Source: Dehalococcoidia bacterium
GTDB lineage: Bacteria; Chloroflexota; Dehalococcoidia; GIF9; AB-539-J10
Assembly (NCBI GenBank): GCA_034414555.1
Contig: DAOUMA010000008.1
Span: 11,039 to 75,038, forward strand
Direction of reading: 5' to 3'
DNA: 64,000 nucleotides
Shown: positions 1-64,000 of the stretch, in pieces
How positions within the stretch are numbered: position 1 is the first letter of the stretch
Layout of the letters: each line of letters starts with the position of its first letter
Notes under the pieces: generated by a model
What the model was told of the DNA's origin: nothing
What the model saw: only the letters and a program-made list of their open reading frames with translations
Databases searched by the model: none
Made by a program: the position numbers and the translations under genes

Positions 1-20
1 CATCCCAGGGAGATGGGGAT

Positions 21-2012
21 ATGAAGACTACCAGTCGGAACCGAGCAGGGCAACAAGATGGTGATAGCCGCCCTCGCTACAAGCCAATCCGGGACTACGG
101 AATCATCGGAGACTGCCATACCGCGGCGCTGGTGAGCCGGGATGGTTCCATAGACTGGTATTGCCCGACGCGCTTTGATGCGCCTGCTGTCTTCTGCCGG
201 TTACTGGATGCTACAAAGGGAGGCTATTTCATGGTAGCCCCGGCTGGCGAATTTCATGCAGAACGGCAGTATGTTCATAACACGAACATCCTGCAAACCG
301 TGTTTACCACCAGTCAGGGAAAAGTACGTATTACCGATTTCATGCCTGTCCACCAGCGCACAGAGACCCGCCGCGGTTATGACGTCGGTACATCACGCCG
401 CATACTTCGCTTGGTGGAGGCACTCTCTGGGGAAGCAACGGTAGAGGTTTGCTTCCGTCCGACTTTTGATTATGCTCGGGGAGAGACGGTAGCCAGGATA
501 GAAAAGGGAATCGGAGCTCTTGCCCGCGAAAATAGCAGTTTCCTTTCGCTGGCTTGCCCAGACTTCGGGCTTGACTTTCAAGCAAAGGGCAAAGGTAAAC
601 TGTGCGCTCTTTTTACACTGCACCCGGGTGATCGGCGCTGGTTGGTGCTGACGGATGCTGATGACCCGGACCGCGTTTTGGAGTTGCCCACGGTAGTCCA
701 GTGCGAGCAACAACTACTTAGGACTCGGCATTATTGGGAGAAATGGGCATCTCAGTGTACCTACCATGGTCCGTACCGTAGTGAAGTACTTAGAAGCGCC
801 CTCACTTTGAAACTGCTCACCTATGAGCCTACCGGCGCTATTATCGCAGCACCCACAACCTCACTACCTGAAGAAATTGGCGGAGTGCGTAACTGGGACT
901 ACCGCTACTCCTGGGTACGGGATTCGGCTTTGATATTGTATGCGTTGATGAATGTGGGTTATCGTGAGGAAGCGGCTGATTTTTTCGAGTGGTTGCAGGA
1001 TACTCATCACAATGACCCCAGTCCTGATCTGCAGGTACTTTACAGCATCGATGGACACCGCGAACTTCCGGAGACAACTCTGGGCCATCTTGAAGGTTAT
1101 GAGTGTTCGCGTCCAGTCAGGGTTGGCAATGCGGCAGTAAAACAGCTACAGCTTGATATCTATGGTGAGGTGCTTACCGCAGCTTACCTGTACTTCACAT
1201 CGAGAATCGGAAGACGAGAAGAAGATAAAATCCAGACCTCTCCAAGGGAACGCCTTCTGAAGCATGACTGGCCGCTACTGCGTGGGTTGGTTGATCGTAC
1301 CGTACAACGCTGGCAGGAAGCGGATGATGGTATATGGGAAGTGCGGGGTGGTCCGCAGCCTTTCCTCTATTCTCGTTTGATGTGCTGGGCTGCGCTTGAC
1401 CGCGGCATTCGACTCGCGAAGGAGCATTCCCTAAAGGCTTCTTTACATAGATGGGAGAGTGCACGTGAGACCATTCGTCAAGCAGTGCTAACCGATGGCT
1501 TCAACAGAGACGTTGGAGCCTTTACTCAGGCTTTCGGCAGTTCTGCTCTAGACGCTAGCGCCCTGCTTATTCCTCGAACTGGCTTCCTGCCGGCTACCGA
1601 TGCACGTGTGCAGTCTACGATAGAGTCCATTAAATCTGGACTGGCCAATGACGGCCTGATTTACCGTTACCGTTCTAAAGACGGCTTGTCTGGCAATGAG
1701 GGGGTGTTTATCTCATGTACGTTCTGGTTAATTGATGCGTTAGCCCTTAGCGGTAGGCTTGACGAAGCTCATGACCTTTTCGAACGAGTGTCAGGTTGCG
1801 CAAACGACTTGGGCCTGCTCTCCGAGGAGATCGACTCTGACGGCGACAAGCTGCTGGGGAACTTTCCACAAGGCTTCACGCATATGGCCTTAATAAATGC
1901 CGCTATCAATCTGGCGAAGGTAACCAAGCACGGGGCTGAGGAGCGTGCTGAGACGGAGGCTGAGAGAGCAAGGAGAGCTGGAATAGCAGCTAGAGAAGGA
2001 TATTCCCGATGA
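21..2012 (+). CDS. Glycoside hydrolase family 15 (glucoamylase/glucodextranase-like) protein
   Basis: 663-aa ORF. N-terminal DYGIIGDCHTAALVSRDGSIDWYCPTRFD motif and overall GH15-like (alpha/alpha)6 catalytic-domain pattern. Purine-rich RBS (gggagatgggg) before the ATG at 21. Confidence 0.8.
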   Translation: MKTTSRNRAGQQDGDSRPRYKPIRDYGIIGDCHTAALVSRDGSIDWYCPTRFDAPAVFCRLLDATKGGYFMVAPAGEFHAERQYVHNTNILQTVFTTSQGKVRITDFMPVHQRTETRRGYDVGTSRRILRLVEALSGEATVEVCFRPTFDYARGETVARIEKGIGALARENSSFLSLACPDFGLDFQAKGKGKLCALFTLHPGDRRWLVLTDADDPDRVLELPTVVQCEQQLLRTRHYWEKWASQCTYHGPYRSEVLRSALTLKLLTYEPTGAIIAAPTTSLPEEIGGVRNWDYRYSWVRDSALILYALMNVGYREEAADFFEWLQDTHHNDPSPDLQVLYSIDGHRELPETTLGHLEGYECSRPVRVGNAAVKQLQLDIYGEVLTAAYLYFTSRIGRREEDKIQTSPRERLLKHDWPLLRGLVDRTVQRWQEADDGIWEVRGGPQPFLYSRLMCWAALDRGIRLAKEHSLKASLHRWESARETIRQAVLTDGFNRDVGAFTQAFGSSALDASALLIPRTGFLPATDARVQSTIESIKSGLANDGLIYRYRSKDGLSGNEGVFISCTFWLIDALALSGRLDEAHDLFERVSGCANDLGLLSEEIDSDGDKLLGNFPQGFTHMALINAAINLAKVTKHGAEERAETEAERARRAGIAAREGYSR

Positions 2013-2087
2013 TATGTTAATCAGTTGACAAATAGGCCCACGACATACCTCAACCGAGGATGTGCCGCTGGATTACGGAGGCATGCG

Positions 2088-4214
2088 ATGAACACAAAAA
2101 TAATTCCAGGAAAGCCATATCCTTTGGGAGCCACCTGGGATGGGGAAGGCGTCAACTTCGCCATCTATTCGGAGGCAGCCGAAAAGGTAGAACTCTGTTT
2201 TTTCAATAATACCGAGTCAAGGAGTCGGCAAGAATGTATCACCCTTCGTGAAGTCACCGGTCACGTCTGGCATGGCTACTTGCCTGGAATTAGACCCCGG
2301 CAACTGTATGGTTACCGCGTTCATGGACCGTACAAGCCAGAGGATGGCCTCAGGTTCAACCCTGCCAAACTCTTGATTGACCCCTACGCCAAAGCTATTT
2401 GTGGACGTGTGAACTGGGAGGCTCCGGTATTTGGCTATCAGATTGGAAACAAGGAAGGTGACCTTTCTCGTGACGACCAAGACGATGCCTGGGGCATGCC
2501 GAAATGCGTTGTGATTAATCCTTCGTTCGACTGGGAGGAAGACCGCCCGCCTCATATAGCGTGGAATGACACGATTATATATGAAGTCCACGTGAAGGGT
2601 TTTACGGCCCGTCACCCAGGTGTACCCGCTGATGAGCGCGGCACCTATGCGGGACTGGTATCCGAGCCGGCTATGGAATATCTCAGGAGCCTGGGAATAA
2701 CCTCGGTGGAATTATTGCCGGTGCATGACTTCCTAGATGATAAATACCTGGTTGGTAAAGGCTTGAAAAACTACTGGGGTTATGATACCACAAACTTCTT
2801 TTCTCCAGCAGCGCTGTACTCCAGTTCCGGAGATAGCGGGGGACAGGTCACTGAGTTCAAGCAGATGGTAAAGGCTCTCCACAAGCAAGGAATCGAGGTC
2901 ATCCTCGATGTCGTATACAACCATACTTCGGAAGGAAATCAGCTTGGTCCTACAATCAGTTTCCGTGGTATTGATAATCTCACTTATTATCGTCTCGTTG
3001 AAAAAGACAAGCGGTACTACATGGATTATACCGGAACCGGGAATAGCCCGAACATGCGTCATCCGCAGATGCTTCAGCTTATCATGGATAGCCTCAGATA
3101 TTGGGTATTGGAAATGCACGTTGATGGCTTTCGATTCGACCTAGCGGCGACATTGGCCAGAGAACTCCACGACGTTGACCGCCTCTCCTCCTTCTTTGAC
3201 ATCATTCATCAGGACCCGGTAATCTCTCAGGTCAAACTAATAGCCGAGCCTTGGGATGTTGGCGAGGGAGGCTATCAGGTGGGTAACTTCCCGGTGCTAT
3301 GGACCGAGTGGAACGGCAAGTACCGTGATGCCATACGCAGGTTCTGGCGGGGAGATGAAGGTGAAGTAGGGCAGTTCGCTTACCGCTTCTCAGGCAGCAG
3401 CGACCTATATGAACGGAGCGGGCGCAAACCATACGCGAGCATTAATTTCATCACAGCCCATGACGGGTTCACCCTCCATGACCTGGTCAGCTACAACCAA
3501 AAGCATAACGAGGCCAATGGTGAGAATAACAAAGACGGCACTAACGAAAACATCCCCTGGAACTGTGGTGCGGAAGGGCCAACTGATAATACCGGCATCA
3601 TTCAACTGAGGGAACGGCAGAAGCGTAACTTTTTTGCTACTTTACTCCTATCTCAAGGCGTGCCCATGCTCTGCGGCGGTGATGAAATCAGCCGCAGTCA
3701 GAAGGGAAACAACAACGCTTACTGCCAGGACAGCGAATTAAGTTGGCATGATTGGCAATTAGATGAGAATAGGAAGAAAATGCTCGCGTTTGTCAAACGT
3801 CTCACACATCTTAGATCCGAGCATCCCGGGTTGAGGAGGAGAAAGTTCTTCCAGGGGCGGCCAATCAGGGGCTCCGGGATAAAAGACATCACGTGGTTGA
3901 GACCTGACGGGCAAGAAATGTCTGATGACGACTGGAAGGCCTCATGGATTCGCTGCATCGGTATCTTCCTGGAGGGTGAAATGTCGGATGAAGTCGACGA
4001 GAACGGGAATCCTCTGGTTGATAACTCTCTCTTTGTCTTGTTCAACTCTCATCATGATTCGGTTCAATTCAAAGTACCTGAAATGAAGGCTAAGTGGGAG
4101 GTTGAAGTCGATACTGGTAATCCAGACCTTAGACTTGGCCAAAAGACGGTAAGTGCAGGCGAGACAATAGTAGTAACGGGCCGGTCTGTTGTTCTGCTAA
4201 AAGACACATCATAG
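2088..4214 (+). CDS. glgX: Glycogen debranching enzyme GlgX (GH13)
   Basis: N-terminus [29 protein letters not shown] is classic GlgX. GH13 catalytic regions DGFRFDLA and EPWD are present. GGAGG RBS lies 7 nt upstream of the ATG at 2088, so the ORF-track start at 2025 is probably an upstream extension. Confidence 0.85.
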
Positions 4215-4311
4215 CATAATATTGGATACAGGATAAAAAGGCCTTTTTTGTTTGAGGCTCTTAGCTTTAAGCTACTATAGGTAACCGCACAAGTCGGTAC
4301 ACAATTTACTC

Positions 4312-4407
4312 GTCATTGCGAGCCGGAGGCATGGCAATCTTTGTTCCAAGCGAAAGCGAGGAATCTCGCTTTGAGATTGCTTCGTCGTTAACACTCCTCG
4401 CAATGAC
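4312..4407. repeat. Compound palindromic repeat element, copy A (GTCATTGCGAGC ... GATTGCTTCG ... CTCGCAATGAC)
   Basis: 11-bp perfect outer inverted repeat gtcattgcgag/ctcgcaatgac encloses inner hairpins (aaagcgag-gaat-ctcgcttt). The same motif recurs at 44378-44412 and 45439-45488. Confidence 0.5.
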
Positions 4408-4586
4408 AAGAAAGGACGAACTGTCAGTAATTACGTGAACGAATACGTGGTATTGCGTGGACCAGTCCAGGCGGGTTAACATAGTGTTTTAAAATTAGCT
4501 TTGGAAATTTGGCTATTCCTAAATAAGAATGAAGCTAACAACCACGAGTCAAATCACTCGCAAAAATAAACGTCACGGAGGCAAAA

Positions 4587-5639
4587 GTGCTTAACACAAG
4601 GATGACCGAGCTATTTGGAATAAAACACCCTATAATGCTAGCGGGGATGAATTGGGTTACCGACCCTAAGCTAGTGTCCACTGTTTGCAATGCTGGTGGA
4701 TTGGGCGTTTTTGCTACCGCACAGTGCACTCCCGAGGAAACACGGCAAAACATTACAGAGATCAGGAAGCTCACTGATAAGCCCTTTGGGATAAACCAAA
4801 TCCTGATAGGTCCTGGGGCTAAAGAGAATATAGATGTAGCCATAGAGGAAAAGGTTCCTATCATAAACTATTCCTTAGGAAGGCCCTGGTTCGTTGAGCA
4901 AGTCCATGAGTATGGCGGGAAAGTTTTAGGGACGATAGCACTATCGAGGCATGCAGTCCGAGCGGAGCAACTGGGGTGTGATGCGCTCATAGTCACTGGC
5001 CATGAGGCAGCGGCTCATGGAGCTGATGCTACTTCACTGGTATTGATACCCATTGTTGCCAGCCGGGTAAAAATCCCTCTCATAGCCGCTGGCGGCTTTT
5101 ATGATGGCAGGGGGCTTGCAGCAGCTCTGGTGTTAGGAGCTGATGGTATATCCATGGGCAGCAGGTTTATGCTTACCAAAGAGAGCGCGGTACATGAGAA
5201 TTTCAAGCAGCTTTGTCTGAAGGCCACCGAGCAGGATACACTGTACAGCGATGTTTTTGACGGAATGCCGGGCAGGGTGCTAAAAACCAAAGGATCTGAG
5301 GCAATGTTGAAAGGAGGTTTTCCTCTGGTAACAGCGATGAGCAGTGCTTTGAAGGTAAAGCAAATCCTGAAACTTTCATACGGGCAATTCATTCGTCTCG
5401 CCTTCCGGATGATGAGGGCCGGGGAGGAGTCATCAACTTTTCGGATGCTAGCTCGGGAAGCAGTTGGCAGTATAAAAGCTCTGAAGGCAATAAACGATGG
5501 TGATGTAGAACAGGGAATTCTGTTTGCCGGACAGTGTTGCGGTGGCATTGATGATATGCCTGGTTGCCAGGAACTCATTGAGCGAGTAGTCGCCGAAGCT
5601 GAACAAATATTGAAATCAACGAGGGAGAAACAGTACTGA
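4587..5639 (+). CDS. Nitronate monooxygenase / enoyl-ACP reductase FabK family (NMO, FMN-dependent TIM barrel)
   Basis: MLNTRMTELFGIKHPIMLAGMNWVTDPKLVSTVCNAGGLGV is the NMO/FabK N-terminal signature. GTG start at 4587 is preceded by a GGAGG RBS. Confidence 0.7.
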   Translation: MLNTRMTELFGIKHPIMLAGMNWVTDPKLVSTVCNAGGLGVFATAQCTPEETRQNITEIRKLTDKPFGINQILIGPGAKENIDVAIEEKVPIINYSLGRPWFVEQVHEYGGKVLGTIALSRHAVRAEQLGCDALIVTGHEAAAHGADATSLVLIPIVASRVKIPLIAAGGFYDGRGLAAALVLGADGISMGSRFMLTKESAVHENFKQLCLKATEQDTLYSDVFDGMPGRVLKTKGSEAMLKGGFPLVTAMSSALKVKQILKLSYGQFIRLAFRMMRAGEESSTFRMLAREAVGSIKALKAINDGDVEQGILFAGQCCGGIDDMPGCQELIERVVAEAEQILKSTREKQY

Positions 5640-5697
5640 AACTATAAGGCGACCTTATTTTATTGCGTGATTCTTCCCTCTATCTCCGCTACGCTTC

Positions 5698-6915
5698 TTA
5701 ATCAAAGGAGACCATCACCTTTATTGCCCGGCTCTTTCCTTTATGCACGTTTACTTCAATCATATCCTTGTATCTCTCCAGCGGGAATTCATGGGTCACC
5801 ATCTCATCAAGTTTAACCTTCTTTTTCTCAACAAGCTCGATAGCTATTTCAAAGGCGTGCCTCTTTTTCCCCTCAACAGTGTTATAGCCATAACAAAAGA
5901 CTCCCTTCACAGTCTGTAATTTGAGCCATAAAGGCGTTGGATCCAGCTTTATACCACTGCTAATACCCACAATGCTTAAAACACCGCCTGTTGCCATTAC
6001 CCTCATGCCATTATTCAATGTTTCCGAATTAGCTACAGTATCAAAAATCTTGGTGAACCCACCCATCGATATCCCTTTCCCCATCATTGGCTGGTAAGAG
6101 CGCGCTCCGGTTATCCTTTGGGTATGCGTAAAAATATCTCCTCCAGTGATAAGGTTATCTGCCCCTACCTTTGCGGCAAATTCAGCATGAAAACTCGAAG
6201 GTTCACTAACAGTGATATTGCAATCTATACCCAACGCCCTTATTGACTGAACAATAAGGGAGCCGATAACACCTCCCCCGACTATCAAGACCTTATCGTT
6301 TTTATCCGGCTTGTTATCAAGCACCGCTTGCAATGCTACCGCAAAAGGCTCTATCATCGCGCCCGATTCATGTGATGCCCCCTGAGGTAACTTAAAAACC
6401 TGGGACTTGTGTGCCACAAGATATGGGGCAAAACCACCATTGATATCATGACATATACCGGTAAACATGCCCGATGAAAAGCTTCCCTGGGCAAAGTTCT
6501 CGCAATTTCCCGGCCTTCCCATCTTACAACTTCGGCATTCAGGACTTATCCCTCTGGTAACGCAACCCAGATGAGGAGCAATAGTGACAATATCACCAGT
6601 ACTCAACCCCTTTACACTCTTGCCAACCTCAACAACCTCCCCACAAAGCTCATGACCCAGTATGCACGGAAACGATGTAAACGGAGTAGATGTCGGTGAT
6701 TCTTTTAACAAGATTAAGTTAAGGTCACTTCCACAAAAACCACAAAGAAAGGTCTTGATTTTGACCCAATCTGGGGAAGGCAACTTCGGCTCAGGGACAT
6801 CAACGAGCTTTACTGTTGCCAGGGGACCATCGTAATACACCCTCTTGCTTATAGCCCCCAGGGATTTCAAGGCAACAAATCTTGGAACTGAAACAAAGAA
6901 CTGCAGCGCTTTCAT
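5698..6915 (-). CDS. Zinc-dependent alcohol dehydrogenase (MDR family, threonine/sorbitol dehydrogenase-like)
   Basis: GHELCGEVVEVG catalytic-zinc motif, a Cys-rich structural-zinc loop (CVTRGISPECRSCKMGRPGNC) and a Rossmann GGGVIG motif. The ATG for MKALQF at 6915 has an AAGGAGGG RBS 5 nt upstream. The MIRRDK extension in the ORF track is the RBS read as codons. Confidence 0.75.
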   Translation of the reverse strand: MKALQFFVSVPRFVALKSLGAISKRVYYDGPLATVKLVDVPEPKLPSPDWVKIKTFLCGFCGSDLNLILLKESPTSTPFTSFPCILGHELCGEVVEVGKSVKGLSTGDIVTIAPHLGCVTRGISPECRSCKMGRPGNCENFAQGSFSSGMFTGICHDINGGFAPYLVAHKSQVFKLPQGASHESGAMIEPFAVALQAVLDNKPDKNDKVLIVGGGVIGSLIVQSIRALGIDCNITVSEPSSFHAEFAAKVGADNLITGGDIFTHTQRITGARSYQPMMGKGISMGGFTKIFDTVANSETLNNGMRVMATGGVLSIVGISSGIKLDPTPLWLKLQTVKGVFCYGYNTVEGKKRHAFEIAIELVEKKKVKLDEMVTHEFPLERYKDMIEVNVHKGKSRAIKVMVSFD

Positions 6916-6929
6916 TTTATCCCTCCTTA

Positions 6930-8597
6930 TCATTCCATCTTCAGAGCGCCGACAAGTAACGGGGTCGCCGGGCTTGTCACTGTGGGGTCAGTAAGCACAT
7001 TGACGCAGGCTGGCTTGCCAGATGCAATCGCCCTTTCAAGCGCTAGTACGACCCCTTCATCCTTGGCAACAAACTCACCATATCCCCCTAATGCCTCAGC
7101 CACCTTCTCATAGTGTACAACACCCAGTTCTGAACCCACCACTCTTTCGTTTCCATAGGCTATCTCCTGGCCATGCTTGATCATCCCCCATGCCTGGTCA
7201 TTGAATATCACACAAACAAAGGGGATATTATAACGAACTGCGGTATCAAATTCCATGGCATTAAAACCAAATGAACCATCTCCACTTATTACTATCACTG
7301 TCTTTTCCGGTCTGGCTAACTTAGCAGCTATGCCAAAAGGAACCCCGGTCCCAAGGCACCCCATAAGGCCGCTAGCCGTTGCTATTACCGAGGATTTCTC
7401 TTTGGCTCTTAGTCCCATCATCCCAAAATAACTTGTATCTCCACCATCGATTAGATAGATAGCATCATCTTTTGTAGCTCTTCTCACCTGCTCTACCAGC
7501 CTGGCAGGATGTATCGACTCCGAAGGAGTCTCCCTTGCCTTGACCTCATCCGCAATCAATGGAAGATATGTATCCCTGAGTCCCTTTACCCAGCTGCTAT
7601 GCTCTTTTTTATCCACCTCGGCATTTAGCTGGTTCAATATAAGCCCGATGTCACCAATAAGACCAATAGCCGAGGCTCTATTTCTATCTATCTCTGTGGG
7701 GTCAATATCAACCCGTATGAGCCTTGCCTGTGGAAAAAGCTGTCCGAACATGAGAAGCCAGTTAAACCGAATCCCCAGAGCGATGATAACATCCGCCTGA
7801 GAGGCAGCGGTCATTATGGCTGCCTGCCCCCCATCCCACAATGATAATGGATGGTCATCAGGGATAGCCCCTCGGCCGTTGTTAAGCAGAATAGTGGGGA
7901 TACCTGTTTTATTCACAAAGTCTGAAAGTTGTTTATCACAGTTGCTGAACCCAACCCCACTTCCCCCGATTATCAGCGGCCTCTCCGCGGTATTAATTAG
8001 TTCAGCAGCCTCCTCGGTTGAATCAATATCCGCCACGGTTTTATATACCGTGCTGCCCCTTTTAGGATAGACTATCTCTTGCTCATCAACGCTTATGTTA
8101 AGAATATCTGGCGGTAATTCCAGAAATACCGGGCCAGGGCGGCCTGATACCGCATGGCGGAATGCTTTTGAAAGATACTCCGGTATCCGCTTTACGTCAT
8201 AGCAGGTTCCCCACCACTTCACCACAGGCTTAATCATGTCCAATTGATTCATTCCTTGAAGGGCTCCCTTTTCCCAGTCCTTCACCGGAGCAGTGCCACT
8301 TAGCACAACTATCGGAACATTATCAAGATAGGCATTCGCCACACCGGTCAGCGCATTTGTAAACCCGGGCCCTGCTGTTACCAGACATACGCCTGGCTCC
8401 CCGGCGAATATGGACCAGGCATGAGCCATCATCGCTGCAGCCTGCTCATGCCTTACCACGATGAGCTTTGTCACATATTCCAGAAACCCATCATATATCC
8501 TATCGATATGACCCCCAGGAATGGAAAAAACTGTAGATACACCTTCGACCTCACTTAAATACTTTGCAACCAGATGACCACCGGAAATTTTACTCAC
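6930..8597 (-). CDS. Thiamine-pyrophosphate-dependent enzyme (acetolactate synthase large subunit-like)
   Basis: 555 aa with the three-domain TPP enzyme layout (N-terminal Pyr domain, central domain, C-terminal PP domain with GDGSFGFN motif). GTG start has an AAGGGGGTGA RBS. Confidence 0.75.
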   Translation of the reverse strand: MSKISGGHLVAKYLSEVEGVSTVFSIPGGHIDRIYDGFLEYVTKLIVVRHEQAAAMMAHAWSIFAGEPGVCLVTAGPGFTNALTGVANAYLDNVPIVVLSGTAPVKDWEKGALQGMNQLDMIKPVVKWWGTCYDVKRIPEYLSKAFRHAVSGRPGPVFLELPPDILNISVDEQEIVYPKRGSTVYKTVADIDSTEEAAELINTAERPLIIGGSGVGFSNCDKQLSDFVNKTGIPTILLNNGRGAIPDDHPLSLWDGGQAAIMTAASQADVIIALGIRFNWLLMFGQLFPQARLIRVDIDPTEIDRNRASAIGLIGDIGLILNQLNAEVDKKEHSSWVKGLRDTYLPLIADEVKARETPSESIHPARLVEQVRRATKDDAIYLIDGGDTSYFGMMGLRAKEKSSVIATASGLMGCLGTGVPFGIAAKLARPEKTVIVISGDGSFGFNAMEFDTAVRYNIPFVCVIFNDQAWGMIKHGQEIAYGNERVVGSELGVVHYEKVAEALGGYGEFVAKDEGVVLALERAIASGKPACVNVLTDPTVTSPATPLLVGALKME

Positions 8598-8689
8598 GGC
8601 TCACCCCCTTATTCACTTTCTTTTGTGGCTAATAATTCTTATTTAATCAGGAAATCTATCCCTTCAAGTAAAGTCCTCATATATCCCCG

Positions 8690-9250
8690 TTACTTGATTA
8701 CGCGCCCCTTGAGCAAAGTCCTGGCCCCCACCCAGCAGAGGAAACTGAATACTAGCCTGTTCATGGGCAACGGCACCGGGCCCACTCGCCACTGTAGAAG
8801 TTCAATGATAATGCCTGCTTGGGCAACAGTATCTAAATAGGCATAATCCACTACAATGCCACTCTCCCTTATAGTCCCTCTTTGCACTATCCCGATACCC
8901 ATCTCCCGACAGAAATCCAGCCTCTTATTTATATCCTGCACCATAAAACCTAGATGATGCGCTTCTTCTCTGGATTCCTTAACATGATTGAGATGAAAAC
9001 TCTCACCCTCTACCACCTGGATAAGCTCCAGCTGGATTGAACCTTTATATGCCAGCGCTATTCTTAATAATGGGTGTACCTCCTTTCCTTTCTCAATACA
9101 AGGTTCAGGTCTCGCATCCAGTAACATCCAGGGGCTTATGCCAAAGGTATCTTTATAGTAGGCAATTGTTTTATTTATATCGGTTATCACGTAACCAATT
9201 TGCCCGGTCTCTGGAAGTCTTAGTTGTTTTTTAACCGCATCTGATATCAT
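8690..9250 (-). CDS. VOC (glyoxalase/bleomycin-resistance/dioxygenase) family protein
   Basis: 186 aa; beta-alpha-beta-beta-beta module pattern typical of the VOC fold. Weak assignment from sequence composition only. Confidence 0.4.
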   Translation of the reverse strand: MISDAVKKQLRLPETGQIGYVITDINKTIAYYKDTFGISPWMLLDARPEPCIEKGKEVHPLLRIALAYKGSIQLELIQVVEGESFHLNHVKESREEAHHLGFMVQDINKRLDFCREMGIGIVQRGTIRESGIVVDYAYLDTVAQAGIIIELLQWRVGPVPLPMNRLVFSFLCWVGARTLLKGRVIK

Positions 9251-9286
9251 TTTTATTTTACTTCCCAGAGTTTCAAAACCGCCAAT

Positions 9287-10405
9287 TTAAATAATAGGCT
9301 TAGTCATCTCGAGGTCAGAATATGACGTAATTCCACGCTCCTTCATATAAGTGAAGAACTTGATTGGCTCCAGACAAGCTTCGGGACCATAGACCCCTCC
9401 TTTTGTGGTGAGAATTTCCTTACGGGCAAGCATCAAAGTGCCCACAGCTAGAGAAAGCCCGGTGGATTCCCGCATCTGGGCAATCCCGCAGCCTACCTCA
9501 TGCACTTCTTTACTGCCTTTCTCACCCCAGACATCAAGCCGAATCGCCCCCCATTCTGGCTCTTGAGGCTTACCCAGGTGTTCGAGGCTATTCAGTATCT
9601 TAGCTGCTGCTCGCTGACGCCGCTTACCCCCGAAAAATCCCAGCTTTGCGGGTAACACTAACCAGTTGGAGCCACGTCCAAAGCCCATAAACAAATTGAC
9701 TTCCTCTATCCCGGGGATAAAGAGGGGAATGGTGACTGGCTCACCATGCCCCATATTCCAGACCTTGATGGAGCCGAACCTAGGAAATTCAACCAGCCGC
9801 TCCTCGCTGCAGGCAGGCACCATCATCCGCTTTCCATCCCGCCAGATTGGAATTCTTCCCCCCATAATGAATAAGGTATGCTTGACCACCGCCTCACCTC
9901 CACCCGCTTTCAAAGGCATATAGACATTGATATCCGCTCGGCGAACCTTGTCCATCTGCTGGGCAAGATAACGAACTCCAATATTGGAGAGTCCCGGGCT
10001 GGCACCCAGGCCACTGATGACCGTGACTCCTTTTTCGCGAGCCTTTTCAGAGAATTGATTGATTACTTCATCTGCGGCGAGCCAATCATCACAGATGCTG
10101 GTATAATTAACCCCAGCATCAATCGCTGCCCGCACCAGTTTGGCCTCAAAGAGATAGAAAGGACCGAGGGCAGATGCGGCCACATCGTAACCCAGCATCG
10201 CATCTACCAGACCATTATGATCGTTGCCATCTACGGACTTGACATCCACCTTGGCTTTTGCCTTTTGGAGCCTGCCGGCAATCTGACGGGCTACTTCCAC
10301 ATTGTGATCTGCAATGGTAACTTGCTCAATCCCTTCAGCCTGTGCCAGCTCTTCAACTGCACGACTTCCCATATCGCCGGCGCCCCCCAGAACTATGATC
10401 TTCAT
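9287..10405 (-). CDS. Saccharopine dehydrogenase NADP-binding domain protein
   Basis: MKIIVLGGAGDMGSRAVEEL Rossmann N-terminus and saccharopine-dehydrogenase-like body. AAGGAGGG RBS before the ATG at 10405. First gene of a four-gene minus-strand operon (10405->5698). Confidence 0.7.
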   Translation of the reverse strand: MKIIVLGGAGDMGSRAVEELAQAEGIEQVTIADHNVEVARQIAGRLQKAKAKVDVKSVDGNDHNGLVDAMLGYDVAASALGPFYLFEAKLVRAAIDAGVNYTSICDDWLAADEVINQFSEKAREKGVTVISGLGASPGLSNIGVRYLAQQMDKVRRADINVYMPLKAGGGEAVVKHTLFIMGGRIPIWRDGKRMMVPACSEERLVEFPRFGSIKVWNMGHGEPVTIPLFIPGIEEVNLFMGFGRGSNWLVLPAKLGFFGGKRRQRAAAKILNSLEHLGKPQEPEWGAIRLDVWGEKGSKEVHEVGCGIAQMRESTGLSLAVGTLMLARKEILTTKGGVYGPEACLEPIKFFTYMKERGITSYSDLEMTKPII

Positions 10406-10546
10406 TGTGCCCTCCTTTAAACTTTTAGCTTTTAGAATCTTATTTTGCTTTATTTTAAGCGTAAATCACCTCAAAGGCAACTCTTAAAGCTAAGTGAACG
10501 CCAGGGCTTTCCGCCATTGCAATCCGGTATAGAAAGAAGCAAGTGG

Positions 10547-10576
10547 ATAGTGGTTCAAATCCACCATCGCCCACCA
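10547..10576 (+). other. tRNA 3'-end-like fragment (T-arm GGTTCAAATCC + acceptor 3' strand + CCA), no 5' half
   Basis: gtggTTCAAATccacc followed by atcgccc-a-CCA reads as a T-arm, 7-nt acceptor strand, discriminator and CCA. No complementary 5' acceptor strand (gggcgat) occurs within 100 nt upstream, so this is a fragment, not a gene. Confidence 0.35.
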
Positions 10577-10638
10577 TAGATATGAACTGAAAGCATCAGA
10601 GCTGATTGTTTAGCAAACCGCAAGTAGCCGAATAATAC

Positions 10639-10668
10639 TTGACACTAATTAGACATTTGTAATACAAT
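10639..10668 (+). promoter_or_regulatory. Sigma70-like promoter of brnT-brnA (TTGACA-18 nt-TACAAT)
   Basis: Perfect -35 TTGACA at 10639-10644 and -10 TACAAT at 10663-10668. The ATG at 10667 overlaps the -10 box, so it cannot be the start codon. Confidence 0.5.
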
Positions 10669-10687
10669 GTATTACAAAGAGGCTAGG

Positions 10688-10972
10688 TTGATTTTTATAA
10701 CATACCCATTAATTTGGGCTCAAGCAGTAGTGGATAAGATTTGGCAGAAACACCATGTTACTCCTGAAGAAGTTGAGGAGGCAATTTATGATGACAAACC
10801 GATTTGCCACAAAGGTACATCAAACTCATATTGTGTATATGGGCAAGCTGTATCTGGATGCTACCTATTCATAGTTTTGGGAAGGAGAGGCAGGAGAGCA
10901 CAATATAAAGTTATCACGGCTCGGGATATGCAGGATAGAGAAAAGCGATATTATCGCAAACATCGAAATTAA
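10688..10972 (+). CDS. brnT: BrnT-like (DUF497) type II toxin ribonuclease
   Basis: IWAQAVVDKIWQKHHVTPEEVEEAI matches the DUF497 N-terminal KHGVsfEEaeevF block. C-terminal KVITARDMQDREKRYY matches the RIISARkAtkkERkfY signature. Start moved to TTG at 10688 (AAAGAGG RBS at 10676-10682) because the annotated ATG lies inside the promoter -10. Confidence 0.55.
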   Translation: MIFITYPLIWAQAVVDKIWQKHHVTPEEVEEAIYDDKPICHKGTSNSYCVYGQAVSGCYLFIVLGRRGRRAQYKVITARDMQDREKRYYRKHRN

Positions 10973-10989
10973 GCGATATCAAAGTAGAG

Positions 10990-11550
10990 ATGCGAAAGGA
11001 GGGAAAAAGGAAAGTGGAGAAAAAGCTTATACCTCAGTTTGAGACAGAAGAGCAAGAAGCGGAGTATTGGGATTCACATAGTCCTCTCGATCTTGCCACT
11101 GAACCTAAGGCTCAAAAGGTGCGTGTGAGGGGTGTTAAAGACAGGCCGATAACAATTCGCCTTGATAGCAAAAGCCGCTCGAAGCTTGACAGATTAGCCG
11201 CTGAGCAAAGGCTTGGACCTTCTACCTTTGCTCGACTTATCCTTATGTCAGTAATTGAGCAGGGGAATAAGCTGCCAAAACACATAACTTTAGATGAGCT
11301 TAGGAAGATGCTGGAAGAGATTACGCCGCAATCGGTAAAGGATCGAGCTGACCTCCTTGCTAAAGAAGCAGCTATAGGTGATCCTGACAATCCGAGCTTT
11401 CTTATCCTCAACCAGTCTCAAATAAATGAATGGGGAGAACTTGGGTTGCAGGCTATCTGCACATTTCTTGAAATGTGTAATATTCATGTAATTACTCCTA
11501 AACATAGCGAATACAAGGAGGTAAAAACTCTTGTGCAGTCATACAAATAG
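10990..11550 (+). CDS. brnA: BrnA-like antitoxin (CopG/RHH) with ~85-aa C-terminal extension
   Basis: ETEEQEAEYWDSHSPLD followed by PITIRLDSKSRSKLDRLAAEQRLGPSTFARLIL matches the BrnA_antitoxin family pattern (E-E-FWDTHD ... itiRld ... YQtLI). Lies 18 nt downstream of brnT. Residues ~100-186 have no recognisable family. Confidence 0.55.
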   Translation: MRKEGKRKVEKKLIPQFETEEQEAEYWDSHSPLDLATEPKAQKVRVRGVKDRPITIRLDSKSRSKLDRLAAEQRLGPSTFARLILMSVIEQGNKLPKHITLDELRKMLEEITPQSVKDRADLLAKEAAIGDPDNPSFLILNQSQINEWGELGLQAICTFLEMCNIHVITPKHSEYKEVKTLVQSYK

Positions 11551-11568
11551 GATGGAGGTAGATTATCA

Positions 11569-11787
11569 ATGGCAATTCAATCCAGTCCCATTAAATTAGA
11601 AAAACGAACGCTACCAGGACAGCCTACTCAGTTTAGCCCTCCTCAGTTAGATGAGAGCTACTTCGAAAAATTGGCTGCCTTTGGCATTGCTTGTCTTGCA
11701 GCTGCGATTGTGGGTAAATTAACGATGACAATTTTATCCCCTCATCATAAAAGACAGTTACCAAATACCCTAGAGCAGCTAAAATAG
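11569..11787 (+). CDS. Hypothetical small protein with one predicted TM helix
   Basis: 72-aa ORF with a GGAGGT RBS 8 nt upstream of the ATG. Hydrophobic stretch AAFGIACLAAAIVGKL. No family recognised. Confidence 0.3.
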   Translation: MAIQSSPIKLEKRTLPGQPTQFSPPQLDESYFEKLAAFGIACLAAAIVGKLTMTILSPHHKRQLPNTLEQLK

Positions 11788-11815
11788 AACTGTAACGGCA
11801 TGATATTTAGGCAGA

Positions 11816-11827
11816 GGTTCAAATCCC
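11816..11827 (+). repeat. Second GGTTCAAATCC(C) tRNA T-arm-like fragment (imperfect direct repeat of 10552-10563)
   Basis: 12-nt ggttcaaatccc shares 11/12 with the tRNA-like fragment at 10552-10563. The flanks are only loosely similar and it does not fold as a T-arm. Confidence 0.2.
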
Positions 11828-12018
11828 ATAGCACCTACTATTCATACTGCTGCTCTTTTTAAGTCGTAAATTGGCAAGTTTCTGTAAATTTTGTTGTAGC
11901 TTTATGATGCTTATGGTATAAGACTACAGCCAAAGGTGAATTTCCTTTAGATGGCAGGCATTGTCACGCTTAAATCCTCTAGGTACACCAATAGAAAGGG
12001 AGATAATAGGAAGATTCT

Positions 12019-12993
12019 ATGAGAAAGAAATTTGTTGAATTGCTATTTGATGAATATGCTAAAAGTTTAACTGCGAGAAATCCCAAATTAAAGGATATGT
12101 TTTTATGCCCAATATGTATGCGCCCCTTTTACAGGGAATCCATAAATAACAAAGCTATTAGTATAGAACACATTCCACCACAAGCAATAGGAAGCTCAAT
12201 GAAAACGATAACATGCACAAAATGCAACAATGATATAGGTGCCAAGCTTCAGCCTCACATGAATAATTATGTTAGAGAAAAAGATTTATTGGCGGGCAGA
12301 GTACTAAAACCAATCCCAGCTAAAGTAGAAATTAATGGACGCACAATTCATACACGCATTACAGAGAATAAAGGGGGAGGCAATTGGACTGGGGTTAGTG
12401 TGAAAACTCAGTTGCCACCAGATATATGGCCTGAAAATGCTAAAAAATACGTAGGGAAAAAGGCCATCATTTCTTTGCAGATACCGGCTTCAAAAGAGAT
12501 TGTAGATGCAGCTTATTTGCATTCTACATATTTAGCATTATTTAGCTTATTAGGATATCCGTACATAATGCAGCCGTTTCTTGATCCGATAAGGAAAAAG
12601 ATTAATGATTACTCGTTGAAAAAAGGTATCGCACATAGGTTATTAATACCTAAGTTATTAGCTCCTAAATTCTTCCTAGACCCTAGAGACCGCAGAGTTG
12701 AAGTTGCGCTAATTTGGAATCGGAAAAAGATAGATATAAGCTGCCTTGGTGTGATAATAGCAGGTGAGATAGTATTGATGCCTTTCATAAGTGAATATTA
12801 CAAAGATATATATTTGGAGTTTTCATCATATCTGACTAATCTTCAAAAAGGTGTTAAGAGAAAGCTTCCATTTGGGGTTACCCCGTTAGAGATGCACCCA
12901 GCTTTAAAATACTCTATAGCTTATACATTTGAAGAGGGAAAAGAATTAGATGGTATGAAATCTCTCAGGTTAGTACCTCTGAAAGAAACTTAA
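12019..12993 (+). CDS. HNH (His-Me finger) nuclease-motif protein with zinc ribbon and uncharacterised C-terminal domain
   Basis: CPICMRPF ... ISIEHIPPQAIGSSMKTITCTKCNN fits the HNH pattern CxxC ... (D/E)HIxP ... CxxCN. The remaining ~230 aa have no recognisable motifs. The gene is visibly AT-rich (~35% GC) against ~50% flanks. Confidence 0.5.
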   Translation: MRKKFVELLFDEYAKSLTARNPKLKDMFLCPICMRPFYRESINNKAISIEHIPPQAIGSSMKTITCTKCNNDIGAKLQPHMNNYVREKDLLAGRVLKPIPAKVEINGRTIHTRITENKGGGNWTGVSVKTQLPPDIWPENAKKYVGKKAIISLQIPASKEIVDAAYLHSTYLALFSLLGYPYIMQPFLDPIRKKINDYSLKKGIAHRLLIPKLLAPKFFLDPRDRRVEVALIWNRKKIDISCLGVIIAGEIVLMPFISEYYKDIYLEFSSYLTNLQKGVKRKLPFGVTPLEMHPALKYSIAYTFEEGKELDGMKSLRLVPLKET

Positions 12994-13013
12994 ATCACCC
13001 TACCATCTACCTT

Positions 13014-13380
13014 AAAAAGCAAGAATATCCGGGGAAAGAAGCGGCTTACTTAAGCGCCAGGGAATCCTGAGCATTATTGCAGGAGCTGCCCAAGCAATTA
13101 TTGGCGGAATTATAACCGTTATATCAGGATTTAATATGTCTCCGCCTCCCAAGCCTTCCCGATTTTGGAGACCGGCTTAGCATCATAGGGATGATTCCGA
13201 CCGTAGCGGTTATTATTGGGTTAGCATTATAGTATTGGGCATAATAGCCATGATCAGCGGCATAGCGGCGATGAAAAGAAGCAGGTTCGGACTAGCTCTA
13301 GCTGGAGCCATCAGTGCCCTGCTATCAGGCACCCTAGGGATGCTGGCAGTTATCTTTGTGTCCTTGGCGGAGGGAGAGCT
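13014..13380 (+). pseudogene. Degraded multi-TM membrane protein gene (start-less, frame-broken fragments)
   Basis: Two hydrophobic Gly/Ala-rich reading-frame fragments in different frames (..GILSIIAGAAQAIIGGIITVISGFNMSPPPKPSRFWRPA* and ..LGIIAMISGIAAMKRSRFGLALAGAISALLSGTLGMLAVIFVSLAEGEL*). Neither has an upstream start codon or RBS. Confidence 0.2.
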
Positions 13381-13424
13381 TTAATAAGAATCAGCCCTCC
13401 CGAAGCATAGTTTTTGGCAATCAG

Positions 13425-13589
13425 CTAAAAGTAAGTGATAATTGCCAGTATACCCCACAGGATAAGCCAGATGCCCACCAGATAATTGAGTATCTTGGGG
13501 AAGATCATCACTATTATGCCGAAAACCAGACTAGCTATTCCGACAATTAAACCTACGCTGCCCTGCATAATAGCCAATATAGTAGCCAT
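13425..13589 (-). CDS. DUF3096-like small membrane protein (54 aa)
   Basis: Read by eye (below the ORF-track size cutoff): MATILAIMQGSVGLIVGIASLVFGIIVMIFPKILNYLVGIWLILWGILAIITYF. AGGAGGTGA RBS 9 nt upstream. Two-TM pattern with a PxxLxYxVG core as in DUF3096. Confidence 0.45.
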   Translation of the reverse strand: MATILAIMQGSVGLIVGIASLVFGIIVMIFPKILNYLVGIWLILWGILAIITYF

Positions 13590-13651
13590 AAGCTATCACC
13601 TCCTATATTTATTTAATGCCGAGCATTATATACCACATAAGATTGGGGGCA

Positions 13652-14616
13652 CTATAAGCCCCTGAGAAATTCAGGGCGAAGCCGGGAGGGGTCTCCTTCC
13701 ATCAATATATCTTCTAATTCTTGAATCATTCTTCGTTTGTCATGTGGCAATCTTCCTCGAACTGAAAAATAATTTGACGCATGCATCGAACTGAAAAAAC
13801 AATCAGTAAAGTTAGATTCTTCAATGATAGCTTTGAGTTCCTCTAAGGACTGGAAGGGGGAGATAGGATGAAATTCACCTTTCTGCCATTGTTCATAAAG
13901 TGGAGTGCCCGGGACTAAGGTTAAGGTTAGCGCCCCACCATAGTCAGGGTCAATCTCGGTAAGGATTCTAGCTGTTTCCAGATAGTGTTGGTCGCTCTTC
14001 TCTACTCCTCCAAGCCCTAAGATTACCGTGACCGAAGAAGTAATTCCGGCCTCCTTAACCTTCTTCCCTGCTTCAGCTACCTGGTGAGAATTTACCCCCT
14101 TGCCTATATTCTTCAATATTTCATCATCACCGCTCTCCACACCGGTGTAGAAGATAGTCAATTTGAGTTCCCTCAACCGATTGAGCTCATCCTGGCTTCG
14201 GCGCAAGATGTCCTGTGGAGTAGCATAGGTGCCAATCCTTTCCAGATGGGGAAATTTCTCATTAAGATATTCCAATATTTCCACCAAGCCTTTATAGGGG
14301 TAAACCAGGGCATCGCCATCCTGAAGAAAAATCCTTCTTTGGTCCCAATATTGGGCTATTCCATACACTATGCCGGGAATAGAAGGCAGAGTGACACCAT
14401 GTTCCATATATAGCGCCAAGGCATCGATTTCCTGCATTACTTCCTCAACTTTTCTTATCTTGAGTTTAGAACCATAGTAACCACAAAAGGCACAAGTATT
14501 ATTGGAACAGCCACCGGTGAGCGGCAAGAAATAACTTCGCCACTCGCTTGGCGGTCTGATAATTTCAGGCCTCTCAAATTTATCCTGCTTTGATGGCATA
14601 CCCTCACCCGCCATGG
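13652..14616 (-). CDS. Radical SAM protein with non-canonical Cx4Cx2C cluster motif
   Basis: PLTGGCSNNTCAFCGYYGS reads C-x4-C-x2-C directly from the DNA. A downstream glycine-rich GVESGDDEIL motif typical of radical SAM TIM barrels follows. Start placed at MAGEGMPS to limit overlap with the upstream ROK gene. Confidence 0.65.
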
Positions 14617-15596
14617 ATTGTTGAACCTTCAGCCAGGTTATCAAGGACAAAAGCCACCGCACCCAGTATGCTAGAATCGTCTCCGAGCAACGCCGGCCTG
14701 ATTTGAACCGAGGTGGCTGATGTCGCAAAGGCTCTTTCTTTAACCACCTTTATTGCCGGCTCAAACAGCAGGTCGCCTATCTTTGCTACACCGCCACCAA
14801 TCAAAATTAGCTCGGGGTTAAAAATGTTGACCAGATTAGTTAAACCCACACCGAGATAATATCCCAGGCGAGAAATAAGCTGGTTGGCTAAATTATCCCC
14901 CTGTTCTGCTGCCTCAAAGACAACTTTGGCATCGACTCTGGTTAAATCGCCACCAGCGAACTCAAGGATAGACGTGCTGACACCTTTTTTGATTTGCCTT
15001 ACTGCCTCCTTAGCTAAAGCGGTGCCCGAAGCCAGAGTTTCCCAGCATCCTATGTTGCCACAGTTGCAGCGTGGCCCGTTTACATCTATGGTCATATGTC
15101 CAATCTCACCTGCGGCTCCGAGGATGCCAGTATAAGGCTTGCCATTGCAAATGATGCCACCCCCGATGCCGGTGCTAACCGTAATGTAAATGAGGTTAGC
15201 AACTTGCTTCTTTACCCCAAAGCGCCATTCCCCCAAAGCAGCCAGACTGGCATCGTTTCCCAGATAGGTGGTGACATTAAACCTTTTATGGACAGCATCT
15301 CCCAAGAGCACTTCATGCCAGCCAGGAAGGTTAGGGGAGAAAATAACCTTACCATTCCTGGAATCTATAATGCCTGCCGCAGCGATGCCGATGCCAGCAA
15401 GCTGAGAAAGAGCGACATTACCTGAAGATACCGCCCTGTCAATGGTGGCATATATGTTATCTATCACAACCTGGGGACCAGCTTGAGCCGAAGTAGGGCT
15501 AGAGCCCCGAGAGATGACCTTCCCCTCTCCAGTGACAACAGCAGCGGCAATTTTAGTGCCTCCAACATCTACTCCGAGGACTAACTTATCGCGCAT
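14604..15596 (-). CDS. glk: ROK family glucokinase
   Basis: MRDKLVLGVDVGGTKIAAAVV N-terminal ATPase motif. ROK zinc motif CNCGNIGCWET. GHMTID catalytic region. Confidence 0.8.
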   Translation of the reverse strand: MRDKLVLGVDVGGTKIAAAVVTGEGKVISRGSSPTSAQAGPQVVIDNIYATIDRAVSSGNVALSQLAGIGIAAAGIIDSRNGKVIFSPNLPGWHEVLLGDAVHKRFNVTTYLGNDASLAALGEWRFGVKKQVANLIYITVSTGIGGGIICNGKPYTGILGAAGEIGHMTIDVNGPRCNCGNIGCWETLASGTALAKEAVRQIKKGVSTSILEFAGGDLTRVDAKVVFEAAEQGDNLANQLISRLGYYLGVGLTNLVNIFNPELILIGGGVAKIGDLLFEPAIKVVKERAFATSATSVQIRPALLGDDSSILGAVAFVLDNLAEGSTIHGG

Positions 15597-15677
15597 TGTT
15601 TTCCACTACCAACCTTCATACTATTTCGCCAATAACAAGCTTGTCAACAACATACTTAAACAGCTAAAATGCGATAA

Positions 15678-16893
15678 GATGATTGAATTTGAGCATATAA
15701 AAAAACTGTCACACTCATCTCCCTCCAAGATAGTGTTCTTGGTAATAGATGGCGTGGGGGGATTACCCCATCCCCGAACTGGTAAGACAGAGTTAGAATC
15801 AGCAAAAAAACCTAACCTGGATGAACTGGCCCGGAAATCGCTTTGCGGACTCATTGACCCAGTAAGCCCCGGAATTACCCCTGGTAGCACGCCGGGGCAT
15901 CTAGCACTCTTCGGATACGACCCTATTAAATATAATATCGGGAGAGGAATCACCGAAGCGATTGGAATAGATTTAGCACTAAAGAAAAGCGATGTCGCCG
16001 CCCGGGGTAATTTCTGCACCGTTGATGAGCAAGGAATTGTTGTTGATAGAAGGGCAGGGCGGATTTCTACCGAAGAAAATACTAAATTATGTCAATTATT
16101 AAAAGAGATTAGTTTCCCTGAAATTGAAATTATAGTATCTCCGGTGAAGGAACATAGATTCGTGCTCATTTTTCGAGGCGATGGGTTATCTCCCCAATTA
16201 ACCGATTCCGACCCCCAACAAACAGGATTAGCCCCCAAGAAGGTAGAGGCATTGTCCACGAAGGCAGAAAAAATGGCGGAGATTGCCAATAAATTCGTAC
16301 ACCAAGCCGCGAGATTGCTTCGCTCTCCCAATAACGTCTCCCCGGCCAACATGGTGTTATTGCGTGGATTTTCCCGCTATCCCGATATACCTTCCATGCC
16401 CGAGATCTATAAGTTAAAACCCGCGGCCATCGCGATATACCCCATGTATCGAGGTTTAGCTAAACTAGTAGGAATGAAGGTGCTTCACTCAGGAAACAAC
16501 ATAACAGACCAGCTAGAAAGCCTGCGCCGTAATTATAAAAAATTCGACTTCTTCTTCATCCATTTTAAGGCAACAGACTCCAGAGGAGAGGATGGGAACT
16601 TCGAGGCTAAAGTCCAGGCTATTGAGGAAGTTGATGCTGCGCTTCCCCTGTTGCTCAAATTAGAGCCCGATGTTCTAATTATAACTGGAGACCATTCCAC
16701 ACCAGCAGCCTTAGCCATGCATAGCTGGCATCCCGTCCCTTTCATGCTCCACTCTAAATGGTGTCGCCCTGATAGAGTGACCGAATTCTCAGAGCAAGCC
16801 TGCCTTGCTGGTGGCCTGGGAAGGTTCCCCGCTATAGAAATCATGCCGTTAGCTATGGCAAACGCTCTAAAATTAGACAAATTTGGTGCTTGA
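15678..16893 (+). CDS. apgM: 2,3-bisphosphoglycerate-independent phosphoglycerate mutase, archaeal type (ApgM)
   Basis: MIEFEHIKKLS...KIVFLVIDGVGG...KTELESAKKPNLDELA is the ApgM N-terminal signature. The 5' extension to 15514 in the ORF track overlaps the divergent ROK gene and is rejected. Confidence 0.8.
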
Positions 16894-16895
16894 AA

Positions 16896-17768
16896 ATGAA
16901 AATTAGAAAAGCAGTTATTCCCGCCGCTGGCTGGGGCACAAGATTTCTGCCCATTACTAAATCCGTTCCTAAAGAAATTCTGCCACTGGTAGATAAGCCA
17001 ATTATCCAATATGCCGTGGAGGAATGTGCCGCCTGCGGAATTGAATTGATAATCATAATAACATCCCAGGGAAAAGCAGCCATCGAGGATTACTTTGATA
17101 AGAGCGTAGGGCTGGAACATATCTTGGAACAAAGGGGGAAGGAAGATTTGTTAGCCAAAATATCTCACCTCTCCAACCTACCCAGTATCTGCTTTGTCCA
17201 TCAAAAGGAATTACTTGGATTGGGTCATGCTGTGCTCTCCGCTAAAGATGTGGTAGGCAAAGAGCCATTTCTCGTAATACTTCCCGATGACCTCTTTGAG
17301 CAAAGGGAGTTGGTGCTTAAGAAAATGCTGGACATCTTTGAACAATACCACGGCAGCGTTGTTGCCGTGAAGAAAGTAGAGCCGGACGAGATATCAAGAT
17401 ACGGCGTAGTCAAACCGAAAAGGATAGCAAAAGATGTCTATCAAATCATGGACTTTATAGAAAAACCGGAGCCGTCCCAAGCCCCCTCAAATCTTGCCAT
17501 AATGGGTAGATACGTGCTTATGCCAGAGGTCTTTGAAGAGCTACAATCTACTTCCCCCGGTGTAGGTGGCGAGATCCAGATAACCGATGGATTAAAGCGG
17601 TTGCTCCGAAGACAAGATGTATTTGGATATGAAATTGAAGGCGATTACTATGATGCCGGCACAATATTAGGGTGGATTAAAGCTACAATGGCGCTGGGAT
17701 TAAAACATCCGGAAATAGGCCCAGAATTGAAAGACTATTTGAACCACCTTGTCCGTGGCAAAGTTTAA
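16896..17768 (+). CDS. galU: UTP--glucose-1-phosphate uridylyltransferase
   Basis: KAVIPAAGWGTRFLPITKSVPKEILPLVDKPIIQYAVEE is the GalU signature. Start codon abuts the apgM stop. Confidence 0.85.
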   Translation: MKIRKAVIPAAGWGTRFLPITKSVPKEILPLVDKPIIQYAVEECAACGIELIIIITSQGKAAIEDYFDKSVGLEHILEQRGKEDLLAKISHLSNLPSICFVHQKELLGLGHAVLSAKDVVGKEPFLVILPDDLFEQRELVLKKMLDIFEQYHGSVVAVKKVEPDEISRYGVVKPKRIAKDVYQIMDFIEKPEPSQAPSNLAIMGRYVLMPEVFEELQSTSPGVGGEIQITDGLKRLLRRQDVFGYEIEGDYYDAGTILGWIKATMALGLKHPEIGPELKDYLNHLVRGKV

Positions 17769-19882
17769 CTTTCCCCCTTTGGTGGGGGAGTTCGCCCCAA
17801 GCCTTCCTGCTGCAACATATCCATAAGACGGGCAGCTCTGGGATAACCAATGCGAAGACGGCGTTGCAAGAATGAAACAGAGATATGTTCATACTCCTTC
17901 GCCATCTGCCTCGCTTCTTCCAAAAGGGGATCCTCATACATAGCAGCCTTTTCACCCGGAGAAGGTAGTCGTCCCATTTCACCAAAGTTGATAAGGCTTG
18001 TCCCTGACCGGCGTTGATTCCCCCAAAAGTAAACCAATCTTTCAATTTCAGAATCAGAAACGAATGTTCCTTGAAGCCGTTTGGGCTTGCTAGCCTCGGT
18101 AGGCATATAAAGCATATCGCCGCTGCCAAGCAGCTTCTCAGCTCCTACCATATCAAGAATAGTACGTGAATCAACCTGTGAAGTAAGTGCAAAGCTAATT
18201 CGAGTGGGGAAGTTAGCTTTAATAAGTCCGGTAATTACATCAACGGAGGGACGTTGTGTGGCTACAACAAGGTGTATGCCAGTAGCTCGAGCTAGTTGAG
18301 CCAAGCGGCAAAGACCACGCTCCACCTCATCAAAAGCCGCCATCATTAGATCAGCCAGCTCATCAATGATAACTATTAAATATGGCAGCGCCTCTTCAGG
18401 CGAACGGTCTTTATTATAACCCTCGATGTTGCGCACCCCCGCCTGAGCAAACTGACGATATCTCCTATCCATTTCTTCATTAAGCCACCTCAATCCCTTC
18501 AAGGCCATGTCGTTATCGACAATTACCGGCGCAACCAAGTTAGGTACTGCATTAAAAACCACCAACTCCACCCTTTTGGGGTCAATCATGATAAAACGGA
18601 CATCATCAGGGCTATCATGTAACAGCAAGCAACAAATAACGGAATTTAAACAAACAGTCTTACCACTACCGGTAGCACCCGCAATGAGTAAATGAGGCAT
18701 TTTAGCTAGGTCAGCCACAACTGCTTCACCACCAGCACCTTTCCCCAGAGCAACAGCTAGCTTCGACTTAGCTTTCATCTTTTGAAAAGCTGCGGTCTCT
18801 ATCACATTACGAAGGGAAACCACCCCAAACACGGTATTGGGAACCTCAATGCCCACCATTGATTTTCCAGGAACAGGAGCTTCAACCCTGACGCTGGAAG
18901 CGGCTAAAGCCAATGCCAGGTCGTTAGCCAGAGAAGCTATCCTCTCCACTCTGACTCTAGTCCGCGCTACCTCCCTTCCATCTTTATACTTCCGGTCCCA
19001 GCCTGGCTCAACGCCAAACTGTGTTACTGTAGGTCCGATATTTGTTTGCACCACCTTAGCCTCCACCCCATAGCTAGCTAAAGCTTCTTCAATTAACTGA
19101 GCTCGCCTACTGACATCCTCCGGGGACAACACCATTTCCACTGGTTTATCCAGAATCTCAATCGGGGGAAGCTGCCAACCACCAGGGGTAATAATAGGTT
19201 CGTGCTCCCTTATCAGCTGCTCTACCTGTCCTGTTTGTTTTACTTCAGGAATCTCAATATGCCCGGGTTCAGCAGGAGCAGTTTCAGCAGGGACACCCGG
19301 AGTTATGATAGCCCGAGGGCGACGACCTTGAGCCCGAATACTTCGAAAGGCACGCCGACAATACGAGCCAATAACAACTACCGCATGCCAAACTTTACGG
19401 GGAATTATGAAAATGACCCCCAGAAGGACAAGCCCTATTACTCTTAAAACACCTACAACGCCGGGAGCGCCGGCAATGCTCTGACCAATTTTGCCCCCCA
19501 ATGTAGCCTGGCTTAGAACGCCGCTACCAGTGCTGAAAAAAGAAAGTGCTCCCCAAATAGCCATGGCAAGAATAGTCCCTCCCACAAACCAATTCCATCG
19601 CCTCGTTAGAAGAGGGAAATGCCGTCCCATCACCAGCCAGACTAGAAGGCCCACTGCGATGGCTATCAGGACCAGCCCAAGCCCAAACAAGCCAAGTATA
19701 CCAGCTCCTGCCTCGACTAAAATGGGATAAAACAGATAAAGCAACCCCACTATGACAAGAATTAATATGAACCTCCATACTAAAGGCCTGGCAAGGAAAC
19801 CCAGAAATCGCCTCACTGCTGATTGGCTCCCTGTTTTCTTCCGCCTTAATTTAGGAGTTGCTTTATGTTTTACACTGGACAT
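17765..19882 (-). CDS. ftsK: DNA translocase FtsK/SpoIIIE
   Basis: N-terminal multi-TM segment. Walker A HLLIAGATGSGKTVCLN. C-terminal winged-helix gamma domain (SVSFLQRRLRIGYPRAARLMDMLQQEGL). Confidence 0.9.
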   Translation of the reverse strand: MSSVKHKATPKLRRKKTGSQSAVRRFLGFLARPLVWRFILILVIVGLLYLFYPILVEAGAGILGLFGLGLVLIAIAVGLLVWLVMGRHFPLLTRRWNWFVGGTILAMAIWGALSFFSTGSGVLSQATLGGKIGQSIAGAPGVVGVLRVIGLVLLGVIFIIPRKVWHAVVVIGSYCRRAFRSIRAQGRRPRAIITPGVPAETAPAEPGHIEIPEVKQTGQVEQLIREHEPIITPGGWQLPPIEILDKPVEMVLSPEDVSRRAQLIEEALASYGVEAKVVQTNIGPTVTQFGVEPGWDRKYKDGREVARTRVRVERIASLANDLALALAASSVRVEAPVPGKSMVGIEVPNTVFGVVSLRNVIETAAFQKMKAKSKLAVALGKGAGGEAVVADLAKMPHLLIAGATGSGKTVCLNSVICCLLLHDSPDDVRFIMIDPKRVELVVFNAVPNLVAPVIVDNDMALKGLRWLNEEMDRRYRQFAQAGVRNIEGYNKDRSPEEALPYLIVIIDELADLMMAAFDEVERGLCRLAQLARATGIHLVVATQRPSVDVITGLIKANFPTRISFALTSQVDSRTILDMVGAEKLLGSGDMLYMPTEASKPKRLQGTFVSDSEIERLVYFWGNQRRSGTSLINFGEMGRLPSPGEKAAMYEDPLLEEARQMAKEYEHISVSFLQRRLRIGYPRAARLMDMLQQEGLGRTPPPKGES

Positions 19883-19891
19883 GGGACAAAG

Positions 19892-21550
19892 CTATACCTC
19901 CAACGTTACCGGAATGATTATAGGGTGGCGACGAGTTCGCTTATAGAAGAAATCCGCCAGGAGAGTCTTGACCTTGGTATCTACGGCACGAGGGTCAGAT
20001 AAACATTTTGGGGCATTTTTTAAGCCTGCTATTACTGCACCCCGACTTTGTTCAATTAGTTTCTGCCCATCCTTACTATCAACAACCCCCCGACTTAGAA
20101 CTTCGGGTTTTCCTACTAATCTGCCACCTTTAACATTAATGACAGTCACTACCACTACAACTCCATCTTGAGAAAGCTGCTTTCGGTCACGAAATACAGC
20201 ACTATCCAGGGCATATGTCTTTGAACCAACCACATAAATATCCTTTAACGGCGTCTTGTCCACAATCGCTCCTTTATCCTTCCCTAACTCAAGCATATCG
20301 CCATCCTGAAGGATAAAGATATTATCCTTAGCTATACCTAAACTCTCCGCTAATTTAGCATGCAAGCTTAAATGGCGGTATTCGCCATGAATAGGGATAA
20401 AGAACTTAGGCTTAACCAGGGTAAGTAATAACTTCAATTCTTCTTGACCACCATGCCCATGGACATGAACTTGAGATAACTTGTCGTAAAACACATTGGC
20501 ATCTTGCCGAAAAAGGCTGTCGATGGTTCTATTAATCAACGCTTCATTGCCAGGAATAGGGGTTGCTGATATCACCACTGTGTCACCAGAGACAATCTGC
20601 ACCTGGTCATGGTCCCCATTAGCTATACGCACCAAAGCAGATGTAGGTTCACCTTGACTCCCAGTAGCTAGTATCACAACCTGATTGCGCGCCAAATATC
20701 TAAGCTCATCACTCTGGCAAAAAATGCCCGGAGGCGCAACAAGATAACCCGACTCTAATGCTATCCGCACTATTTCTTTCATACTTCTCCCGGTGATAAA
20801 CACACGACGATTGTGTTTAGCAGCAGCGTCGATTACCTGCTGCATGCGGGAAATAAGGGAAGCAAAGGTAGCTATAATTACTCTCCCTGAAGCTCCAGCA
20901 ATGATATTATCTAAAACATCGCTGACCACCTTTTCAGAAGGAGTATATCCCGGAAGCTCAACATAAGTAGAGTCGGAAAGAAGAAGCAAAACACCCTTCG
21001 CCCCCAATTGCGCCAGCCGACTAAGGTCAGTTGGCGTACCAATGACAGGGGTATAATCAATCTTGAAATCACCACTGTGGACTACAATGCCTAAAGGAGT
21101 ACCAATGATTAAACCCATAGCATCAGGAATACTATGACATACCGGAAAAAACTCTATGGTAAAGCTACCGAGGTTAATCTTATCCTCATAAGAAACTATA
21201 TTTACCTTGGATTTAATCTTTACACCGCGCTGTTTAAGTTCCGCAGAGAGCAATTTTTCAGTAAGTCGAGCAGTGTAAACAGGGCAATCAAGTTGCGGCA
21301 AGACATAAGGCAAAGCGCCAATATGGTCTTCATGCCCATGAGTAATAACCATCCCCCTTATGCTCTGCTGCCTCTTTAGAAGATAGCTGGTGTCAGGGAT
21401 GAGAAAGTCGGCCCCGAGCATTTCCGCATCAGGAAACATAAGACCGGCATCAATGACAATAATATCATTGTCATATGCCAAAGCCATCATGTTTTTGCCG
21501 ATCTCTCCCAGCCCACCTAAGGGAATTATACTCAGTCTCCCCTGTGTCAT
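19892..21550 (-). CDS. rnj: Ribonuclease J (metallo-beta-lactamase/beta-CASP)
   Basis: IIPLGGLGEIGKNMMALAY N-terminus, HGHEDHIGALP zinc motif and beta-CASP plus C-terminal domain at 552 aa. Confidence 0.9.
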   Translation of the reverse strand: MTQGRLSIIPLGGLGEIGKNMMALAYDNDIIVIDAGLMFPDAEMLGADFLIPDTSYLLKRQQSIRGMVITHGHEDHIGALPYVLPQLDCPVYTARLTEKLLSAELKQRGVKIKSKVNIVSYEDKINLGSFTIEFFPVCHSIPDAMGLIIGTPLGIVVHSGDFKIDYTPVIGTPTDLSRLAQLGAKGVLLLLSDSTYVELPGYTPSEKVVSDVLDNIIAGASGRVIIATFASLISRMQQVIDAAAKHNRRVFITGRSMKEIVRIALESGYLVAPPGIFCQSDELRYLARNQVVILATGSQGEPTSALVRIANGDHDQVQIVSGDTVVISATPIPGNEALINRTIDSLFRQDANVFYDKLSQVHVHGHGGQEELKLLLTLVKPKFFIPIHGEYRHLSLHAKLAESLGIAKDNIFILQDGDMLELGKDKGAIVDKTPLKDIYVVGSKTYALDSAVFRDRKQLSQDGVVVVVTVINVKGGRLVGKPEVLSRGVVDSKDGQKLIEQSRGAVIAGLKNAPKCLSDPRAVDTKVKTLLADFFYKRTRRHPIIIPVTLEV

Positions 21551-21559
21551 TATTTTAGC

Positions 21560-22153
21560 CTAGAACAATTCTAACTGCCGCACACCAACTTCCTCAGGTA
21601 TCTTCTCCCGTTGAGTCAGTATTTGCGGAATCCGAAGCATGTCCTCCTGGATAATTTTGCGTAGACTTCCTTGATGGAGAGCAGCAGCGGGGTGATACAT
21701 AGGGTAATAAATAATATCATTCTGTTTCCGCGGCTTTCCATGAATTTTACCTATGCTTTCCCCGGGAAAATACCTGGCCAAGGAATAACGCCCTAGAGTG
21801 ATAATCACTCTAGGGTGGATTATTTCCACCTGATGGTCAAGCCATTTGGAGCAAGCTTGTATTTCAGCGGGTAAAGGGTCACGGTTTTGTGGGGGACGGC
21901 ACTTAATTACATTGGCAATGTAAACCTGCTCACGCCGCAATCCAATCGAGGCTAACAGCTGGTCTAAAAATCCCCCCGCTGCCCCGACAAAAGGGCGCCC
22001 CTGCTGGTCTTCATTCCAGCCAGGTGCCTCACCAATAAAAAGCAAATCAGCATCCTCAGGACCTTCACCGGGCACTACTTTATTGCGATGCTTAGCTAAT
22101 TCACAATCCTGACAACTGGCAATCTGCCGATAAAGTTCAGTTAACGCTGACAT
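21560..22153 (-). CDS. udg: Uracil-DNA glycosylase, family 4
   Basis: CQDCELAKHRNKVV Fe-S Cys motif. GEAPGWNEDQQGRPFVGAAG active-site motif. Confidence 0.8.
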   Translation of the reverse strand: MSALTELYRQIASCQDCELAKHRNKVVPGEGPEDADLLFIGEAPGWNEDQQGRPFVGAAGGFLDQLLASIGLRREQVYIANVIKCRPPQNRDPLPAEIQACSKWLDHQVEIIHPRVIITLGRYSLARYFPGESIGKIHGKPRKQNDIIYYPMYHPAAALHQGSLRKIIQEDMLRIPQILTQREKIPEEVGVRQLELF

Positions 22154-22206
22154 CTAAATTTGAGGATAGCATAATCATGAGCCGTTTATAAAGAGCAAAA
22201 AACACC

Positions 22207-22995
22207 TTACTCCTCCTCTTCACCTTCATCTTGCTCCCAAATAGGCTCAGTGAAGCGGTCAATAAATTCAGCAGTAGCTATCTTGATCACTTCCCCCATC
22301 TCCGCCTTCGATTGTTCAGCCATATCGCTAAGCTCAGTCAACTCAATATCAATCCCCAACATCTTGGTTAAAACTTTGAGCACAGCATAGGATGCCCCGG
22401 GATTTGCTATCTGAATAGCATATGCTGGCACCTCCCCTAACAAACAAACACCTTCAATATCACGCTCTTTAGCCATTCCCAAAAATAAGCCATTTAATCC
22501 GGCAATGCGAAGGTTACCCCTAAAAACAACATCGTATTTCTGTAACTCTTTAATTAGCCCACGTTTTGTAGCTACCGCCCAGACTTTCGAATCCTCACTG
22601 TGATGAATCCGCGTTACTGCAGCAGCACAGCTATACACCCTTTTTACCTTGAATTTCCGGGCAACATCTAGAACACAAGATAGTAACTCATATCCCTTGG
22701 AACTGGGTTGTTCTTCACCAATGAATATTATCAGCCCCTTCTTAGCTTTACTCTCCTGCCAGTAATAAAACTTGCTTTCCGGGAAACGTGGTTTTTCAAT
22801 CACATTATCCTTAACCGCAACGCCAACAGGCTCAAAAAAGTTGACCGGGTCTATCTCCCCTATTTCCTCTGCATTCAGCTTCTCCTTTAAATATTGAGCA
22901 ACTATTAACGAGACATTGCCTATGCCAGGCCATGAAGCAAGCATGAAGCAGCTTTTGGGATGGGGTTCCTTGTAAAGCTTTAATATACCCTTCAT
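22207..22995 (-). CDS. PAC2 (proteasome-assembly-chaperone-like) family protein
   Basis: LASWPGIGNVSLIVAQYLKEKLNAEEIGEI pattern typical of the PAC2/DUF75 family, with an acidic C-terminal tail. Start at MKGIL forms an ATGA overlap with the pmbA stop. Confidence 0.45.
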   Translation of the reverse strand: MKGILKLYKEPHPKSCFMLASWPGIGNVSLIVAQYLKEKLNAEEIGEIDPVNFFEPVGVAVKDNVIEKPRFPESKFYYWQESKAKKGLIIFIGEEQPSSKGYELLSCVLDVARKFKVKRVYSCAAAVTRIHHSEDSKVWAVATKRGLIKELQKYDVVFRGNLRIAGLNGLFLGMAKERDIEGVCLLGEVPAYAIQIANPGASYAVLKVLTKMLGIDIELTELSDMAEQSKAEMGEVIKIATAEFIDRFTEPIWEQDEGEEEE

Positions 22996-24299
22996 TTTCT
23001 CGTTACCACAGATAAGCGGGGACAATACAAATGAGGAACAAGAAAAATTCCATCAACCCATCTTGCCTCGTTTCCAACACCAATGATTTCTTTTAACACC
23101 TGGTAAACATTTCCCGAAACCATGGTATCCTTCACTCGTCCCACTATGTTGCCATCCGCCACTTTATAGCCTAACAGGACATTACCACTAAAGTCACCAC
23201 TAAGCAAATTACCCTGTTCCGCACCCATAAGTTGCTCCACAATCAATCCATCTTTCATATCCTTCAACATATCTTCAAACCGATCCTCACCCGCCTCTAT
23301 TACCACTGAGCTTATGTTTGGAGCAGGAGGTCTATCGCCCAACCGCCTGCCACTGCCAGTGCTTTTTTTAACAGATAAAGCCGCTGTTTGCAAATCATAG
23401 AGAAAATTCGCTACTTCCCCTTTTGCAATCAGAGGTATTCGCTGGCTAGGTACACCTTCACCATCACAAGGACAGCTTCTGGGTCGATAAGGTAAAGTAG
23501 CATCGTCCCAGATAGTAAGCTTGCTATCAAAAACACGCTCTCCTAACTTATCCTTTAACCACGAAGTCCCTTCAAGGACTGCCTTACCACTAAAAGCAAG
23601 CATCAGCGGAGCTAACAAAACACTGGCTACGCCGCGAGGAGTAAAGATAATTGGTAGTTGTTTAGTGGATGTAGCAGCCTTACTTTTAGCTAGCTCTAAC
23701 TGTGTGATTATCCTGTTTGCCAGAATATCAATGTCCGTGAAAAAACGACATGACCTATCACTATCCCCAACAAAAAGCATATCAGTGCCGTTCATAAGCA
23801 CGCCTTCCAGGTTAATGCTGAACAAGCTCTTGTCCCATCTCGCTTCACCACGCTGAGAATTAACCAGGTGAACTGAGCTTACCCCCTTTGTCACCTCGAC
23901 ATCGCAGAGAAGCTCAGGAGTATGCTCCCTGACCTTGGCAATAAGTTGCTTGCCAAGCTCAACCATCTGTTCCATGGTGAGGATTGGTATTTCAGAGTCA
24001 AAAACAGCCACTTCAGGATAATCACTTAATGAGGGAAACTCAAAGTTAGCTGAAGGTCCAAAAGGTGCTGTTTCCACCGCCATGTCAATTAAGTTATTCA
24101 CATCATCCACGCCGCGACCAAAGGCGAAACCAACCCTACCGCCCTTAAAAATTCGCAGGGCAACGCTGCTACTTTCTTTAGATTGAATTTGCTTCAACCG
24201 ATTAGCTTCAAAATTAACTGGTACTATTTGAGTTGAAACCTCAAAAATTTCTGCTTGCTCGGCCTTCCCTTTAATAGCGTCAAGCACCCTTTCCATCAT
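22992..24299 (-). CDS. pmbA: TldE/PmbA family metalloprotease component
   Basis: 435-aa TldD/PmbA-family architecture without the HExxxH motif, immediately downstream of tldD. Confidence 0.75.
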   Translation of the reverse strand: MMERVLDAIKGKAEQAEIFEVSTQIVPVNFEANRLKQIQSKESSSVALRIFKGGRVGFAFGRGVDDVNNLIDMAVETAPFGPSANFEFPSLSDYPEVAVFDSEIPILTMEQMVELGKQLIAKVREHTPELLCDVEVTKGVSSVHLVNSQRGEARWDKSLFSINLEGVLMNGTDMLFVGDSDRSCRFFTDIDILANRIITQLELAKSKAATSTKQLPIIFTPRGVASVLLAPLMLAFSGKAVLEGTSWLKDKLGERVFDSKLTIWDDATLPYRPRSCPCDGEGVPSQRIPLIAKGEVANFLYDLQTAALSVKKSTGSGRRLGDRPPAPNISSVVIEAGEDRFEDMLKDMKDGLIVEQLMGAEQGNLLSGDFSGNVLLGYKVADGNIVGRVKDTMVSGNVYQVLKEIIGVGNEARWVDGIFLVPHLYCPRLSVVTRK

Positions 24300-25654
24300 C
24301 TACCCCCAATTACGCAATGACGAATCCTGATATGTGGACTGCCATTAGAAACAGGGAGCGGAGATTGCCCTCCCTTACCACAACCACCACCTTGATTCAT
24401 ATCTAAATCACTGCCAATAGCATCTATGTTACCCAAGGTAACAAAAACATTGCCAGTTAATACCACCGGGCGTAGCAATTCTGCCAATTTCCCATCACGA
24501 ATAATGTAAGCTTCACCTGCGGAGAAGGTGAACATCTCCAGGCTGGTTGTTCCCCCATACCAATCCCTGACGTAAACCCCGTCTTTGATTTCACCAAGCA
24601 TTTCCTCAAAAGATGTGCCCCCAGACTCAATGAAGGTATTGGTCATTCGCACTATAGGCGGGAAGAGATAATTAATGGCACGAGCATTCCCGGTTGGCTT
24701 TTCCCCCATTCTAGCCGCTGTCTCCCTAGAATGAAGCCTTCCCACCAGGACACCTTCATGAATAAGATAAGTCTTCGTAGCTGGCATTCCCTCATCATCA
24801 TATCTATAGCTTCCTCGCAGACCAGGGATGGTAGCATCATCAACGATATTAAGGTGCTTGCCGCCAAACCTTTTCCCCAGCACCATGACCTGTCGCAATG
24901 GCTCGTTCTGATAAACAAAATCTGCCTCAGATAAATGCCCGAAAGCTTCGTGAGCAAAAACACCTGCTATAATAGGGTCTAAAACGACGGTGTATTCACC
25001 ACCCTTTACCTGAGGAGCGTGGAGAAGCGCAGCAGCACGCTTAGCTACTTCCTTCACTTCGTCGTGCAAGCTCTCTATCGCAGAAAAATCACCAACACTG
25101 CCCAAGCTCAACCCTGCTTGCTGGATTTCACCATTCCTTCGTGCTATAGCAGTCACCCGTAAAGTCAAGTCTGGCTTATCTTGCTCGATATAACTCCCCT
25201 CGGAATTAGCAAAAATAACCTTGCGGTTGACATCCTGATAGCCAATTCTCGAATCCTGAATCTGCGGTGAAGTAAGCATAATATCATTGTATTCATCAAA
25301 GAGTTGCTTCTTCTTCACCAATGGCGTGTCAGCAGCGTTGTCCTTTACCGGCACCTCCACAATATCCATTACGGGCTCCCTGAAAGGAAGGGCAAATCCT
25401 TCTCCACAGGCTAACTTTGCCTGCTTTACTGCCAATTCAACATAATCATCCAATTTATCACCAGAATTAAAACAGGCAAATCCCCAACCTCCCTTGACTA
25501 AAGCTCTAATATTGCCGCCAGAGCTATAAGTCCGGCTTACTTCCTCCAGCTTCCCACCCCGGTAGCTAATCTGAGTGGTTTGGTTTTGTTCAAATCGAAT
25601 CTCTGCATAGTCAGCATTGCACTTAGATAAAATATCAGTAAATCGCTCACGCAT
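24296..25654 (-). CDS. tldD: TldD family metalloprotease
   Basis: AHEAFGHLSEADF zinc motif (HExxxH). Start placed at MRERFTD (AAGGGAAG RBS 8 nt upstream) rather than the 25729 extension. Confidence 0.8.
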   Translation of the reverse strand: MRERFTDILSKCNADYAEIRFEQNQTTQISYRGGKLEEVSRTYSSGGNIRALVKGGWGFACFNSGDKLDDYVELAVKQAKLACGEGFALPFREPVMDIVEVPVKDNAADTPLVKKKQLFDEYNDIMLTSPQIQDSRIGYQDVNRKVIFANSEGSYIEQDKPDLTLRVTAIARRNGEIQQAGLSLGSVGDFSAIESLHDEVKEVAKRAAALLHAPQVKGGEYTVVLDPIIAGVFAHEAFGHLSEADFVYQNEPLRQVMVLGKRFGGKHLNIVDDATIPGLRGSYRYDDEGMPATKTYLIHEGVLVGRLHSRETAARMGEKPTGNARAINYLFPPIVRMTNTFIESGGTSFEEMLGEIKDGVYVRDWYGGTTSLEMFTFSAGEAYIIRDGKLAELLRPVVLTGNVFVTLGNIDAIGSDLDMNQGGGCGKGGQSPLPVSNGSPHIRIRHCVIGGR

Positions 25655-25758
25655 TAGCTTGCTTCCCTTGCATGGACAAAGTGGATTTTTAACCATCAAT
25701 ATTATATACTCTAGTTTGATTACTCCCAAAATAACAAACGGATTAAGGAGGGTTATAG

Positions 25759-26031
25759 ATGAGGTCGAGTCTTATCGGTAAGATTGAAAAAGCCAAGATT
25801 TATGCTCAGCAACCGGAGAGGGTGACCTTTTCCGCTCTTTCGGTTGATTTTCATGGCGGGCATAATACCCATAAAGTAGATTACAGTGATGGGAAATGGC
25901 ATTGTTCCTGCGATTTCTTCTCCCAGTGGGAAACATGCAGCCATGTTATGGCACTACAGCAAATGCTATCCAAAATGCTACCGCAAGAAGCCCTCACTTC
26001 TCCTAGTTTGACTCAATCCACACAGCATTAA
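25759..26031 (+). CDS. SWIM zinc-finger domain small protein
   Basis: CSCDFFSQWETCSHVMAL matches the SWIM CxCxnCxH signature. AAGGAGGG RBS. Confidence 0.45.
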   Translation: MRSSLIGKIEKAKIYAQQPERVTFSALSVDFHGGHNTHKVDYSDGKWHCSCDFFSQWETCSHVMALQQMLSKMLPQEALTSPSLTQSTQH

Positions 26032-27362
26032 CTAGCCTTCACCAGATATTTAGTGGCGTAATCCAAGGCTTCGGCTACTACAAATAGAGAGCCAGTAGCC
26101 ACGATGAGGTCGTTATCATTTGCTATAGATAAAGCTAAATCGAGAGATTGAAAAACAGTTTCGACAATCTGCGGCTTAACGCCATATCCATCAAACTTAG
26201 CGGCTATAGTACTGGGAGAGGCGGCACGCAGATGGGAAGAGCGGGTGACAATAACCTGGGGTGAAAGGAGGGCTAATTCCCTCGCTATGCCGCTTATATC
26301 TTTATCCACCGAGGCACCAAAAATAATAAAAAGCCGCTCATAGTGGAAATACCCTTTTATATTCCAGGCCAACCTCCTCATCGATGCTACATTATGAGCG
26401 CCGTCAACTAATATCAGTGGTTTATAATTCAAAATCTGAAATCTCCCCAGCCAGTCAACCTCCGCCATCCCTCGGACAATACTTTCGGGTGAGATATCAA
26501 AACCATGAGAACTCAAAACCTCTAACGCCGCTATAGCGGCGGAGGCATTCTCAACCTGGAAATCTCCGAGAAGCGGAATGGTAATGTGATAAACCCCTTT
26601 CCTCCCCTCAACTATAAATGATTGCTTATGAAGGTCATTGGTTACACTATGCCAGATAACGTCCTGGCCTACTTCAATCAATTCCACCCCTTGCTTCTGG
26701 CACACATCGTTCAATACCTTGGCTACCGCTCCAGTTTGTGGAGAACTGATAACAAAACAGCCAGGTTTAATGATACCAGCCTTTTCCAAAGCTATTTTAC
26801 TCAGACTGTTACCTAAAATTTCGGTGTGGTCCCGGCTGATGGCAGTGATAACGCAAACATCTGGCTTAACCACATTGGTAGCATCCAACCGGCCACCTAA
26901 TCCAACTTCCAATACTTGAAAATCCACCTGCTTACTTTGGAAATGGGTAAATGCCAGCACGGTCAACGCCTCAAAGTAGGTCAGGCTCCGGTAATCAGGA
27001 TTATGATTTATCAGCTCAATGTAAGGGTTAAGCGTGGTCACAAGAGAGGCAAATTCAGCTTCGGAGATTAAACTACCATTGACTCTAATCCGCTCTCTCA
27101 AAGTATGAAGGTGAGGTGAAGTATATAGCCCGGTGCTATAGCCTGAGACGGTCAAAACCTGGGCAATCATCGCCGCCACACTCCCCTTCCCCTTAGTACC
27201 AGCTATGTGTATTGCCTTGGCACATAAATGAGGGCTATCCAATAATTGCAACAGATATTCTACATGCTCCAGGTTGTAATCAGGCGAAGCGTAGGATATG
27301 CCCGGAATTCTTTCATAATTAACAAGGTGGGAAAGGTATTCTTCAGCCTGGCTATAATTCAT
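26028..27362 (-). CDS. folC: Bifunctional folylpolyglutamate synthase / dihydrofolate synthase
   Basis: Mur-ligase family P-loop HIAGTKGKGSV and FolC-length (444 aa) with a C-terminal Mur ligase domain. Confidence 0.85.
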   Translation of the reverse strand: MNYSQAEEYLSHLVNYERIPGISYASPDYNLEHVEYLLQLLDSPHLCAKAIHIAGTKGKGSVAAMIAQVLTVSGYSTGLYTSPHLHTLRERIRVNGSLISEAEFASLVTTLNPYIELINHNPDYRSLTYFEALTVLAFTHFQSKQVDFQVLEVGLGGRLDATNVVKPDVCVITAISRDHTEILGNSLSKIALEKAGIIKPGCFVISSPQTGAVAKVLNDVCQKQGVELIEVGQDVIWHSVTNDLHKQSFIVEGRKGVYHITIPLLGDFQVENASAAIAALEVLSSHGFDISPESIVRGMAEVDWLGRFQILNYKPLILVDGAHNVASMRRLAWNIKGYFHYERLFIIFGASVDKDISGIARELALLSPQVIVTRSSHLRAASPSTIAAKFDGYGVKPQIVETVFQSLDLALSIANDNDLIVATGSLFVVAEALDYATKYLVKAS

Positions 27363-27465
27363 TTATCCATAATACTAATTTATGGCACCAAAAATTAAAA
27401 CATTGACAGCTTGGAAAACAGCCTGATATAATCTCCAAGGCTACTTTGTGCACAGGAGGTGAATC

Positions 27466-27897
27466 GTGGCGGAGCAAGTCTTTTACGAGGATGTTGAAGT
27501 AGGTTCAGAGATCCCTTCCTTAGTTAAACAAACTACGAGACGGCAGTTAGTGCAGTGGGCTGGAGCATCAGGGGACTTCTATGAGATTCATTATAACAAG
27601 GATTTTGCTTTAGCGTCAGGATTACCCGATGTAATACTCCATGGTAGGCTCAAGTCTGCATACTTAGGACAAATGCTCACCGATTGGATTGGATTGGAAG
27701 GAAACTTAAAGAAATATAATGTTCGCTACCGGGGCATGGATTTCCCTGAGCAGGACCTAGCCTGTAAGGGAAAAGTAACCAAAAAATACGTCCAAGATAA
27801 GGAGCATCTCGTTGAACTTGATATCTGGACAGAGAATCCCAAGGGCGAAAAGACAATAATTGGCACAGCGGTGGTTAGTTTGCCAGCAAAAGGCTAA
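27466..27897 (+). CDS. MaoC-like (R)-specific dehydratase, hot-dog fold (C-terminal-type subunit)
   Basis: MaoC dehydratase pattern (..ASGDFYEIHYNKDFALASGLPDVILHGRL..). Confidence 0.7.
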   Translation: MAEQVFYEDVEVGSEIPSLVKQTTRRQLVQWAGASGDFYEIHYNKDFALASGLPDVILHGRLKSAYLGQMLTDWIGLEGNLKKYNVRYRGMDFPEQDLACKGKVTKKYVQDKEHLVELDIWTENPKGEKTIIGTAVVSLPAKG

Positions 27898-27927
27898 TTT
27901 TTTGCAAAAACACTAAAGGAGGAATTC

Positions 27928-28713
27928 ATGGGGAAACTAGATGGTCAGGTAGCAGTAATTACCGGCTCAGGAAGAGGAATCGGAAAGGCAACGGCAATGC
28001 TCTTTGCCCGGGAGGGAGCAAGTGTGATGGTAAATGATATTGACCCAGCTCCTTGTGAGGAAGCAGCAAACGAAATAAACAAAGCCTTTCCAGGAAAGGC
28101 AGCATGCTGTGTGGCTGACATAACCAAAGCAGAAGGTGCTCAAAAGTTAATGGACGCCGCTGTAGAGAAATTTGGCAAAATGGATATACTGATAAACAAT
28201 GCTGGAATTACCAGAGATGCTATGATTCACAAGATGACCGATGCCCAGTGGGACGTTTGTGTCAATATTTCTCTCAAAGGGGCGTTTAATTGCATCCGCG
28301 CGGCTTCTAAATACATGAGACATCCAAACCATAACGGCAGGATAGTCAACGTGTCTTCAGTAGCCGGTTTAATGGGCAACGTGGGACAGATTAACTACTC
28401 CAGCGCCAAGGCAGGGCTTATTGGCATGACTAAAACAGTCGCCAGAGAATGGGCATCCTTTGGCATAAGGTGCAATGTTGTTGCCTATGGAGTAGTGGAT
28501 ACCAGGCTAACCCGAGAGAAGGAAACAGGCGATATAGTTGAGGGAGAACAAGTAGGCATTCCCAAGAAGATCAGGGATATCATGATAGGAGCAATGGGCG
28601 GCAAGACATTAACACCTGAAGAAGCCGCAAAACCAATACTTTTCTTTGCTTCAGATGATTCAAACTTCATCACTGGTAATTTGCTAAACATTTCCGGTGG
28701 GGCTTATATGTAA
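27928..28713 (+). CDS. fabG: 3-oxoacyl-[ACP] reductase / SDR family oxidoreductase
   Basis: VAVITGSGRGIGKA Rossmann motif. YSSAKAG catalytic Y-x3-K. 261 aa. Confidence 0.8.
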   Translation: MGKLDGQVAVITGSGRGIGKATAMLFAREGASVMVNDIDPAPCEEAANEINKAFPGKAACCVADITKAEGAQKLMDAAVEKFGKMDILINNAGITRDAMIHKMTDAQWDVCVNISLKGAFNCIRAASKYMRHPNHNGRIVNVSSVAGLMGNVGQINYSSAKAGLIGMTKTVAREWASFGIRCNVVAYGVVDTRLTREKETGDIVEGEQVGIPKKIRDIMIGAMGGKTLTPEEAAKPILFFASDDSNFITGNLLNISGGAYM

Positions 28714-28739
28714 AGAATAGCAAACTTTGGAGGGAAGGA

Positions 28740-29243
28740 ATGGCTGAGAGAGAAGTTACTCTGGAAGATCTGCGAAAGCAGATAGGTAAGGAAGGACCTC
28801 CAGTCACCGTGGAGATAGAAAAGGGGATGATTCGCCGCTTTGTCCATGCCGTGGATGACCCCAATCCTTTGTGGCGAGACGCGAAATATGCCAGGAAAAC
28901 TAAATATGGGGAAATTATCGCACCACCATATCTCCTATGCGCCGCTATGATTCTAACTGAGCCTACTGACCCTAAAGCTCCTCCAGGCTTCATGACACCA
29001 TGGATCCCCGATATGAAACTCCCCCAAAATCTTAAAGGTATCCTGGACGGTGGAGGGGAATGGGAAATCTACAAACCGATGAAGGTGGGCGATGTTATTA
29101 CCGCACGTACCAAGCTCACCAATATTTACGAAAGACAGGGCAAAATAGGAAAGATGTATTTTTATGTCACCGAAACAAACATCGCCAATCAGCGTAATGA
29201 GCAGGTCGCTAAAGCTACTGGGACCCTGATACTTTACGCTTGA
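28740..29243 (+). CDS. MaoC-like dehydratase N-terminal-type hot-dog subunit (FAS1-like dehydratase domain)
   Basis: Hot-dog fold protein lacking the catalytic motif of the partner at 27466. The gene order (hot-dog, SDR, hot-dog) resembles split two-subunit dehydratases. Confidence 0.55.
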   Translation: MAEREVTLEDLRKQIGKEGPPVTVEIEKGMIRRFVHAVDDPNPLWRDAKYARKTKYGEIIAPPYLLCAAMILTEPTDPKAPPGFMTPWIPDMKLPQNLKGILDGGGEWEIYKPMKVGDVITARTKLTNIYERQGKIGKMYFYVTETNIANQRNEQVAKATGTLILYA

Positions 29244-29333
29244 GTTAACCCTTTAAAACGATAAGCAAAGGCTTGGCGGAATTTAGTTAAGGGTGGTAGT
29301 ACGTAGCGGTTAGGTTTAGGTTGTTCAGTTACC

Positions 29334-30149
29334 TTGTCCAAGAAAAAAGAAGCAAATTTTATCGATAAGCTGCTAAACGCTGGCAGGAGTAACAGGAGTT
29401 TGCTCTGTGTCGGACTTGACCCCGACCTGGAGCTCATGCCCAAGGTAAAGCCTCTGGAATTCAACCAAGATATTATTGACGCTACTTGTGATTTGGTATG
29501 TGCTTATAAGCTTAACCTGGCCTTTTACGAAGCCCAAGGAGCCAGAGGGATAACTCTACTGACCAAGACCATTGACCATATTCCCGCCCATATCCCCGTA
29601 ATTGGCGATGCCAAGCGGGGTGATATAGGTAATACCGCTAAATTTTATGCCACGGCTCTCTTCTCCACCCTCGGGTTCGATGCTGCTACTGTAAATCCTT
29701 ACCTTGGCTTCGACTCCATAGAGCCATTTATCAACTACAAGAATAAAGGAATATTCATCCTCGGGCTAACCTCAAATCCTGGAGCTTCAGATTTCCAGCG
29801 ACTTCTATGCGCTGGGGCACCACTGTGTGACCTGGTAGCACAGAAGGCAAAACAATGGAACATTTATGGCAATGTTGGCATGGTAGTGGGAGCTACTTAC
29901 ATTGAGGAATTGAAACGGATACGTTCAATTTGCCGCAATATGCCCTTGCTTATCCCCGGAATTGGCGCCCAAGGGGGAGACTTAGCTTCGGCTGTCAAAT
30001 ACGGGGTGGATGCCAAAGGAGAAAACGCCATTATCGCTGTATCCCGGCAAATTCTATACGCCTCGAAAGAAAAGGATTTCGCTCAAGCAGCCAGAGACAT
30101 GGCGGAGAAAATTCGCAGCGAAATTAACACCTATTTAGCTTCCCGTTAA
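29334..30149 (+). CDS. pyrF: Orotidine 5'-phosphate decarboxylase, type 2
   Basis: LLCVGLDP ... [11 protein letters not shown] ... [14 protein letters not shown] motifs of the long-form PyrF. The start codon is uncertain; TTG at 29334 is the longest in-frame option. Confidence 0.75.
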
Positions 30150-30156
30150 AGATAAT

Positions 30157-30348
30157 TTGTCTACCGATATAAAGCTCAGCGATGTAGTTCGTCTCCGCAA
30201 ACCACATCCCTGCGGTAGCTATGAGTGGGAGGTAGTGAGGGTCGGCACCGATATAGGTTTAAAGTGCCTCAAATGCCACCGAAGAATCCTTTTATCAAGA
30301 AGCACCTTTGAAAGAAGGCTAAAACAAGTTATCCCCAAGAGCGATTAA
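30157..30348 (+). CDS. DUF951 family small protein
   Basis: [29 protein letters not shown], a CxxC-type small protein matching the DUF951 pattern. Confidence 0.45.
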
Positions 30349-30723
30349 CTACCCTGGCGATTTGCTCATACTGTATGCCAGGATAAACATAATTCCAATC
30401 ACCAGAGGCGGAAAACACAACACTGCAGTAATTGGCTCAGAATAAAAAATAATCACGCCAGAGCTAACTGCAAAATGCACCAGCGGGACAAGACCTAGAA
30501 GGATAAACAATATCCCGCCAAGCAATTCAGGTGATTTACCTTGCCATTTCCAGGCTATAGCTACCGCCACCACAAATGGCACACTGAGCAATATCGCAGC
30601 AGGTAATAACCTCGGCCCATACTGGAAAAACCAGAAATAAATGGCAAAAACACTATAAGCTAACCCGAGGATTTGCGCCAACCAGCACATATATTTCACC
30701 ATAGAACAAAGGTATTGTAACAC
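30349..30723 (-). CDS. Hypothetical integral membrane protein (4 TM)
   Basis: 124 aa, uniformly hydrophobic. No family recognised. Confidence 0.35.
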   Translation of the reverse strand: MLQYLCSMVKYMCWLAQILGLAYSVFAIYFWFFQYGPRLLPAAILLSVPFVVAVAIAWKWQGKSPELLGGILFILLGLVPLVHFAVSSGVIIFYSEPITAVLCFPPLVIGIMFILAYSMSKSPG

Positions 30724-30794
30724 CCTTTTTAAGGCATCATTCGGTCACTAAATTAGCCAATTATTGGAGATTGTTTAGCAACCCATCCCCCTCA

Positions 30795-30891
30795 CCCCCT
30801 TCCCTTGCCAAGGGAAGGGGGAGTGTAGGTAAGAGAGGGGTAAAACCCCTCTCTATAAATCTCTTTCCCCCTCTCCTTTAAAGGAGAAGGG
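30795..30891. repeat. Three tandem G/C-tract hairpins (CCCCCTTCCCTT-GCCA-AGGGAAGGGGG; AGAGAGGGG-TAAAA-CCCCTCTCT; CCCCTCTCCTTT-AAAGGAGAAGGGG)
   Basis: Three successive perfect or near-perfect inverted repeats read directly. They lie between a minus-strand membrane gene start and the dinB promoter. Confidence 0.5.
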
Positions 30892-30927
30892 GATAAAGGG
30901 GGTAAGGTTAGTAAACACTCTCAATTA

Positions 30928-30956
30928 TTGCTAGCTTTTCCTAGCTAGCCTATAAT
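30928..30956 (+). promoter_or_regulatory. Sigma70-like dinB promoter (TTGCTA-17 nt-TATAAT) with repeated CTAGC in spacer; predicted leaderless transcript
   Basis: -35 TTGCTA at 30928-30933 and -10 TATAAT at 30951-30956. The dinB ATG at 30963 is only 6 nt downstream of the -10 and has no SD sequence. The spacer contains gctagc ... ctagctagc repeats. Confidence 0.45.
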
Positions 30957-30962
30957 TTAGCC

Positions 30963-32141
30963 ATGGCTCGCTGTATTTTCCACATTGACTTAGATGCCTT
31001 TTTTGCCTCTGTGGAGCAGGTTCACAATCCAGAGCTGAAGGGGAAACCCGTGGTTGTGGGCGGAGACCCAAACCGTCGTGGCGTCGTGTCCTCCGCTTCA
31101 TATGAAGCACGCCCTTACGGCATCCATGCTGGCATGCCTTTGTCCCAAGCCCGCCGCTTTTGTCCTCAAGCCATCTTCCTGCAAGTCAACTTTGACCGCT
31201 ACCAACAAGCGTCAGCTAAGTTTATGAAAATCCTGACTGATTTCTCCCCCATTATTGAGCCGCTGGGGATTGATGAAGCTTATCTTGATGTCACTGAATA
31301 CCACCAACTTTACCATTCCCACGAGCAAATGGCATCGGCAATAAAAGAACGCATAAATAAGGAACTAAATCTCACTGCCTCAGTAGGCATAGCCCCGTGC
31401 AAAGTAATTGCCAAAATTGCCTCAGACATGTGCAAACCTGATGGGTTACTGGAGATAGCTCCGGGTAAAGAACGAGATTTCTTAACCCCCCTTCCGGTAT
31501 CTAAATTGCCTGGCGTGGGCAAGAAAACAGAACAGGCACTAAAGGAAATAGGCATGACTACCATAGGCGAACTAGCTTCGTGTCCTCTGGAGGAAATAAG
31601 GAAAACCTTTGGAATGTCAGGAATAGCAATGCATCGTTATGCTAATGGCATAGATGACCGATTAGTAGAACTGCCCAGCGAACCTAAATCTATCAACCGC
31701 CAGATTACCTTCGCCCATGATACTTTAGACCAACATTTCCTTGAGTCTAGTTTGCGGGAATTATGTAATGAGCTTGGTGATGGGCTGCGCTCGCGAAATA
31801 AACAGGCAAGTTGCATCGCTATAAAACTCCGGTATGCTGATTTTGACACAATAACTCGTCAGGTTAGCTTAACAGAGGCTAGTAACACCACCCAGGTTAT
31901 CTTCACCACCGCCCTGCAATTGCTGAACAAAACCCTGAGGGAGAGACAAAAACCAATCCGCCTCATTGGTATTAAAGTATCAACTCTGACTGCCAAAGAG
32001 AAACAGCTCCCATTATTTGATCCTACGGAGCTTCGTACAGAAAAACAGAGGCGTCTGGACAATGCTATCGCCCAAATCCGAAACAAATACAGCACAACAT
32101 CAATAAAAAGAGGTAGTGACGTCCCTATTAAGAACCTTTAA
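30963..32141 (+). CDS. dinB: DNA polymerase IV (Y-family)
   Basis: MARCIFHIDLDAFFASVEQ ... KPVVVGG ... SIDEAYLDVT are canonical DinB motifs. Confidence 0.9.
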   Translation: MARCIFHIDLDAFFASVEQVHNPELKGKPVVVGGDPNRRGVVSSASYEARPYGIHAGMPLSQARRFCPQAIFLQVNFDRYQQASAKFMKILTDFSPIIEPLGIDEAYLDVTEYHQLYHSHEQMASAIKERINKELNLTASVGIAPCKVIAKIASDMCKPDGLLEIAPGKERDFLTPLPVSKLPGVGKKTEQALKEIGMTTIGELASCPLEEIRKTFGMSGIAMHRYANGIDDRLVELPSEPKSINRQITFAHDTLDQHFLESSLRELCNELGDGLRSRNKQASCIAIKLRYADFDTITRQVSLTEASNTTQVIFTTALQLLNKTLRERQKPIRLIGIKVSTLTAKEKQLPLFDPTELRTEKQRRLDNAIAQIRNKYSTTSIKRGSDVPIKNL

Positions 32142-32245
32142 CCATTACCTTAAGCCGCAGTTCCGAGCAAAGCGAGGCAGCAGGAGGCTTGTCTTTAGCT
32201 TCAAGCAAAAGTATAATTGAGCCAAACTATTGAAGGGAGCGGAAA

Positions 32246-33178
32246 ATGCCACCTTATGCTTTTTTTAAAAAACAGTTCATGCCTTTAGCGGAAGCCAAAA
32301 TTGGAATTCTGACTCATGCTTTCCATTATGGCACTGCCTGCTTTGAGGGCATTCGGGGAAACTGGGATAGCGAATACGGAAGATTTTGCATCTTCAGAAT
32401 CAAAGACCACTACAAACGCATGCTTAATGGCTGTCGCTTGTTGAAAATCAGCTTGCCTTATTCCCTTGATGAATTATGTCAATTAACCGTAGAGAGTGTG
32501 GAGAGAAGCAATTACCATGAAGATGTATATATCCGACCCATGGCATATAAGAGTTCCGAAGCTGTCGGGGTTCGCCTGCACGACTTAGAGGATGATTTTC
32601 TGATTATTGTGACCACGCTTCCTGCTTATCTTGATACCCAAAATGGCGTTCGGTGCGGTACATCATCATGGCGTCGGGTTGACGACACCATGATACCCGC
32701 CCGAGGGAAGATCTGCGGTATCTATGTTAACAGCGCGCTAGCCAAGACCGAGGCGTGTGAAAATGGCTATGATGAAGCGATATTATTGACCCACGATGGA
32801 CATGTTGCTGAGGGCAGTGGGGAAAATGTCTTCCTGCTCATCGACGGAAAGCTAGTTACCCCTCCTTCATCAGACAATATCCTCCTGGGGATTACCAGAG
32901 ATACAATTATGAAGCTAGCCAAAAATGAACTGGGCATAGATACCATAGAGAGAACTGTTGATAGAAGCGAACTCTACCTTGCCGAAGAATGCTTCTTCAG
33001 TGGCACTGCAGCTCATATCACCCCGATCATCGAAATTGACCATCGCATAATAGGCACAGGTGAAATCGGTAAAATAACCGCTGAATTACAAAAACTGTTC
33101 AGTCCAGTAATACTGGGAAGAAATCCTAAATACGCTGAGTGGTATACGCTGGTTTCCCCTAAACCTGTGAAGACGTGA
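32246..33178 (+). CDS. ilvE: Branched-chain amino acid aminotransferase (class IV PLP enzyme)
   Basis: Class IV aminotransferase pattern (..GIRGNWD .. EGSGENVFL .. GITR..) at 310 aa. Confidence 0.8.
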   Translation: MPPYAFFKKQFMPLAEAKIGILTHAFHYGTACFEGIRGNWDSEYGRFCIFRIKDHYKRMLNGCRLLKISLPYSLDELCQLTVESVERSNYHEDVYIRPMAYKSSEAVGVRLHDLEDDFLIIVTTLPAYLDTQNGVRCGTSSWRRVDDTMIPARGKICGIYVNSALAKTEACENGYDEAILLTHDGHVAEGSGENVFLLIDGKLVTPPSSDNILLGITRDTIMKLAKNELGIDTIERTVDRSELYLAEECFFSGTAAHITPIIEIDHRIIGTGEIGKITAELQKLFSPVILGRNPKYAEWYTLVSPKPVKT

Positions 33179-33181
33179 TTT

Positions 33182-33823
33182 TTATGACATCCGTCTGATA
33201 ACCGCAACTACCTTCCCCTGGATATCAATATTATCAGCGGAAGTATAAATAGGGCTAATGTGGCTATTTGCCGACTCAAGACGAACACGCTCTCCCTCTC
33301 TAAATAATTTTTTTAGGGTAATTTCTTGCTCCTTTTTGAGCCAGACTGCCACCATGTTACCTTCCTCAACATTATCTATGTAATTCAATAACACGATATC
33401 CCCATCCCCTATCAAGGCATCCATCATGGATTCACCCTTCACCTTAAGGGCATAAACATTGCCTTCCCTTTGAATTAAGCCCTTGCTTACCTCCAGCCCT
33501 TCATCGGAGGTAACAGTACTTGTAACAGAATCAGGTACAGGAATAGGCTCACCAGCGGCTATCGCTCCTATTATAGGTATATAAACAAGCCTTCTCCCAG
33601 GGCGTTTATATAAAAGTTCAATACCCCGCGATATATCGCTTTGACGCCGAATGTAACCTGCTTTCTCCAGTTTATTCAGATTATAAACTACCACAGAGGT
33701 AGAACTTATATTACATCCCCTACCGATATCCCTGACGCTAGGAGGATAACCATTATCACGCAAGTACTGGCGAATAAAGTTTATAATCTGTTTTTGCTTT
33801 CTGGAAAGAGCTTTAGCAGCCAA
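33182..33823 (-). CDS. lexA: LexA repressor
   Basis: N-terminal wHTH (LSRKQKQIINFIRQYLRDNGYPPSVRDIG). C-terminal S24 peptidase with GESM and Ser/Lys dyad region. Confidence 0.85.
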   Translation of the reverse strand: MAAKALSRKQKQIINFIRQYLRDNGYPPSVRDIGRGCNISSTSVVVYNLNKLEKAGYIRRQSDISRGIELLYKRPGRRLVYIPIIGAIAAGEPIPVPDSVTSTVTSDEGLEVSKGLIQREGNVYALKVKGESMMDALIGDGDIVLLNYIDNVEEGNMVAVWLKKEQEITLKKLFREGERVRLESANSHISPIYTSADNIDIQGKVVAVIRRMS

Positions 33824-33827
33824 AAAA

Positions 33828-34109
33828 CTAACCCCCTTTCCCTTTCAATATTGCCTGATTTAATCCCCTTGTTAGCTGAGATTTGAGTCTGGCACCCTTA
33901 TTGCGATGAATAACCCCTTTACTTACCGCCTTATCTATACTGCTTACTGTCTTTAGCATCTCTTTTTGCGCTAGCTCCATATCCCCAGATGCAATAACCT
34001 TCTCCGTTTTACCAATAGCAGTCTTCATCCTACTTTTTACTGCGCTATTCCTTAACCTCCTTTTCTCCGCAACTCGAGCCGTTCTGGTAGCCATTTTACC
34101 TCTGGACAT
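33828..34109 (-). CDS. rpsT: 30S ribosomal protein S20
   Basis: ARVAEKRRLRNSAVKSRMKTAIGK ... KGVIHRNKGARLKSQL aligns with bacterial S20. The true start may be at MATRTAR. Its stop lies 4 nt before lexA and its start overlaps the rel stop. Confidence 0.75.
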   Translation of the reverse strand: MSRGKMATRTARVAEKRRLRNSAVKSRMKTAIGKTEKVIASGDMELAQKEMLKTVSSIDKAVSKGVIHRNKGARLKSQLTRGLNQAILKGKGG

Positions 34110-36255
34110 TCTCTTCTCCTTTTCTTCTCACCTTTATTACACCCCAAATTGAGTAAATCTTAGATATCAAGTTAGCTAATTGAGCAGCACCCATTACTTC
34201 CAAACTAAACTTTAACGAGGTAACGTCATCATGACCCGCCATATTAACATCAGTGATATTCACCCCTTCGCTGGCAATGATAGCACTAATATCCCGAACC
34301 AAGCCTACCCTATCCCCAGCGTCAACTTGAATAGCCACCGGGTAAGTTTGCTCCACATTACCCCACTCCACCTCAATCAGTCGCTCCTTCTCCACTTCAT
34401 TAATTATATTAGGGCAATCCCGACGATGCACGGTGATACCTCGACCTCGAGTAATATAACCGAGAATTTTATCACCTGGCAAGGGATGGCAACAACTTGC
34501 CAGATTCGTGACCAGGTTGCCTATACCTAGCACCTTAATGCTTGCCGAACTAACCTTTCTGGAAGGATGAACTTCGACCAGTTCTTCAGGCTGTTCTTCA
34601 CTTACGGTTAATCTTGCTATTATTTGAGAGGGATTAAGGCTGCCAGACCCGATGGCAGCAAAAAAGTCATCCCCATTTTTAAAACCAAATAGCGGTGCCA
34701 CTTCGTCAACGCTTGGGAAGGTAACACCCGATTTCCTAAGTTCCCGCTCCAGAAATTGCTTTCCCACCTCAATGCTTTGAGTCTTGTCTTGCTTTTTAAA
34801 CCATTGGCGGATTTTTGCCCGTGCATGAGAGGTTTTAACATAGCCAAGTTCAGGATTTAGCCAATCCAGACTGGGACCCTTTTCCCCCTTAGCGACAATA
34901 ATCTCCACCACGTCACCATTATTGAGGTTATAGTTCAAGGGCACTAATCGCCCATTTACTTTTGCTCCCGCACAGCGATAACCCATGTCGGTATGGACGC
35001 GAAATGCGAAATCCAAAGGCGTTGCCCCTTTGGATAATTCCTTTATTTCGCCTTTAGGAGTAAAAACAAATACTTGCTCAGCGAGAATATCGGTTTTGAC
35101 GGATTCTAAAAATTCCTTGCTATCAACCTCATCTCGCCACTCAACCAGCTGAGGCAGCCAGGCTATCCCCTTAAAAGACTCCCCTTCTTTTTCCACTTCC
35201 TTATAATGCCAATGGGCAGCTAATCCATGTTCAGCAACTCGGTCCATTTCATAAGTTCGAATTTGCACCTCTAGTGGACTCCCACGGTATATTACCGTGG
35301 TATGTAGAGACTGATACCCATTCCCCTTGGGATTAGCAATAAAATCGTTAAATTCTTCAGGTAGCGGGTGCCAAAAAATGTGAACTATTCCTAGAGCCTT
35401 ATAGCAGTCTGAAACTGAATTAACCAGTATACGCACGCCAAAAAGGTCATAGATATCGCCAAAATCCTTGCCCTGCGAAGCATATTTCCCCATTTTCCGA
35501 TAGATACTATAAACATGCTTAGGCCTGCCGGAAACTGCTGCCTCTACACCAGCTTTGTTCAATTCCCCGCTTAACGCTTGGATAGCCTCGTTTACAAAGC
35601 CTTCCCTTTCCTCTCGATTCGAAGCTACCAAACGAGCAACTCGATGATATTGCCGGGGCTCCAAATAACGAAAAGCCAAATCCTCTAACTGCCATTTTAC
35701 GCTTCGTATACCCAGACGATGTGCTAGCGGAGCGTATATCTCCAAAGTCTCTTGTGCAATAGCGAGGCGTTTTCCCCGCGGCAAAACTCCAAGAGTGCGC
35801 ATATTATGTAACCGGTCAGCTAATTTTATATATATAACCCTTAAATCCTCCGCAGTGGCTACAAGCATCTTGCGTAGATTTTCCACCTGAAGCTCTCTCT
35901 TAGCTGCACCTCCATAAACTGGCTTTGACAACCTACTCAATTTCGTGGTGCCCCGTACTAATTTAGCTACTTCGTCACCAAAGTTAATCTTGATTTCATC
36001 CATTGAGACTCCACAATCCTCGGGAACATCGTGCAGCAAGGCGGCCGCTAGAGTAGCAACATCAAACTGAAGCTCAGCTAAAATCATCGCTACACCAAGA
36101 GGATGCTCCAGGTAAGGCTCTCCTGATTTCCGCAACTGCCCTTGATGTGCCTCACGAGCAAAATTATAGGCTTTCTCAATCAGTGCTACCTGTTCTTCTG
36201 GCAGGTATGCTCTCACCTTGTCTAAAAACTGTGTCTCTTCCATTAAATTCATCAT
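34096..36255 (-). CDS. rel: Bifunctional (p)ppGpp synthetase/hydrolase Rel/SpoT
   Basis: HD hydrolase domain (HLLHDVPED), RelA_SpoT synthetase, TGS and C-terminal ACT domain at 719 aa. Confidence 0.9.
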   Translation of the reverse strand: MMNLMEETQFLDKVRAYLPEEQVALIEKAYNFAREAHQGQLRKSGEPYLEHPLGVAMILAELQFDVATLAAALLHDVPEDCGVSMDEIKINFGDEVAKLVRGTTKLSRLSKPVYGGAAKRELQVENLRKMLVATAEDLRVIYIKLADRLHNMRTLGVLPRGKRLAIAQETLEIYAPLAHRLGIRSVKWQLEDLAFRYLEPRQYHRVARLVASNREEREGFVNEAIQALSGELNKAGVEAAVSGRPKHVYSIYRKMGKYASQGKDFGDIYDLFGVRILVNSVSDCYKALGIVHIFWHPLPEEFNDFIANPKGNGYQSLHTTVIYRGSPLEVQIRTYEMDRVAEHGLAAHWHYKEVEKEGESFKGIAWLPQLVEWRDEVDSKEFLESVKTDILAEQVFVFTPKGEIKELSKGATPLDFAFRVHTDMGYRCAGAKVNGRLVPLNYNLNNGDVVEIIVAKGEKGPSLDWLNPELGYVKTSHARAKIRQWFKKQDKTQSIEVGKQFLERELRKSGVTFPSVDEVAPLFGFKNGDDFFAAIGSGSLNPSQIIARLTVSEEQPEELVEVHPSRKVSSASIKVLGIGNLVTNLASCCHPLPGDKILGYITRGRGITVHRRDCPNIINEVEKERLIEVEWGNVEQTYPVAIQVDAGDRVGLVRDISAIIASEGVNITDVNMAGHDDVTSLKFSLEVMGAAQLANLISKIYSIWGVIKVRRKGEENVQR

Positions 36256-36339
36256 ACCTTAAATACCAAAAACAAGGCAAATTCCTTTACATCCTTCTCA
36301 CTCTTTTGTATCCTGTATCCTATAAGAAAAGGAGTTTCT

Positions 36340-37590
36340 TTGTTCAAAGCACCTCGTGGCACAAGGGATATCTTACCCCAAGAAAGGGCTTACTGGCGCT
36401 ATATTGAGGAAAAAGCGGGCCACCTCTGTCAACTTTACGGTTACCAGCCTATAAGCACACCTGTTTTTGAAGATTACCAGCTCTTTGCCCACGCTGCACC
36501 TGTTGGCACAGATATCATCAAGGAAATGTATGTCTTTAAGGACAGAAGTGGGCAGGAGCTGGCTTTAACTGCGGAGGGAACTGCGCCAATTTGTCGCGCT
36601 TATCTTGAACATGGACTGTTTAATTTACCTCAGCCGGTAAAACTATATTATGTTACCTCTGCCTTCCGATACGAGCGCCCTCAGGCAGGACGCTACCGCC
36701 AACACCATCAATTTGGCGTTGAAGCAATAGGTGATGCTGACCCTGCCCTCGATGCCGAGGTGATAGAGCTGATGCATCGTTTCTTATCTTCACTGGGGCT
36801 TTCGGGACTTTCCCTGGAAATAAATAGCATTGGCTGCCGACAATGTCAGCCTGCCTATATAGAGGCATTAAAGAAATATTATGTGGCTTACAAGAACCAA
36901 TTATGCCCCGACTGTAAAGTTAGATTAGCCAGAAATCCCCTGCGACTTCTCGACTGCAAGGAAGCCTCTTGCCAGGAAATAATAGCAGGAGCACCAAAAA
37001 TCACGGACTATCTGTGCTCCGAATGCCAGACACATTTTCAAAGCGTCCAAAAATATCTAATTGAATTGGGGATAGCTTGCCAACTAAATCACAGGCTAGT
37101 CCGTGGGCTGGATTATTATACCAGAACAGTCTTTGAAGCTAAGCCTGAAGGGGAAGGGGTACAAATCGCCCTTGTCGGAGGTGGCCGCTACGATAATCTC
37201 ATTGAAGAATTAGGGGGCAAGCCCACGCCGGCAATTGGCTTTGCCGCTGGCATAGAAAGGATTATTATTACCTTAAAAGGCCAGAACATAGCTATCCCTC
37301 CCCTCCCTGAACCTGTTGTTTATGTCGCCTATCTCGGAGCAGAAGCCAAATTAGAGACAATAAAACTTGTTTCCAGATTACGCCACGAAGGCATCCCTGC
37401 CATCCAGGCTACTGGAGACAAGAGTTTAAAAGGTCAACTGAGACAGGCTAATTCGCTAGGCGTCAAATATACTGTTATCATCGGAGAAAGGGAGGTGGAA
37501 AATAAAACAGCGGTATTGCGAGATATGGCGAGCGGAGAACAAAAAACTATCTCCTTAAGTGAAATAGCAAGGTTAATTAAAAAGAGATAA
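36340..37590 (+). CDS. hisS: Histidine--tRNA ligase
   Basis: MFKAPRGTRDILPQE N-terminus, class II aaRS motifs and C-terminal anticodon-binding domain. Confidence 0.9.
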   Translation: MFKAPRGTRDILPQERAYWRYIEEKAGHLCQLYGYQPISTPVFEDYQLFAHAAPVGTDIIKEMYVFKDRSGQELALTAEGTAPICRAYLEHGLFNLPQPVKLYYVTSAFRYERPQAGRYRQHHQFGVEAIGDADPALDAEVIELMHRFLSSLGLSGLSLEINSIGCRQCQPAYIEALKKYYVAYKNQLCPDCKVRLARNPLRLLDCKEASCQEIIAGAPKITDYLCSECQTHFQSVQKYLIELGIACQLNHRLVRGLDYYTRTVFEAKPEGEGVQIALVGGGRYDNLIEELGGKPTPAIGFAAGIERIIITLKGQNIAIPPLPEPVVYVAYLGAEAKLETIKLVSRLRHEGIPAIQATGDKSLKGQLRQANSLGVKYTVIIGEREVENKTAVLRDMASGEQKTISLSEIARLIKKR

Positions 37591-37695
37591 GAACAATCAC
37601 AAAATATAGTTTTCTCTCCATAGATGTGCTATAATAAACACATAAATATGGTATCCCGGCAAATTAGTCACTTAGAATTTCAGTGTTCTCCTTAG

Positions 37696-39639
<1,944 letters not shown>

Positions 39640-39650
39640 ATAGAACCGTG

Positions 39651-40253
39651 CTACCCGCGATATAACCGATACTTTGCGATATATTTCTCTACTTTATCAG
39701 GTACAAGATAGCGAATCGATAACCCTCGAGCGAGACGTCCTCTAATTTGCGAAGAACTAATATCAATTATCGGGGTAGCAACATAACTAATCCTGTCACT
39801 CACCCCCGGAATAGAACTCTCTAAATCCTTTAAATTTGGTTCCACCAAATTTACTCTGGGCACAACGGCTAACTGGCATAGTTCGATTAACTTCTTCGGT
39901 TCCTTCCAGTGGGGAAACTGAGCTAGGGCATCACACCCAAGGATAAAAAACAAATCTACCTGAGTACCCAACCGATTTTTGAGCTCCAGCATGGTATCCA
40001 TAGTATACGATGGTCCAGAGCGCTCCACCTCTACTTCGCTCAGTTTGAAGTGAGGGTTACGGCTAATAGCTAGACGCACCATCTCTATACGGTGAACCGC
40101 CAGTGTAATATTATGGTCTACCTTAAGCCAAGGCTGTCCCGCAGGCACAAAAAGAACTTCATCCAACCCTAACTCTTCTCCTACCTCTTCAGCAATAACA
40201 AGATGCCCTATATGGACAGGGTCAAATGTGCCTCCTAAAACCCCTACCTTCAT
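39651..40253 (-). CDS. nadD: Nicotinate-nucleotide adenylyltransferase
   Basis: GGTFDPVHIGHL nucleotidyltransferase motif at 200 aa. Confidence 0.85.
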   Translation of the reverse strand: MKVGVLGGTFDPVHIGHLVIAEEVGEELGLDEVLFVPAGQPWLKVDHNITLAVHRIEMVRLAISRNPHFKLSEVEVERSGPSYTMDTMLELKNRLGTQVDLFFILGCDALAQFPHWKEPKKLIELCQLAVVPRVNLVEPNLKDLESSIPGVSDRISYVATPIIDISSSQIRGRLARGLSIRYLVPDKVEKYIAKYRLYRG

Positions 40254-40405
40254 AGATTCACCACTATGTTATTGACACATATTATAATTATAAGTATCTA
40301 CTTTTATTTTTAGTGATAATGGTAATGTATCCTATACCATAAGGGGAAGTTTAACGAAGTGGAATTTATAAATGACTCTCAAGTTTTTAATAATTTATTC
40401 ACAGG
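40254..40405. other. AT-rich oriC-like region with DnaA-box-like 9-mers (TTATTCACA, TTATTGACA, TTATCACTA)
   Basis: AT-rich tract between nadD and the 3' end of dnaA. 9-mers have 1-2 mismatches to TTATCCACA. Confidence 0.4.
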
Positions 40406-41731
40406 TTATTGATAAAAATTATCAATTTTTTGTTTAATTTCATTAATCTGCCTGTTCAGCTTAGAATTAGCATTCAATTCACTAGTTATTTTTTTATAGC
40501 CATAGAGTATTGTGGCATGATTCCTCTTACCCAATACTTTGCTAATCTCGACGAAGGAGTAATTCCCCTCCTCTCGCAGAAGATATGCTGCAATTTGGCG
40601 CGCTAAAGAAGTCTCCTTATCCCTCTTTCTGCCTAGCAATTGGTCTAGCGGACAATTAAAATAATCGGCTACTGTTTGCACTATTAGTTTACCATCATCA
40701 ATGCTTTTATTAGGTGTTAGTAATTTGGTGATTATTTGTGGAGTTAAGCTAAGTCCGGTTAACTTGGTATAGGCATCGAGGTATGTTAGAGCGCCTTCAA
40801 GCTGGTAAACGTTATCCTGTATCTTCTGTGCGATAAATCGCAGCGTCTCTTCAATGATGGGGAGTCTCTTCTCTCTTGATTTAGCTTGCAGTATAGCTAA
40901 GCGTGTTTCAAAATCGAGGGGGTTAATTTGAGTAACAAGACCGCATTCCAGGTGTGACCTTAGCCTGCTGCTGATTAAGGACATCTCTTTAGGAGCGCGG
41001 TCAGCAGCGATCACGATCTGGCAATTATTATGGTAAAGCTCGTTGAAGGTGTGAAAGAAAAATTGTTGAGTCTGCTTTTTATTATTTAGCAGTTGAAAAT
41101 CATCAAAAAGTAATATATTTACCGGAGTGAATTTGCTTCGGAAACGGGCTACATCGTTTTGCTTGACTGCGAGCACAAATTCATTGGTGAATTGGTCGGC
41201 GGAGGAGTAAACCACGTTCAATCCCCTTTCTAGCGCAGCATGTCCGATAGCATGTAATAAGTGAGTCTTGCCCTGACCGGTGTTTCCGTGAATGATGAGT
41301 GGATTATAGACCAGCGATGGTTTCTCACTTACCTCTGTTGCGGCAGCATAAGCAAGGCGGTTACACTCACCCACCACAAAGCTGGTAAAAGTGTATTTCG
41401 GGTTAAATTGGTAGGTTTTTATCTTGGTGCTTATTCCTCCATCGCTCTGCAATGGCTTCGTGCTAGGTAGCGTTGGCTGCTGTACCACGAATTGGACCTC
41501 TAAGTTTTTCCCTAAGATAATAGTAAGGGTCTTCTTTATCAATGAATAAAAGCGTTTTGTAAGACACTCCGCGACGAAAGTATTGGGGACGCTGACGACG
41601 AAGACGTCGGTTTCATAATTCATGCCCGCGCTATCTCTAAGCCAGGTATCATAGTTTATTCTGTTAACCTGGAGTTGAAGCTCTCCTAAAGCTCTTGCCC
41701 AGGTCTCTTTTGCCGAAAAAGGTTCACTCAT
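40406..41731 (-). CDS. dnaA: Chromosomal replication initiator protein DnaA
   Basis: AAA+ Walker A IHGNTGQGKTHLLHAIG, sensor motifs and a C-terminal DnaA-box-binding domain at 441 aa. Confidence 0.9.
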   Translation of the reverse strand: MSEPFSAKETWARALGELQLQVNRINYDTWLRDSAGMNYETDVFVVSVPNTFVAECLTKRFYSLIKKTLTIILGKNLEVQFVVQQPTLPSTKPLQSDGGISTKIKTYQFNPKYTFTSFVVGECNRLAYAAATEVSEKPSLVYNPLIIHGNTGQGKTHLLHAIGHAALERGLNVVYSSADQFTNEFVLAVKQNDVARFRSKFTPVNILLFDDFQLLNNKKQTQQFFFHTFNELYHNNCQIVIAADRAPKEMSLISSRLRSHLECGLVTQINPLDFETRLAILQAKSREKRLPIIEETLRFIAQKIQDNVYQLEGALTYLDAYTKLTGLSLTPQIITKLLTPNKSIDDGKLIVQTVADYFNCPLDQLLGRKRDKETSLARQIAAYLLREEGNYSFVEISKVLGKRNHATILYGYKKITSELNANSKLNRQINEIKQKIDNFYQ

Positions 41732-41858
41732 AGAGACAAATCATCATTAATCACACAGGGATTAAGCAGAGAATGCAAAAATCAAGTTATCAAAAGATTT
41801 TTTCCTCCTCTAGGGGGGTTTTGACATAACGAAAAAAAAATTTGAAAATACTATTGAG
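41732..41858. other. dnaA upstream region with DnaA-box-like sites (TTAATCACA, TTATCAAAA) and A-tract unwinding-like element
   Basis: Boxes and cgaaaaaaaaatttgaaaatact read directly from the sequence. Confidence 0.35.
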
Positions 41859-42797
41859 TTGGCTATGTCGGTTATTTTCATGGGCACGCCGCAGTTTGCC
41901 GTGCCAGTATTGGAATCTTTGCTTAATGGTTCTTACCAGGTAGTGGCAGTATGCACCCAACCTGATAAGCCTACTGGGAGAAAGCGGGAACTTATTCCTT
42001 CGCCGGTAAAAGCTCTAGCTTTGAGTCGCCATATCCCTGTTATGCAACCAAAGACGTTTAAGTCGCCGCAAGCGGTGGAGGAACTGACTCGATTCTGCCC
42101 TGATTTAATCGTGGTTGCTGCTTTTGGTCTCATTCTTCCTCCTGCGGTGTTATCCCTGCCCCAGTTTGGTTGTCTTAATGTTCATCCTTCATTATTGCCC
42201 CGTCATCGTGGGCCATCACCTGTGGCTGGTGCTATTCTTGAGGGGGATGAAATTACCGCCGTCACTATCATGTTATTGGGTGCAGGATTGGACAGCGGCC
42301 CCATTTTAGCCCAGCGGGAAATACCTATCCTGCCTGAGGACACCACTGGCTCGCTCACTGACAAGCTGGCTCAACTGGGAGCGGCTCTTTTGATGGATAT
42401 TTTACCGGGATGGCTTGAGGGCAAGATTAAGCCACAACCTCAAGATGAAAGCAGAGCTACTTACACCAGGCTGATAACCAGCAGGGATGGGGAGATAAAC
42501 TGGCATTTCCCTGCTGTGGAAATCTGGCGAATGGTAAGGGCTTATAACCCATGGCCAGTTTGCTATAGCTGGTGGTGCGGCAAAAGGATTAAAATCCACA
42601 GTGCTATCCCTCTGGAGGGTGTAACTCAAGGAAAGGTGGGGGAGGTGGTGGCTTTGCCTTCGTCACACGGAGTAGGTGTGGTCACCGGAGATGGCATCCT
42701 CGAACTCGATGAAGTGCAACTGGCAGGGAAAAGGGAAATGTCAATTGCTGAGTTTATGAGAGGGCAGAGGGACTTCATCGGCTCAGTCCTGGGTTGA
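41859..42797 (+). CDS. fmt: Methionyl-tRNA formyltransferase
   Basis: VIFMGTPQFAVPVLESL N-terminus, formyltransferase HPSLLP motif and C-terminal domain at 312 aa. Confidence 0.9.
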   Translation: MAMSVIFMGTPQFAVPVLESLLNGSYQVVAVCTQPDKPTGRKRELIPSPVKALALSRHIPVMQPKTFKSPQAVEELTRFCPDLIVVAAFGLILPPAVLSLPQFGCLNVHPSLLPRHRGPSPVAGAILEGDEITAVTIMLLGAGLDSGPILAQREIPILPEDTTGSLTDKLAQLGAALLMDILPGWLEGKIKPQPQDESRATYTRLITSRDGEINWHFPAVEIWRMVRAYNPWPVCYSWWCGKRIKIHSAIPLEGVTQGKVGEVVALPSSHGVGVVTGDGILELDEVQLAGKREMSIAEFMRGQRDFIGSVLG

Positions 42798-42859
42798 GGG
42801 TGCTGCTTATTTGACCTGATTTCTATTTAGTAATAATATTTTTCACGGAGTTTTGAGAG

Positions 42860-43570
42860 ATGTTTTTCTTGTTTGACCCAACGTGGTTTTTATTTATGAT
42901 ACCCCCGTTTATATTCATGATTTACGCTCAGGTGAAGGTAAATTCGGCATTCAAGAAATATTCTCGGGTGCGTAATATGCACGGGGTTACTGGAGCGGAA
43001 GTAGCTGGGACACTTTTAAGGGATAAGGAGCTGGACGATGTCAGGCTGGAGCAAATAAAAACTAGACTAGGCGACCACTATGACCCCAGAAACAAGGTGT
43101 TGCGACTTTCTCCCGAGGTCTATTCCACACCTTCAGTGGCAGCATTGGGAATCGTGGCTCATGAAATCGGACACGCTGTTCAGGACAAGAGTGGTTACGC
43201 CTTTTTGAGATTTCGCACTGCTTTGGTCCCCGCGGCCAATATCGGCAGCCAGTTGGGTTGGATATGCGTCATAATCGGTCTGTTTCTCTATCTTCTCGCC
43301 GGTAAATTTGGGCTAACCGTTGTTTGGAGTGGTATTTTCCTGTTTGCCCTGGCGGTTCTTTTTTCCTTGGTTACCCTTCCTGTGGAATTTAATGCCAGCA
43401 GTAGGGCTCTTCACATGTTGCGTGGTAGCGGTTTGGTCTCCGTTGAGGAATACAATGGTGCCCGGGCTGTCCTTTCTGCAGCAGCGCTAACCTATGTAGC
43501 TGCCTTTTTCCAGGCACTGGCGCAACTGATGTATTTTTTGTTGCTTGCCGTAGGCTTAGGCCGCAGGTAG
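42860..43570 (+). CDS. Zinc metallopeptidase (Zn_peptidase_2 / YpfJ-like membrane protein)
   Basis: HEIGHAVQD zinc motif, membrane helices and a family-typical N-terminus. Confidence 0.7.
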   Translation: MFFLFDPTWFLFMIPPFIFMIYAQVKVNSAFKKYSRVRNMHGVTGAEVAGTLLRDKELDDVRLEQIKTRLGDHYDPRNKVLRLSPEVYSTPSVAALGIVAHEIGHAVQDKSGYAFLRFRTALVPAANIGSQLGWICVIIGLFLYLLAGKFGLTVVWSGIFLFALAVLFSLVTLPVEFNASSRALHMLRGSGLVSVEEYNGARAVLSAAALTYVAAFFQALAQLMYFLLLAVGLGRR

Positions 43571-43825
43571 TTTTTGTTGGCTAAGTGCCCAAATTATGAT
43601 AAGGAATCTCCCCTCATTTCCCGAAACCAATTTAACTTCCCAGCTCTCCCCTAGAAGTGGAATCGGTCCTCAATGCCGCATTTGCGTAAAGTAATGTCGC
43701 CTACCATCGACTAGCAGGAACTCTTGTGGGCTCCACAATAATGAAGGGAATAAGCTTGAAGGTTCTCCGCTTCTAGGGGCGATTACTAAGGACGTGGCTT
43801 ATGTTTAATCCCTACTGTTTGCTGG

Positions 43826-44122
43826 TCAAAGTTGCTTACTGGCTTTAAGCTCGTTGTAGCACTCGTTGCAATATACCGGTCTGCCTTCACGAGGCTGGAA
43901 CGGTACTTCTGTGGCTTTACCACAACGGGCGCACACTGCGGAGAACATCTCACGGTTGAAGCTGCTTCCGTAGCGCTGGGATTTCCTTGCTTTGCGGCAC
44001 GCCGGGCAACGCTTGGGCTCATGAGCATAACCTTTAGAAGCAAAGAACTCTTGTTCCTCAGCGGTGAAGGTGTAAGTAGCCCCACAATCAGCGCACTCGA
44101 GTGTTTTGTCTTCGTAGCCCAT
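43826..44122 (-). CDS. Zinc-ribbon domain protein (two CxxC...CxxC pairs)
   Basis: CADCG ... CPACR ... CARCG ... CNECY at 98 aa. Confidence 0.5.
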   Translation of the reverse strand: MGYEDKTLECADCGATYTFTAEEQEFFASKGYAHEPKRCPACRKARKSQRYGSSFNREMFSAVCARCGKATEVPFQPREGRPVYCNECYNELKASKQL

Positions 44123-44377
44123 TGAATGACCTCCTCTCTATTAAATTGTTAGGTAGAGTTTCGGTCATTCAGCACCTTGAATAATTTAACCCGGTATGTA
44201 ATGACCTAGTACTAACTCCAACGGAAATATATTATATACCACAACGATTTATATTGCAAGAGCCTGTACTCGCTCAGATAGATAGGTGACACCTTAAAGT
44301 ATGAAGATCGTGTACTATTTTGAGCTTAAACTTTGGGCTCAAATAATTCTTTGCTTTGTGCAAGTCCTCCCCCACAC

Positions 44378-44412
44378 GTCATTGCTTCGTCGCTATCACC
44401 CCTCGCAATGAC
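44378..44412. repeat. Palindromic repeat element, short copy B (GTCATTGCTTCGTCGCT ... CTCGCAATGAC)
   Basis: Same outer half-sites as copy A at 4312-4407. Confidence 0.45.
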
Positions 44413-44473
44413 AGAAAGAGCAGGCTTGATTTAGCTTTTGGGGACAATGTGGTAAAATCTTCTGTGATTAGCT

Positions 44474-44857
44474 ATGCCAGTTTACGAATACCGTTGTAAT
44501 TCTTGCCACCGTAAGGTTAGTTTATATCACCCCAAGTTTTCTTCAGATATCCCTGGTTGCCCTCACTGCGGGGGTGAGCTTAAGCGAATATTTTCCACTT
44601 TCGCTATGCATAAGACCGGCGAGGATGTTTATGACGATATACTTTCTGACCAGAACTTGACTGAAGGAATGATGCGAAATGACCCCCGAGCTTTAATTGA
44701 GTGGAACAAGCGAATGACTGGTGGTGAAGAAGTCCCCCCTGATTATGAGGAGATAACGGAAAGAATGGAGAGGGGGGAGTGGCCTGTTGAGCAAATCGAG
44801 CAAAAGAGAAGAGAGGTAATGGACTTGCCCGAGCCACCAAAGAAAGGAGAGGATTAA
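44474..44857 (+). CDS. FmdB-family zinc-ribbon protein
   Basis: MPVYEYRCNSCH ... CPHCGG is the FmdB signature (MPxYEYxCxxCG). Acidic C-terminal tail. Confidence 0.6.
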   Translation: MPVYEYRCNSCHRKVSLYHPKFSSDIPGCPHCGGELKRIFSTFAMHKTGEDVYDDILSDQNLTEGMMRNDPRALIEWNKRMTGGEEVPPDYEEITERMERGEWPVEQIEQKRREVMDLPEPPKKGED

Positions 44858-44869
44858 CAAGGAGGCAAG

Positions 44870-45244
44870 GTGCCAATCTATGAATTTATCTGCCAAGATT
44901 GCCATAAAAAGACCAGCGTTCTGGTAAGGAGTGTCTCGGAGTCTGTTACCCTTGCCTGTCACTTTTGCGGCAGTGCTAGTTTATCCCGTACCGTATCAAG
45001 TTTCGCTTATCACAAGTCACTACAAACTGTATGGGAGGAGAGTGGCGAGCCGTCATCGCATCCCAGCGATGATTATTACAAAGACCCTCGCAATATCGGT
45101 CGCTGGGCGGAGAAAAAGTTCCAAGAAATGGGTGAAGAGATGCCTTCCCAGCTTAAGGAGGAAATACAGGCAGCCCGAGAAGGTGTGATGCCCGAGCCGC
45201 TGAAGGATTTGCAGAATGCCTCACCAACCGCTTCGTATAGTTGA
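44870..45244 (+). CDS. FmdB-family zinc-ribbon protein (tandem paralogue)
   Basis: MPIYEFICQDCH ... CHFCGS. GTG start with AAGGAGG RBS. Acidic tail. Confidence 0.6.
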   Translation: MPIYEFICQDCHKKTSVLVRSVSESVTLACHFCGSASLSRTVSSFAYHKSLQTVWEESGEPSSHPSDDYYKDPRNIGRWAEKKFQEMGEEMPSQLKEEIQAAREGVMPEPLKDLQNASPTASYS

Positions 45245-46349
45245 TGCCAACCTTAACCGCTCTGCTGAAGGGTTGCGCGTTCTGGAAGATGTTGCCCGCT
45301 TCGTTCTAAATGACGCCGCATTGAGCCAGCAGTTAAGGACTATCCGTCACAATCTGGCCGATGCCGGCAGGTCACTGGGCGTAATTCTTCTGGAGGAAAG
45401 GGACTCGGAACACGATGTCGGCATTAGCAAAGAAAATGCCATTGCGAGCCCCTCCTCTGTCATTGCGAGCCGAAGGCGAAGCAATCTCAAGGAAGCAAAG
45501 CAGTCCTACCCCGATTTAATTAGCCTAGTCGAAGCCAATGCTAACAGGGTGGAGGAGTCGCTGCGGGTGTTGGAGGAACTGGCCAAGTTAGCAGGGTTAA
45601 GCTCCAGGCTGGATGCGGTGAAATTCGAGCAGGCGAGGTTCAGCCTTTATTCGGCGGAAAAAGCGATGGTGGCTAAGCTAACACGGCAGGATAAGGTAAA
45701 ACAGTTGCCCGGGCTTTATGTCATTCTGGACAGGCAGGCTCTGGCTGGCAGGGACGAACTGGAGGTAGCTGGCGAGATTGTTCAAGGAGGGGCCAGGGTT
45801 ATCCAGCTCCGGGATAAACGGAGCTACAAGGGGGAATTGCTGCCTATTGCCCAAGGGCTTAAGGAGTTATGTGCAAAGTCAGGCGTTTTATTCATCGTCA
45901 ACGACTATCTTGATTTAGCACTGGCAGTTGATGCTGATGGTCTCCATCTGGGGCAGAAAGATTTGCCGGTTCATATTGCCCGGAGAGAATTGCCCATCGA
46001 TAAAATAATTGGCAGCTCGGTTACCACGGTATCACGGGCGATCGAGATGAGGGATGAAGGGGCGGATTATATTTCCGTGGGAGTCATGTTCCCCACGAGA
46101 GGCAAAGAAGGGGTGGTGGTTGTTGGGCTGGATATGCTCCAGCAGGTCAAAAAGGCAATATCATCTCCACTGGTGGCTATCGGCGGCATTGATGAGAGTA
46201 ATGTTGGCGAGGTAATCGCTGCTGGTGCTGATTGTGTCGCTGTGATTAACGCCGTGTTAGGCAAACCGGATGTCCGCAAAGCCACCAGACAACTGGTCAG
46301 CCAGATAAAGAGAGCAAAAAGAAAATGCCAGGGTTATCAGACGAGTTAG
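45216..46349 (+). CDS. thiE: Thiamine-phosphate synthase with ~160-aa N-terminal extension
   Basis: C-terminal 215 aa are a ThiE TIM barrel (LYVILDRQ ... VIQLRDK ... GADYISVGVMFPT ... AIGGI). The N-terminal part contains two related helices (ANLNRSAEGLRVLEDVARF / ANANRVEESLRVLEELAKL) separated by a segment encoded by repeat copy C. Confidence 0.75.
   Translation: MPHQPLRIVDANLNRSAEGLRVLEDVARFVLNDAALSQQLRTIRHNLADAGRSLGVILLEERDSEHDVGISKENAIASPSSVIASRRRSNLKEAKQSYPDLISLVEANANRVEESLRVLEELAKLAGLSSRLDAVKFEQARFSLYSAEKAMVAKLTRQDKVKQLPGLYVILDRQALAGRDELEVAGEIVQGGARVIQLRDKRSYKGELLPIAQGLKELCAKSGVLFIVNDYLDLALAVDADGLHLGQKDLPVHIARRELPIDKIIGSSVTTVSRAIEMRDEGADYISVGVMFPTRGKEGVVVVGLDMLQQVKKAISSPLVAIGGIDESNVGEVIAAGADCVAVINAVLGKPDVRKATRQLVSQIKRAKRKCQGYQTS
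45439..45488. repeat. Palindromic repeat element copy C, embedded in-frame within thiE
   Basis: ccattgcgagcc ... gtcattgcgagccgaaggcgaagcaatctc translates as AIASPSSVIASRRRSNL in the thiE frame. Confidence 0.4.
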
Positions 46350-46951
46350 AAGCTATTGCCGCAAAGATTCGCTCCTACTTCACCGCTGAGGATGAAGCCC
46401 GGGAGAAGGCTTTGCGCCTCTGCCGCCAGATAATTCGCAATAGTGCCAATGCCATAAGGGCTGTTCATCGTCAGGAGCAGGATAAGGCAAGACAAATTCT
46501 TGACTCAACTTACAAATTGGTTCAGGAGATAAATGATAGCCTCAGTGACCATCCCGGTTTGCTCTATTCAGGATTCGTTCATGATGCTAAAAAGGAGTTT
46601 GCCGAAGGGAGCATCACCTTGGCTTTAATTGCCGGTGGCAAGCTTCCTGAACCTGAGACGGTAGGCGTTGATTACGCTGCCTATCTCAACGGACTTGGTG
46701 AGGCGGTGGGTGAATTGAGGCGCTATATATTGGATAGCATGAGGAGAGATGATTTCTCCCGCTGCGAGGAATTGCTAAACGCTATGGACGACGTTTATGG
46801 CACATTGATGACCATGGATTTCACCGAAATCATCACCCATGGCTTAAGACGAACTACAGATGCCATCCGGGGCATTATCGAGAGGACTCGTGGTGATGTG
46901 ACCATGGCTTTGCGGCAAAAGGAGCTGGAAGCAAAGCTGGGTAAACAGTAA
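46325..46951 (+). CDS. Translin-family protein
   Basis: All-alpha 208-aa protein. YLNGLGEAVGELRRYILDSM resembles the translin LLGLADLTGELMR core motif. Confidence 0.45.
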   Translation: MPGLSDELEAIAAKIRSYFTAEDEAREKALRLCRQIIRNSANAIRAVHRQEQDKARQILDSTYKLVQEINDSLSDHPGLLYSGFVHDAKKEFAEGSITLALIAGGKLPEPETVGVDYAAYLNGLGEAVGELRRYILDSMRRDDFSRCEELLNAMDDVYGTLMTMDFTEIITHGLRRTTDAIRGIIERTRGDVTMALRQKELEAKLGKQ

Positions 46952-47071
46952 CTGGTTATTAAGAGGGTGTTTTAAAATGTAGTTGCCCAATTTATTGGGC
47001 AAATGCGCCTGATGAATCAGGCAACTACAGAAATTTGGGGGTGAAACATTTATTAATTGAGGGAGGTAGTC

Positions 47072-47590
47072 ATGAAAGAGTCGTGGGATGCTATATTACA
47101 GAAGGCGTTTGAGTCTGCCCGCAAATACGAGATGAAGTGTACTGGGTGTGCCCAGACGACCATTGCGGGCATCTTCGATGCCTTAGACATTGAAAATGAT
47201 GATGTGTTCCGAAGCGCAAGTGGGCTTGCGGATGGGTTGGGCTTAACCGGCGATGGTTCGTGCGGTGCCCTTGTTGGCGGTTCCATGGTCATCAGTTACC
47301 TCTTTGGCCGGGAAAAGAAGGACTTTCCTGACATGTTTAAACCCATGAGGTCATATATGATGGTTAAGAAACTTCATGATAGATTTGTGGAACAATATGG
47401 GTCATGCCGGTGCTATGATATCCAGAAGCACCTTATGGGCAGAACCTTTAATCTATATGACACATCGGAGCTGGAAAAAGCCATTGAGGCTGAGATGTTT
47501 GATCATTGTTCCAAGGTTGCTGGTACCGCTGCCAGGCTGGCTGCAGAGATAATACTGTCCGAAAGGGAGCGCCAAAAAGGCGAAAAATAA
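47072..47590 (+). CDS. C_GCAxxG_C_C family protein (putative redox-active protein)
   Basis: CTGCAQTTIAG ... GSCGALVGG ... CRCYDIQ reproduces the family-defining C-GCAxxG-C-C spacing. GGGAGG RBS before the ATG at 47072. Confidence 0.65.
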   Translation: MKESWDAILQKAFESARKYEMKCTGCAQTTIAGIFDALDIENDDVFRSASGLADGLGLTGDGSCGALVGGSMVISYLFGREKKDFPDMFKPMRSYMMVKKLHDRFVEQYGSCRCYDIQKHLMGRTFNLYDTSELEKAIEAEMFDHCSKVAGTAARLAAEIILSERERQKGEK

Positions 47591-47603
47591 TAGGGAGGTG
47601 GCC

Positions 47604-48383
47604 ATGGCACAGGATATATGGAAGGCAAAAGAGGAGCAATTGGATAGGTATCTAAGGCTGGACACATTTCCTTTAGGTGTGAGGTTCCTGAAAAAGGGAG
47701 ATGCATTTCCTGAGAAGACCACGACGCCCTCAAGCATGGGGATAAAGATTGCCCTGTGCCAGGCAACGAATCTTGCCCGGAGATGGAAATGGTCTATGGG
47801 GATTGAAGAAGGTGACATAAATTGTATTCCGGCTCTTGTTGGCTTTGGCTGGAGACAGCCTGAAAATATAGACGCAATGCTCGATTTCCTTATAAGCATG
47901 GGTTATTTTGAGACAAAAGAGGCTGCTAAGAAAACCGTGGAGAAAATGACCGTAATGGAGCCAGGGCGATTTGAACGGCTCTATATCTCCCCCCTTTCAA
48001 GGACGAAACTCGACCCGGATGTAGTGGTCATATACGGCAATCCGGCGCAAATGATGAGGCTCGCCCAGGGTTATATCTATAAAAGGGGTGGGGTTGTTAC
48101 CTCTGAGACGACCCTGGGGTTTACCTGTGCCAGTGAGATGATATGGCCATTGAAACAGGGGAAAGCCTGCTTCATTCATCCCGGCAGGGGCGAAAGGGTG
48201 CTCGGGCTTACCCAGGACCACGAGATGGCATTCTCCTTGCCCGCATCTCAGTTGGATGACTTAATAGTAGGTCTTGAGGTAACGCATAAAGGGGGTACGC
48301 GCTATCCTGTCCAGAGCTATCTATTATTTCAGCCCATGCAGCTCCCCCAGTTCCAAGAGCTGGAAAAACACCTGAAGCCTTGA
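47604..48383 (+). CDS. DUF169 (COG2043) family protein
   Basis: N-terminal ..LRLDTFPLGVRFLKKGD.. pattern of DUF169. GGGAGG RBS 5 nt before the ATG at 47604. Confidence 0.5.
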   Translation: MAQDIWKAKEEQLDRYLRLDTFPLGVRFLKKGDAFPEKTTTPSSMGIKIALCQATNLARRWKWSMGIEEGDINCIPALVGFGWRQPENIDAMLDFLISMGYFETKEAAKKTVEKMTVMEPGRFERLYISPLSRTKLDPDVVVIYGNPAQMMRLAQGYIYKRGGVVTSETTLGFTCASEMIWPLKQGKACFIHPGRGERVLGLTQDHEMAFSLPASQLDDLIVGLEVTHKGGTRYPVQSYLLFQPMQLPQFQELEKHLKP

Positions 48384-48506
48384 ATGTGTGGAGCAGAGTT
48401 CAAATAAGCTAATTAACCTGTGTTTCCCGTATCAAGCTGGGTCTGGGTGTATAGGCATCTTGCTCTGGTAAAATAGCTACAAAAGCCCCTTATTTTGCTT
48501 CATCCG

Positions 48507-48647
48507 ATGGGGTTGCTGGAGGAACCTCTGGGTGAAAAACCTAAAGAGGCATTGAGAGTTCAATTCGATAAGAGGCTGAGGCTGGAGTTCCATGGTGCTA
48601 GGATTGCTTCGGATGCAGGGCTGTGCTTGAAAAAATTAATGGAATAA
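48507..48647 (+). mobile_element. Truncated N-terminal remnant of an IS-type (IS1380-like DDE) transposase gene
   Basis: 47-codon ORF ..EALRVQFDKRLRLEFHGARIASDAGLCLKKLME* resembles the conserved N-terminal FDGxRLTSDAGLLLL block of IS1380-family transposases. No DDE domain follows. Confidence 0.3.
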
Positions 48648-48720
48648 AATGCAACCTTTTTAAGGCTGGAGCGTTATAGTAGTTAGAAGAAGAATTAATC
48701 ATTAAAAGAAGGAGGTTCCA

Positions 48721-49098
48721 ATGAAAGGATTTGCGACTGTGGCGGTGATATCAATGCTGGTGGTCTCTTTGATAGCCGGCTGTAGTGGGGCAGTGGCCTA
48801 CACTGACCCCGAGCGGGTGATAAACACCACCGTTAACCAGGAGTTTACTATCGCTTTGGACTCAAACCCTACTACCGGTTATAACTGGGAGGTAAGTTAC
48901 GACGAGAATATGCTTAGCTTGGAAAAGGAGGAATATAATCCCGATGCAAAGGCGCCGGGTCTGCTTGGTGCCGGTGGAACTCAGTATTACCGGTTCAAGG
49001 CGCTAAAGGTGGGTGCAACCGAGATAACTGTTACCTATAAACGCTCCTGGAAAACGGGATATGCCGAGCAGAAGGCATTTACCGTTGATATAAAATAA
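48721..49098 (+). CDS. Lipoprotein, protease inhibitor I42 (chagasin-like) family
   Basis: Signal peptide plus lipobox LIAGC. NPTTGYNW chagasin motif. AAGGAGG RBS. Confidence 0.6.
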   Translation: MKGFATVAVISMLVVSLIAGCSGAVAYTDPERVINTTVNQEFTIALDSNPTTGYNWEVSYDENMLSLEKEEYNPDAKAPGLLGAGGTQYYRFKALKVGATEITVTYKRSWKTGYAEQKAFTVDIK

Positions 49099-49154
49099 AG
49101 ATACGCAAAAAGGGCGTAGATAAGTGAGTTAATCCGCTGGATTAGATGCTCGTC

Positions 49155-50189
49155 CTAGAGCTGCCACACACTAACCAGCTGTTGGTAATCAATCAGTCCA
49201 TTTTCGGCTACGTTTTCGATCTCAATTCCAGCCTCAACGGCTGCTGCCACCGGGTTCAGCCCACCCAGTTGCACGACACCAATCCGATTCAGACCCACAG
49301 GAATCTGACAAAGTGGCTCGCTAGTATTGCCTACGGCGTAAACCCCATGGATGCCAGCCTCCTTGAGCAAGGCAATCTTCTCCTCCAAGATTCCCCTCGC
49401 CGGTGCTGGTATTGTACGGAAGACACCTAGTATCTTACCGCTGCCTGTCTTTGCAGCCTCGCTAACACTAGTCATCCTGGCACGAATAAATTGCTCGGAG
49501 GGATCGAGAGAGGTACCAGCATAATCGACTATGGCCACAAAGCGCCTTGGCTTTGAATTCCTAGCTTCAAGCAGGCCCCCGAACCTGTAGTCTGTAGGGA
49601 CACCAGCCTTCAGGAGTACTCCATTAATGACTATGCTACAAACAGTAGCCAAGCCAATTTTCCCACTGGGGATAACCACAGAACCAAGTTTTTCCCCCTC
49701 AGACGCTGTGGCCACCAACTCACTAACACAGATTCCTGCCTTGAATGCATCCTTCATAGCTGATAGTGCTGCGGTGAGCTTCTCCTTGTCAATAAGAGAG
49801 GTATTTATGGATAGCTGGCCAGTTCTTTTTTGAGGGTTGAAAGTGGTCTGGAAGGCTAACATCTCGAGCTTCTCGCGTATGAAACCGAGTTGTTCTGGGG
49901 CAAGTGCTTCCCTAACCTCCTCGAGTCCAGCCCTAGTGATCATTCTGCCATCCTGACCTACCGGCTGGGTATAACCACGCTCGTCCGCTATCCGAAGATG
50001 ATATCTAACTGCTCTTTCACTTAAAAAAATACCGCGGCGCTGAAGTTCCCGAGCGATGGTAATTGACCCTAGCGGTTCAGAAGACTCGCTCAATACTTTA
50101 AGAATGGACATTATCTTCCGTTCCGTCTCCGGACCAGCGCTTTGTATCATACGAACCTCTCTTGGCTCTCTTAGATAGACTGTAGCCAT
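49155..50189 (-). CDS. nrpR: NrpR-family nitrogen regulatory repressor (wHTH + NrpR regulatory domain)
   Basis: N-terminal winged helix (ILKVLSESSEPLGSITIARELQRRGI ... RAVRYHLR) plus a DUF128-like regulatory domain. Lies immediately beside glnA-glnB-amtB. An alternative start exists at MIQSAG. Confidence 0.6.
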   Translation of the reverse strand: MATVYLREPREVRMIQSAGPETERKIMSILKVLSESSEPLGSITIARELQRRGIFLSERAVRYHLRIADERGYTQPVGQDGRMITRAGLEEVREALAPEQLGFIREKLEMLAFQTTFNPQKRTGQLSINTSLIDKEKLTAALSAMKDAFKAGICVSELVATASEGEKLGSVVIPSGKIGLATVCSIVINGVLLKAGVPTDYRFGGLLEARNSKPRRFVAIVDYAGTSLDPSEQFIRARMTSVSEAAKTGSGKILGVFRTIPAPARGILEEKIALLKEAGIHGVYAVGNTSEPLCQIPVGLNRIGVVQLGGLNPVAAAVEAGIEIENVAENGLIDYQQLVSVWQL

Positions 50190-50228
50190 TATACCACTTC
50201 TTTAGCAAGCTGAACAGTAGAATTCCAC

Positions 50229-51572
50229 TTACAGCACTGGTAAGTACCTCTTGAGTTCGTAGTCGGTCACCTGAGTCCGATACTGGTCCCACTCAATCTT
50301 CTTATTCTTGATGAAAGCGTTAAAAACGTGGTCGCCGAGGGTTTTTCGCACCAGCTCACTCTTTTCCGTGAGCTGTATTGCCTCCAGAAGGCTGGCGGGC
50401 AATGTGCCTATGCCCAGACTCTTTCTTTTCTCCTCGCTCATGTGGTATACGTTTTCTTCCACCGGTTCCGGCGGTTCCAATCCTTCCTCAATCCCCGCCA
50501 GGCCGGCAGCCAGCATCACACTGAAGCAAAGGTAGGGGTTGCAGGCGGGGTCGGGAGAGCGAAGCTCAAACCTGGTCGCATTTTCAAAGCCTGGTTTGTA
50601 TTCGGGAACCCGGATAAGGTCAGAACGGTTCCGCGTTGCCCAGGAGAGATAGACCGGTGCCTCCCAACCGGGTACCAACCGCTTATATGAGTTTACCCAC
50701 TGGCTGGTGACCGCAGTAATCTCGGGGGCATATTTCAGGAGCCCAGCAACAAAGCCCAGTGCTACCTTGGAGAGATAATGCTTGCCCTTCTTGTCAAAGA
50801 AGGCATTGGTATCACCCTTGAATAGGGACTGGTGGACATGCATACCGCTACCATTAATACCGAAGACCGGCTTGGGCATAAAGGTGGCATAGACTTCACG
50901 CTTTAGCGCCATTTCCTTGACCACTATCCGATAGGTCATCACATTGTCAGCCATGCTCAGGGCATCAGTATAGTGCATGTCTATCTCGTGCTGGCTGGTA
51001 GCGACCTCGTGGTGGGACTTGTCAATAGCAATGCCCATCTCCTCCAGGGCGAGCACCGTTTCCCGTCTCAGGTCAATAGCCGCATCATGAGGGTCCATGT
51101 CGAAATACCCCCCGTGGTCCAGCGGCTCGGTACAATTTGAATCCTTGAAATAGAAATACTCAAGCTCCGGGCCAACATAATAGACATAACCCATATCTGC
51201 CGCTCGTTCCAGGTTCTTTTTCAAGACAAACCGTGGGTCACCTTCAAAAGGCTCGCCGCCCGGTTTAAGTATGTCACAGAACACTCTAGCCACCGCCGCG
51301 TGCTCCTTGGGTCGCCACGGAAGAAGCCGGAAGGTATCAGGGTCAGGCAGAGCTACCATATCGCTTTCATCAATACGGGCAAAGCCCTCGATTGAGGAGC
51401 CATCAAAGCCCACGCCGTCCTCGAGAGCACCTTCCAGCTCCTCTACAGTGATGGCAAAACTCTTGAGCATGCCCAGGATGTCGGTGAACCATAGCTTGAT
51501 GAACTTGACATCGTGCTGCTCAGCCATCTTGAGGACATATTGCTTACTTTCCTCCCTACTTTTGGTTTGCAT
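50229..51572 (-). CDS. glnA: Glutamine synthetase, type I
   Basis: GSI beta-grasp N-domain and catalytic domain motifs (..GINGSGMHVHQSL.., ..NRSDLIRVP..) at 447 aa. Confidence 0.9.
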   Translation of the reverse strand: MQTKSREESKQYVLKMAEQHDVKFIKLWFTDILGMLKSFAITVEELEGALEDGVGFDGSSIEGFARIDESDMVALPDPDTFRLLPWRPKEHAAVARVFCDILKPGGEPFEGDPRFVLKKNLERAADMGYVYYVGPELEYFYFKDSNCTEPLDHGGYFDMDPHDAAIDLRRETVLALEEMGIAIDKSHHEVATSQHEIDMHYTDALSMADNVMTYRIVVKEMALKREVYATFMPKPVFGINGSGMHVHQSLFKGDTNAFFDKKGKHYLSKVALGFVAGLLKYAPEITAVTSQWVNSYKRLVPGWEAPVYLSWATRNRSDLIRVPEYKPGFENATRFELRSPDPACNPYLCFSVMLAAGLAGIEEGLEPPEPVEENVYHMSEEKRKSLGIGTLPASLLEAIQLTEKSELVRKTLGDHVFNAFIKNKKIEWDQYRTQVTDYELKRYLPVL

Positions 51573-51590
51573 ATTTATAACCCTCCTTTT

Positions 51591-51929
51591 TTATATTGCA
51601 TTCTCGCCTTCCTCACCGGTTCTAACACGCACCGCATCCTCGACCGGGAGGACAAATATCTTGCCATCTCCCATCTCGCCAGTCCTTGCAGCACTGGTGA
51701 TAGCATTCAGTGTTTTGGGCACATCATCGTCAAGCACGATAAGCTCAACCTTAAGCTTGGGTAAAAAATCCACTTTATATTCTCCGACGCGCCATTGTAA
51801 GACGAGACCTCCTTCCCGGCCATGACCGCTGACCTCACTTACGGTCATGCCATAGTAACCACTATTTTGAAGAGCGGCTCTCACCGCATCCAGCTTTTCT
51901 TCCCTGATGATGGCTTCTATCTTCTTCAC
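51591..51929 (-). CDS. glnB: Nitrogen regulatory protein P-II
   Basis: MKKIEAIIREEKLDAVRAAL ... TVSEVSGHGREGG T-loop region at 112 aa. Confidence 0.9.
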   Translation of the reverse strand: MKKIEAIIREEKLDAVRAALQNSGYYGMTVSEVSGHGREGGLVLQWRVGEYKVDFLPKLKVELIVLDDDVPKTLNAITSAARTGEMGDGKIFVLPVEDAVRVRTGEEGENAI

Positions 51930-53164
51930 CGCAACGTTCCTCCGTAAGCCCTTTCCCCATGTTGCGAGATGTCCAAGCCGACAATTTCTTCAGTGACACT
52001 GACCCTCAGCCCCATAACAACATCAACCAGTTTCCCCAGAACCCAGGTAGCGCCAAAGGCAAATGCCCAGACCGTACCTACTGCCACGAGTTGCTTTCCA
52101 AGCTGCATGGCGTTGCCGAAAATCAGCCCATTAGCACCAGCTGAATTTACCACAACACTGGCAAAAATACCAGTGGCCAGAGCACCCCAGGTGCCACCGA
52201 TACCATGACACGCCCAGACATCTAGAGACTCATCAACCCCCATCTTCCTCGCTCTGAAGAGCATAGCATAGTAGCAGGCCACTGCTGCCCCGATACCTAT
52301 CGGTATTCCCATCAGCGGCGACACAAAGCCGGCAGCTGGTGTAACCGCTGCCAGTCCAGCAATGGCTCCAGTGGCAATACCAAGGACAGTAGGACGCCGA
52401 TAAATCCAGCTAAGTACCATCCAGGTGACAGCTGCTGCCGCTGCTGATGTATTGGTAGCGACAAAGGCGCTGGATGCCAGCCCCCCGGAGGTGAGGGCGC
52501 TGCCGGCATTAAAGCCAAACCAGCCAAACCAGAGCAACCCGGCACCAAGCGCCACCATAGGAATATTACTTGGTTCCATTGGCTGCTTCTCAAGGAAGCC
52601 TTTGCGAGGACCAAGCAACCAGGCTAAAGCCAGCGCTGATACACCAGCATTTATGTGAACCACGATACCACCGGCGAAGTCGAGGACACCCAGTCTGGCT
52701 AGCCACCCACCGCTGCCCCACACCCAGTGGGCTACCGGGCAATAGACAAGGCTAAACCACAAGACAGAAAAGACCAGGAGGGCGCTGAATTTCATCCGCT
52801 CAACCACCGCCCCGGTAATCAGAACTACGGTGATAATGGCAAACATAGCCTGAAAAATCATATAAGCCAACTGGGGAACTGTCGTCGCATAGACCGGCGA
52901 AGGTTCTTGCCCCACGCCGTGGAGAAAAATAAAATTAAGCCCACCGATAATACCCCCTTTATCTGGACCGAAGCTCAGGCTATAACCGTATAAGACCCAG
53001 AGTAGACCCACCAATGCCATGATGGCAAAACTCATCATGATGGTAGAAAGGATATTCTTCCTTCGCACCATGCCGCCATAGAATAGAGCTACCCCTGGCG
53101 TCATCAACATAACCAGCGCTGATGATATCAACATCCAGGCAGTGTTACCTGTATCAATAGACAT
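51926..53164 (-). CDS. amtB: Ammonium transporter
   Basis: 11-TM Amt/MEP protein with twin-His and AGLLWFGWFGFNAGS signature. Confidence 0.9.
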   Translation of the reverse strand: MSIDTGNTAWMLISSALVMLMTPGVALFYGGMVRRKNILSTIMMSFAIMALVGLLWVLYGYSLSFGPDKGGIIGGLNFIFLHGVGQEPSPVYATTVPQLAYMIFQAMFAIITVVLITGAVVERMKFSALLVFSVLWFSLVYCPVAHWVWGSGGWLARLGVLDFAGGIVVHINAGVSALALAWLLGPRKGFLEKQPMEPSNIPMVALGAGLLWFGWFGFNAGSALTSGGLASSAFVATNTSAAAAAVTWMVLSWIYRRPTVLGIATGAIAGLAAVTPAAGFVSPLMGIPIGIGAAVACYYAMLFRARKMGVDESLDVWACHGIGGTWGALATGIFASVVVNSAGANGLIFGNAMQLGKQLVAVGTVWAFAFGATWVLGKLVDVVMGLRVSVTEEIVGLDISQHGERAYGGTLR

Positions 53165-53398
53165 TTGAAATCTCTTTTCTAAACATCGTTGTCCCCATCT
53201 TGACCTTTAATGGATTCGTTTGTTCTCTCTTCGGTATCTCCTTCGCTTTCTTTCTCATCAGTATGCCCTCCTCGGGAAGCTGTTGACCTGAAATACCTCT
53301 GGCTAGCCTGGGTGATAAGGCTCCATTTTTAGGCAAATGATAAAAGCTTGATGTTTCCAGAATATTACGAGCAGGTTAAGTTTGTGTTACAAAGGGGG

Positions 53399-54073
53399 TT
53401 AGACGTTTTTCTTGAATCTGTAGCCTACGTTTCTCACAGTGTCGATAAAAGAGTGACTTCTATCCTCGATCTTGCTCCTCAATCTCCTGATGTGCACATC
53501 TACAGTTCTGTCTCCACCGTAATAATCCCACCCCCAGACCTTAGCAAGCAGGGTCTCACGAGTGAAAACCTTTCCTTCGTTGCTTGCCAAGAACTTAAGT
53601 AGCTGATACTCCTTGAAAGTAAGCACTATTGGCTCGCCACCAAGTGACACCTCGTATTTGGCTGAATCTATAACCAGGCCGCCACACTTAATTATATCTT
53701 CGCTGCCTATGCTCCCTTTTTGCCTCAGAATTCGTTTTATCCTAGCTGTAATTTCATTTGCTTCCCAGGGTTTGACCACAAAATCATCTATGCTGGTGTT
53801 GGAATCGAGGCCATTGAGTTTCTCTCTGGAGACAAGGGCAATGATGGGTATGTGTCTTTCTTGCCTTATCCTTTGAGCTTGTTCCCATGTTTCTGAACCA
53901 ATCGTCGCTTCACCCATATCTAGCAACATCAGCTCCGGGGATTGCCCCGCAATTTGTTCAATCGCTTCATCATTATGGGGAGCAATTAGGCAATCAAAGC
54001 CCCTCTGAGCAAGTTCTGAACTCAGTTCCCTTGCCTGCCCGCTTTCATTGGCTATAATGAGTAGTTTGAACAA
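53399..54073 (-). CDS. OmpR-family response regulator (receiver + winged-helix) with atypical acidic pocket
   Basis: C-terminal trans_reg_C motifs (REYQLLKFLASNEGKVFTRETLLAKVWGWDYYGGDRTVDVHIRRLR). The receiver keeps the phospho-Asp (LLDMGE) and Lys (VVKPW), but the usual DD pair is N-E (IIANESG). No histidine kinase gene nearby. Confidence 0.7.
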   Translation of the reverse strand: MFKLLIIANESGQARELSSELAQRGFDCLIAPHNDEAIEQIAGQSPELMLLDMGEATIGSETWEQAQRIRQERHIPIIALVSREKLNGLDSNTSIDDFVVKPWEANEITARIKRILRQKGSIGSEDIIKCGGLVIDSAKYEVSLGGEPIVLTFKEYQLLKFLASNEGKVFTRETLLAKVWGWDYYGGDRTVDVHIRRLRSKIEDRSHSFIDTVRNVGYRFKKNV

Positions 54074-54089
54074 AGAAGCTCCCCCAAAG

Positions 54090-55790
54090 TTAGGAGTGGA
54101 TTATTTTGGTGGTTGCTGCTAAATATGGTTCAAGTTGCTCTTGCTCTGCCGGACTTAGTAAGCCATGCTCATAAGCTAGGTTGTCCAGCCATAGCTGGAC
54201 ATAGTCTTGGGTTGCCCAATGGCTCGGATCATCGTATTTAAACCCATACCGCTGTGAGCTACCCAGATTCTCCTCCAGTTCATTATCCATGTGATACCCT
54301 AGTTGATTTGTTAGAGATTCATTGAAACCGTGCTCTTCAGCCAGTGTTACAAGTCTATTGTGAATTCCAGCGCCATGTTGGGCTGCTTCCTTGGGTCGCC
54401 ATGCTATTTCCTCAGGAACACCAATAGCAAGTGCCAGAACACGGTGAATATATTTTCCTGTAGTGTCCTTAGCCGACCTCAGCTTGAGATGAGGGTCTAT
54501 GTCAAAAGCTACTCTAATCACTTGATGGTCTAGGTAAGGCACGCGGAGTTCAATGCCATAAGCCATGGTGATTTTGTCTTCCCGTTCTAGGGTTTCTTTG
54601 TAGAGTTGTTTGAGGTCATCCCACATACGAAATTCGAATTCATCATATCCATCCACTTCAACAATGCGACGATACCAAGGGTAGCCACCGAATAGCTCGT
54701 CAGCACCTTGACCTGTCAGCAAAACAATCTGGTTATCCTGATGAGCTAGCTCCACAGAGGCTATGATAGGAATGGCTACTTCTACTTGTCCCAGGCTGTG
54801 GTCTTCTGTAGAGGCAATCGCTTTGACGATAAAATCCAGCAGGGTCTGGTCATCAAGTTCGTTTATCCGGATAGGGATGTCGATTTGAGCAGCGGCCCGT
54901 TTGGCAAAATCTATATCGTCGGCATTTCTCATGCCAGCAGTGTAGCAAGTCATATTAGCGCCCAGATTCTCAGCAATTGTGGTTATTAAGGCACTATCCA
55001 CCCCGCCAGAGAAAATTACCCCCACCTGTTCCAAATCAGGAATGCGCTTTTGCACTGCCTCTTTCAAGGCTGTCTCATAGGTTTCGAGTGCTTCTCCGAA
55101 GTCATGAATAGCGGGTTCATTGGCACACAGAAAGTCTGGCGTTCGATGAGCCTTCTCAAGCCCGGTGAAGGACAAGCGCATAGCTTCGCCAGGAAGTAAA
55201 CGATGAACACCATTTCTTAGGCCAAGATTCCAAAGCGTTTTTTTCTCTGAGGCGAAGGCCACAAGCTTTTCATTTTCTCCCCAATATAGTTGTTTTACAC
55301 CAATAAGGTCTCGAGCGATGACGATTTCTTTGCCATCACTAACAGCTATAGCATAGACCCCATCTAGCTGGGACGCTATATTATTAAAAGCCTCCATCAA
55401 GTCACCTTTGTAATGTTGGGAAAGTAGATGAACTAGGACTTCACTATCTGTCTGGGTAGCAAAGTGATAATCTTTTTCCAGAGAACTTCGCAAAGCCTTG
55501 TAGTTATAAATCTCGCCATTATGCAATAAGACAATTTCTCCATTGTTGCTGACTAAAGGTTGCCACCCCTCAGAGCCGCCCACTATTGCCAGCCTGGTAT
55601 GACCCATAGCTAGATTGCCTCGCAGGGAATCCCAATCTAGCTCTGCTATTGTTTTAGCGTAACAAACTTTGCCTGATGCCGTTATTCCAGCTCCATCTGG
55701 GCCGCGATGCTCGATGCTTTCCAGCATGTCCCGTAGCAATGGGATTACATTTTCACCTTTCTTGCTTAATAGTCCTGCAATGCCACACAC
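54090..55790 (-). CDS. asnB: Asparagine synthase (glutamine-hydrolysing)
   Basis: Class II GATase N-terminus CGIAGL immediately after a GTG start (AAGGAGG RBS 8 nt upstream). SGGVDSALI PP-loop. Confidence 0.85.
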   Translation of the reverse strand: MCGIAGLLSKKGENVIPLLRDMLESIEHRGPDGAGITASGKVCYAKTIAELDWDSLRGNLAMGHTRLAIVGGSEGWQPLVSNNGEIVLLHNGEIYNYKALRSSLEKDYHFATQTDSEVLVHLLSQHYKGDLMEAFNNIASQLDGVYAIAVSDGKEIVIARDLIGVKQLYWGENEKLVAFASEKKTLWNLGLRNGVHRLLPGEAMRLSFTGLEKAHRTPDFLCANEPAIHDFGEALETYETALKEAVQKRIPDLEQVGVIFSGGVDSALITTIAENLGANMTCYTAGMRNADDIDFAKRAAAQIDIPIRINELDDQTLLDFIVKAIASTEDHSLGQVEVAIPIIASVELAHQDNQIVLLTGQGADELFGGYPWYRRIVEVDGYDEFEFRMWDDLKQLYKETLEREDKITMAYGIELRVPYLDHQVIRVAFDIDPHLKLRSAKDTTGKYIHRVLALAIGVPEEIAWRPKEAAQHGAGIHNRLVTLAEEHGFNESLTNQLGYHMDNELEENLGSSQRYGFKYDDPSHWATQDYVQLWLDNLAYEHGLLSPAEQEQLEPYLAATTKIIHS

Positions 55791-55803
55791 GACAATAACC
55801 TCC

Positions 55804-56562
55804 TTAATAAGCGTAAAGTCGGCCATAAGGGCGAAGGTAAAGGGGGAAAAGTTTAATAAATTTGTGCTTCAGTATCTCCTCGGCATTATAGCCGAAGTGA
55901 TAAGCAAATTCACCTACTAGCTCCTTTAGAACCACATAATCGTTTTCATCCAGTTCAGCGACACCTACTTCCTTGCCTAGCTGAAATTCCTGAACTTCCC
56001 TCCTCATATAGATAGCGCCACCATGCATGCCAGTGCCGATGAAATTTGCCCTATGTCGCTCCCCTTCTTTGAGGTTTAGCCCCAGGAGAATCAGGATTCC
56101 GCCTGCCATATATTCGCCCAAGAAGTCCTGGGCAGTGCCGCCGATGACGACTGCTGGCTTCCTATCCTGATATTCCTTCATATGAATCCCGGCTCGGTAG
56201 CCGACATCATCCCGAATAAAGAGCTTACCTCCCCGAGCTGATAAACCGATGATATCGCCAGCATGACCATGGATGATGATTTCACCACTGTTCATGGTGT
56301 TGCCGCAGCCATCCTGAGCATTGCCGCGCACAATAATCCTTGGCCCGTCCATGAACGCTCCAAGGTCATTGCCGGGCGTGCCAAAGATTTCGATTTCCAC
56401 CGATGTATTCAGGTCCGTGCCAATATACCTCTGACCATAAACGTTATAAAGCTCAATTCGGTGAGCACCTTTTTTGACCACATCCCTAAGTCTGGCATTG
56501 AGCTCCTGATAGAAAATGCCACTGGCATCGATCTTCACTGACGAATTAGCCTGCCCTTTCAT
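55804..56562 (-). CDS. gltB3: Glutamate synthase GXGXG-domain subunit (archaeal-type GltB domain 3)
   Basis: Repeated GxGxG-rich beta-helix motifs (IIVRGNAQDGCGNTMNSGEIIIHGHAGDIIG ...). Confidence 0.7.
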   Translation of the reverse strand: MKGQANSSVKIDASGIFYQELNARLRDVVKKGAHRIELYNVYGQRYIGTDLNTSVEIEIFGTPGNDLGAFMDGPRIIVRGNAQDGCGNTMNSGEIIIHGHAGDIIGLSARGGKLFIRDDVGYRAGIHMKEYQDRKPAVVIGGTAQDFLGEYMAGGILILLGLNLKEGERHRANFIGTGMHGGAIYMRREVQEFQLGKEVGVAELDENDYVVLKELVGEFAYHFGYNAEEILKHKFIKLFPLYLRPYGRLYAY

Positions 56563-56563
56563 A

Positions 56564-58069
56564 TTAGTTGCCCACCATCCTTACTCCGAGGATTTCGAGT
56601 TCAGTATCAGTCAACCCAATACCTCTCAAGTGGAGGCGATTTCCCCGCAGGCTCTCAATTGCGTTTACACCGAGACCGCCAAGTATATCCTTAAGCTCCA
56701 GGCTCCAACCGCGAAGGAGGTTAGCCAATCGCCTTGAACCAATGTCGGGGTTAACCCGCTTGGTCAGGAAAAGGTCAGTGGTGCAGATGCCCCAGGCACA
56801 CTTACCGGTATGGCATTGCTGACACACGGTGCACCCCAGGGCAATGAGAGCCGCCGTCCCAATGTAAACTGCATCAGCACCAAGGGCAATCGCCTTAGCT
56901 ACATCACCGCTATTTCTTATCCCCCCTGAAACGACAATCGAAGCCTGGTTACGGATTTTTTCTTGTCTTAAGCGGGTATCGACTGAGGCTAGAGCCATCT
57001 CAATAGGAATGCCCACGTTGTCACGGATTATTTTTGGTGCTGCTCCAGTAGCCCCCCGTAGCCCATCGAGAACTATGATGTCGGCTCCTGCCCGCACCAT
57101 ACCGCTGGCGATAGCTGCCGAGTTGTGGACGGCAGCTATCTTCACTGCCACTGGCTTGGTATAGTCTGTTGCCTCTTTAAGGGCATAAACAAGTTGAGCC
57201 AAGTCCTCGATGGAGTAAATATCGTGCTGCGGTGCTGGGGACAGGGCGTCCGTTCCCAGGGGAATCATTCGGGTCATAGATACCTCAGCGCTTACCTTTT
57301 CTCCGGGAAGATGCCCGCCAATGCCAGGCTTAGCCCCTTGACCAATCTTAATCTCAATTACGCGGGCGACATCTAGATAATCAGGATGGACCCCAAAACG
57401 CCCTGATGCTACTTGGACGACAGTATTATTGCCATACTTATATAGCTTAGGGTGGAGCCCGCCTTCCCCGGTATTCCAGAGGGTTCCCACTTCAGTCGCT
57501 GCCCGAGCTAGAGATTCGTGCACATTGAGGCTTACTGCCCCATAGGACATGGCGGCAAACATGACCGGAACTTCAAGTTTCACCTGCGGCGCCAGCTCCG
57601 TTTTCAGATTGATGTTATCCCCATCAAGCTCAACCCGGTCAGGTTTTCGTCCCAGATAGGTGGTAAGCTCCATCGGCTCGCGCAGCGGGTCGATAGATGG
57701 GTTGGTCACCTGGCTGGCATTAAGAACCAGATGGTCCCAGTAAATACGCTGACTCTTATCATCGCCCATTCCGGTGAGGAGCATGCCGCCGGTCTCGGCC
57801 TGCTTGATTATGTCTTCAATAACTTCAGGACGCCAGTTATAGTTCTCACGGTAGTCCAGCGGGTTTTTTCTAATAGTCAAGGCTTGGGTCGGGCAAAAAA
57901 CAACACAACGATGGCAGCCAACACAGTTCTCTTCCCGACTCCTTACCTCATCATCCTCAGCATCATAGTAATGAGCGTCAAAGGTGCACTGGTTGACACA
58001 TACCTGGCACTGGATGCACCGCTCCGGGTCTCGTTCTATTAAGAATTTGGCGGGAAGATAGGTCTTCAT
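56564..58069 (-). CDS. gltB2: Glutamate synthase FMN-binding subunit (archaeal-type GltB domain 2) with N-terminal 2x[4Fe-4S] ferredoxin module
   Basis: CIQCQVCVNQC and CVGCHRCVVFCP cluster motifs. TIM-barrel FMN site region (VSGGIRNSGDVAKAIALGADAV). Confidence 0.8.
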   Translation of the reverse strand: MKTYLPAKFLIERDPERCIQCQVCVNQCTFDAHYYDAEDDEVRSREENCVGCHRCVVFCPTQALTIRKNPLDYRENYNWRPEVIEDIIKQAETGGMLLTGMGDDKSQRIYWDHLVLNASQVTNPSIDPLREPMELTTYLGRKPDRVELDGDNINLKTELAPQVKLEVPVMFAAMSYGAVSLNVHESLARAATEVGTLWNTGEGGLHPKLYKYGNNTVVQVASGRFGVHPDYLDVARVIEIKIGQGAKPGIGGHLPGEKVSAEVSMTRMIPLGTDALSPAPQHDIYSIEDLAQLVYALKEATDYTKPVAVKIAAVHNSAAIASGMVRAGADIIVLDGLRGATGAAPKIIRDNVGIPIEMALASVDTRLRQEKIRNQASIVVSGGIRNSGDVAKAIALGADAVYIGTAALIALGCTVCQQCHTGKCAWGICTTDLFLTKRVNPDIGSRRLANLLRGWSLELKDILGGLGVNAIESLRGNRLHLRGIGLTDTELEILGVRMVGN

Positions 58070-58079
58070 TGTCTTTTCC

Positions 58080-58847
58080 CTAAATTCGTATCGGTATTCC
58101 TTTTTGGGCTAAATATCTCTTTGTCTCGGCAATGGAATAGGTGCCATAATGAAAAATACTGGCTGCCAGCACTGCATCCGCCTTTCCGCTAACTAGAGCT
58201 TGATAAAGGTCCTCCAGAGTTCCTGCACCACCACTGGCAATGACTGGCACGGTTACCGCCTCGGAGACAGCACGGGTTAGTTCAATGTCATAACCCGCCC
58301 GATGACCATCGGCATCAATGCTGGTAAGCAAAATTTCCCCAGCCCCCAATGCTGCTACCTGCCTCGCCCAAACGAGAGCATCAATCGCGGTTGGTCTTTG
58401 ACCACTGTAGCTGTAGATTTCCCATCGTGGTTCCTTACTGCTCTCTACCCTCTTGGCGTCTATAGAGACCACGATGCATTGACTGCCAAATTTATCAGCC
58501 GCTTCTCTAATCAGGGGTGGCTTGAGCACGGCGGCAGTGTTTATTGACACCTTGTCTGCTCCTGCCATCAAAATGCGCCGGATATCACTGATACTGCGCA
58601 GCCCGCCACCCACAGTTAGGGGTATAAACACCTCTTTGGAGATACGCTCAATGATATCAACCATGGTGTCACGCTCCTCAGGAGTCGCAGTTATGTCCAG
58701 AAAGACCAGTTCGTCGGCACCCTCCTTATAGTAGAAGCTAGCCAGCTCTACCGGGTCGCCAGCGTCGCGCAACTCCACAAAGCTTTTCCCCTTTACTACC
58801 CGTCCATTTTTCACATCAAGACAGGGAATAATCCGTTTAGTTAACAT
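58080..58847 (-). CDS. hisF: Imidazole glycerol phosphate synthase cyclase subunit
   Basis: [20 protein letters not shown] ... SIDA ... ASGGAG are canonical HisF motifs. Start placed at MLTKR. Confidence 0.85.
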
Positions 58848-59988
58848 CCGGTACCCCCTCCCTGGCAGCAACCATCTCCTTCGGTTGGAGTGGCCTACCG
58901 AGTCTTCCCACGATAGGCTCGCCTCCCATTGGAATCCATGCCTTATCCAGGTCAGGACAAATCAGACGAATAGCCGACTCCTCAGACGAAAGATATAGCA
59001 TGTCGCCCTTTATCCCAGCAGTAAGCGGGCGCAGTCTGATGCGGTCGGTAAGCCCGATCATCTCGCCACGATGGGCAATAATTACTGTGAACGGTCCATT
59101 TAAGAGCAAGCTGCTATATACCTGACGAAGGGTTCGTAATAGCTTCTGCTCCTCAAGAGGTCGGCGCTCAATATCAGTCCAGAAGGGTGGCGCTAGGATA
59201 TGAGCTACAATCTCGATAGGAAGCCCGTGCTTCCGCATTAGTAGGTCAATAGCGTAAGCCACTACTTCAGTGTCGGTCTGCATAGTGCAGTAGTAGCCGA
59301 ACTGCTCCAGGTAACGCTGATTTATTCCGTAGGACGAAATCTCGCCGTTGTGAACTACGGTCCAGTCTAGAATGCAAAATGGGTGAGCTCCACCCCACCA
59401 CCCGGGAGTATTGGTTGGGAATCTGCCATGAGCTGTCCACAGGTAACCTTCATAATGCTCCAGGCAGAAGTAGTCAGCTATCTCCTCAGGATAGCCCACA
59501 CCTTTGAACACACCCATATCCTTGCCACTGGAAAAGACAAAGGCATCTTCAAGCTTGGTATTCACCTCCATCACCCTGTCCACCACATAGTCGTCCGCTG
59601 ATTGCTCTGCAGGCTTATGCTGACCTATCTCAAGAAAGTAGCGCCATATTAGTGGCGGCTTCACAATCCTTGGCGTCGGTCGCGTTGGTACCTCTTCGTC
59701 ATAAACAAGGTCGAACTTGTCCTTAAGGAATGCCTCGGTCTCCCGTTGTCCCTCTCGGCTGAGATACATTATGTGGAAGGCGTAGAGGTCAGCATATTTG
59801 GGGTACAATCCGTAGATGGCAAATCCTCCACCCAAGCCATTGCCGCGAACATGCATATTGGCAATAGCCCTAATGACACCTTCCCCGGGGAACCTTCTTC
59901 CCGAGGTATCCATTACTCCAAATAGGGAGCAGGCATTTATCATCTTATCGTCATTGTAAGGGTTATTTGTTCGGTTAATCTCTTTCAT
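58837..59988 (-). CDS. gltB1: Class II glutamine amidotransferase subunit (archaeal-type GltB domain 1)
   Basis: CSLFGV nucleophile Cys follows a short propeptide ([20 protein letters not shown]). Ntn-type GATase body. Confidence 0.65.
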
Positions 59989-60010
59989 CTTGTATCTCCT
60001 GGAACAAAAT

Positions 60011-61360
60011 CTACTCTCCTAAGACCAATTCCTCGGGCTCCTCACGGAGGATTGTCGGAGAAAGAAAACCCGAGGTTGGCATTCCTAACCGCGCTCGCCA
60101 CATTTCTTCGGGCAGAGAGGCCATACTAAAATCTTCAGCAACCAGGGCTTGCTTGAAACGTTCAACCTCTACCCGGTCTTTCATCAAACTGAAGACGACG
60201 CCCGATTTCTCAATGTCACCAGCAAAGACCATGCCAACTACGAGTCCGTCTTTCAGCACGACCTTCTTATACATATGGTCATACCTATTGCTGATTACCT
60301 CATAACTGTCATCAGGCGGGTTGACCATTCCGGCAGAGGCAACAGCTAGGCCGAAGTATTTCAGCGAATTCATCGCCGTGCCACCGGAATATTCGGTGGG
60401 CACGCCAGCCATATTGAATCCAGCGACTCTTCCTCCTATATAAGCGTTAGGCCAGATAGGGGTCAGCCGATTCTCGCCATAAATAAAGTCATAAGCTTCA
60501 GCCACATCTCCGCAGGCGAAAACTTCGGGGTTAGATGTAGCCATGCGGCGGTCAACGACAATGCCGCGATTGACTTTTATCCCGGTACCAATCGCAAGGT
60601 CAAGGCGCGGCCGGACGCCGATAGCCACTATTATCAGTTCACAGGGTATAGGCCGGGTGTCATCGAGGTTGACACCGGTGGCTTCGCCGGGTAAATAGCT
60701 GCCGATCTTGCCTACTGTATGTCCAGTTATTATTTTAACGCCAGCCTCCGTTAGAATTTTCTCCTCTAGAGTCGATCCCTCTTCATCAAGAATAGTGTTC
60801 AAAATCCGTTCTTTCATCTCGACAATGGTAGCTTCAATCCCTCGTTTTACGAGTGCTTCGGTCACACCCACGCCAATTAATCCGCCGCCAATGACAATAG
60901 CCCGCACCTTTATCCCGTAGTGACTCAGAAACTCGTCGATCGCCTTAGCGTCGTCGAGTTTAGTAAAGGTAAAGACTCCTTTCAACCCGATACCCTCTAT
61001 CTCGGGAACAATAGGTAAGCCGCCGGTAGCTAGTAGTAGCCTTTCCCATCTGATTTTCTCTCCCGACTCTAGCTCAACAATATGCTTATCAATATCAAGG
61101 TGCTGTGCCTTCTTATCCAGGAAAGTGCGGATATTGTTCTTCTCATAGAAGTCAGCCGGTCGAAATAGCATCTTCTCCAAAGGACATCTGTTGGCTAGGT
61201 ACTCTGAGATAAGCGGCCGTGAATAGGCAGGGTAGGGTTCGTCGGAGATTATGGTGATTTCTCCTGCTTTATCCATCTCACGTATGGCTTCAGCAGCCGC
61301 AATGCCCCCGGCTGAGTTACCAATAATCAGGTATTTTGATTTCACTACACTCTTTGCCAT
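60011..61360 (-). CDS. FAD-dependent pyridine nucleotide-disulfide oxidoreductase (NADH oxidase / ferredoxin reductase-like)
   Basis: N-terminal YLIIGNSAGGIAAAEAIRE FAD-binding GxGxxG. Second Rossmann motif (AIVIGGGLIGVGVTEAL). Confidence 0.7.
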   Translation of the reverse strand: MAKSVVKSKYLIIGNSAGGIAAAEAIREMDKAGEITIISDEPYPAYSRPLISEYLANRCPLEKMLFRPADFYEKNNIRTFLDKKAQHLDIDKHIVELESGEKIRWERLLLATGGLPIVPEIEGIGLKGVFTFTKLDDAKAIDEFLSHYGIKVRAIVIGGGLIGVGVTEALVKRGIEATIVEMKERILNTILDEEGSTLEEKILTEAGVKIITGHTVGKIGSYLPGEATGVNLDDTRPIPCELIIVAIGVRPRLDLAIGTGIKVNRGIVVDRRMATSNPEVFACGDVAEAYDFIYGENRLTPIWPNAYIGGRVAGFNMAGVPTEYSGGTAMNSLKYFGLAVASAGMVNPPDDSYEVISNRYDHMYKKVVLKDGLVVGMVFAGDIEKSGVVFSLMKDRVEVERFKQALVAEDFSMASLPEEMWRARLGMPTSGFLSPTILREEPEELVLGE

Positions 61361-61388
61361 TCTGTCTATACCCTATCCCTTTGTAGTT

Positions 61389-62003
61389 TTAACTTCGCTC
61401 CATAACGAGTTTTATGAAATTGCCGTACATTCTTAGGCCAAGTTCCCCGCTCTTTTCCGGGTGAAACTGGGTTGCTATCACATTGCCCCTCGCTATCACA
61501 CTGCATAATCGAATGCCATATTCGGTCTCACCGGCTACTAGCGATTTATCATCTGGCTCGACATAATAGCTGTGGACGAAGTAGAAGTTCGCTTCGTCCG
61601 GTATGCCATCAAATATCGGGTGCGAGCCTATCTGCTTTACCTGATTCCACCCCATGTGAGGGATTTTCAGCCCTGCAGGAAGCTTTCTTACTTGCCCGGG
61701 AATGACCCCAAGACACTCGTGCCAGCCGCCTTCCTCAGTGCCACCAAATAGAATCTGTAAGCCGATACAAACGCCCAAGAAGGGGCGACCATCACCAATA
61801 AACTGACGAATCGGGGCGACCATACCCAGTATCTCAAGATTTTTCATTGTTTCACCTGCAGCACCAACGCCGGGCAGAACAACCGCTTGGGCATTAAGCA
61901 AATCTCTCGGGCGGCTCGTTACCTTTGGCTGGCAGCCTAGCCTCGTGAGAGCATTAGCCACACTGCGCAGATTGCCCGCACCATAGTCAATTATTGCGAT
62001 CAT
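61389..62003 (-). CDS. hisH: Imidazole glycerol phosphate synthase glutaminase subunit
   Basis: MIAIIDYGAGNLRSV ... GVCIGLQIL catalytic Cys ... FHPEKS. Confidence 0.85.
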   Translation of the reverse strand: MIAIIDYGAGNLRSVANALTRLGCQPKVTSRPRDLLNAQAVVLPGVGAAGETMKNLEILGMVAPIRQFIGDGRPFLGVCIGLQILFGGTEEGGWHECLGVIPGQVRKLPAGLKIPHMGWNQVKQIGSHPIFDGIPDEANFYFVHSYYVEPDDKSLVAGETEYGIRLCSVIARGNVIATQFHPEKSGELGLRMYGNFIKLVMERS

Positions 62004-62293
62004 TTCGCCTCAACCCTGCTCGCTTCTGGTTCCAACGGAGAACTTACTGCCGACCCCTCAGGAAGCTCGTCAAACTCTTCAGGCGTGTACTCACGCATTT
62101 CCCCGCTGGCTGAAGCCGCCTCATCTACCCGTTCCACCGTGAGCTTGAATGGCACCGGGCCCATGAAACTACAGCTTTTAGCCTGTACTGCATCCCGTAT
62201 TATGTTGGCCATCCGTTCGGCTTCCACCCTGGGGAAACAGTGGCTAACGGCAGGCGGAACCTCCAGTGTCACTACAAACAGTCGCCTTTCCAT
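62000..62293 (-). CDS. Hypothetical acidic small protein
   Basis: 97 aa with an acidic C-terminal tail. Translationally coupled (4-nt overlap) to hisH. No family recognised. Confidence 0.3.
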   Translation of the reverse strand: MERRLFVVTLEVPPAVSHCFPRVEAERMANIIRDAVQAKSCSFMGPVPFKLTVERVDEAASASGEMREYTPEEFDELPEGSAVSSPLEPEASRVEAK

Positions 62294-62320
62294 GTTTCTA
62301 CCTCCTTCCCTGAGCTGATT

Positions 62321-62791
62321 TTAATTAATTGTCGCATGATTAACGGTGTCATCTTGGGCCTCTGCGTATACCAGTGCCTCGTTAGGGCAGTTCGTGACGC
62401 ATACTGGCATGTCCCTTCCTTCGCATAAGTCGCATTTAACAATCTTTCCCCGGTCTGTTTCCTGCCTTATAGCACCAAATGGACAAGCTAATATGCAGGT
62501 CCAGCAGCCGATGCACTTGTCCATATCCACACGGACGATGCCGCTGTCAGGGTCCCTCCAGAGGGCTCCAGTAAGGCATGCATACACGCAGACAGGGTCA
62601 GCACAATGGCGACATTGCACCGGAAAGCAAACAGGCTTCCTCTCTTCGACCCACAAAGATGGTAATGGTTCGGGCGATTCCCTCTTGAACGCCTTCACCA
62701 AGTCCTTCGATCGCGAGTGAGCCGCCTGACAATATACCTCACAGAGGTGACAGCCGATGCAAACCTGTTCGTTAATGTAAATCTTCTTCAT
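62321..62791 (-). CDS. 4Fe-4S ferredoxin-type multi-cluster protein
   Basis: CIGCHLCEVYC, CRHCADPVCVYAC, CIGCWTCILACP and CDLCEGRDMPVCVTNCP are multiple CxxCxxCxxxC(P) motifs. Confidence 0.7.
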   Translation of the reverse strand: MKKIYINEQVCIGCHLCEVYCQAAHSRSKDLVKAFKRESPEPLPSLWVEERKPVCFPVQCRHCADPVCVYACLTGALWRDPDSGIVRVDMDKCIGCWTCILACPFGAIRQETDRGKIVKCDLCEGRDMPVCVTNCPNEALVYAEAQDDTVNHATIN

Positions 62792-63079
62792 CTATTAAAA
62801 CCCTTCATTAGCGGTAGGCGGCAACCGTCTACCGTTTACCATCTTACCACAGTATATTTACTATGTCAATAGAATAGCCTATCCCCAGAAATTTCGCAAT
62901 TTTCCCGGCAAAAGTTGTTAACTTGGGGCTCCCTCTAGTTTGGCCGATATCGAATGGGTTACCCGTCACCGCATAGAAGACAGTTTCCTAGCACTTCGTG
63001 CAACAGTTGATTGTTTCGTTACCTGATTGCCCGAAAATAGCGGATTGTTCAATTTGGCAAATACGCTATAATTAGACCT

Positions 63080-63739
63080 GTGAGCTACATTGCATCCTGG
63101 AGTGGCGGTAAAGACAGTTGTTTCGCCGTGCATGAGGCAATGGATAAAGGATACGAGATTTCTCACCTGGTGAACTTCATTTCCCGGGAGTTCCATAGAG
63201 TAAGTTTTCATGGCACAGAAGCCAGGCTGATTCAACTGCAAAGTCAAGCTGTGGGAATCCCTCTTCTACAGAGGGAGACTACCTGGGATGGGTATGAGCA
63301 GGAGTTCAAGGAGGCAGTGCGAAGTCTAATTCCTGGCGGTGTAGAGGGGATGGTTTTCGGGGACATATATCTTCAAGAGCACAAGGACTGGGTAGAAAGG
63401 GTTTGCGGTGATTTGGGTATTCAGGCGATTGAGCCACTCTGGGGTAAGAGTACGGAAGAGATATTGTCTAGCTTTATCGATGACGGGTTTGAAGCAGTTA
63501 TCGTCAGTGCTAAATCTGCTCTAATCGATGAATGTTGGATTGGTGGACGAGTAGATAAGGCATTCATGGAGTACTTAAAGAAGAGAGGCATTGACATCTG
63601 CGGTGAAAACGGTGAATATCACACTCTGGTGACCGGCGGTCCTATCTTTAATAGACGAATACAACTGATTGAGAGCAGGACTATCAGCCGGGATAATTAC
63701 TGGTTCCTGGATACCACCAGGTATGAGCTTAGTTGTTGA
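63080..63739 (+). CDS. Dph6/MJ0570-like PP-loop ATP pyrophosphatase family protein
   Basis: SWSGGKDS PP-loop at the N-terminus and a COG2102-like body. Confidence 0.6.
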   Translation: MSYIASWSGGKDSCFAVHEAMDKGYEISHLVNFISREFHRVSFHGTEARLIQLQSQAVGIPLLQRETTWDGYEQEFKEAVRSLIPGGVEGMVFGDIYLQEHKDWVERVCGDLGIQAIEPLWGKSTEEILSSFIDDGFEAVIVSAKSALIDECWIGGRVDKAFMEYLKKRGIDICGENGEYHTLVTGGPIFNRRIQLIESRTISRDNYWFLDTTRYELSC

Positions 63740-63829
63740 GTTGAGTAACAATTGGGCGATTTGTTTAGTCTAATTGTTTTCTATATTGAGGGCGATTTAA
63801 AACTGTCCCCCTTACCAAATTTTCCTGTG

Positions 63830-64000
63830 CTATGTTTTTACGGCTTTGAACTCTCCACACCACGACTTTTCAAAGGTGTAAGTTTCATCTGCCATTTCTG
63901 TAACCTTTAGAGTACGGAAACCAGCTTTTTCATGCCAGGCGATGAAATCTGCTTTCTTCGGAACCAAGTGTATGCTCGGTGGGACACTATGGCCACTCCA
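63830..64000 (-). CDS. Partial CDS (C-terminus only), GNAT acetyltransferase-like
   Basis: The minus-strand reading frame runs off the window end: ..HSVPPSIHLVPKKADFIAWHEKAGFRTLKVTEMADETYTFEKSW... The HEKAGF motif resembles GNAT motif B. Confidence 0.25.
   Translation of the reverse strand, partial: WSGHSVPPSIHLVPKKADFIAWHEKAGFRTLKVTEMADETYTFEKSWCGEFKAVKT

Follow-up and report, generated by a model that had tools for sequence, protein, structure and literature searches.

This locus raises the question of whether a low-GC stretch within the 64-kb window (the whole stretch of DNA that was analysed) was acquired horizontally, and whether its toxin-antitoxin and nuclease genes form a single defence system. 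A preliminary description had delimited an islet at 10540–13650, with a tRNA 3′-end fragment at its left edge, a TTGACA/TACAAT promoter, BrnT-like and long BrnA-like ORFs, a 72-aa ORF, a 324-aa HNH protein, broken membrane-protein pieces and a DUF3096 ORF. All these features are present (Table 1) and the islet is real; its right end, however, lies at ~12996, which gives a length of 2.45 kb. It is foreign AT-rich DNA made up of two small exchangeable cassettes, the BrnT-BrnA-orf72 trio (cassette 1) and the HNH gene (cassette 2), each led by a tRNA-Val remnant. With a probability of about 0.7, we read it as a small genomic islet, formed when DNA inserted in tandem at a tRNA-Val(UAC) gene, whose cassettes exchange independently.

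Table 1. Features of the islet and its borders, with positions in the window
Feature	Position	Strand	Remarks
Left junction, core side	10495–10546	+	Decayed promoter (TGAACG...TGCAAT) and 5′ remnant of tRNA-Val pseudogene
att-like fragment 1	10547–10576	+	Islet left end; T-arm, acceptor 3′ strand, CCA; from tRNA-Val(UAC)
Promoter	10639–10668	+	TTGACA-18-TACAAT; 11/12 consensus matches
Perfect 21-nt palindrome	10657–10677	+	TTGTAATACA-A-TGTATTACAA; overlaps promoter; presumed BrnA operator
BrnT-like toxin	10688–10972	+	94 aa; TTG start after AAAGAGG; Pfam PF04365
Long BrnA-like antitoxin	11014–11550	+	178 aa; BrnA/CopG N-terminal part and RHH, then conserved ~85-aa C-terminal domain
orf72	11569–11787	+	Small hydrophobic protein; third cassette gene; conserved homologues
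att-like fragment 2	11813–11840	+	tRNA-Val-derived; between orf72 and HNH gene; cassette boundary
Solitary HNH_5 nuclease (predicted)	12019–12993	+	324 aa; N-terminal zinc-bound His-Me finger and ~230 aa of unassigned fold
Right junction	12996–13024	+	Residual acceptor-strand/leader remnant of pseudo-tRNA; from alignment
Core membrane-protein gene	13025–13384	+	Pseudogene here; not islet cargo; same flanks in L003, L009
DUF3096 micro-protein	13425–13589	-	Intact core gene; not islet cargo; Pfam PF11295

Boundaries and acquisition

The dip in base composition held up on quantitative analysis. GC is 0.388 in 10547–12997 against 0.474 in the remainder of the window, with none of 1133 sliding windows elsewhere equally low (z = -3.5), and the tetranucleotide distance of the islet ranks at the top of 228 windows (z = 5.4). 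Similarly, GC3 is 0.31–0.40 in the four islet genes versus 0.45–0.54 in the flanks. Synteny points the same way: at the site bordered by the saccharopine-dehydrogenase gene on one side and the radical SAM/ROK genes on the other, L003 and L009, two close relatives with 92% identity in the flanking gene, lack the islet, which others carry. In the distant relative L032, the HNH protein (87% identity) and BrnT (92%) are closer to those of the window than the core proteins ROK (71%) and iPGM (68%); in L047, core genes are 84–89% identical versus 81% for HNH and 72% for BrnA. Presence/absence polymorphism, deviant composition and the closeness of the islet genes to L032 support the horizontal acquisition that had been proposed beside a tRNA-derived scar.

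The scar itself is genuine. Fragment 1 matches the 3′ part of true tRNA-Val genes in relatives, and its 28-mer (10549–10576) differs by 5 substitutions from the L038/L059 consensus. A second copy, fragment 2, had been overlooked in the preliminary description; fragment 1 and 11813–11846 form the direct repeat D2. Two matches to the 28-mer occur in the 64 kb versus 0.1 expected in shuffles, while ARAGORN detects no tRNA in the window and Rfam gives no match. Elsewhere, L032 carries three copies of the repeat flanking both cassettes, in L059 the HNH gene is followed by a nearly full-length pseudo-tRNA-Val, and in L038 and L071 the trio belongs to arrays that lie directly downstream of intact tRNA-Val(UAC) genes, with the 28-mer after the trio.

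In alignments, the core side of the left junction is homologous both to the empty sites of L003/L009 and to islet-bearing L048/L005, its decayed promoter corresponding to TTGACA-17-TACAAT in relatives; homology with the empty sites stops at 10546, after GCAAGTGG. On the right, homology with the HNH cassette of L032 ends ~2 nt past the stop codon and the L047 junction is identical; the same two islet junctions are seen in L047/L048. About 40 nt of empty-site sequence are absent at the right junction of the window, including the tRNA-Val anticodon arm, which the empty sites match at 20/20 (L009) and 19/20 (L003) positions. Since no intact tRNA is present in the window, the left junction falls in a D-loop-like remnant with no clean attB and these ~40 nt are missing, the event may have been an insertion here or a deletion in the “empty” lineages.

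The membrane-protein fragments and the DUF3096 ORF, previously counted as islet cargo, are core genes, because both adjoin the same flanks in the islet-less L003 and L009. The membrane gene is intact (121–125 aa) in these two and in islet-bearing L047; in the window its ATG at 13025 has become ATA, 2 nt are deleted near 13145 and 1 nt near 13217, and a stop codon lies in frame. The DUF3096 protein scores 33.5 bits against PF11295 (gathering score 23.3) and is 82–83% identical in the empty-site relatives. Nor is the module “decayed”, as had been supposed: its four genes are intact, with a dN/dS of 0.23–0.66 for orf72, and decay is confined to the att/tRNA scaffold and the neighbouring core membrane gene.

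As the preliminary description had observed, the four proteins of the islet include no integrase or transposase; moreover, no integrase or other recombinase was found in the islet or in any of the ~20 related loci examined, and the insertion mechanism is therefore put forward as a proposal. The cassettes probably travel between Dehalococcoidia lineages by exchange at the tRNA-derived repeats, which either a recombinase encoded at another site or homologous recombination among the repeats would bring about.

The toxin-antitoxin cassette

The BrnT-like protein matches positions 7–77 of the 77 in PF04365 (E = 1.7e-6) with 28.6 bits; this is under the gathering score of 34.5, below which all clade members tested also fall, and phmmer gives no match to the solved BrnT chain. 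Its TTG start at 10688, rather than an ATG overlapping the -10 box, is also called on identical contigs. BrnA probably starts at GTG 11014, the alternative ATG 10990 giving 186 aa; its Pfam match is weak (E = 0.008), below the curated threshold. Homologues of orf72, 63–72 aa long and sharing the core DExYFEKLAAFGxACLAAAIVGKL, follow BrnA in L005, L032, L038, L042, L047, L068 and L071, and orf72 has no match in Pfam, NCBIfam or PADLOC. An equivalent promoter and repeat precede the trio in L032, L038, L039, L042, L068 and L071, although the repeat differs in sequence in L039 (TGTGTTAC..GTAACACA) and is a direct repeat in L038. Besides the window, the trio occupies at least six further chromosomal contexts.

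We assign cassette 1 to the toxin-antitoxin units because of the full-profile BrnT match, the BrnA-type N-terminus, the toxin-first order, the palindrome over the -10 box and this recurrence. Judging from BrnT/BrnA biology (PMC11980606), the BrnT-like protein would be a RelE-fold RNase toxin, and the RHH antitoxin with its extra C-terminal domain presumably represses the promoter through the palindrome, which would make the cassette a self-regulated type II unit. Most likely it maintains the islet through addiction or stabilisation; a part in abortive infection is possible.

The nuclease cassette

The HNH protein scores 33.1 bits against Pfam HNH_5 (gathering score 27.5), and its His-Me finger comprises C30, C33, E50-H51, C66, C69 and N70. 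Its C-terminal region of ~230 aa, earlier called unassignable, indeed matches no entry of Pfam, NCBIfam or PADLOC, and none of the PDB in either sequence or fold. The family counts ~2,460 clusters with no fixed partner. A resemblance to defence loci had been suggested and has some support: neighbours of distant relatives include type IIG restriction-modification, OLD-like ATPase-TOPRIM, PLD-SNF2 helicase, SLFN/AlbA, Pif1-WYL, NYN and toxin-antitoxin (MazE/HicB/RelE-HigA) genes. Neither the four islet proteins nor ten wider family members match a known defence family in PADLOC, and some relatives (L054) reside in ordinary metabolic neighbourhoods. The family is absent from the phage collection (50,697 records), from IMG/VR and, nearly, from plasmid collections, which speaks neither for nor against defence. 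We propose that the nuclease would most likely work alone, restriction-like, against foreign DNA, its C-terminal region presumably providing target recognition or regulation.

Instead of representing a new family, the protein might be the endonuclease left over from a restriction-modification system that has decayed or been split, or a type IV-like modification-dependent enzyme. HNH sites are common among type II and type IV enzymes (PMC5714182), the protein is solitary and ~300 aa long, its private C-terminal region might read DNA, and a type IIG enzyme lies 3 kb from one relative. We consider this unlikely, as no methyltransferase adjoins the HNH gene in the window or in the ~20 contexts seen, the lack of any PDB match means that no likeness of the C-terminal region to a known reader domain was found, and PADLOC and NCBIfam, whose stated scope leads us to assume that they include restriction enzymes, yield no match for the protein.

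Another classic role of free-standing HNH genes is that of homing endonuclease (group 1 in the His-Me finger classification, PMC5714182), and the protein could be a selfish enzyme cutting an empty target, such as the tRNA-Val region, with the cassette spread by repair-mediated copying and no role in host defence. A short, single-gene cassette that is bounded by tRNA-Val copies (L032, L059), incongruent in phylogeny with the core genome and devoid of an integrase would fit such a lifestyle. Yet homing HNH genes are plentiful in phage records and IMG/VR, precisely where this family was not found, and relatives of 45% identity occupy unrelated sites that lack tRNA-Val fragments. In addition, the trio cassette is bounded in the same way although it encodes no nuclease, and the 230-aa extra region is unlike any known homing-endonuclease DNA-binding module, all of which makes selfish homing rather improbable.

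One system or two

The toxin-antitoxin pair, membrane ORF and nuclease had been suspected to be one combined system, which could be a multi-component abortive-infection or defence system where the pair or the membrane peptide senses and HNH acts as effector. In the window, in L032/L033 and in L047–L052 the four genes stand side by side in the same orientation; an unrelated RelE/HigA pair directly precedes a 23%-identical HNH family member on a Mucilaginibacter plasmid, and another member is surrounded by genes for MazE and HicB antitoxins. However, all four-gene cases share the same right flank (ROK/iPGM) and count as one inherited arrangement, while each unit occurs apart from the other in at least six contexts: the trio in L005, L038, L039, L042, L068 and L071, and HNH relatives in L035, L037, L054, L056, L057 and L059. 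The two are parted by a 231-nt spacer with the tRNA-derived repeat and a separate promoter-like site, and it is at this repeat that inter-locus homology breaks; trio-bearing loci align up to the end of fragment 2, beyond which lie HNH in the window, L032 and L047 and different cargo in L005 and L038. Cluster numbers are also unequal, with at least 175 for long BrnA versus only 7 for close HNH relatives. A joint system thus has little in its favour, and we retain two independently exchanged cassettes.

That nothing was acquired, the low GC being native and the tRNA-like fragments fortuitous, is hardly credible: the promoter scan shows no enrichment (8 promoter-like sites versus 9.3 expected) and the RNA folds of the fragments are no more stable than shuffles, but the compositional extremes, the empty sites, the excess of 28-mer matches and the same fragments flanking the same cassettes beside real tRNA-Val genes elsewhere all speak against it.

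Comparison with known systems

The mobile islet, in our verdict a tRNA-Val-associated tandem islet that combines an addiction module with a candidate defence nuclease, is real, yet its type is broadly familiar. A precedent from the same bacterial class is given by the ssrA-specific islands of Dehalococcoides (McMurdie et al. 2011, PMC3146451), which likewise form tandem stacks downstream of a t(m)RNA gene, each bounded by a short direct repeat of the RNA gene 3′ end, and carry strain-variable, non-core cargo whose phylogeny is discordant with the core; their insertion point maps to the T-loop, and an integration module is present in only 16 of the 31. The islet differs in its target, tRNA-Val(UAC) rather than ssrA, in its units of ~1.2 kb with one to three genes against ~10 kb or more, in showing no serine-recombinase module in itself or related loci, and in that the tRNA is itself a relic in the window, with one junction imprecise.

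Cassette 1 shares with BrnT/BrnA (described in 2012, summarised in PMC11980606) the toxin gene in first position, PF04365 similarity over the whole profile and an acidic antitoxin N-terminus followed by RHH, and its palindrome would fit autoregulation. It departs from that system in scores under the Pfam cut-offs, an antitoxin of about twice the length with the conserved ~85-aa domain of unassigned fold, and a conserved third gene for a hydrophobic protein of 62–72 aa. Closest to the HNH protein are the HNH_5 (PF14279) nucleases of groups 1 and 8 (Jablonska et al. 2017, PMC5714182) and the HNH domains of Cas9 and CBASS Cap5; it differs from these in ~230 further residues with no sequence or fold relative and in having no guide RNA, SAVED, RuvC, other partner domain or conserved neighbour. 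The PF14279-only group 8 has no function in Table 1 of that classification and is absent from its text discussion; membership of our family in it is not implied.

Finally, the islet has boundaries of tRNA-derived direct repeats, with neither an IntI integrase nor attC hairpin sites, and cassette 1 has its own promoter, unlike the gene cassettes of integrons. Nonetheless, it resembles integron arrays in its very short, mostly one-gene units lying between recombination sites and exchanged among lineages, and integron cassettes are likewise rich in toxin-antitoxin and endonuclease genes, PF14279 included (PMC7370490).

Composition and boundaries of the islet

The low-GC islet of the window is real, but it is smaller and more ordinary than first thought: two cassettes, together 2.45 kb long and associated with tRNA-Val, make it up, and they carry a predicted addiction module and a predicted orphan nuclease. 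GC content falls from about 0.47-0.53 to 0.35-0.44 at ~10.4-13.0 kb, and the islet itself (10547-12997) has a GC content of 0.388 against 0.474 in the rest of the window; none of the 1133 same-length windows elsewhere in the 64 kb was as low. Among 228 windows, its strand-symmetrised tetranucleotide profile deviated most (z = 5.4), and GC3 was 0.31-0.40 in the four islet genes versus 0.45-0.54 in flanking genes. The compositional anomaly reported in the preliminary description was borne out, all of its ORFs were found, and its TTGACA/TACAAT promoter was recovered.

Synteny was compared in Dehalococcoidia MAGs obtained by a scan with the flanking saccharopine-dehydrogenase protein, one genome per species. 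In two of them (L003 and L009), the saccharopine-dehydrogenase gene is 91-92% identical to that of the window; ~200-450 bp beyond it comes an intact gene for a 125-aa membrane protein, then DUF3096, radical SAM, ROK and iPGM genes, and none of the four islet genes was found at this site. Between the same flanks, L047 and L048 carry all four islet genes and L005 the first three. Deviant composition is thus joined to presence/absence polymorphism at a single site (empty in L003 and L009; occupied in L005, L047 and L048), as in islands at tRNA genes. At the window locus, the direction of change could be an insertion with ~40 nt lost or a deletion in the "empty" lineages.

Both junctions were fixed by alignments, and the membrane-protein fragments and DUF3096 at the right edge, previously counted as islet content, are therefore core genes, kept in L003 and L009; the right third of the proposed islet had been wrongly included. 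The window copy of the membrane gene is a pseudogene, and since the gene is intact in the islet-bearing L047, its decay is lineage-specific. This small multi-pass membrane-protein gene lies 3′ of a tRNA-Val gene in several relatives (L038 3139-3522, L071 120-232), the L071 copy being truncated as well. Upstream of the tRNA-Val pseudogene in relatives, both at the empty sites (L003, L009) and at occupied ones (L005, L048), a perfect TTGACA-17-TACAAT promoter was detected, which points at the membrane gene, or at the islet where the islet exists. In the window, both hexamers of this promoter (10495-10523) are mutated (TGAACG / TGCAAT), paralleling the decay of the membrane gene.

The intergenic spacer that separates this promoter from the saccharopine-dehydrogenase gene is a hot spot for insertions. 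This spacer holds differing 200-250-bp insertions in L005 (1530-1760), L009 (9700-9910) and L048 (columns 100-370 of A3, the left-junction alignment), which share a common "TAGCGACGAAGCAATCTC" motif and look like miniature repeat elements. Elsewhere in the window, the second-lowest-GC stretch (39.6-42.0 kb, GC 0.417) coincides with a cluster at 37717-41731 where a cytidylyltransferase-like gene accompanies gyrB and dnaA; the chromosomal replication origin probably lies within the window, about 27 kb from the islet.

Coordinates of the islet, its edges and neighbouring features (positions in the window unless another locus is named)
Feature	Position	Strand or size	Basis or remark
Pseudo-tRNA remnant	10495-10546		
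Left junction	after GCAAGTGG at 10546		alignments
tRNA-Val direct repeat pair	10549-10582 / 11813-11846		repeat finder
Promoter TTGACA-18-TACAAT	10639-10668		best consensus match in region
Perfect palindrome	10657-10677	21 nt	over -10 box
BrnT-like toxin	start TTG 10688	94 aa	gene call on identical public contigs
Long BrnA	start GTG 11014	178 aa	gene call on identical public contigs
Right junction	~12996		about two bases past HNH stop codon; same in window and L047; alignments
Membrane gene (pseudogene)	13025-13384		ATG to ATA at 13025, 2-nt and 1-nt deletions, in-frame stop
DUF3096		54-aa ORF, -	Pfam
gyrB	37717-39639	+	in or near second-lowest-GC stretch
dnaA	40406-41731	-	second-lowest-GC stretch
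Perfect TTGACA-17-TACAAT, 5′ of tRNA-Val pseudogene	L003 ~9900-9930; L009 ~9650-9690; L005 ~1470-1500; L048 ~2870-2900	reverse strand in L003	

Two separable cassettes

What had been described as one four-part defence locus proved to be two separable cassettes, a trio (BrnT, long BrnA and the small ORF orf72) and the HNH gene. Past the small ORF, homology among all five aligned loci with a trio extends as far as the end of a second tRNA-derived fragment. Beyond it, the HNH cassette follows in the window, L032 and L047, and different DNA in each of L005 and L038. The trio was found without HNH in six further contexts: L005, L038, L071, beside an IS and rpoB (L039-41, where an unrelated small membrane ORF replaces orf72), between mnmA and rsfS (L042/43) and between rpiB and thi4 (L068-70). 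Likewise, HNH relatives (~45% identity) lie without the trio near a PLD-SNF2 helicase and SLFN/AlbA (L035/36), type IIG restriction-modification, an OLD-like ATPase-TOPRIM and PDDEXK (L037), mfd and a B12-radical SAM gene (L054), a Pif1-WYL helicase (L056), or NYN-LOTUS and RNase H-like genes (L057); a metagenome scan based on A1, the alignment of close HNH homologues, gave few extra contexts. Since the ROK-iPGM right flank is common to all four-gene occurrences, the adjacency of the cassettes is one inherited arrangement. The main value of this analysis lies in that correction: a supposed exotic four-part locus is two ordinary accessory cassettes stacked at a tRNA relic.

The identities to the window are incongruent with the core genome, being 71% (ROK), 68% (iPGM), 87% (HNH), 92% (BrnT) and 74% (BrnA) in the distant L032, and 89%, 84%, 81%, 92% and 72%, respectively, in the closer L047, which indicates horizontal exchange of the cassettes.

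A tRNA-Val relic with stacked units

The left edge had been read as the 3′ third of a tRNA, and it does match tRNA-Val over the T-arm, acceptor strand and CCA; it is not, however, the sole copy. Both members of the direct repeat pair correspond to this part of the genuine tRNA-Val(tac) and tRNA-Val(cac) of the relative L011, and a mismatch-tolerant scan of the 64 kb with the 28-mer found it in exactly two places, 10549-10576 and 11813-11840 (0.1 in shuffles). Thus, direct repeats of a tRNA 3′ part bound the unit as in tRNA islands, the window 28-mers matching the tRNA-Val(UAC) of relatives. The right-hand copy, present in L032 and L059, has degenerated or been truncated in the window. No intact target tRNA gene abuts the islet in the window, where only a pseudo-tRNA remnant is left; ARAGORN detected no tRNA or tmRNA in the 64 kb, and Rfam (E ≤ 10) gave nothing relevant at 9.8-14.2 kb. 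A hidden intact or permuted tRNA was considered and dropped, as both tRNA-like regions fold no more stably than shuffles. A third att copy was considered in the T-loop-like "TTAAAT" at the stop codon of HNH and rejected, for this sequence belongs to the HNH gene in L032 too.

The related arrays carry more of the tRNA. In L032, a first tRNA-Val copy lacking its first ~9 nt precedes BrnT, a second (T-arm to CCA) lies in the interval between the small ORF and HNH, and a third (anticodon arm to CCA) follows ~190 nt past HNH. Intact tRNA genes abut the arrays in L038 and L071, where a canonical cluster (tRNA-Val(cac), membrane gene, tRNA-Leu, tRNA-Arg, tRNA-Val(tac)) stands ahead of the cargo. In L071, this begins with a ~6-kb island, after which come a second tRNA-Val(tac), the trio of BrnT, BrnA and small ORF, and a 28-mer; in L038, the order is a 301-aa ORF, a tRNA 3′ remnant, the trio and a perfect 28-mer. 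The 301-aa ORF (L038 3891-4796), with no Pfam match, forms its own cassette between the tRNA-Val(tac) and the tRNA 3′ remnant, directly before the trio. The "empty" sites hold a decayed tRNA-Val, matching the anticodon arm at 20/20 positions in L009 and 19/20 in L003. Taken together, the repeats, the related arrays and the empty-site remnants argue that the window locus is the relic of a tRNA-Val gene with small units stacked on it. In L059, an HNH pseudogene is followed by a near-full-length pseudo-tRNA-Val(TAC), so cassettes also decay in place; this HNH copy (123-1060), 74% identical, has lost its start, is frame-shifted and lies beside a repeat-rich stretch. Upstream of the trio in the mnmA-rsfS context, a fragment (L042 6488-6520) resembles the D-arm and anticodon arm of another tRNA (GGTAGAGCGCCAGTCTTGCAAGGCTGACG), which hints that the trio sits at other tRNA relics as well.

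The four islet proteins carry other or no assignments, none of them being an integrase or recombinase, in agreement with the earlier view that the locus has no integrase or transposase. Moreover, none of the genes called at the array loci L032, L038, L047 and L071 has an integrase Pfam family; the sole such family seen anywhere was a 91-aa Phage_int_SAM_4 fragment in L062, where a distant relative of the HNH protein lies ~5 kb away. Possibly, a trans-acting recombinase moves the cassettes, or the repeats recombine homologously with one another.

Cassette 1: BrnT, long BrnA and a small ORF

A TTG start for BrnT agrees with the sequence, since the -10 hexamer contains the ATG at 10667. Against PF04365 (BrnT_toxin), the protein scored 28.6 bits (E = 1.7e-6, profile positions 7-77 of 77), below the gathering score of 34.5, as did the members of its clade (30.2-33.7 bits), and phmmer gave no match to a solved BrnT chain. 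Judged by sequence, the window BrnT is a significant but sub-threshold relative of PF04365. BrnA matched PF12441 (CopG_antitoxin) weakly (E = 0.008, 17.3 bits versus a cut-off of 28), some long-BrnA homologues have a precomputed match to this family, and in the AF2 model (monomer only) helices 52-64 and 69-83 fit an RHH. In the account given in PMC11980606, citing Heaton 2012, BrnT is a RelE-fold RNase encoded toxin-first, and the C-terminal RHH of BrnA represses the operon. The window pair is likewise a toxin-first bicistron with 41 nt between BrnT and BrnA and a palindrome, a putative operator, at its own promoter. A promoter and repeat upstream of the trio recur in other loci, the repeat being of other sequence in L039 and a direct repeat in L038.

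The long BrnA forms at least 175 clusters at 53-100% identity with full-length coverage, and is therefore not a peculiarity of the window genome. The small ORF, for which Pfam gave nothing over its 72 aa, is conserved in seven contexts; its core reads DExYFEKLAAFGxACLAAAIVGKL, and its dN/dS is 0.23-0.66. We read cassette 1 as a predicted autoregulated BrnTA-type addiction module plus two undescribed additions, and infer that the extra BrnA domain or the small protein might modulate the antitoxin. We found no published description of BrnTA modules in which the antitoxin is doubled and a small, hydrophobic third protein is added; this large family (at least 175 clusters), in which the third protein is conserved, is one of three leads, beside the HNH family and the small-cassette arrays at tRNA-Val.

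Cassette 2: a family of predicted HNH nucleases

The 324-aa protein matched Pfam HNH_5 at 33.1 bits, above the curated 27.5, and has the beta-beta-alpha-metal core, catalytic His and zinc-binding Cys pairs of a His-Me finger, as a predicted HNH nuclease. Its 17 close homologues are conserved over their whole length, with E50, H51, C66, C69, N70 and N71 invariant. An exhaustive profile search gave 2,460 representatives at E ≤ 0.001 (1,502 at E ≤ 1e-10), mostly of 290-330 aa, aligned over positions ~1-205 or beyond and sharing the motif CPxC...(S/T)xEH...TCxxCN. Among ten wider members, for which no source names exist, all had HNH_5 (7/10 above the gathering score) and little else. The ~230 aa previously called unassignable remained so in PADLOC, NCBIfam and PDB sequence searches: PADLOC-DB v2 gave no match for the four window proteins (E ≤ 1) or the ten wider members (E ≤ 0.01), PDB and NCBIfam returned nothing useful for the four islet proteins, and the only NCBIfam matches were sub-threshold ones to IscB HNH in two distant members. 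A second, PD-(D/E)xK nuclease site in the C-terminal region was rejected, as no conserved (D/E)xK was seen by eye in A1.

No member of the family was found in the phage and IMG/VR collections, and plasmids hold almost none; scans of viral contigs with two att patterns and with the HNH and BrnA profiles came back empty, as did tblastn against phages. Toxin-antitoxin genes recur near its members, and the partner differs each time. On a Mucilaginibacter plasmid (L045, NZ_CP155080.1, 672-2400), a distant member lies directly 3′ of a RelE/HigA pair, and on a metagenome contig (L062 4466-7877) another is flanked by genes for the antitoxins MazE and HicB and has a neighbour weakly resembling SIR2_2.

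No methyltransferase ORF was found at 9.3-16.9 kb of the window, and none adjacent to HNH homologues in roughly 20 contexts, the type IIG gene of L037 being 3 kb away. With neither a conserved partner nor a methyltransferase, the most economical reading, drawn from context, is a predicted stand-alone restriction-like nuclease with a private domain for recognition or control. The family comprises ~2,460 clusters of ~300-aa proteins whose C-terminal two-thirds have no recognisable relative, and its members lie in variable defence- and TA-rich neighbourhoods; being large and without a fixed partner in such surroundings, it offers a cheap single-gene candidate for phage-challenge screens.

Comparison with known systems

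The islet differs from an integron cassette array in that neither an IntI integrase nor the imperfect palindromes of attC sites were found, and its boundary repeats are direct tRNA copies that fold no more stably than shuffles. Perhaps, although we consider it unlikely, the 28-nt tRNA-Val(UAC) repeats of this particular group of Dehalococcoidia serve as joints for an integron-like shuffling of 1-3-gene units without a resident integrase, among them a tripartite BrnT/long-BrnA/membrane-peptide module and a family of single-gene HNH nucleases for defence (~2,500 clusters, whose C-terminal fold the PDB lacks), both undescribed. In Dehalococcoides, the tandem ssrA islands have 20-bp repeats of the tmRNA 3′ end at their borders, insertion takes place in the T-loop, and only 16 of 31 islands carry an integration module (PMC3146451). 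The window islet shares their repeat-bounded tandem architecture, yet its target is tRNA-Val, its units are about ten times smaller and a recombinase was seen in no locus. There is evidence that uncultured Dehalococcoidia pile up and exchange very small cassettes at tRNA-Val, which extends the ssrA-island mechanism known from Dehalococcoides.

Follow-up and report, generated by a model that had tools for sequence, protein, structure and literature searches.

The HNH_5-family gene described here does not represent a new kind of system; its product is a divergent new member of a protein family that is known but uncharacterised. Its C-terminal part of about 230 residues, which an earlier note on this DNA had taken for a novel domain joined to an HNH effector, is, as judged from sequence homology, a real and unannotated standard scaffold of a large family of stand-alone HNH_5 proteins. 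The analysis so far serves mainly to correct the earlier reading, in that the C-terminal region characterises a whole family and the idea of an orphan restriction enzyme is set aside. A specialist would find nothing unexpected in the gene, and the claimed novel partner domain does not hold. The product is probably an active solitary HNH_5-family nuclease encoded on acquired DNA. As a composite explanation, a solitary HNH_5 DNA endonuclease on an acquired islet, with a restriction-like role in genetic conflict, is put forward with slightly less than even confidence, and a defence role taken by itself is proposed tentatively. The term window denotes the whole stretch of 64,000 nucleotides that was analysed; loci of relatives carry the letter L and a number.

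The gene and its expression signals

The open reading frame is present exactly as first described, and so are the peptides quoted from its product (C30-P-I-C33, I48-S-I-E50-H51-I-P-P, and T65-C66-T-K-C69-N70-N71); the catalytic histidine, previously named H53, is located at position 51 (Table 1). The protein matches Pfam HNH_5 (PF14279) over residues 30-82 (E=5.4e-8, 33.1 bits vs a gathering cutoff of 27.5) and is basic in both halves, with a pI of 9.6 and a net charge of +20. Its designation as the most AT-rich gene in the window is borne out by a GC content of 0.358, the lowest among 47 window ORFs (mean 0.472, SD 0.037), i.e. 3 SD under the window genes; GC3 amounts to 0.31 vs approximately 0.47 in the core neighbours. 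A dN/dS of 0.22-0.26 (about 0.23) vs the orthologues of L003 and L012 identifies a maintained coding gene under purifying selection.

An own ribosome-binding site and an own -10 element had been ascribed to the gene. The former is plausible, as AGGAA(G/A) recurs at the same spacing before the orthologues of L003 and L012. The latter did not stand: a scan for the sigma-70 consensus yielded 7 sites vs 8.6 expected in shuffled sequences and none in the 231-bp spacer before the gene, and an own sigma-70 promoter was rejected since the sites do not exceed chance.

Table 1. Features of the HNH_5 locus (positions in the window)
Feature	Position	Strand	Basis and remarks
tRNA-3'-end-like direct repeat, copy 1	10549..10577 (34-nt repeat copy 10549-10582)	+	left cassette edge; T-arm, acceptor 3' strand and CCA: AGTGGTTCAAATCCACCATCGCCCACCA
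BrnT-like toxin gene, 101 aa	10667..10972	+	Pfam BrnT_toxin E=1.8e-6, 28.6 bits, below cutoff 34.5
CopG/RHH-like putative antitoxin gene, 186 aa	10990..11550	+	extra C-terminal half; weak Pfam CopG_antitoxin match (E=0.008), PHROG RHH/Arc-like matches
72-aa ORF	11569..11787	+	one hydrophobic segment; conserved in the close clade only; no family match
Degenerate tRNA-3'-end-like repeat, copy 2	11813..11846	+	after the 72-aa ORF, in the 231-bp spacer ahead of the HNH_5 gene; exact core GGTTCAAATCC
Shine-Dalgarno-like AGGAAG	12008..12013	+	5 nt upstream of the ATG; read from the sequence, function inferred
HNH_5-family gene, 324 aa	12019..12993	+	ATG start; ORF listing and Pfam match
Zn-stabilised beta-beta-alpha-Me (HNH) finger, predicted	12106..12291	+	residues 30-91; Pfam match 30-82, AlphaFold2 model
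Family-wide C-terminal scaffold	12304..12990	+	residues 96-324; mixed beta-sheet and helices; homologous across the broad family
Most conserved scaffold block	12493..12606	+	residues 159-196, AAYLHSTYLALFSLLGYPYIMQPFLDPIRKKI; conservation in 60 diverse members

The HNH finger

The reading as a beta-beta-alpha-Me zinc-finger nuclease is upheld by the Pfam match above cutoff together with the conserved residues. Two CxxC pairs (C30 and C33, C66 and C69) constitute the predicted zinc site, and the motif assigns to E50-H51 the roles of acidic residue and general base and to N70 that of the structural asparagine. Column counts over 60 members of the broad family find C30, C33, C66, C69, and N70 invariant (60/60) and H51 in 58; in the subclade of the window protein, both H51 and N70 are present in 17/17 members, two alignment rows without the finger cysteines being miscalled starts. 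The check by structure prediction suggested in the earlier note returned a beta-beta-alpha topology at the motif: the AlphaFold2 model places strands at residues 47-49 and 64-66, followed by a helix at 67-91, with a pLDDT of about 90 except in the loop 56-58.

Among solved structures, the finger gives weak profile matches to HNH domains of the Cas9/IscB/4h9d type (9k30 IscB at E=0.046, then 4h9d and 8d2k), and no HNH structures were retrieved by Foldseek with the AlphaFold2 model, as expected because the motif is so small. The HNH domains of Cas9, IscB, and the GVE2/4h9d nicking enzyme share the layout E/D-H...N...(N/D) with the window protein. In contrast, the match is limited to the finger of approximately 45 residues, and a RuvC domain, a guide RNA, and a phage-terminase context are absent.

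HNH enzymes usually put the last metal ligand about where position 78 falls, eight residues past N70, and Q78 is presumed to be the metal-ligand position of the finger. Asp or Glu occupies this position in 53/60 family members and Gln in 17/17 members of the subclade, which could speak for a catalytically altered or inactive HNH_5 derivative acting as a DNA-binding or regulatory protein. Such a derivative is very improbable, as the subclade keeps H51, E50, N70, and the zinc site without exception and N83, likewise invariant there, could compensate. Amide side chains, moreover, supply the last metal ligand of genuine HNH enzymes, e.g. Asn in the Cas9 HNH domain. The zinc site, the general base, and the structural asparagine of the window protein are intact. 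If the protein is an active nuclease, the CxxC...CxxC zinc site would hold the beta-beta-alpha-metal finger, H51 would activate the attacking water, and E50 would coordinate the divalent metal together with residue 78, possibly aided by N83.

The C-terminal scaffold

The C-terminal part of about 230 residues had been described as free of recognisable motifs, and this description agrees with the searches: no match was obtained in Pfam, NCBIfam, PADLOC, PHROGs, or PDB, the last at E<=10 on the sequence level, and 60 diverse family members have no other Pfam or NCBIfam domain over this part. The full-length AlphaFold2 model, built on the subclade alignment, forms one compact body (mean pLDDT 80, pTM 0.75) consisting of an N-terminal helix (residues 2-20), the finger, and a mixed sheet-and-helix body, and a separate model of residues 92-324 reaches a pLDDT of 80.7. 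The Foldseek comparison that the earlier note had proposed for the full length and the C-terminal part separately gave no PDB match either way (best E about 0.1, TM<=0.2), nor did either model match viral proteins (BFVD).

The region is homologous across a large family and for this reason represents a family hallmark scaffold and no newly joined partner. In an exhaustive profile search with HMMER, 2,460 representatives at 50% identity matched with E<=1e-3, 1,502 of them at E<=1e-10, and nearly all are 290-330 aa long; the alignments mostly extend from the N-terminal helix to profile position ~205, and many reach ~290. Among distant members (about 19-26% identity), L172 is invariant along with C30, C33, C66, C69, N70, and G74 of the finger, and at least 90% conservation is seen at H51, P54, T65, P134, Y171, F175, G179, Y180, Y182, R192, and P255. 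Conservation culminates in the block of residues 159-196, predicted by AlphaFold2 to form helices 159-178, 180-183, and 186-196, which holds Y171, L172, F175, G179, Y180, Y182, and R192, each invariant or at least 90% conserved in the 60 members. The best-conserved helices carry conserved basic residues: position 168 is R, K, or H in 57/60 members and position 192 is R in 57/60. The basic scaffold of ~230 residues would most likely position the DNA and set what is cut.

Family size and distribution

A word-indexed search had found only 17 clusters (42-100% identity), which make up the subclade. Its alignment is invariant in the finger at E50, H51, P53, P54, C66, C69, N70, N71, and G74 and has C-terminal blocks at AAYLHSxYLALFSLLGYPYIMQPF, R192, P222-R223, C242, A248-G-E250, and M254-P255. 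In the exhaustive search, this small divergent subclade comprises only 14 representatives at E<=1e-30; besides Q78, it is distinguished by invariant N83, H168, P222-R223, and E250 and by a longer C-terminal beta-hairpin region. The HNH_5 Pfam model matches 56/60 diverse members of the broad family. The window protein has in common with these stand-alone proteins of ~300 aa the finger pattern CxxC...EH..P...CxxCN...G, the size of ~290-330 aa, the scaffold motifs Y171/L172/F175, G179-Y-x-Y182, R192, and P255, and the solitary occurrence, the family being mostly bacterial; it differs from them in having Gln instead of Asp/Glu at position 78 and in an identity of ~22-26% to typical members. A profile search of a collection of 5.8 billion proteins added at least 8 further family proteins, and a scan of species-representative genomes with the subclade alignment found no related loci. 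On plasmids, the family is present in 2 of 72,556 records.

PF14279 corresponds to the HNH_5-only Group 8 of the His-Me finger classification, which in 2017 listed 158 bacterial proteins and 1 archaeal protein (Jablonska et al., PMC5714182). A characterised member of this group was not found in the literature consulted, and the classification itself does not discuss the group (PMC5714182). The Pfam entry is named among the abundant functions of integron cassettes, alongside toxin-antitoxin (TA) systems (PMC7370490), and a survey of defence systems linked to ATPases used it to annotate HNH domains in general (PMC11464382). With at least 1,500 clusters at 50% identity, it is a sizeable 'known unknown' family that may reasonably be considered for the role of a minimal single-gene defence nuclease.

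Genomic contexts of relatives

Sixteen independent genomic contexts of family members were surveyed. All-against-all comparison identified no neighbour that is conserved across the subclade, i.e. the gene is solitary. Relatives at 45% identity occur in differing surroundings: in L006 the neighbourhood contains genes for an Eco57I-type restriction-modification (RM) fusion, an OLD-type ATPase, PDDEXK, and Dcm, and in L007 those for an MmeI-type fusion, Polbeta NTase, PLD-SNF2, and SLFN/AlbA_2; a PIF1-WYL helicase gene adjoins in L015, and NYN-LOTUS and RNase H-like genes adjoin in L016. In L009-L011, the HNH_5 gene directly follows mfd. Among distant relatives, it follows RelE/HigA in L022, a Mucilaginibacter plasmid, stands beside a HicA/HicB array in L024 and beside DUF4926/DUF6883 in L023, lies near a DEAD-HIRAN helicase gene in L021, and is found among ordinary genes in L025, L027, and L029. 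TA genes are the immediate neighbours in 4/16 contexts. Two candidate partners were rejected: an overlapping downstream ORF of L006 and L007, which share a 50-aa N-terminal stretch of it (78% identity), is absent in L016 and all other loci, and a large upstream gene of L010 proved to be Mfd.

One suggestion holds that the protein is a Type II restriction endonuclease orphaned by the loss of its cognate methyltransferase, and either inactive or tolerated as its sites are protected or absent. It finds some backing in the size of ~300 aa and in the acquired, low-GC nature of the gene. Type II enzymes with a beta-beta-alpha-Me nuclease in a unique scaffold are a known architecture. Hpy99I belongs to Group 13 of the His-Me classification (PMC5714182). 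The search for co-occurring methyltransferase or partner genes in homologous loci, as advised in the earlier note, detected a methyltransferase adjacent to the gene in 0/16 contexts and no conserved partner; methyltransferases in the vicinity are confined to L006 and L007, where they are part of self-contained Eco57I/MmeI-type RM fusions several genes off. Since no context provides an adjacent methyltransferase and purifying selection acts in three lineages that lack one, solitariness is a family trait and not a local loss. The orphan reading is largely refuted by context and hardly credible.

A non-defence function, be it that of a selfish or homing-type endonuclease or of an accessory nuclease for DNA repair, recombination, or particular DNA structures, would fit with the several relatives located among housekeeping genes, e.g. 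directly after mfd, and with a cassette that moved between lineages. CCCC-zinc HNH fingers occur in homing and structure-specific nucleases (PMC5714182). Such a function is nevertheless unlikely: two queries returned 0 homologues in 50,697 phage genomes, IMG/VR contigs gave none either, PHROG matches of the window protein appear only at E>0.1, and no intron or intein context was seen. These results speak against a homing HNH endonuclease resident in phages, introns, or inteins. A core repair role is hard to reconcile with the patchy distribution, the low GC content, and the pseudogenised copies; frameshifted HNH_5 copies are found in L017/L018, as is typical of dispensable accessory genes.

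Proposed function and comparison with known systems

A defence role is proposed because family members recur among defence and TA genes and because a solitary nuclease has to distinguish self from non-self through a specificity of its own. The proposal loses weight because several relatives have housekeeping surroundings, because the scaffold has no recognised sensor fold, and because no member is known to have been studied experimentally. An abortive-infection or restriction-like effector, as envisaged at first, is compatible with the contexts and unproven; the window protein has no PADLOC match, and PADLOC contains no model for the HNH_5 family. In the composite explanation favoured here, the nuclease would require no conserved partner and would spare host DNA by the specificity of its scaffold, which might recognise, e.g., a structure, a sequence, or a modification characteristic of foreign DNA.

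Extended to the whole family, this explanation would make the HNH_5 proteins of ~300 residues unrecognised single-gene, methyltransferase-independent restriction-like defence nucleases, whose PDB-unmatched scaffold senses a feature of foreign DNA and which travel as minimal cassettes with TA modules. This extension is regarded as rather doubtful. If true, the anti-phage repertoire would gain a self-contained single-gene system that is very widespread and, at about 1 kb, very compact, and the scaffold would be a new one for DNA recognition, of possible biotechnological use.

Parallels are offered by Type IV (modification-dependent) HNH enzymes, e.g. McrA and the SRA-HNH enzymes TagI, ScoA3IV, and TbiR51I (PMC6212794, PMC4333417), which likewise consist of a single polypeptide of about 280-300 aa and act without a methyltransferase. 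In these enzymes a second domain decides on the cut, and they reside on acquired DNA, as the window gene does (PMC6212794, PMC4333417). The order of domains is reversed, as the HNH finger is N-terminal in the window protein, and a Type IV reader (SRA, EVE/PUA, winged helix) was not detected in it by Pfam, PDB sequence search (E<=10), or Foldseek. PtuB of the Septu system and other HNH effectors that work with AAA15/21 ATPases (PMC11464382) possess an HNH finger of the same broad type, and marginal PtuB matches were obtained for 2/60 relatives. Unlike in Septu PtuA/PtuB, an ATPase gene adjoins the HNH_5 gene in none of the contexts, and no ATPase neighbour exists in the window; the OLD-type ATPase gene of L006 is 2 kb away on the opposite strand.

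The acquired islet and its toxin-antitoxin-like neighbours

The gene had been described as sitting beside a TA pair. This holds in part: the upstream gene matches BrnT_toxin at E=1.8e-6, with a score below the cutoff, and the 186-aa ORF between it and the 72-aa ORF gives weak matches of the CopG/RHH type. Orthologues of the BrnT-like gene carry precomputed PF04365 matches, and the 186-aa protein is 72-77% identical in L003 and L012. The 72-aa ORF, with a dN/dS of 0.3-0.67, is under weaker constraint.

These three genes and the nuclease gene might form one module, e.g. a TA-controlled abortive-infection cassette in which the nuclease is restrained or regulated by the antitoxin-like or the small protein. 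In the close clade formed by the window, L001/L002, L003/L004, and L012, the BrnT-like gene, an RHH/CopG-like gene of 178-186 aa, and an ORF of 63-72 aa precede the HNH_5 gene on the same strand; the best sigma-70-like site of the region (11/12) lies at 10639-10668, ahead of the BrnT-like gene, and none lies in the spacer; and TA genes adjoin the relatives of L022, L024, and L023. However, the three loci in question belong to one closely related clade, so that the linkage may reflect shared ancestry, and the 231-bp spacer with its tRNA-like repeat parts the nuclease gene from the other three. The parts also differ in dS (window vs L003: HNH_5 0.22, BrnT 0.41, RHH 0.68), all three upstream genes are missing in the 45%-identity relatives L006, L007, L009, L015, and L016, and the adjacent TA families vary from locus to locus, a pattern suggestive of genes gathered in accessory regions without forming a fixed system. 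A common module is thus improbable, and the BrnT-like gene is probably a neighbour from a separate module; in the favoured explanation, the BrnT-like TA module would be independent of the nuclease. That the HNH_5 protein is itself a Type II TA toxin is not supported, as no conserved antitoxin adjoins it across homologues and the upstream genes are absent in the five relatives just named.

The small low-GC islet is bracketed by direct repeats resembling a tRNA 3' end, two copies of which, each of 34 nt, are present in the window. Copy 1 is kept at the left cassette edge in L001-L004 and L012, though the gene further upstream differs, being a 372-aa ORF in the window and DUF61 with an A/V-type ATPase operon in L003; copy 2 is kept in the spacers of L003 and L012. 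In L003, a third, better-preserved copy with a Val-like UAC anticodon arm is located just downstream of the HNH_5 gene, and the two outer copies of this locus match the Rfam tRNA model partially, at 23.3 and 23.7 bits and under the gathering score of 29. ARAGORN and Rfam detected no intact tRNA at the cassette of the window, and an intact tRNA or tmRNA upstream of it was rejected by the same searches; the Rfam search over the window found no RNA. Neither an integrase at the islet nor an inverted repeat just after the stop codon of the HNH_5 gene was identified, the link to integrons in the literature being at the family level only.

A trough in GC content extends over about 11400-13000. The adjacent core gene ROK has a dS of 1.48 between window and L003, i.e. 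far above the 0.22 of the HNH_5 gene; vs L012, whose core genes are closest to those of the window, the values are 0.30 for ROK and 0.40 for HNH_5. This incongruence indicates that the HNH_5 gene was exchanged between lineages more recently than the flanking core genes. Together with the repeats, the GC trough, and the frameshifted copies, it suggests that the islet was built up serially at what was once a tRNA 3' end and has since decayed, and the data point to the TA-like module and the HNH_5 gene as separate cassettes that moved between lineages. In this respect the locus neatly exemplifies, on a small scale, how genes are acquired cassette by cassette beside tRNA-derived repeats in a deep-branching bacterium. 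A defence island near the HNH_5 gene was considered and is not supported. The strong PADLOC matches of the window are SspH and mad8, and a PDC-S33 match lies at 34-36 kb.

As a separate observation, the GyrB encoded in the window shares at most 59% identity with any species-representative genome, its best matches being MAGs of Chloroflexota/Dehalococcoidia and Dormiibacterota. The products encoded in the window include DnaA, GyrB, FtsK, and RNase J, which mark the host as a bacterium.

Divergence of the islet and its flanks

The cassette, in which the HNH_5 gene follows the TA-like module, was compared between the window and L003 and L012, two loci of the close clade with the same gene order. 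Between the window and L003, dS amounts to 0.22 for the HNH_5 gene and to 1.48 for the adjoining core ROK gene; in the comparison of L012 with the window, the core genes are closer and the HNH_5 gene is more divergent. The divergence is incongruent, which implies that the cassette was recently exchanged horizontally, or recombined, between lineages.

In the window and L003, both parts of this cassette are bracketed by direct repeats resembling tRNA 3' ends. The repeats comprise T-arm, acceptor strand, and CCA, and the best L003 copies show a Val-like anticodon arm (UAC). Neither an intact tRNA nor an integrase was found at this repeat-bracketed islet. The repeats look like decayed att duplications left by serial integration at a tRNA gene.

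Features of the window and of related loci (nucleotide positions)
Feature	Locus	Position	Remark
Compared cassette	window	10667-12993	
Compared cassette	L003	8650-10954	
Compared cassette	L012	249-2513	
tRNA-3'-end-like repeats	window	10549-10577; 11813-11846	same strand
tRNA-3'-end-like repeats	L003	8493-8562; about 9800; 11123-11205	same strand
Antitoxin-like gene	window	10990-11550	
72-aa ORF	window	11569-11787	one hydrophobic segment
Antisense ORF within HNH_5 gene	window	12609-12788	(-), 59 aa
ORF overlapping HNH_5 3' end	L006	10875-12032	385 aa
ORF overlapping HNH_5 3' end	L007	10980-11300	truncated, 106 aa
Family member P0013	L006	9896-10888	
Broken copy	L017	123-1062	
Broken copy	L018	123-1061	
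RelE/ParE-HigA pair and distant family member	L022	672-2400	plasmid NZ_CP155080.1
PADLOC PDC-S33 match	window	34096-36255	
GyrB	window	37717-39639	

Genes next to and overlapping the HNH_5 gene

At about double the usual size of BrnA/CopG antitoxins, the antitoxin-like protein has a C-terminal half with no assignment. The 72-aa ORF that follows is weakly constrained (dN/dS up to 0.67), and its conservation does not extend beyond the close clade. On the Mucilaginibacter plasmid (L022), a family member of 324 aa annotated as "hypothetical protein" is directly preceded by a co-oriented RelE/ParE-HigA pair; the order TA, then HNH_5, is thus common to plasmid and window, and the TA families are unrelated.

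In L006 and L007 (relatives of 45% identity), the 3' end of the HNH_5 gene overlaps with ORFs that have an N-terminal stretch of 50 aa in common (78% identity). These ORFs match no Pfam family, and counterparts are absent from the other loci. The "conservation" of the antisense ORF in relatives is a by-product of the conserved sense frame and gives no evidence for a gene.

Broken and miscalled copies

The L017 and L018 copies (74-76% identity), split into three or four frames, are pseudogenised by frameshifts. The two "Cys-less" rows of the subclade alignment A1 are due to late start calls: the public gene calls of P0013 and P0017 begin 35 codons late and lose the first CxxC. The full L006 ORF, starting at 9896, carries an intact finger.

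Host genome and other defence-like matches

GyrB shows at most 59% identity to any of 185,579 species-representative genomes, among which this comparison found no close relative of the host. The gene set of the window is mixed, with bacterial DnaA, FtsK, and RNase J alongside NrpR-like and diphthamide-synthase-like genes, and the related MAG GCA_030605665.1 encodes DUF61 and an A/V-type ATPase.

Among 44 large window ORFs, PADLOC gave strong matches to SspH (E=2e-57) as well as to mad8 (E=3e-34), stemming from one or two ORFs outside the ten tested individually; they could reflect a genuine defence gene in another part of the window or housekeeping genes that resemble one. A further match was to PDC-S33.

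Follow-up and report, generated by a model that had tools for sequence, protein, structure and literature searches.

We identified a short palindromic repeat within the coding sequence of a thiamine biosynthesis enzyme. We estimate a probability of roughly 0.8 that a REP-like palindrome with a YGTC tag and a GNA triloop has colonised a ThiD2-ThiE coding sequence and is translated in a predicted disordered loop joining the two halves of ThiD2. Conservation and maintenance of the reading frame suggest that translation runs through the insert, which the enzyme appears to tolerate. Three features go beyond the first-pass annotation of this DNA. The insert appears to be nested in an earlier member of its own family, the loop carries a length-variable array, and the intact hairpin is better conserved than the surrounding gene. 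Coordinates in Table 1 refer to the window, the whole 64-kb stretch of DNA analyzed.

Table 1. Features of the thiD2-thiE gene and palindrome copies in the window.
Feature	Position	Strand	Details
thiD2-thiE fusion ORF	45216..46349	+	377 aa; stop codon included
ThiD2 domain	45234..45662	+	aa 7-149; Pfam PF17792, E 8e-32
Disordered inter-repeat ThiD2 loop (predicted)	45417..45509	+	aa 68-98; pLDDT <50, sole low-confidence internal segment
One 21-nt (7-codon) unit	45438..45458	+	orphan 5' arm and spacer; encodes AIASPSS
Intact 30-nt palindromic element	45459..45488	+	GTCATTGCGAGCCGAAGGCGAAGCAATCTC; encodes VIASRRRSNL, codons V82-L91
Decayed 3' arm of older copy	45492..45506	+	GAAGCAAAGCAGTCC (canonical GAAGCGAAGCAATCT); encodes EAKQS
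TMP-TENI (thiamine-phosphate synthase) TIM-barrel domain	45714..46256	+	aa 167-347; Pfam PF02581, E 1e-56
Intergenic inverted doublet	4312..4407	.	copies 4312-4340 (+) and 4373-4407 (-)
Intergenic family copy, upstream of Zn-ribbon genes	44378..44412	-	family match

The host gene is a predicted ThiD2-ThiE fusion

The gene is predicted to encode a fusion of ThiD2 (HMP-phosphate kinase) and ThiE (thiamine-phosphate synthase). Its ATG lies inside the 3' part of the upstream Zn-ribbon ORF, with a 29 nt overlap, and an M/V-P-H-Q start is common to the window ORF and its orthologues in the alignment. The PF17792 match reaches 110.6 bits (gathering cutoff 23.5) and is followed by a PF02581 match of 191.2 bits (gathering cutoff 27), so both domains exceed their gathering scores in the order expected of a ThiD2-ThiE fusion. 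The ThiE part also matches PDB 1xi3 (E 3e-44), and the ThiD2 plus TMP-TENI architecture was found in 120/120 listed homologues, of 7713 scoring E <= 1e-20. Thamm and colleagues are said to have found in 2017 that ThiD2 is often fused to ThiE. The window protein has the same two domains in the same order as such fusions, in which the known ThiD2 is a strictly monofunctional HMP-phosphate kinase, the function reported for it in PMC12345177.

The N-terminal region had been described as an unusual extension built from two similar segments. The similarity is real (aa 1-69 and aa 96-163 share 40% identity over 43 aa by BLASTP, E 3e-07), but the segments correspond to the halves of a known domain, ThiD2, and do not form an unexplained extension. 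In the AlphaFold model, ThiD2 of the window ORF consists of four helices (aa 3-30, 34-60, 101-123, and 134-162; pLDDT >90) arranged as two homologous helical hairpins, and the repeat-bearing loop interrupts the domain. Invariant residues flank the insert on both sides (D10, N12, N14, R15, E18, and R21 before it; A107, N108, A109, R111, S115, and R117 after it). The mean pLDDT of the whole protein is 84.7, and values below 50 occur only in the loop and over the final 4 residues. As the ThiD2 part has no sequence match among solved structures, the loop position comes from the AlphaFold model.

Because the Pfam match covers nearly the full profile (positions 1-123 of 124), about 20 extra residues must lie within ThiD2. 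These set the window clade apart from the Pfam profile and are repeat-derived. Among the 120 listed homologues the loop is hypervariable, ranging from 17 to 59 aa. The loop is predicted to be unstructured and is length-tolerant, and the half-domains on either side of it are conserved.

Repeat-derived DNA in the loop

The element in thiD2-thiE is a bona fide member of a palindrome family and lies in frame, as previously annotated. It has no stop codon in the thiE frame, and 0.00 chance occurrences of its two-arm pattern are expected in the window. A preceding T gives the copy a TGTC tag, and the hairpin comprises an outer stem (ATTGC/GCAAT), an inner stem (GCC/GGC), and a GAA triloop. The adjoining 21-nt unit consists of an orphan 5' arm, GCCATTGCGAGCC (45438-45450; 12/13 identical), and a pyrimidine-rich spacer, CCTCCTCT (45451-45458). 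On the other side of the hairpin, the EAKQS of the decayed arm is in register with the EAKQS of outgroup proteins, as its spacing to the downstream D-L is equal. The first-pass annotation had equated some 35 codons exactly with the repeat. This holds for codons 75-97 (45438-45506), of which the intact hairpin makes up 10; the beginning of the stretch, DSEHDVGISKEN, derives instead from conserved ThiD2 sequence or from the ancestral linker.

Taken alone, the thiE hairpin is of unremarkable stability (-4.5 kcal/mol, z -1.5), and versions with flanking sequence have z of about 0. Given this weak single-hairpin energy, the structural argument stands on covariation across the family. GNA triloops may be underrated by the nearest-neighbour model, according to PMC13037366. 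A tandem-repeat search (TRF) of the window, where a single 21-nt unit is present, returned nothing. No Rfam family reached its gathering score across the whole window, and the insert region gave only a meaningless match (E 3.2).

The palindrome family in the window and beyond

Four copies of the 30-nt unit occur in the 64-kb window and others in its relatives, the distribution of a dispersed short palindrome. The intergenic doublet folds into a single long hairpin (DNA fold -23.8 kcal/mol, z -3.98). The closest relative, L003, has a composite of about 200 nt (from 1961) at the site of the window copy upstream of the Zn-ribbon genes, and the window copy is a collapsed form of it. The thiE element shares its loop variant, CGAAGGC, with copies that lie between genes in relatives (L003 at 1961, L128 at 20458, and L130 at 557). 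We also considered an exact 13-mer in the phosphoglycerate mutase gene (16311-16323) as a second intragenic copy and rejected it, as the segment aligns insertion-free to P. horikoshii ApgM.

At least 120 family loci were found in other genomes. Among the matches listed, the family spans many phyla with near-identical arms, including Chloroflexota, Patescibacteria, and Omnitrophota. A YGTC tag precedes 125/140 copies (TGTC in 82, CGTC in 43), and 93/140 have an inverted partner at most 250 nt away. Apical loops are triloops in 100/130 cases, mostly GNA, and 27/46 long loops have compensatory inner stems of at least 3 bp, compared with 1.7 in shuffles. The family tail is CTC, and bases beyond it are not conserved. 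Copies in frame are also present in other protein genes, for LeuRS in a Parcubacteria MAG and for PurH in an Anaerolineae MAG. Literature searches with the family's DNA words and encoded peptides gave nothing relevant, and the CGTC/GTAG REP catalogue (PMC3733652) does not list the family in its supplementary tables.

The loop varies in frame among orthologues

Comparing orthologues, as the first-pass annotation had proposed, revealed that the repeat codons vary in number or are absent, with ThiD2 retained in all listed homologues. The 21-nt unit is present in 0, 1, 2, 3, or 4 copies, and this range is seen even between near-identical strains. One locus, L002, gives a TRF period of 21 with 4.1 copies, and close orthologues have fewer units or are repeat-free (P0005, P0027, and P0030). 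An in-frame tandem unit whose number varies between close relatives constitutes a coding minisatellite (VNTR). Across more than 30 orthologous loci, all length differences in the loop DNA are multiples of three, with 21-nt multiples among them, and no frame-breaking variant was found. Together with the low pLDDT of the loop and the repeat-free orthologues, this supports the earlier suggestion of a tolerated in-frame linker insertion.

The element has also been exchanged and removed. L127 carries a different hairpin subtype that is 5 nt longer, offset by +1 A, and read in a different frame. In L137 the element is completely lost and the gene is otherwise intact. P0030 and P0032 are repeat-free, yet they cluster with the repeat-bearing P0029 in 497/500 bootstraps (distance method) and retain the element's 3'-terminal AATCTC. 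Their nested position in the tree points to a clean loss. The deletion junction has AAT on both sides, which fits a target-site duplication and a microhomology-mediated deletion equally well. This AAT is the sole candidate duplication at thiE; doublets of the family end in GTCATTGCGAG...CTCGCAATGAC, features to be compared with the target-site duplications and terminal inverted repeats of MITEs.

Lineages of 57-64% identity carry an older, simpler copy, with VIASEAKQS-type peptides and DNA, or its relics, and such traces are widespread among them (P0052, P0074, P0087, P0098, L152, and L154). Other lineages have unrelated sequence or a second palindrome family in the same loop.

The intact hairpin is better conserved than its gene

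The intact hairpin is identical at 29-30 of 30 nt, third codon positions included, between lineages whose thiE genes share 80% nucleotide identity and whose third codon positions are 66-69% identical. The excess conservation has a P of about 1e-5 to 1e-4, based on few lineage comparisons that are non-independent within clades. This disparity points to gene conversion or to selection at the nucleotide level. We consider it most likely that the near-identity reflects homogenisation against other genomic copies, by gene conversion or re-copying, rather than a need for the peptide. The thiE copy of L135 carries an AA-to-TG variant typical of intergenic copies.

Selection on the nucleic acid itself would predict the same near-identity. 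The hairpin could be kept for a role in cis, such as pacing translation between the ThiD2 halves, stabilizing the transcript, or binding a host protein (gyrase or IHF binding has been proposed for REPs). Its conservation against third positions at about 67% identity fits such a role, as do the compensatory inner stems across family hairpins and the free decay of the orphan arms adjoining intact elements at orthologous loci. We nevertheless find it unlikely, because the gene is otherwise intact where the element has been lost completely (P0030, P0032, and L137) or survives only as decayed relics. Moreover, L127 has replaced its hairpin with another subtype in a different frame, the L135 variant fits conversion better than local selection, and the energy of the single hairpin is not exceptional. 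Selection could instead act on the peptide, if a basic, Ser/Ala/Pro-rich linker (VIASRRRSNL with a variable AIASPSS) had been exapted, for example for spacing or interaction of the ThiD2 halves or of kinase and synthase. VIASRRRSNL is indeed conserved in the window and P0008 clades, and the element site has been kept through about 25% protein divergence. Exaptation is nonetheless quite improbable for a segment that is predicted to be disordered, differs by up to four units between near-identical strains, is missing from sister lineages, and is replaced by unrelated sequence or another palindrome family elsewhere. Protein-level selection also does not predict the conservation of synonymous positions.

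The first-pass annotation had offered, as an alternative, a true thiE start near LYVILDRQ. On that reading the repeat would lie in a leader that is not translated, or in another gene. Classical ThiE proteins (PDB 1xi3 and 2tps) do align only from aa 156-168 on. The region upstream of that point, however, is a Pfam domain that runs across the insert, belongs to a known kinase (PMC12345177), and accompanies TMP-TENI in every listed homologue. It is modeled with high confidence as four helices, has invariant residues before and after the insert, and contains no frame-breaking variant in more than 30 loci. As both ThiD2 halves are conserved, we reject the downstream start, which we regard as barely credible. 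The extended N-terminal part is a kinase domain, ThiD2, and the gene should therefore be annotated as thiD2-thiE with the upstream start.

A possible history of the insert

Colonisation of the coding sequence by the palindrome may have proceeded in four steps, in an order that is a parsimony reading of the alignments. The first would be the entry of an early copy of 28 nt, VIAS-E-AKQS in translation, into the loop in an ancestor shared by a wide Dehalococcoidia group. A later copy with a pyrimidine-rich leader (42 nt in total) would then have landed at the apical loop of the early one, between its arms, in the window clade's ancestor. The orphan 5' arm and spacer would subsequently have gained and lost copies in frame, as a minisatellite of 0-4 units of 21 nt. 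Finally, one lineage may have swapped the hairpin subtype and another lost all sequence between two AAT triplets. Similar patterns could also arise if copies inserted independently at a hot spot, or if a copy was duplicated and then converted.

A broader possibility, which we put forward tentatively and with some doubt, is that this YGTC-tagged family without a known transposase is pan-bacterial and still active, and that its copies are written preferentially into or beside existing copies through loop-nesting, homing, or frequent conversion. Such behavior would explain why older and newer arms are nested in thiE, why L127 swapped its subtype, and why the hairpin is conserved beyond its host enzyme. 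It would also explain why the layout of orphan arm, spacer, and intact element is shared with intergenic sites and other phyla.

Comparison with known palindromic repeats

Intragenic REPs (PMC3733652) and RPEs (PMC10969869) have been documented before, and the thiE case is a new example of this known phenomenon, in which selfish palindromes decorate proteins. The closest likeness is to the CGTC-tagged REPs (Di Nocera et al. 2013, PMC3733652). Both have an unpaired CGTC/TGTC tag (CCTC is allowed), a stem starting with A-T (ATT...AAT), and a short unpaired tail. Copies of both are scattered, lie mainly between genes, and often form inverted pairs, and some are in frame in genes for known proteins, tRNA synthetases included. 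No dedicated transposase is known for CGTC REPs either (PMC3733652). However, their continuous 8-9 bp stem contrasts with the 5 bp stem, G/A-rich internal loop, and 2-6 bp inner stem found here, and their 4-5 nt loop and CCA-like tail with a GNA triloop and CTC tail. The signatures ATTGCGAG, VIAS, AKQS, and ARND of the present family are absent from the text and tables of PMC3733652, and the five phyla listed there compare with a family found also in Chloroflexota, Patescibacteria, Omnitrophota, and others.

The RPEs (Ogata et al. 2000, via PMC10969869 and PMC3733652) are in-frame palindromic selfish DNA in housekeeping genes, with fold and function apparently preserved. The thiE insert resembles them in being in frame, in more than 30 orthologues, and in a position predicted to be compatible with the fold, a disordered surface loop between conserved half-domains. 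It does not belong to their sequence families, as the host is Dehalococcoidia-type and the RPE/CGTC tables lack the peptide and DNA signatures of the element. Two RPE families, RPE-4 and RPE-6, do count among the CGTC REPs (PMC3733652). The classical RPE-1 measures about 150 bp and is confined to Rickettsia, whereas the present element has 30 nt and crosses phyla. The apparent nesting and probable nucleotide-level homogenisation at thiE, like its 21-nt minisatellite, are not among the RPE features described in PMC10969869 and PMC3733652. REPINs (Bertels and Rainey 2011, PMC3116915), which RAYT transposases of the Y1/HUH type mobilise, share the inverted doublets with a long hairpin, as at 4312-4407 and in the paired copies of the present family (93/140). 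In contrast, REPINs have a GTAG tag in place of YGTC and are mobile as an inverted REP pair, and at thiE there is a single hairpin next to orphan arms in direct orientation. They are also described as mostly vertically inherited within lineages, unlike the near-identical arms seen here across phyla.

REP-type palindromes thus decorate essential enzymes far beyond Rickettsia and Proteobacteria, in uncultured Dehalococcoidia, CPR, and Anaerolineae. Palindrome inserts enlarge and diversify loops in metagenome-derived proteins, which is relevant to annotation, domain boundaries, and structure prediction. The loop states at thiE are unusually complete (empty, single old copy, nested, 0-4 units, subtype swap, and deletion), and the series could be used for studying how elements without a known transposase are copied, homogenised, and removed. 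If copies are indeed written into or beside existing ones, the polymorphism of the thiE loop would serve as a natural reporter, through which metagenomic populations could reveal how the copying works.

Relatives carry a second palindrome family, CCTCTCCC...GGGAGAGG, at the 44.4-kb intergenic site, and no copy of it was found in the window.

Position of the insert in ThiD2-ThiE

The ORF that carries the repeat encodes a fusion of the HMP-phosphate kinase ThiD2 and the thiamine-phosphate synthase ThiE. ThiD2 was reportedly often found fused to ThiE in the original ThiD2 study of Thamm et al. (2017). The ThiD2 match spans 143 residues and covers profile positions 1-123 of 124 in Pfam, indicating about 20 extra residues within the domain. 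Solved thiamine-phosphate synthases align to the ThiE part from aa 156-168 on (1xi3, E 3e-44), and a sequence search of solved structures gave no match for the ThiD2 part. ThiD2 is described as phosphorylating HMP monophosphate and not HMP (PMC12345177).

Features of the thiD2-thiE locus and copies of the repeat family in the window
Feature	Position	Strand	Description
thiD2-thiE ORF	45216-46349	+	377 aa
ThiD2 domain	aa 7-149		PF17792, E 8e-32, above curated cutoff (Pfam)
TMP-TENI domain	aa 167-347		PF02581, E 1e-56, above curated cutoff (Pfam)
ThiD2 duplicated helical hairpin	45216-45704		(D/E)AN-x-NR-x-x-E-x-LRVLE(D/E) conserved in both halves
Orphan 5' arm	45438-45450	+	GCCATTGCGAGCC, 12/13 match; with spacer encodes AIASPSS
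Pyrimidine-rich spacer	45451-45458	+	CCTCCTCT; with orphan 5' arm encodes AIASPSS
Intact element	45459-45488	+	GTCATTGCGAGCCGAAGGCGAAGCAATCTC; encodes VIASRRRSNL
Putative old 3' arm	45492-45506	+	GAAGCAAAGCAGTCC; encodes EAKQS; directly after intact element
Other family copy	4312-4340	+	intergenic
Other family copy	4373-4407	-	intergenic
Other family copy	44378-44412	-	intergenic, upstream of Zn-ribbon genes
Zn_ribbon_8 (FmdB-type) genes	44474-45244		two tandem paralogues; overlap thiD2-thiE by 29 nt
Translin-like gene	46325-46951		overlaps thiD2-thiE by 25 nt

The first-pass annotation had described an in-frame repeat between two similar N-terminal segments, and both observations hold. The segments are the two halves of ThiD2 (aa 6-48 versus aa 102-140: 40% identity, E 3e-07). 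In an AlphaFold2 model built with 103 homologues as input (mean pLDDT 84.7), ThiD2 forms four long helices (aa 3-30, 34-60, 101-123 and 134-162), followed by the TIM barrel. Internally, pLDDT falls below 50 only at aa 68-98, which is exactly the repeat-bearing loop.

The suggestion that thiE starts downstream of the repeat is not supported. Besides the four modeled helices, invariant ThiD2 residues lie on both sides of the insert (D10, N12, N14, R15, E18 and R21; A107, N108, A109, R111, S115 and R117), both Pfam domains are found in 120/120 homologues (the best 120 of 7713 scoring E <= 1e-20), and the window ORF has the M/V-P-H-Q start common to its orthologues. On these sequence and model predictions, a complete ThiD2 domain can be produced only by translation through the insert. 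The gene should be named thiD2-thiE, with the upstream start.

The order of Zn_ribbon_8 pair, thiD2-thiE and translin-like gene is kept in all relatives examined. No TPP riboswitch was detected near thiD2-thiE at the Rfam gathering score, and no Rfam family reached that score in the whole window (1-64000), with no tRNA, rRNA or riboswitch.

Variation among orthologous linkers

We compared linker DNA from 9 loci obtained by exact-protein look-up and 80 from a metagenome scan. Every linker of the window's clade and of the sister clade (74-97% identity) contains the intact 30-nt element, with a varying number of degenerate 21-nt units, (G/A)YC-RTT-GCG-AGC-CNC-CNN-TCT, in front of it. There are no units in L004 and L005, one in the window, L129, L131-L133 and L136, two in L003, L128, L130, L134, L135 and L138, three in L006 and four in L002 (TRF: period 21, 4.1 copies). 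All length differences between orthologous linkers are multiples of three, which, with the low-confidence loop, bears out the earlier reading of a tolerated in-frame insertion. The zero-unit state looks like recent recombination between arms, because L004 and L005 nest in clades whose other members carry units.

The locus L127 (protein P0029) keeps two old units and has a terminal hairpin of a different subtype, GTCATTCTGAGG...CGAAGAATCTC, with compensatory changes in the arms (ATTGC/GCAAT to ATTCT/AGAAT). This hairpin is 5 nt longer, and one additional A downstream restores the frame.

The proposed orthologue alignment also revealed repeat-less linkers, in L001 (P0030) and L137 (GAA AAT CTC CCC...). 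In a neighbour-joining tree of ThiD2-ThiE homologues with linker columns left out, repeat-less P0030 and P0032 cluster with repeat-bearing P0029 in 497/500 bootstraps. The gene order of L001 and L127 is alike (A24 peptidase upstream, 74-aa ORF downstream), in agreement with the tree, so the repeat-less state is most simply read as a loss. The repeat-less linker keeps AAT-CTC, the element's 3' end in the frame used in the window, and a deletion between two AAT triplets would leave this remnant.

Hairpin conservation

In comparisons of the window with the P0008 clade, thiE DNA is 80-81% identical (66-69% at third codon positions), and the 30-nt element is identical at 29-30/30 positions. From these few comparisons, some of them not independent, the binomial P is ~1e-5 to 1e-4 relative to third-position identity and 0.002-0.014 relative to overall identity. 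The orphan units beside the element have diverged much more. The thiE copy of L135 has GCGTGGCAATCT in place of GCGAAGCAATCT, a two-base variant that is also that of intergenic copies in three relatives (L003 at 1961, L128 at 20458 and L130 at 557). These patterns and the subtype swap in L127 favour homogenisation of the hairpin against other copies, by gene conversion or re-copying, and argue against selection on the peptide. A cis-acting nucleic-acid role is a less probable alternative.

A proposed layered history of the loop

Many homologues at 57-64% identity have a canonical family peptide at the same place in another frame (P0052 GVIASRAKQSQQDL, P0074 DVIASEAMQSQQDL, P0087 DIIASGAKQSQQNL, P0098 DVIAAEAKQARQDL). 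Their DNA contains a 28-nt form or its relics (L152 GTCAATGCGAACAAAGTGAAGCAATCTC, L154 GCCATTGCGAGTGAAGTGAAGCCATCTC); the ARMGASYEPETKQS group keeps CGAAGCAATCTC. The distance from EAKQS to the downstream D-L in the window is the same as in outgroups. We infer that the window's linker would be such an old copy, formed by the orphan 5' arm and the old 3' arm, with its arms now separated by a 42-nt block that entered at the apical loop position and consists of the spacer, the new hairpin and AAG. Alternatively, the layers could have come from repeated independent insertions at a hot spot, or from duplication followed by conversion.

Whichever history holds, the ThiD2 loop is a hot spot that has been colonised repeatedly. 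A second, unrelated palindrome family is inserted there in other Dehalococcoidia (L139, L140, L142, L158, L177 and others). Its full form (L139, L140) is ACCCTCACCC-TA-CCCTCTCCCT-CGA-AGGGAGAGGG-TT-TGGGTGAGGGT, read as TLTLPSPSKGEGLGEG. The core is CCCTCTCCCT-N3-AGGGAGAGGG with outer arms ACCCTCACCC/GGGTGAGGGT, read as LPSPSKGEGLGEG or LPSRER. Short forms, TCTCCCTTCAAGGGAGA, read as LPSRER, occur in a large HPY/HPH group.

Other copies in the window

The chance expectation for the two-arm pattern in the window is 0.00. The single hairpin in thiE (ATTGC/GCAAT plus GCC-GAA-GGC) has an unremarkable energy (-4.5 kcal/mol, z -1.5). The inverted doublet at 4312-4407 gives a single extended hairpin (-23.8 kcal/mol, z -3.98); it lies just 3' of an ORF ending at 4214 and has an extra internal palindrome, GCGAAAGCGAGGAATCTCGCTTTG. 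Compared with L003 (from 1961), the copy at 44378-44412 has a collapsed form. At this site the closest relatives (L003, L002, L004) have ~200 extra bases, with ends GTCATTGCGAG...CTCGCAATGAC, a composite that includes a second palindrome family (CCCTCTCCC...GGGAGAGGG, GGGTGAGGGTGAG) and is polymorphic for presence or absence among ~97% identical strains. An exact 3'-arm 13-mer, GCGAAGCAATCTC, at 16311-16323 (minus strand) in a cofactor-independent phosphoglycerate mutase gene was rejected as a chance match; the alignment to PDB 2zkt has no insertion there.

The repeat family and its relation to known REPs

A search for the exact arms, separated by any loop of 3-20 nt, in a single genome of each species identified at least 120 loci. 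The matches listed come from Chloroflexota, Thermodesulfobacteriota, Bacteroidota, Patescibacteria, Planctomycetota, Omnitrophota, Nitrospirota, Elusimicrobiota, Atribacterota, Cyanobacteria, Alpha-, Beta- and Gammaproteobacteria and Bacillota, including isolates (Sporomusa malonica, Litorivivens lipolytica, Chloroflexus islandicus, Sphingopyxis sp., Desulfotruncus alcoholivorax), and from one Halobacteria MAG. The archaeal match is one exact copy (L072 4666-4693) on a 428-kb contig labelled Halobacteria archaeon, and could be a real transfer or a binning error.

The commonest loop among the matches listed is GNAGC, giving a GC-GNA-GC core; GCGNAGC is reported as an unusually stable DNA mini-hairpin (PMC13037366). 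Apical triloops are found in 100/130 cases (74 of them GNA), and compensatory inner stems of at least 3 bp in 27/46 longer loops versus 1.7 in shuffles. The preceding base is T in 82/140 copies and C in 43/140, hence the YGTC tag, and 93/140 are paired with an inverted copy no more than 250 nt away.

CGTC-tagged REPs were defined by Di Nocera et al. (PMC3733652). Their tag is CGTC, in many repeats TGTC, with 8-9 bp stems starting with A-T pairs, 4-5 nt loops and a CCA tail; dimers are frequent, there is no dedicated transposase, and copies lie within genes of known proteins, including tRNA synthetases (PMC3733652). The family described here has the same tag, a stem that likewise starts with A-T pairs, a tendency to form dimers and copies within genes, but differs in its interrupted stem, triloop and tail, and its DNA and peptide signatures are not in the text or tables of PMC3733652. 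On this basis we regard it as related to, or a variant of, the CGTC-type REPs, outside the four catalogued families. Rickettsia conorii CGTC-1 and CGTC-4 correspond to RPE-6 and RPE-4 (PMC3733652), and RPEs are the classic palindromes in frame within functional genes (PMC10969869). The thiE insertion is thus a new example of a known phenomenon, REP- or RPE-decorated proteins. It goes beyond the textbook case in the probable layering of insertions at a single loop of the protein, the variation in length by in-frame 21-nt units, a hairpin conserved better than coding sequence, and the very broad taxonomic range of a family for which we found no description in the literature.

About a quarter of the copies among the matches listed lie within open stretches of at least 242 codons. 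Two cases checked, in MAG-encoded LeuRS from Parcubacteria (L096) and PurH from Anaerolineae (L109), are genuine in-frame inserts with Pfam domains on either side of the repeat peptide. Repeat-derived stretches occur at several points in LeuRS (L096 1023-3770, minus strand), among them VIASSERAKQSR...EIASSQAPRNDD and a CGTC-1-type VIPAQAGIQ, and PurH (L109 1393-3015, plus strand) has an inverted doublet, VIASGAKQS...EIASQTTLAMT.

An orphan 5' arm lies directly 5' of 12/140 intact copies (control 5), and an orphan 3' arm 3' of 2/140 (control 0). Orphan 5' arm, short spacer and intact element occur together in several phyla (L008 1372-1508 from Chloroflexus sp., L017, L027, L112, L118). L008 has direct arrays with a period of ~50 nt, and its CCTCCTCTCC spacer is of the CCTCCTCT type, like that of thiE.

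Follow-up and report, generated by a model that had tools for sequence, protein, structure and literature searches.

Published work on Clostridium thermocellum handles the genes Clo1313_2032-2036 as a single gogat unit of several genes; its listed contents include a class-II amidotransferase, an 'Fd-dependent glutamate synthase' and a 4Fe-4S protein (PMC9888227, PMC4676874). The cluster adjoins glnA, is co-expressed, and is needed for high-affinity ammonium assimilation. Its deletion raised GDH activity 160-fold under ammonium limitation; that is, the cluster behaves genetically as a glutamate synthase (GOGAT). Neither NADH- nor NADPH-GOGAT activity was detectable in lysates, and the authors favor reduced ferredoxin as the donor (PMC9888227, PMC4676874). 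In the structure of AorABC, AorA connects the catalytic subunit through its four clusters with the FAD of AorC, the site of NAD+ reduction (PMC10413684). The nitrogen repressor NrpR of Dehalococcoides has been noted as a lateral gene transfer from archaea (PMC1852104).

We analyzed a 64-kb stretch of DNA (the window) from a Dehalococcoidia MAG. It contains a predicted split-GOGAT operon that is a variant of an already known kind, with a five-gene cluster known from other lineages. Nine open reading frames, all on the minus strand, lie in the order Fd, p97, hisH, FADox, gltB1, hisF, gltB2, gltB3, asnB (Table 1), and both the reading frames and the family profile matches agree with the identities and order given in an initial annotation. 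That annotation had also described most junctions as tight or overlapping; we found that every gap is 28 nt or less, or the genes overlap. We think it fairly probable that the whole is a nitrogen-controlled operon with a five-subunit GOGAT core, into which independent hisH, hisF, p97 and asnB genes were inserted, and with a palindrome bound by NrpR. In this picture the genes would be co-transcribed, and electrons would reach the synthase through the products of FADox and Fd.

Table 1. Features of the cluster and its surroundings, in the direction of the minus strand; the last column gives the junction with the next gene.
Feature	Positions	Strand	Basis	Junction
Sigma-70-type promoter-like site	62841..62869	-	TTGACA (62869-62864), 17-nt spacer, TG-extended TAAGAT (62846-62841)	
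Candidate palindromic operator	62819..62834	.	minus-strand CGGTAGACGGTTGCCG, 1 mismatch to CGGYAA-N4-TTRCCG	
Fd, polyferredoxin subunit, 156 aa, AorA/WorS/HycB-like	62321..62791	-	Fer4_11	27-nt gap
p97, small acidic-tailed protein, 97 aa, translationally coupled to hisH	62000..62293	-	no family match	ATGA overlap
hisH, glutaminase subunit of imidazole glycerol phosphate (IGP) synthase	61389..62003	-	TIGR01855, 220.6 bits (cut-off 105.4)	28 nt
FADox, FAD/NAD(P)H oxidoreductase, 449 aa, AorC/PadH-like ferredoxin-reductase type	60011..61360	-	Pyr_redox_2, 174 bits, plus Rubredoxin_C	22 nt
gltB1, class-II (Ntn) glutaminase subunit of split GOGAT	58837..59988	-	GATase_2	11-nt overlap
hisF, cyclase subunit of IGP synthase	58080..58847	-	TIGR00735, 384.4 bits (cut-off 294.55)	10 nt
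gltB2, FMN/Fe-S synthase subunit	56564..58069	-	PF01645, 455 bits, plus Fer4 families	1 nt
gltB3, GXGXG subunit	55804..56562	-	PF01493, 111.6 bits	13 nt, AGGAGG inside
asnB, glutamine-hydrolyzing asparagine synthase	54090..55790	-	TIGR01536, 320.7 bits (cut-off 267.1)	16 nt
OmpR-family response regulator, atypical receiver domain (GlnR-like)	53399..54073	-	Trans_reg_C, 99 bits	
amtB, ammonium transporter	51926..53164	-	ORF; L082 homolog PF00909; synteny conserved	
glnB/glnK, PII protein	51591..51929	-	ORF; L082 homolog PF00543	
glnA, glutamine synthetase	50229..51572	-	ORF; L082 homolog PF03951 + PF00120	
nrpR, archaeal-type nitrogen repressor	49155..50189	-	PF01995, 258.8 bits, plus HTH_12	

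Two start codons were reassigned. The start first proposed for asnB, ATG 55826, was rejected because GTG 55790, which has AGGAGG ahead of it, yields Met-Cys-Gly and with it the N-terminal cysteine essential to class-II amidotransferases. For hisF, TTG 58871 had been proposed; the start is most likely ATG 58847, overlapping the gltB1 stop, which has a Shine-Dalgarno sequence and is the start chosen by gene callers in two other loci (L001, L082).

A single transcription unit from Fd through asnB is plausible: the junctions are tight, and the region's best promoter-like site, with a conserved operator after it, lies some 50 nt ahead of Fd. The transcript would probably include the response-regulator gene as well and would then run from 62791 to 53399 on the minus strand. 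The promoter-like site, where transcription is predicted to begin, has 10 of 12 matches and was the top-scoring one in 49000-63300, a region in which the number of such sites was not above chance. A matching -35/-10 arrangement is kept upstream of Fd in most Dehalococcoidia loci. The single transcript of the initial annotation is thus plausible, but a weak terminator-like hairpin that overlaps the asnB stop counts against it. Internal promoters within the operon are possible.

The three Glt proteins are parts of one enzyme, as is shown by fusion proteins that join GltB1 to GXGXG and GltB1 to PF01645. GltB1 has a 19-residue presequence ahead of Cys20; this cysteine is conserved in 90% or more of the sequences, and N214-G215 does not vary. 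GltB2 matched the large GltB chains in the PDB at 6.5e-65. It starts with a 2x[4Fe-4S] ferredoxin domain, and the cluster motif C-x5-C-x4-C is seen in its sequence. GltB1 would hydrolyze glutamine and deliver ammonia to GltB2, which would convert 2-oxoglutarate to 2-iminoglutarate, reduced at the FMN; GltB3 would be the structural GXGXG subunit.

Could these proteins be some other three-subunit enzyme, for example N-methylglutamate synthase (MgsABC/GlxBCD) or a GOGAT-like amidotransferase? N-methylglutamate synthase has the same three-piece architecture, GlxB naming was also seen, and the match of GltB1 to the GATase_2 model was weak. We nevertheless consider this very improbable. There are no gmaS or mgd-type genes in the 64-kb window, and the neighbors are instead glnA, glnB, amtB and nrpR. 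Redox-neutral methyl-amine transfer needs neither the extra Fe-S domains of GltB2 nor a dedicated reductase pair, and the apparently equivalent C. thermocellum cluster acts genetically as a GOGAT. In addition, GltB1 relatives at a greater distance (~30% identity) fall into a group of their own. We favor a split GOGAT.

We found that Fd-FADox-gltB1-gltB2-gltB3 is a conserved five-gene unit. Of the 58 loci that had enough upstream sequence, 56 carried FADox next to gltB1 and Fd close by. These include loci of Dehalococcoidia, Bathyarchaeia, Archaeoglobus, an Asgard MAG, Armatimonadota, Bacillota and Anaerolineae. Two Bacillota loci (L080, L081) have the gene order of the window core; in Anaerolineae, Fd and FADox lie between gltB2 and gltB1. 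A three-polypeptide GOGAT had been called an archaeal trait. The nearest non-Chloroflexi relatives are indeed Bathyarchaeia, but the arrangement also occurs in Bacillota, Armatimonadota, Anaerolineae and, apparently, C. thermocellum. The window core appears to be of the same kind as Clo1313_2032-2036, with the identity of subunits 2032 and 2033 presumed from the annotation.

The reductase of the split GOGAT is likely to be the Fd/FADox pair. This is supported by the synteny with gltB1 and by homology to the solved AorA/AorC NAD-linked module. Fd has 16 Cys in four CxxC-type motifs, corresponding to four [4Fe-4S] motifs, and matched the PDB chains 7qv7_B (1.3e-22), 9mqx_E (2.2e-20) and 8c0z_C (AorA; 8.8e-20). 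The top PDB match of FADox was 8c0z_E (AorC; 4.6e-51, residues 9-408). Its top NCBIfam match was PadH, at 290 bits, under the 475-bit cut-off. In phenylglyoxylate dehydrogenase, PadH is the NADH-linked subunit. The 64-kb window as a whole encodes no GltD-type subunit, in line with the initial annotation, and the fusion-protein search gave no FADox or Fd fused to any Glt piece. Electrons would enter from NAD(P)H (probably NADH) at the FAD of the AorC-like oxidoreductase and pass on to the AorA-like polyferredoxin with its four [4Fe-4S] clusters; from there they would reach the FMN through both [4Fe-4S] clusters in the N-terminal domain of GltB2 and then the Fe-S cluster of the synthase domain. 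The earlier proposal of this pair as donor therefore stands as far as synteny and homology go; the NAD(P)H dependence is a prediction.

It is also possible, although we think it rather unlikely, that free reduced ferredoxin feeds the enzyme through the ferredoxin domain of GltB2 or the Fd subunit, and that FADox is not the physiological entry point. FADox might then serve to release electrons to NAD+ or to balance them, or it might act together with ferredoxin in electron confurcation or bifurcation; related polyferredoxins can couple to a bifurcating BfuABC unit (PMC12318220). NAD(P)H-linked GOGAT activity was never measured in C. thermocellum (PMC9888227, PMC4676874), and the product shift of the gogat deletion (more H2) suits a ferredoxin-consuming enzyme. 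Moreover, two archaeal loci, L065 (Archaeoglobaceae) and L067 (Methanosarcinales), carry gltB1-gltB2-gltB3 without Fd and FADox, so an enzyme of this type does not always require the pair. However, the lysate assays that failed give no more than negative evidence, and the enzyme has several subunits and is sensitive to oxygen. If FADox were a non-essential accessory, its persistence beside gltB1 across two domains would be difficult to account for. AorC, the nearest relative of known structure, sits on a polyferredoxin as a simple NAD+-reducing FAD subunit and is not bifurcating. Entry of electrons at FADox is the reading that we prefer.

By their sequences, hisH and hisF are genuine IGP synthase genes, and each was inserted at a site of its own. 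The GVCIGLQ and HPE triad motifs of HisH are seen in the sequence, and HisF scored under the cut-off of the WbuZ model. The upstream gene p97 has an AAGGAGG Shine-Dalgarno sequence. Its product matched no family in a Pfam and NCBIfam profile search, and a fold search with its AF2 model (pLDDT 65) gave no match; the ~60 homologs are all from Chloroflexi metagenomes. In L082, L087 and L086, p97 is directly upstream of hisH.

The presence of hisH and hisF was concordant in all loci scored (both in 30, neither in 23, discordant in 0). On a neighbor-joining tree, this is consistent with a single gain followed by six or more joint losses, and a 36-codon 5' remnant of hisF in L010 is the scar of one such loss. 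The two genes and p97 would have entered the operon in the ancestor of one Dehalococcoidia subclade. Joint gain and loss, and translational coupling at two different internal positions, might be taken to mean that HisH and HisF are functionally integrated with GOGAT, in one complex or by exchange of ammonia or glutamate. There is little chance of this in our estimation. HisH and HisF are mutually obligate partners, which already explains the concordance; both score as ordinary equivalogs with intact catalytic motifs; and a GOGAT operon that lacks them is the ancestral state, to which the losses return. Conversely, in L086 orthologous hisH (72% identity) and hisF (80%) persist with p97 and nrpR and no GOGAT core gene. 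hisH and hisF are thus separable from the GOGAT genes in both directions, and the interleaving reflects shared regulation or locus history rather than enzymatic dependency. We suggest that the products of the inserted hisH, hisF and asnB are independent enzymes. Glutamine is a substrate common to them, so they would share regulation.

asnB is present in the order first described, but it is not a stable part of the cluster. Two relatives with 95% DNA identity (L082, L083) lack both asnB and the response-regulator gene, and asnB was absent from this position in all other loci compared. It is a strain-specific insertion and would have joined very recently. The locus recruits glutamine-amidotransferase genes repeatedly: at least one extra such gene was present in 17 of 32 long Dehalococcoidia-type loci. 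L018 has pdxT between FADox and gltB1, and L084 has nadE-carA-pdxT-purF-pyrG after glnA.

The initial annotation had placed the glnA-glnB-amtB-nrpR module 0.9 kb away; the interval between asnB and amtB in fact holds the OmpR/GlnR-like response-regulator gene. The Response_reg match of its product was 30.0 bits, just below the 30.2 cut-off, and the GlnR_1st match was weak. Most Dehalococcoidia loci have a homolog after gltB3.

The palindrome begins 7 nt past the -10 box, over the predicted transcription start. In the 1.21 Mb that the loci cover, some 4.6 copies of its 14-bp core would be expected; we counted 36, of which 32-33 were within 150 bp upstream of Fd. Among Dehalococcoidia Fd-upstream regions, 41 of 43 matched it at 10 or more of 12 positions. 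It is also present in four Bathyarchaeia loci (L058, L061, L063, L066), after a TATA-like box. We found it upstream of Fd only and not upstream of amtB or glnA. CGGYAA-N4-TTRCCG is probably the operator of the NrpR encoded at the end of the cluster, the factor that would most likely bind it. Alternatively, the response regulator or another factor could bind it, or it could form a 5' RNA hairpin. In methanogens, NrpR represses nif and glnA at the operator GGAA-N6-TTCC, a sequence absent from the cluster.

This layout is common in Dehalococcoidia, yet it points to a testable electron donor for a poorly studied enzyme type. Canonical NADPH-GOGAT (GltB/GltD) and plant and cyanobacterial Fd-GOGAT have the same three modules (Ntn glutaminase, FMN/Fe-S synthase, GXGXG), and the predicted chemistry is the same. 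In contrast to those enzymes, each module in the window is a polypeptide of its own, no separate unit corresponds to the central domain of GltB, GltB2 has its additional N-terminal domain, and the GltD-type subunit of NADPH-GOGAT is missing from the window. As in the methanogen NrpR regulon, NrpR (PF01995 plus winged helix) is encoded in the cluster, and a palindrome of 14 bp, with GG/CC on the outside and AA/TT on the inside, lies over the predicted transcription start of a nitrogen-assimilation operon; the spacing differs (GGYAA-N4-TTRCC rather than GGAA-N6-TTCC). The likeness to the C. thermocellum gogat cluster is drawn through published descriptions and the gene order of L080 and L081. 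That cluster has no hisH, hisF, p97 or asnB inside and has an ANTAR-type regulator, whereas the window has NrpR plus an OmpR-like response regulator. AorA and AorC of AorABC (PDB 8C0Z, PMC10413684) are homologous to Fd and FADox: AorA likewise has four [4Fe-4S] motifs, and AorC is an FAD/NAD two-dinucleotide-fold protein with a C-terminal domain. There the pair connects the catalytic subunit of a tungsten enzyme with NAD+; in the window its partner is GOGAT, and electrons would be expected to run the other way, from NAD(P)H to the enzyme.

We found that the nine open reading frames named in the initial annotation are all present on the minus strand and in the order given there, and profile searches back each assignment (see table). 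The overall interpretation made there, a split archaeal-type glutamate synthase (GOGAT) interleaved with hisH and hisF, is largely right, and the finding is real. Junctions among the cluster genes are gaps of 1-28 nt or overlaps; gltB2 and gltB3 are adjacent, with a gap of 1 nt. Two start codons were replaced. The hisF gene most likely starts at an ATG that gives an 11-nt overlap with the gltB1 stop, and asnB starts at a GTG with AGGAGG in front. This GTG-TGT encodes a Met-Cys N-terminus, which fits the need of an Ntn amidotransferase. The 0.9 kb that had been left blank before the nitrogen module contains a gene for an OmpR/GlnR-like response regulator, and downstream of it are amtB, glnB, glnA and nrpR. 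The regulator's receiver domain is atypical, with Asn-Glu in place of the expected acidic pair; its Response_reg match is just under the cut-off, and the N-terminal domain of GlnR is weakly matched. The protein is similar to the orphan GlnR-type nitrogen regulators of Actinobacteria.

Positions and assignments of features in the window and in related loci (L numbers)
Feature	Position	Strand	Assignment	Motifs or remarks
No-family ORF	10990-11550			in low-GC segment 10000-14000
HNH-endonuclease-domain protein	12019-12993			in low-GC segment 10000-14000
DinB-type polymerase gene	30963-32141
GGAA-N6-TTCC match	32821
lexA	33182-33823
relA/spoT	34096-36255
hisS	36340-37590
gyrB, dnaA	37717-41731	+, -
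amtB-glnB-glnA	50229-53143	-
Response-regulator gene	53399-54073	-
AsnB	start GTG 55790	-	glutamine-hydrolysing asparagine synthase; TIGR01536, 320.7 bits (cut-off 267.1)
GOGAT genes, segment aligned with L082	55794-63053	-
GltB3		-	GXGXG protein; PF01493, 111.6 bits
GltB2		-	PF01645, 455 bits	2x[4Fe-4S] domain before PF01645
HisF	start ATG 58847	-	TIGR00735, 384.4 bits (cut-off 294.55); WbuZ under cut-off	CLDV and SIDAKR; Asp11/Asp130 equivalents
GltB1		-	class-II (Ntn) amidotransferase	GATase_2/6/7 matches
FADox		-	Pyr_redox_2/Rubredoxin_C flavoprotein	449 aa
HisH		-	TIGR01855, 220.6 bits (cut-off 105.4)	GVCIGLQ and HPE; Cys-His-Glu catalytic residues
97-aa protein (p97)		-	no known family
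Fd		-	four [4Fe-4S]-type Cys motifs	156 aa; C11-C21, C60-C72, C93-C103, C120-C135
Palindrome copy	62819-62834			one mismatch
PF01902 gene	63080-63739	+	diphthamide-synthase-like ATP pyrophosphatase
PF01645-only protein	L084:3144-7480; L086:6402-7997; L079:5904-7532
~122-aa ORF	L008:7657-8025
hisF remnant ORF	L010:11137-11247			36 codons
nadE, carA, pdxT, purF, pyrG	L084:15657-21140

We retrieved 80 genomic loci with a GltB1 profile built from diverse sequences and mapped the window proteins onto them. The gene for the FAD/NAD(P)H oxidoreductase (FADox) was directly upstream of gltB1, with the polyferredoxin gene (Fd) nearby, in 56 of the 58 loci that had enough upstream sequence. Loci bearing this pair span Dehalococcoidia, Bathyarchaeia, Archaeoglobus, an Asgard metagenome-assembled genome, Armatimonadota, Bacillota and Anaerolineae. 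The order in Anaerolineae is gltB2-Fd-FADox-gltB1-gltB3; that is, the pair lies inside the enzyme genes. The three glt genes were found without the pair at only two loci, one from Archaeoglobaceae and one from Methanosarcinales. Fd-FADox-gltB1-gltB2-gltB3 is a conserved five-gene unit. GltB1 itself has thousands of close relatives labelled Dehalococcoidia or Chloroflexi.

At least 90% of sequences share Cys20 of GltB1, and the oxyanion residues N214-G215 are invariant in a 14-sequence alignment (29-86% identity). The 19-residue presequence is assumed to be taken off, which would expose the predicted catalytic N-terminal Cys. GltB2 has the cluster ligands C-x5-C-x4-C (GCTVCQQCHTGKC) and matched solved GltB large chains in the PDB (6.5e-65). 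In several natural proteins (P0124, P0188, P0220, P0231, P0252 and P0155), GltB1 is fused either to GXGXG (668-898 aa) or to a portion of the PF01645 domain, which confirms that the Glt pieces belong together in a single enzyme. As architectures, the fusions are midway between split and fused GOGAT. A Rosetta-stone search found no protein in which FADox or Fd is joined to a Glt piece; GltB1-GXGXG and GltB1-PF01645 were the only fusions. Two other enzymes fit poorly. A canonical GltBD NADPH-GOGAT would have a GltD-type small subunit beside a fused GltB. The initial annotation had called GltD absent, and there is indeed no such protein (Fer4_20 plus Pyr_redox) among window ORFs of at least 150 aa. 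For the N-methylglutamate synthase MgsABC, we found no gmaS or mgdABCD in the window or the related loci examined. A 2021 review listed the pieces of the archaeal-type glutamate synthase only as ORFs. We also observed a 531-552-aa protein with the PF01645 domain alone, recurring just upstream of the cluster in L079, L084 and L086. It follows a PPDK_N protein in L084 and adjoins p97-hisH-hisF in L086.

The Fd/FADox pair resembles two subunits of the AorABC complex. Among solved structures, AorC (8c0z_E, 4.6e-51) matched FADox best, over residues 9-408 of 449, and both have two dinucleotide folds. Fd is homologous to AorA (8c0z_C, 8.8e-20) and, like it, has four [4Fe-4S] motifs; it also matched 9mqx_E (2.2e-20) and the WorS and HycB polyferredoxins. 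In the cryo-EM structure of AorABC, the four clusters of AorA form the link between the catalytic subunit and the AorC FAD, the site of NAD+ reduction (PMC10413684). The top NCBIfam family for FADox was PadH, the NADH-linked subunit of phenylglyoxylate dehydrogenase. FADox also has the motifs GxSxxG, GGGxxG...E and a ferredoxin-reductase-type YSRPLIS. In Rossmann folds, GGGxxG followed by an acidic residue usually goes with NADH, and we infer from these residues that FADox may prefer NADH. Taken together, the AorA/AorC homology, the PadH ranking and the FADox motifs point to the following path as the most likely mechanism. NAD(P)H would reduce the FAD of FADox, and electrons would then pass to the Fd clusters, to the ferredoxin domain of GltB2, and through the synthase Fe-S cluster to FMN. 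The pair may form a complex with GOGAT, as the synteny in 56 of 58 loci suggests, and NAD(H) is its predicted redox partner.

The best promoter-like site of the region is ~50 nt upstream of Fd. The -10 box of this site is directly followed by a palindrome, CGGYAA-N4-TTRCCG (extended 28-bp form GGTATACGGCAA-N4-TTGCCGTATACC), that is conserved across loci and was found in 41 of 43 Dehalococcoidia Fd-upstream regions. The 14-bp core occurred 36 times in 1.21 Mb, where ~4.6 occurrences were expected, and 32-33 of these were just upstream of Fd. In Bathyarchaeia loci the palindrome is behind a TATA-like box. The operator of methanogen NrpR is similar: GGYAA-N4-TTRCC shares with it the outer GG/CC, the inner AA/TT and the length of 14 bp. 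The canonical GGAA-N6-TTCC had a single match in the window, far from the cluster and at chance level. NrpR (PF01995, 258.8 bits; HTH_12, 69.5 bits), which in Dehalococcoides is known to be an archaeal import (PMC1852104), is encoded in the cluster and is most likely the protein that binds the palindrome. An RNA hairpin could take the place of an operator. C·A mismatches at positions 3/12 in L003 and L048 are against strict covariation and are not decisive. As for riboswitches and other known RNAs, no Rfam family scored as high as its gathering cut-off in the whole window. In two Archaeoglobus loci (L076 and L077), the region ~70-100 nt upstream of Fd is without the CGGYAA palindrome and has a different one after a TATA-like box (ATGCATTAAA-N5-TTTAATGCAT in L076), possibly a lineage-specific operator.

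HisH and HisF score above the curated cut-offs as the two subunits of imidazole glycerol phosphate synthase (IGPS) and have its catalytic motifs. Their genes are inserted at separate places, hisH behind Fd and hisF behind gltB1. Among loci with both slots readable, both genes were present in 30 and neither in 23; none was discordant. In a neighbor-joining tree of GltB1+GltB2, outgroups and basal Dehalococcoidia were without hisH/hisF, and one clade had them, with at least six sub-lineages inside it that had lost both; the tree makes this count of gains and losses only indicative. One locus without hisF, L010, has a remnant ORF between gltB1 and gltB2 whose first 18 codons (MLTKRVIPCLDVRNGRVV...) correspond to the 5' end of hisF. 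This deletion scar indicates secondary loss. In L086, orthologous hisH (72% identity) and hisF (80%) are adjacent, with a p97 homologue in front, nrpR, pdxT, purL and purQ behind and no GOGAT core gene between. Thus the modules come apart in both directions: there are GOGAT loci without hisH/hisF, and a hisH-hisF pair without GOGAT. We therefore rejected a physical coupling of HisHF to GOGAT; this separability argues against enzymatic interdependence and favors shared regulation. The persistence of hisH/hisF in L086, where GOGAT genes are missing, suggests that their role is a housekeeping one. No other his biosynthesis genes are in the 64-kb window, which has hisS alone. The two insertion sites, the joint gain and loss and the one scar make hisH/hisF a clean natural experiment on how operons evolve.

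The 97-aa protein belongs to a real, narrowly distributed family, with ~60 homologues, all from Chloroflexi. Its gene is always directly upstream of hisH (L082, L086 and L087), which it overlaps at ATGA, and its Shine-Dalgarno sequence is strong. The protein matched no Pfam or NCBIfam family, and an AF2 model built from 35 sequences reached a pLDDT of only 65 and gave nothing below E = 0.5 with Foldseek against the PDB. In other loci the same slot, between Fd and hisH or FADox, holds an ORF of ~122 aa (L003, L008, L010, L014, L017, L023, L035, L042, L050 and L079). It has a conserved pattern (MSYNWGPHYIVPSE...NGQYE.LGLMHVFV...VEVTVEN), no Pfam family and no sequence resemblance that we found to p97. 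This ORF is kept where hisH was lost; L015, L016 and L052 have it at another place in the cluster.

Comparison with the relative locus L082 showed that the window locus is a recombination mosaic. The GOGAT genes are 95% identical in DNA sequence and nrpR 92%, whereas amtB-glnB-glnA is just 78% identical. Homology from Fd through gltB3 stops exactly at the asnB start; L082 is without the asnB-response regulator segment and has trkH/trkA between glnA and nrpR. An asnB at this position is unique to the window among 85 loci; that is, asnB is strain-specific here. A different asnB paralogue follows the response-regulator gene in several loci. The three amidotransferases that the initial annotation saw in one cluster are one instance of amidotransferase recruitment at this locus: 17 of 32 long Dehalococcoidia-type loci have at least one extra glutamine-amidotransferase gene. 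L084 and L085 have, after glnA, a Gln-dependent nadE, carA, pdxT, purF and pyrG. The carA of L084 is apparently split, and the glutaminase subunits are without adjacent carB or pdxS. In L018, pdxT is between FADox and gltB1 and is 57% identical to the L084 copy; this gives a second example of a gene for a class-I glutaminase lying between GOGAT genes.

Several features of the surroundings were also noted. The PF01902 gene is divergent from the operon promoter and is the same neighbor in L001 and L082. The genes gyrB and dnaA, ~10 kb away from the cluster, probably place the window near a replication origin; hisS, relA/spoT, lexA and the DinB-type polymerase gene are nearby. GC is lowest in the segment with the HNH-endonuclease-domain protein (0.40-0.43, compared to ~0.47 in the rest of the window), and this segment may be a foreign insert.

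One joint reading of these results is possible, and we hold it only tentatively, as on balance somewhat doubtful in its entirety. The AorA/AorC-like pair would be the reductase that has long been missing for split GOGAT, and the enzyme would be a five-subunit Fe-S flavoenzyme that runs on NADH (or on coupled ferredoxin and NADH). The unit, with its palindromic operator and the repressor NrpR, would have moved between Archaea (Bathyarchaeia) and Dehalococcoidia, with the core promoter alone swapped (TATA box versus -35/-10). The Dehalococcoidia locus, under NrpR control, would collect genes by their shared glutamine substrate and not by pathway (hisH/hisF, asnB, nadE, carA, pdxT, purF and pyrG). 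Two leads that can be tested give the analysis its value: the reductase resembling AorA/AorC, and an operator that is conserved in both domains. To our knowledge, almost no regulatory sites are known in Dehalococcoidia. The operator offers a handle on nitrogen regulation in this group and exemplifies a regulatory site that is kept on both sides of the divide between Bacteria and Archaea.

The layout of the cluster is a common one in Dehalococcoidia, often seen in public genomes of the group, and builds on a known kind of five-gene GOGAT. New in the window are the interleaved HisH/HisF genes, p97 and the strain-specific asnB; it is not a new system, and current understanding is not overturned. 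Many strict anaerobes, including Dehalococcoidia, Bathyarchaeia, Archaeoglobi and biofuel clostridia, assimilate ammonium with split GOGAT. The Clostridium thermocellum genes Clo1313_2032-2036 appear to be the same kind of cluster as the core in the window. They are co-expressed and treated as 'gogat', and their deletion raised GDH activity 160-fold under ammonium limitation (PMC9888227, PMC4676874). This apparently equivalent cluster lends genetic support to the predicted formation of glutamate from glutamine and 2-oxoglutarate by split GOGAT. In lysates of C. thermocellum, NAD(P)H GOGAT assays were negative, and the authors assume a ferredoxin donor (PMC9888227, PMC4676874); these assays are the main evidence against an AorA/AorC-like donor. 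The hypothesis of an NADH donor matters for the models of redox balance that are used in engineering C. thermocellum. For a kind of cluster that was already known, the homology to AorA/AorC offers a specific candidate for the electron donor.
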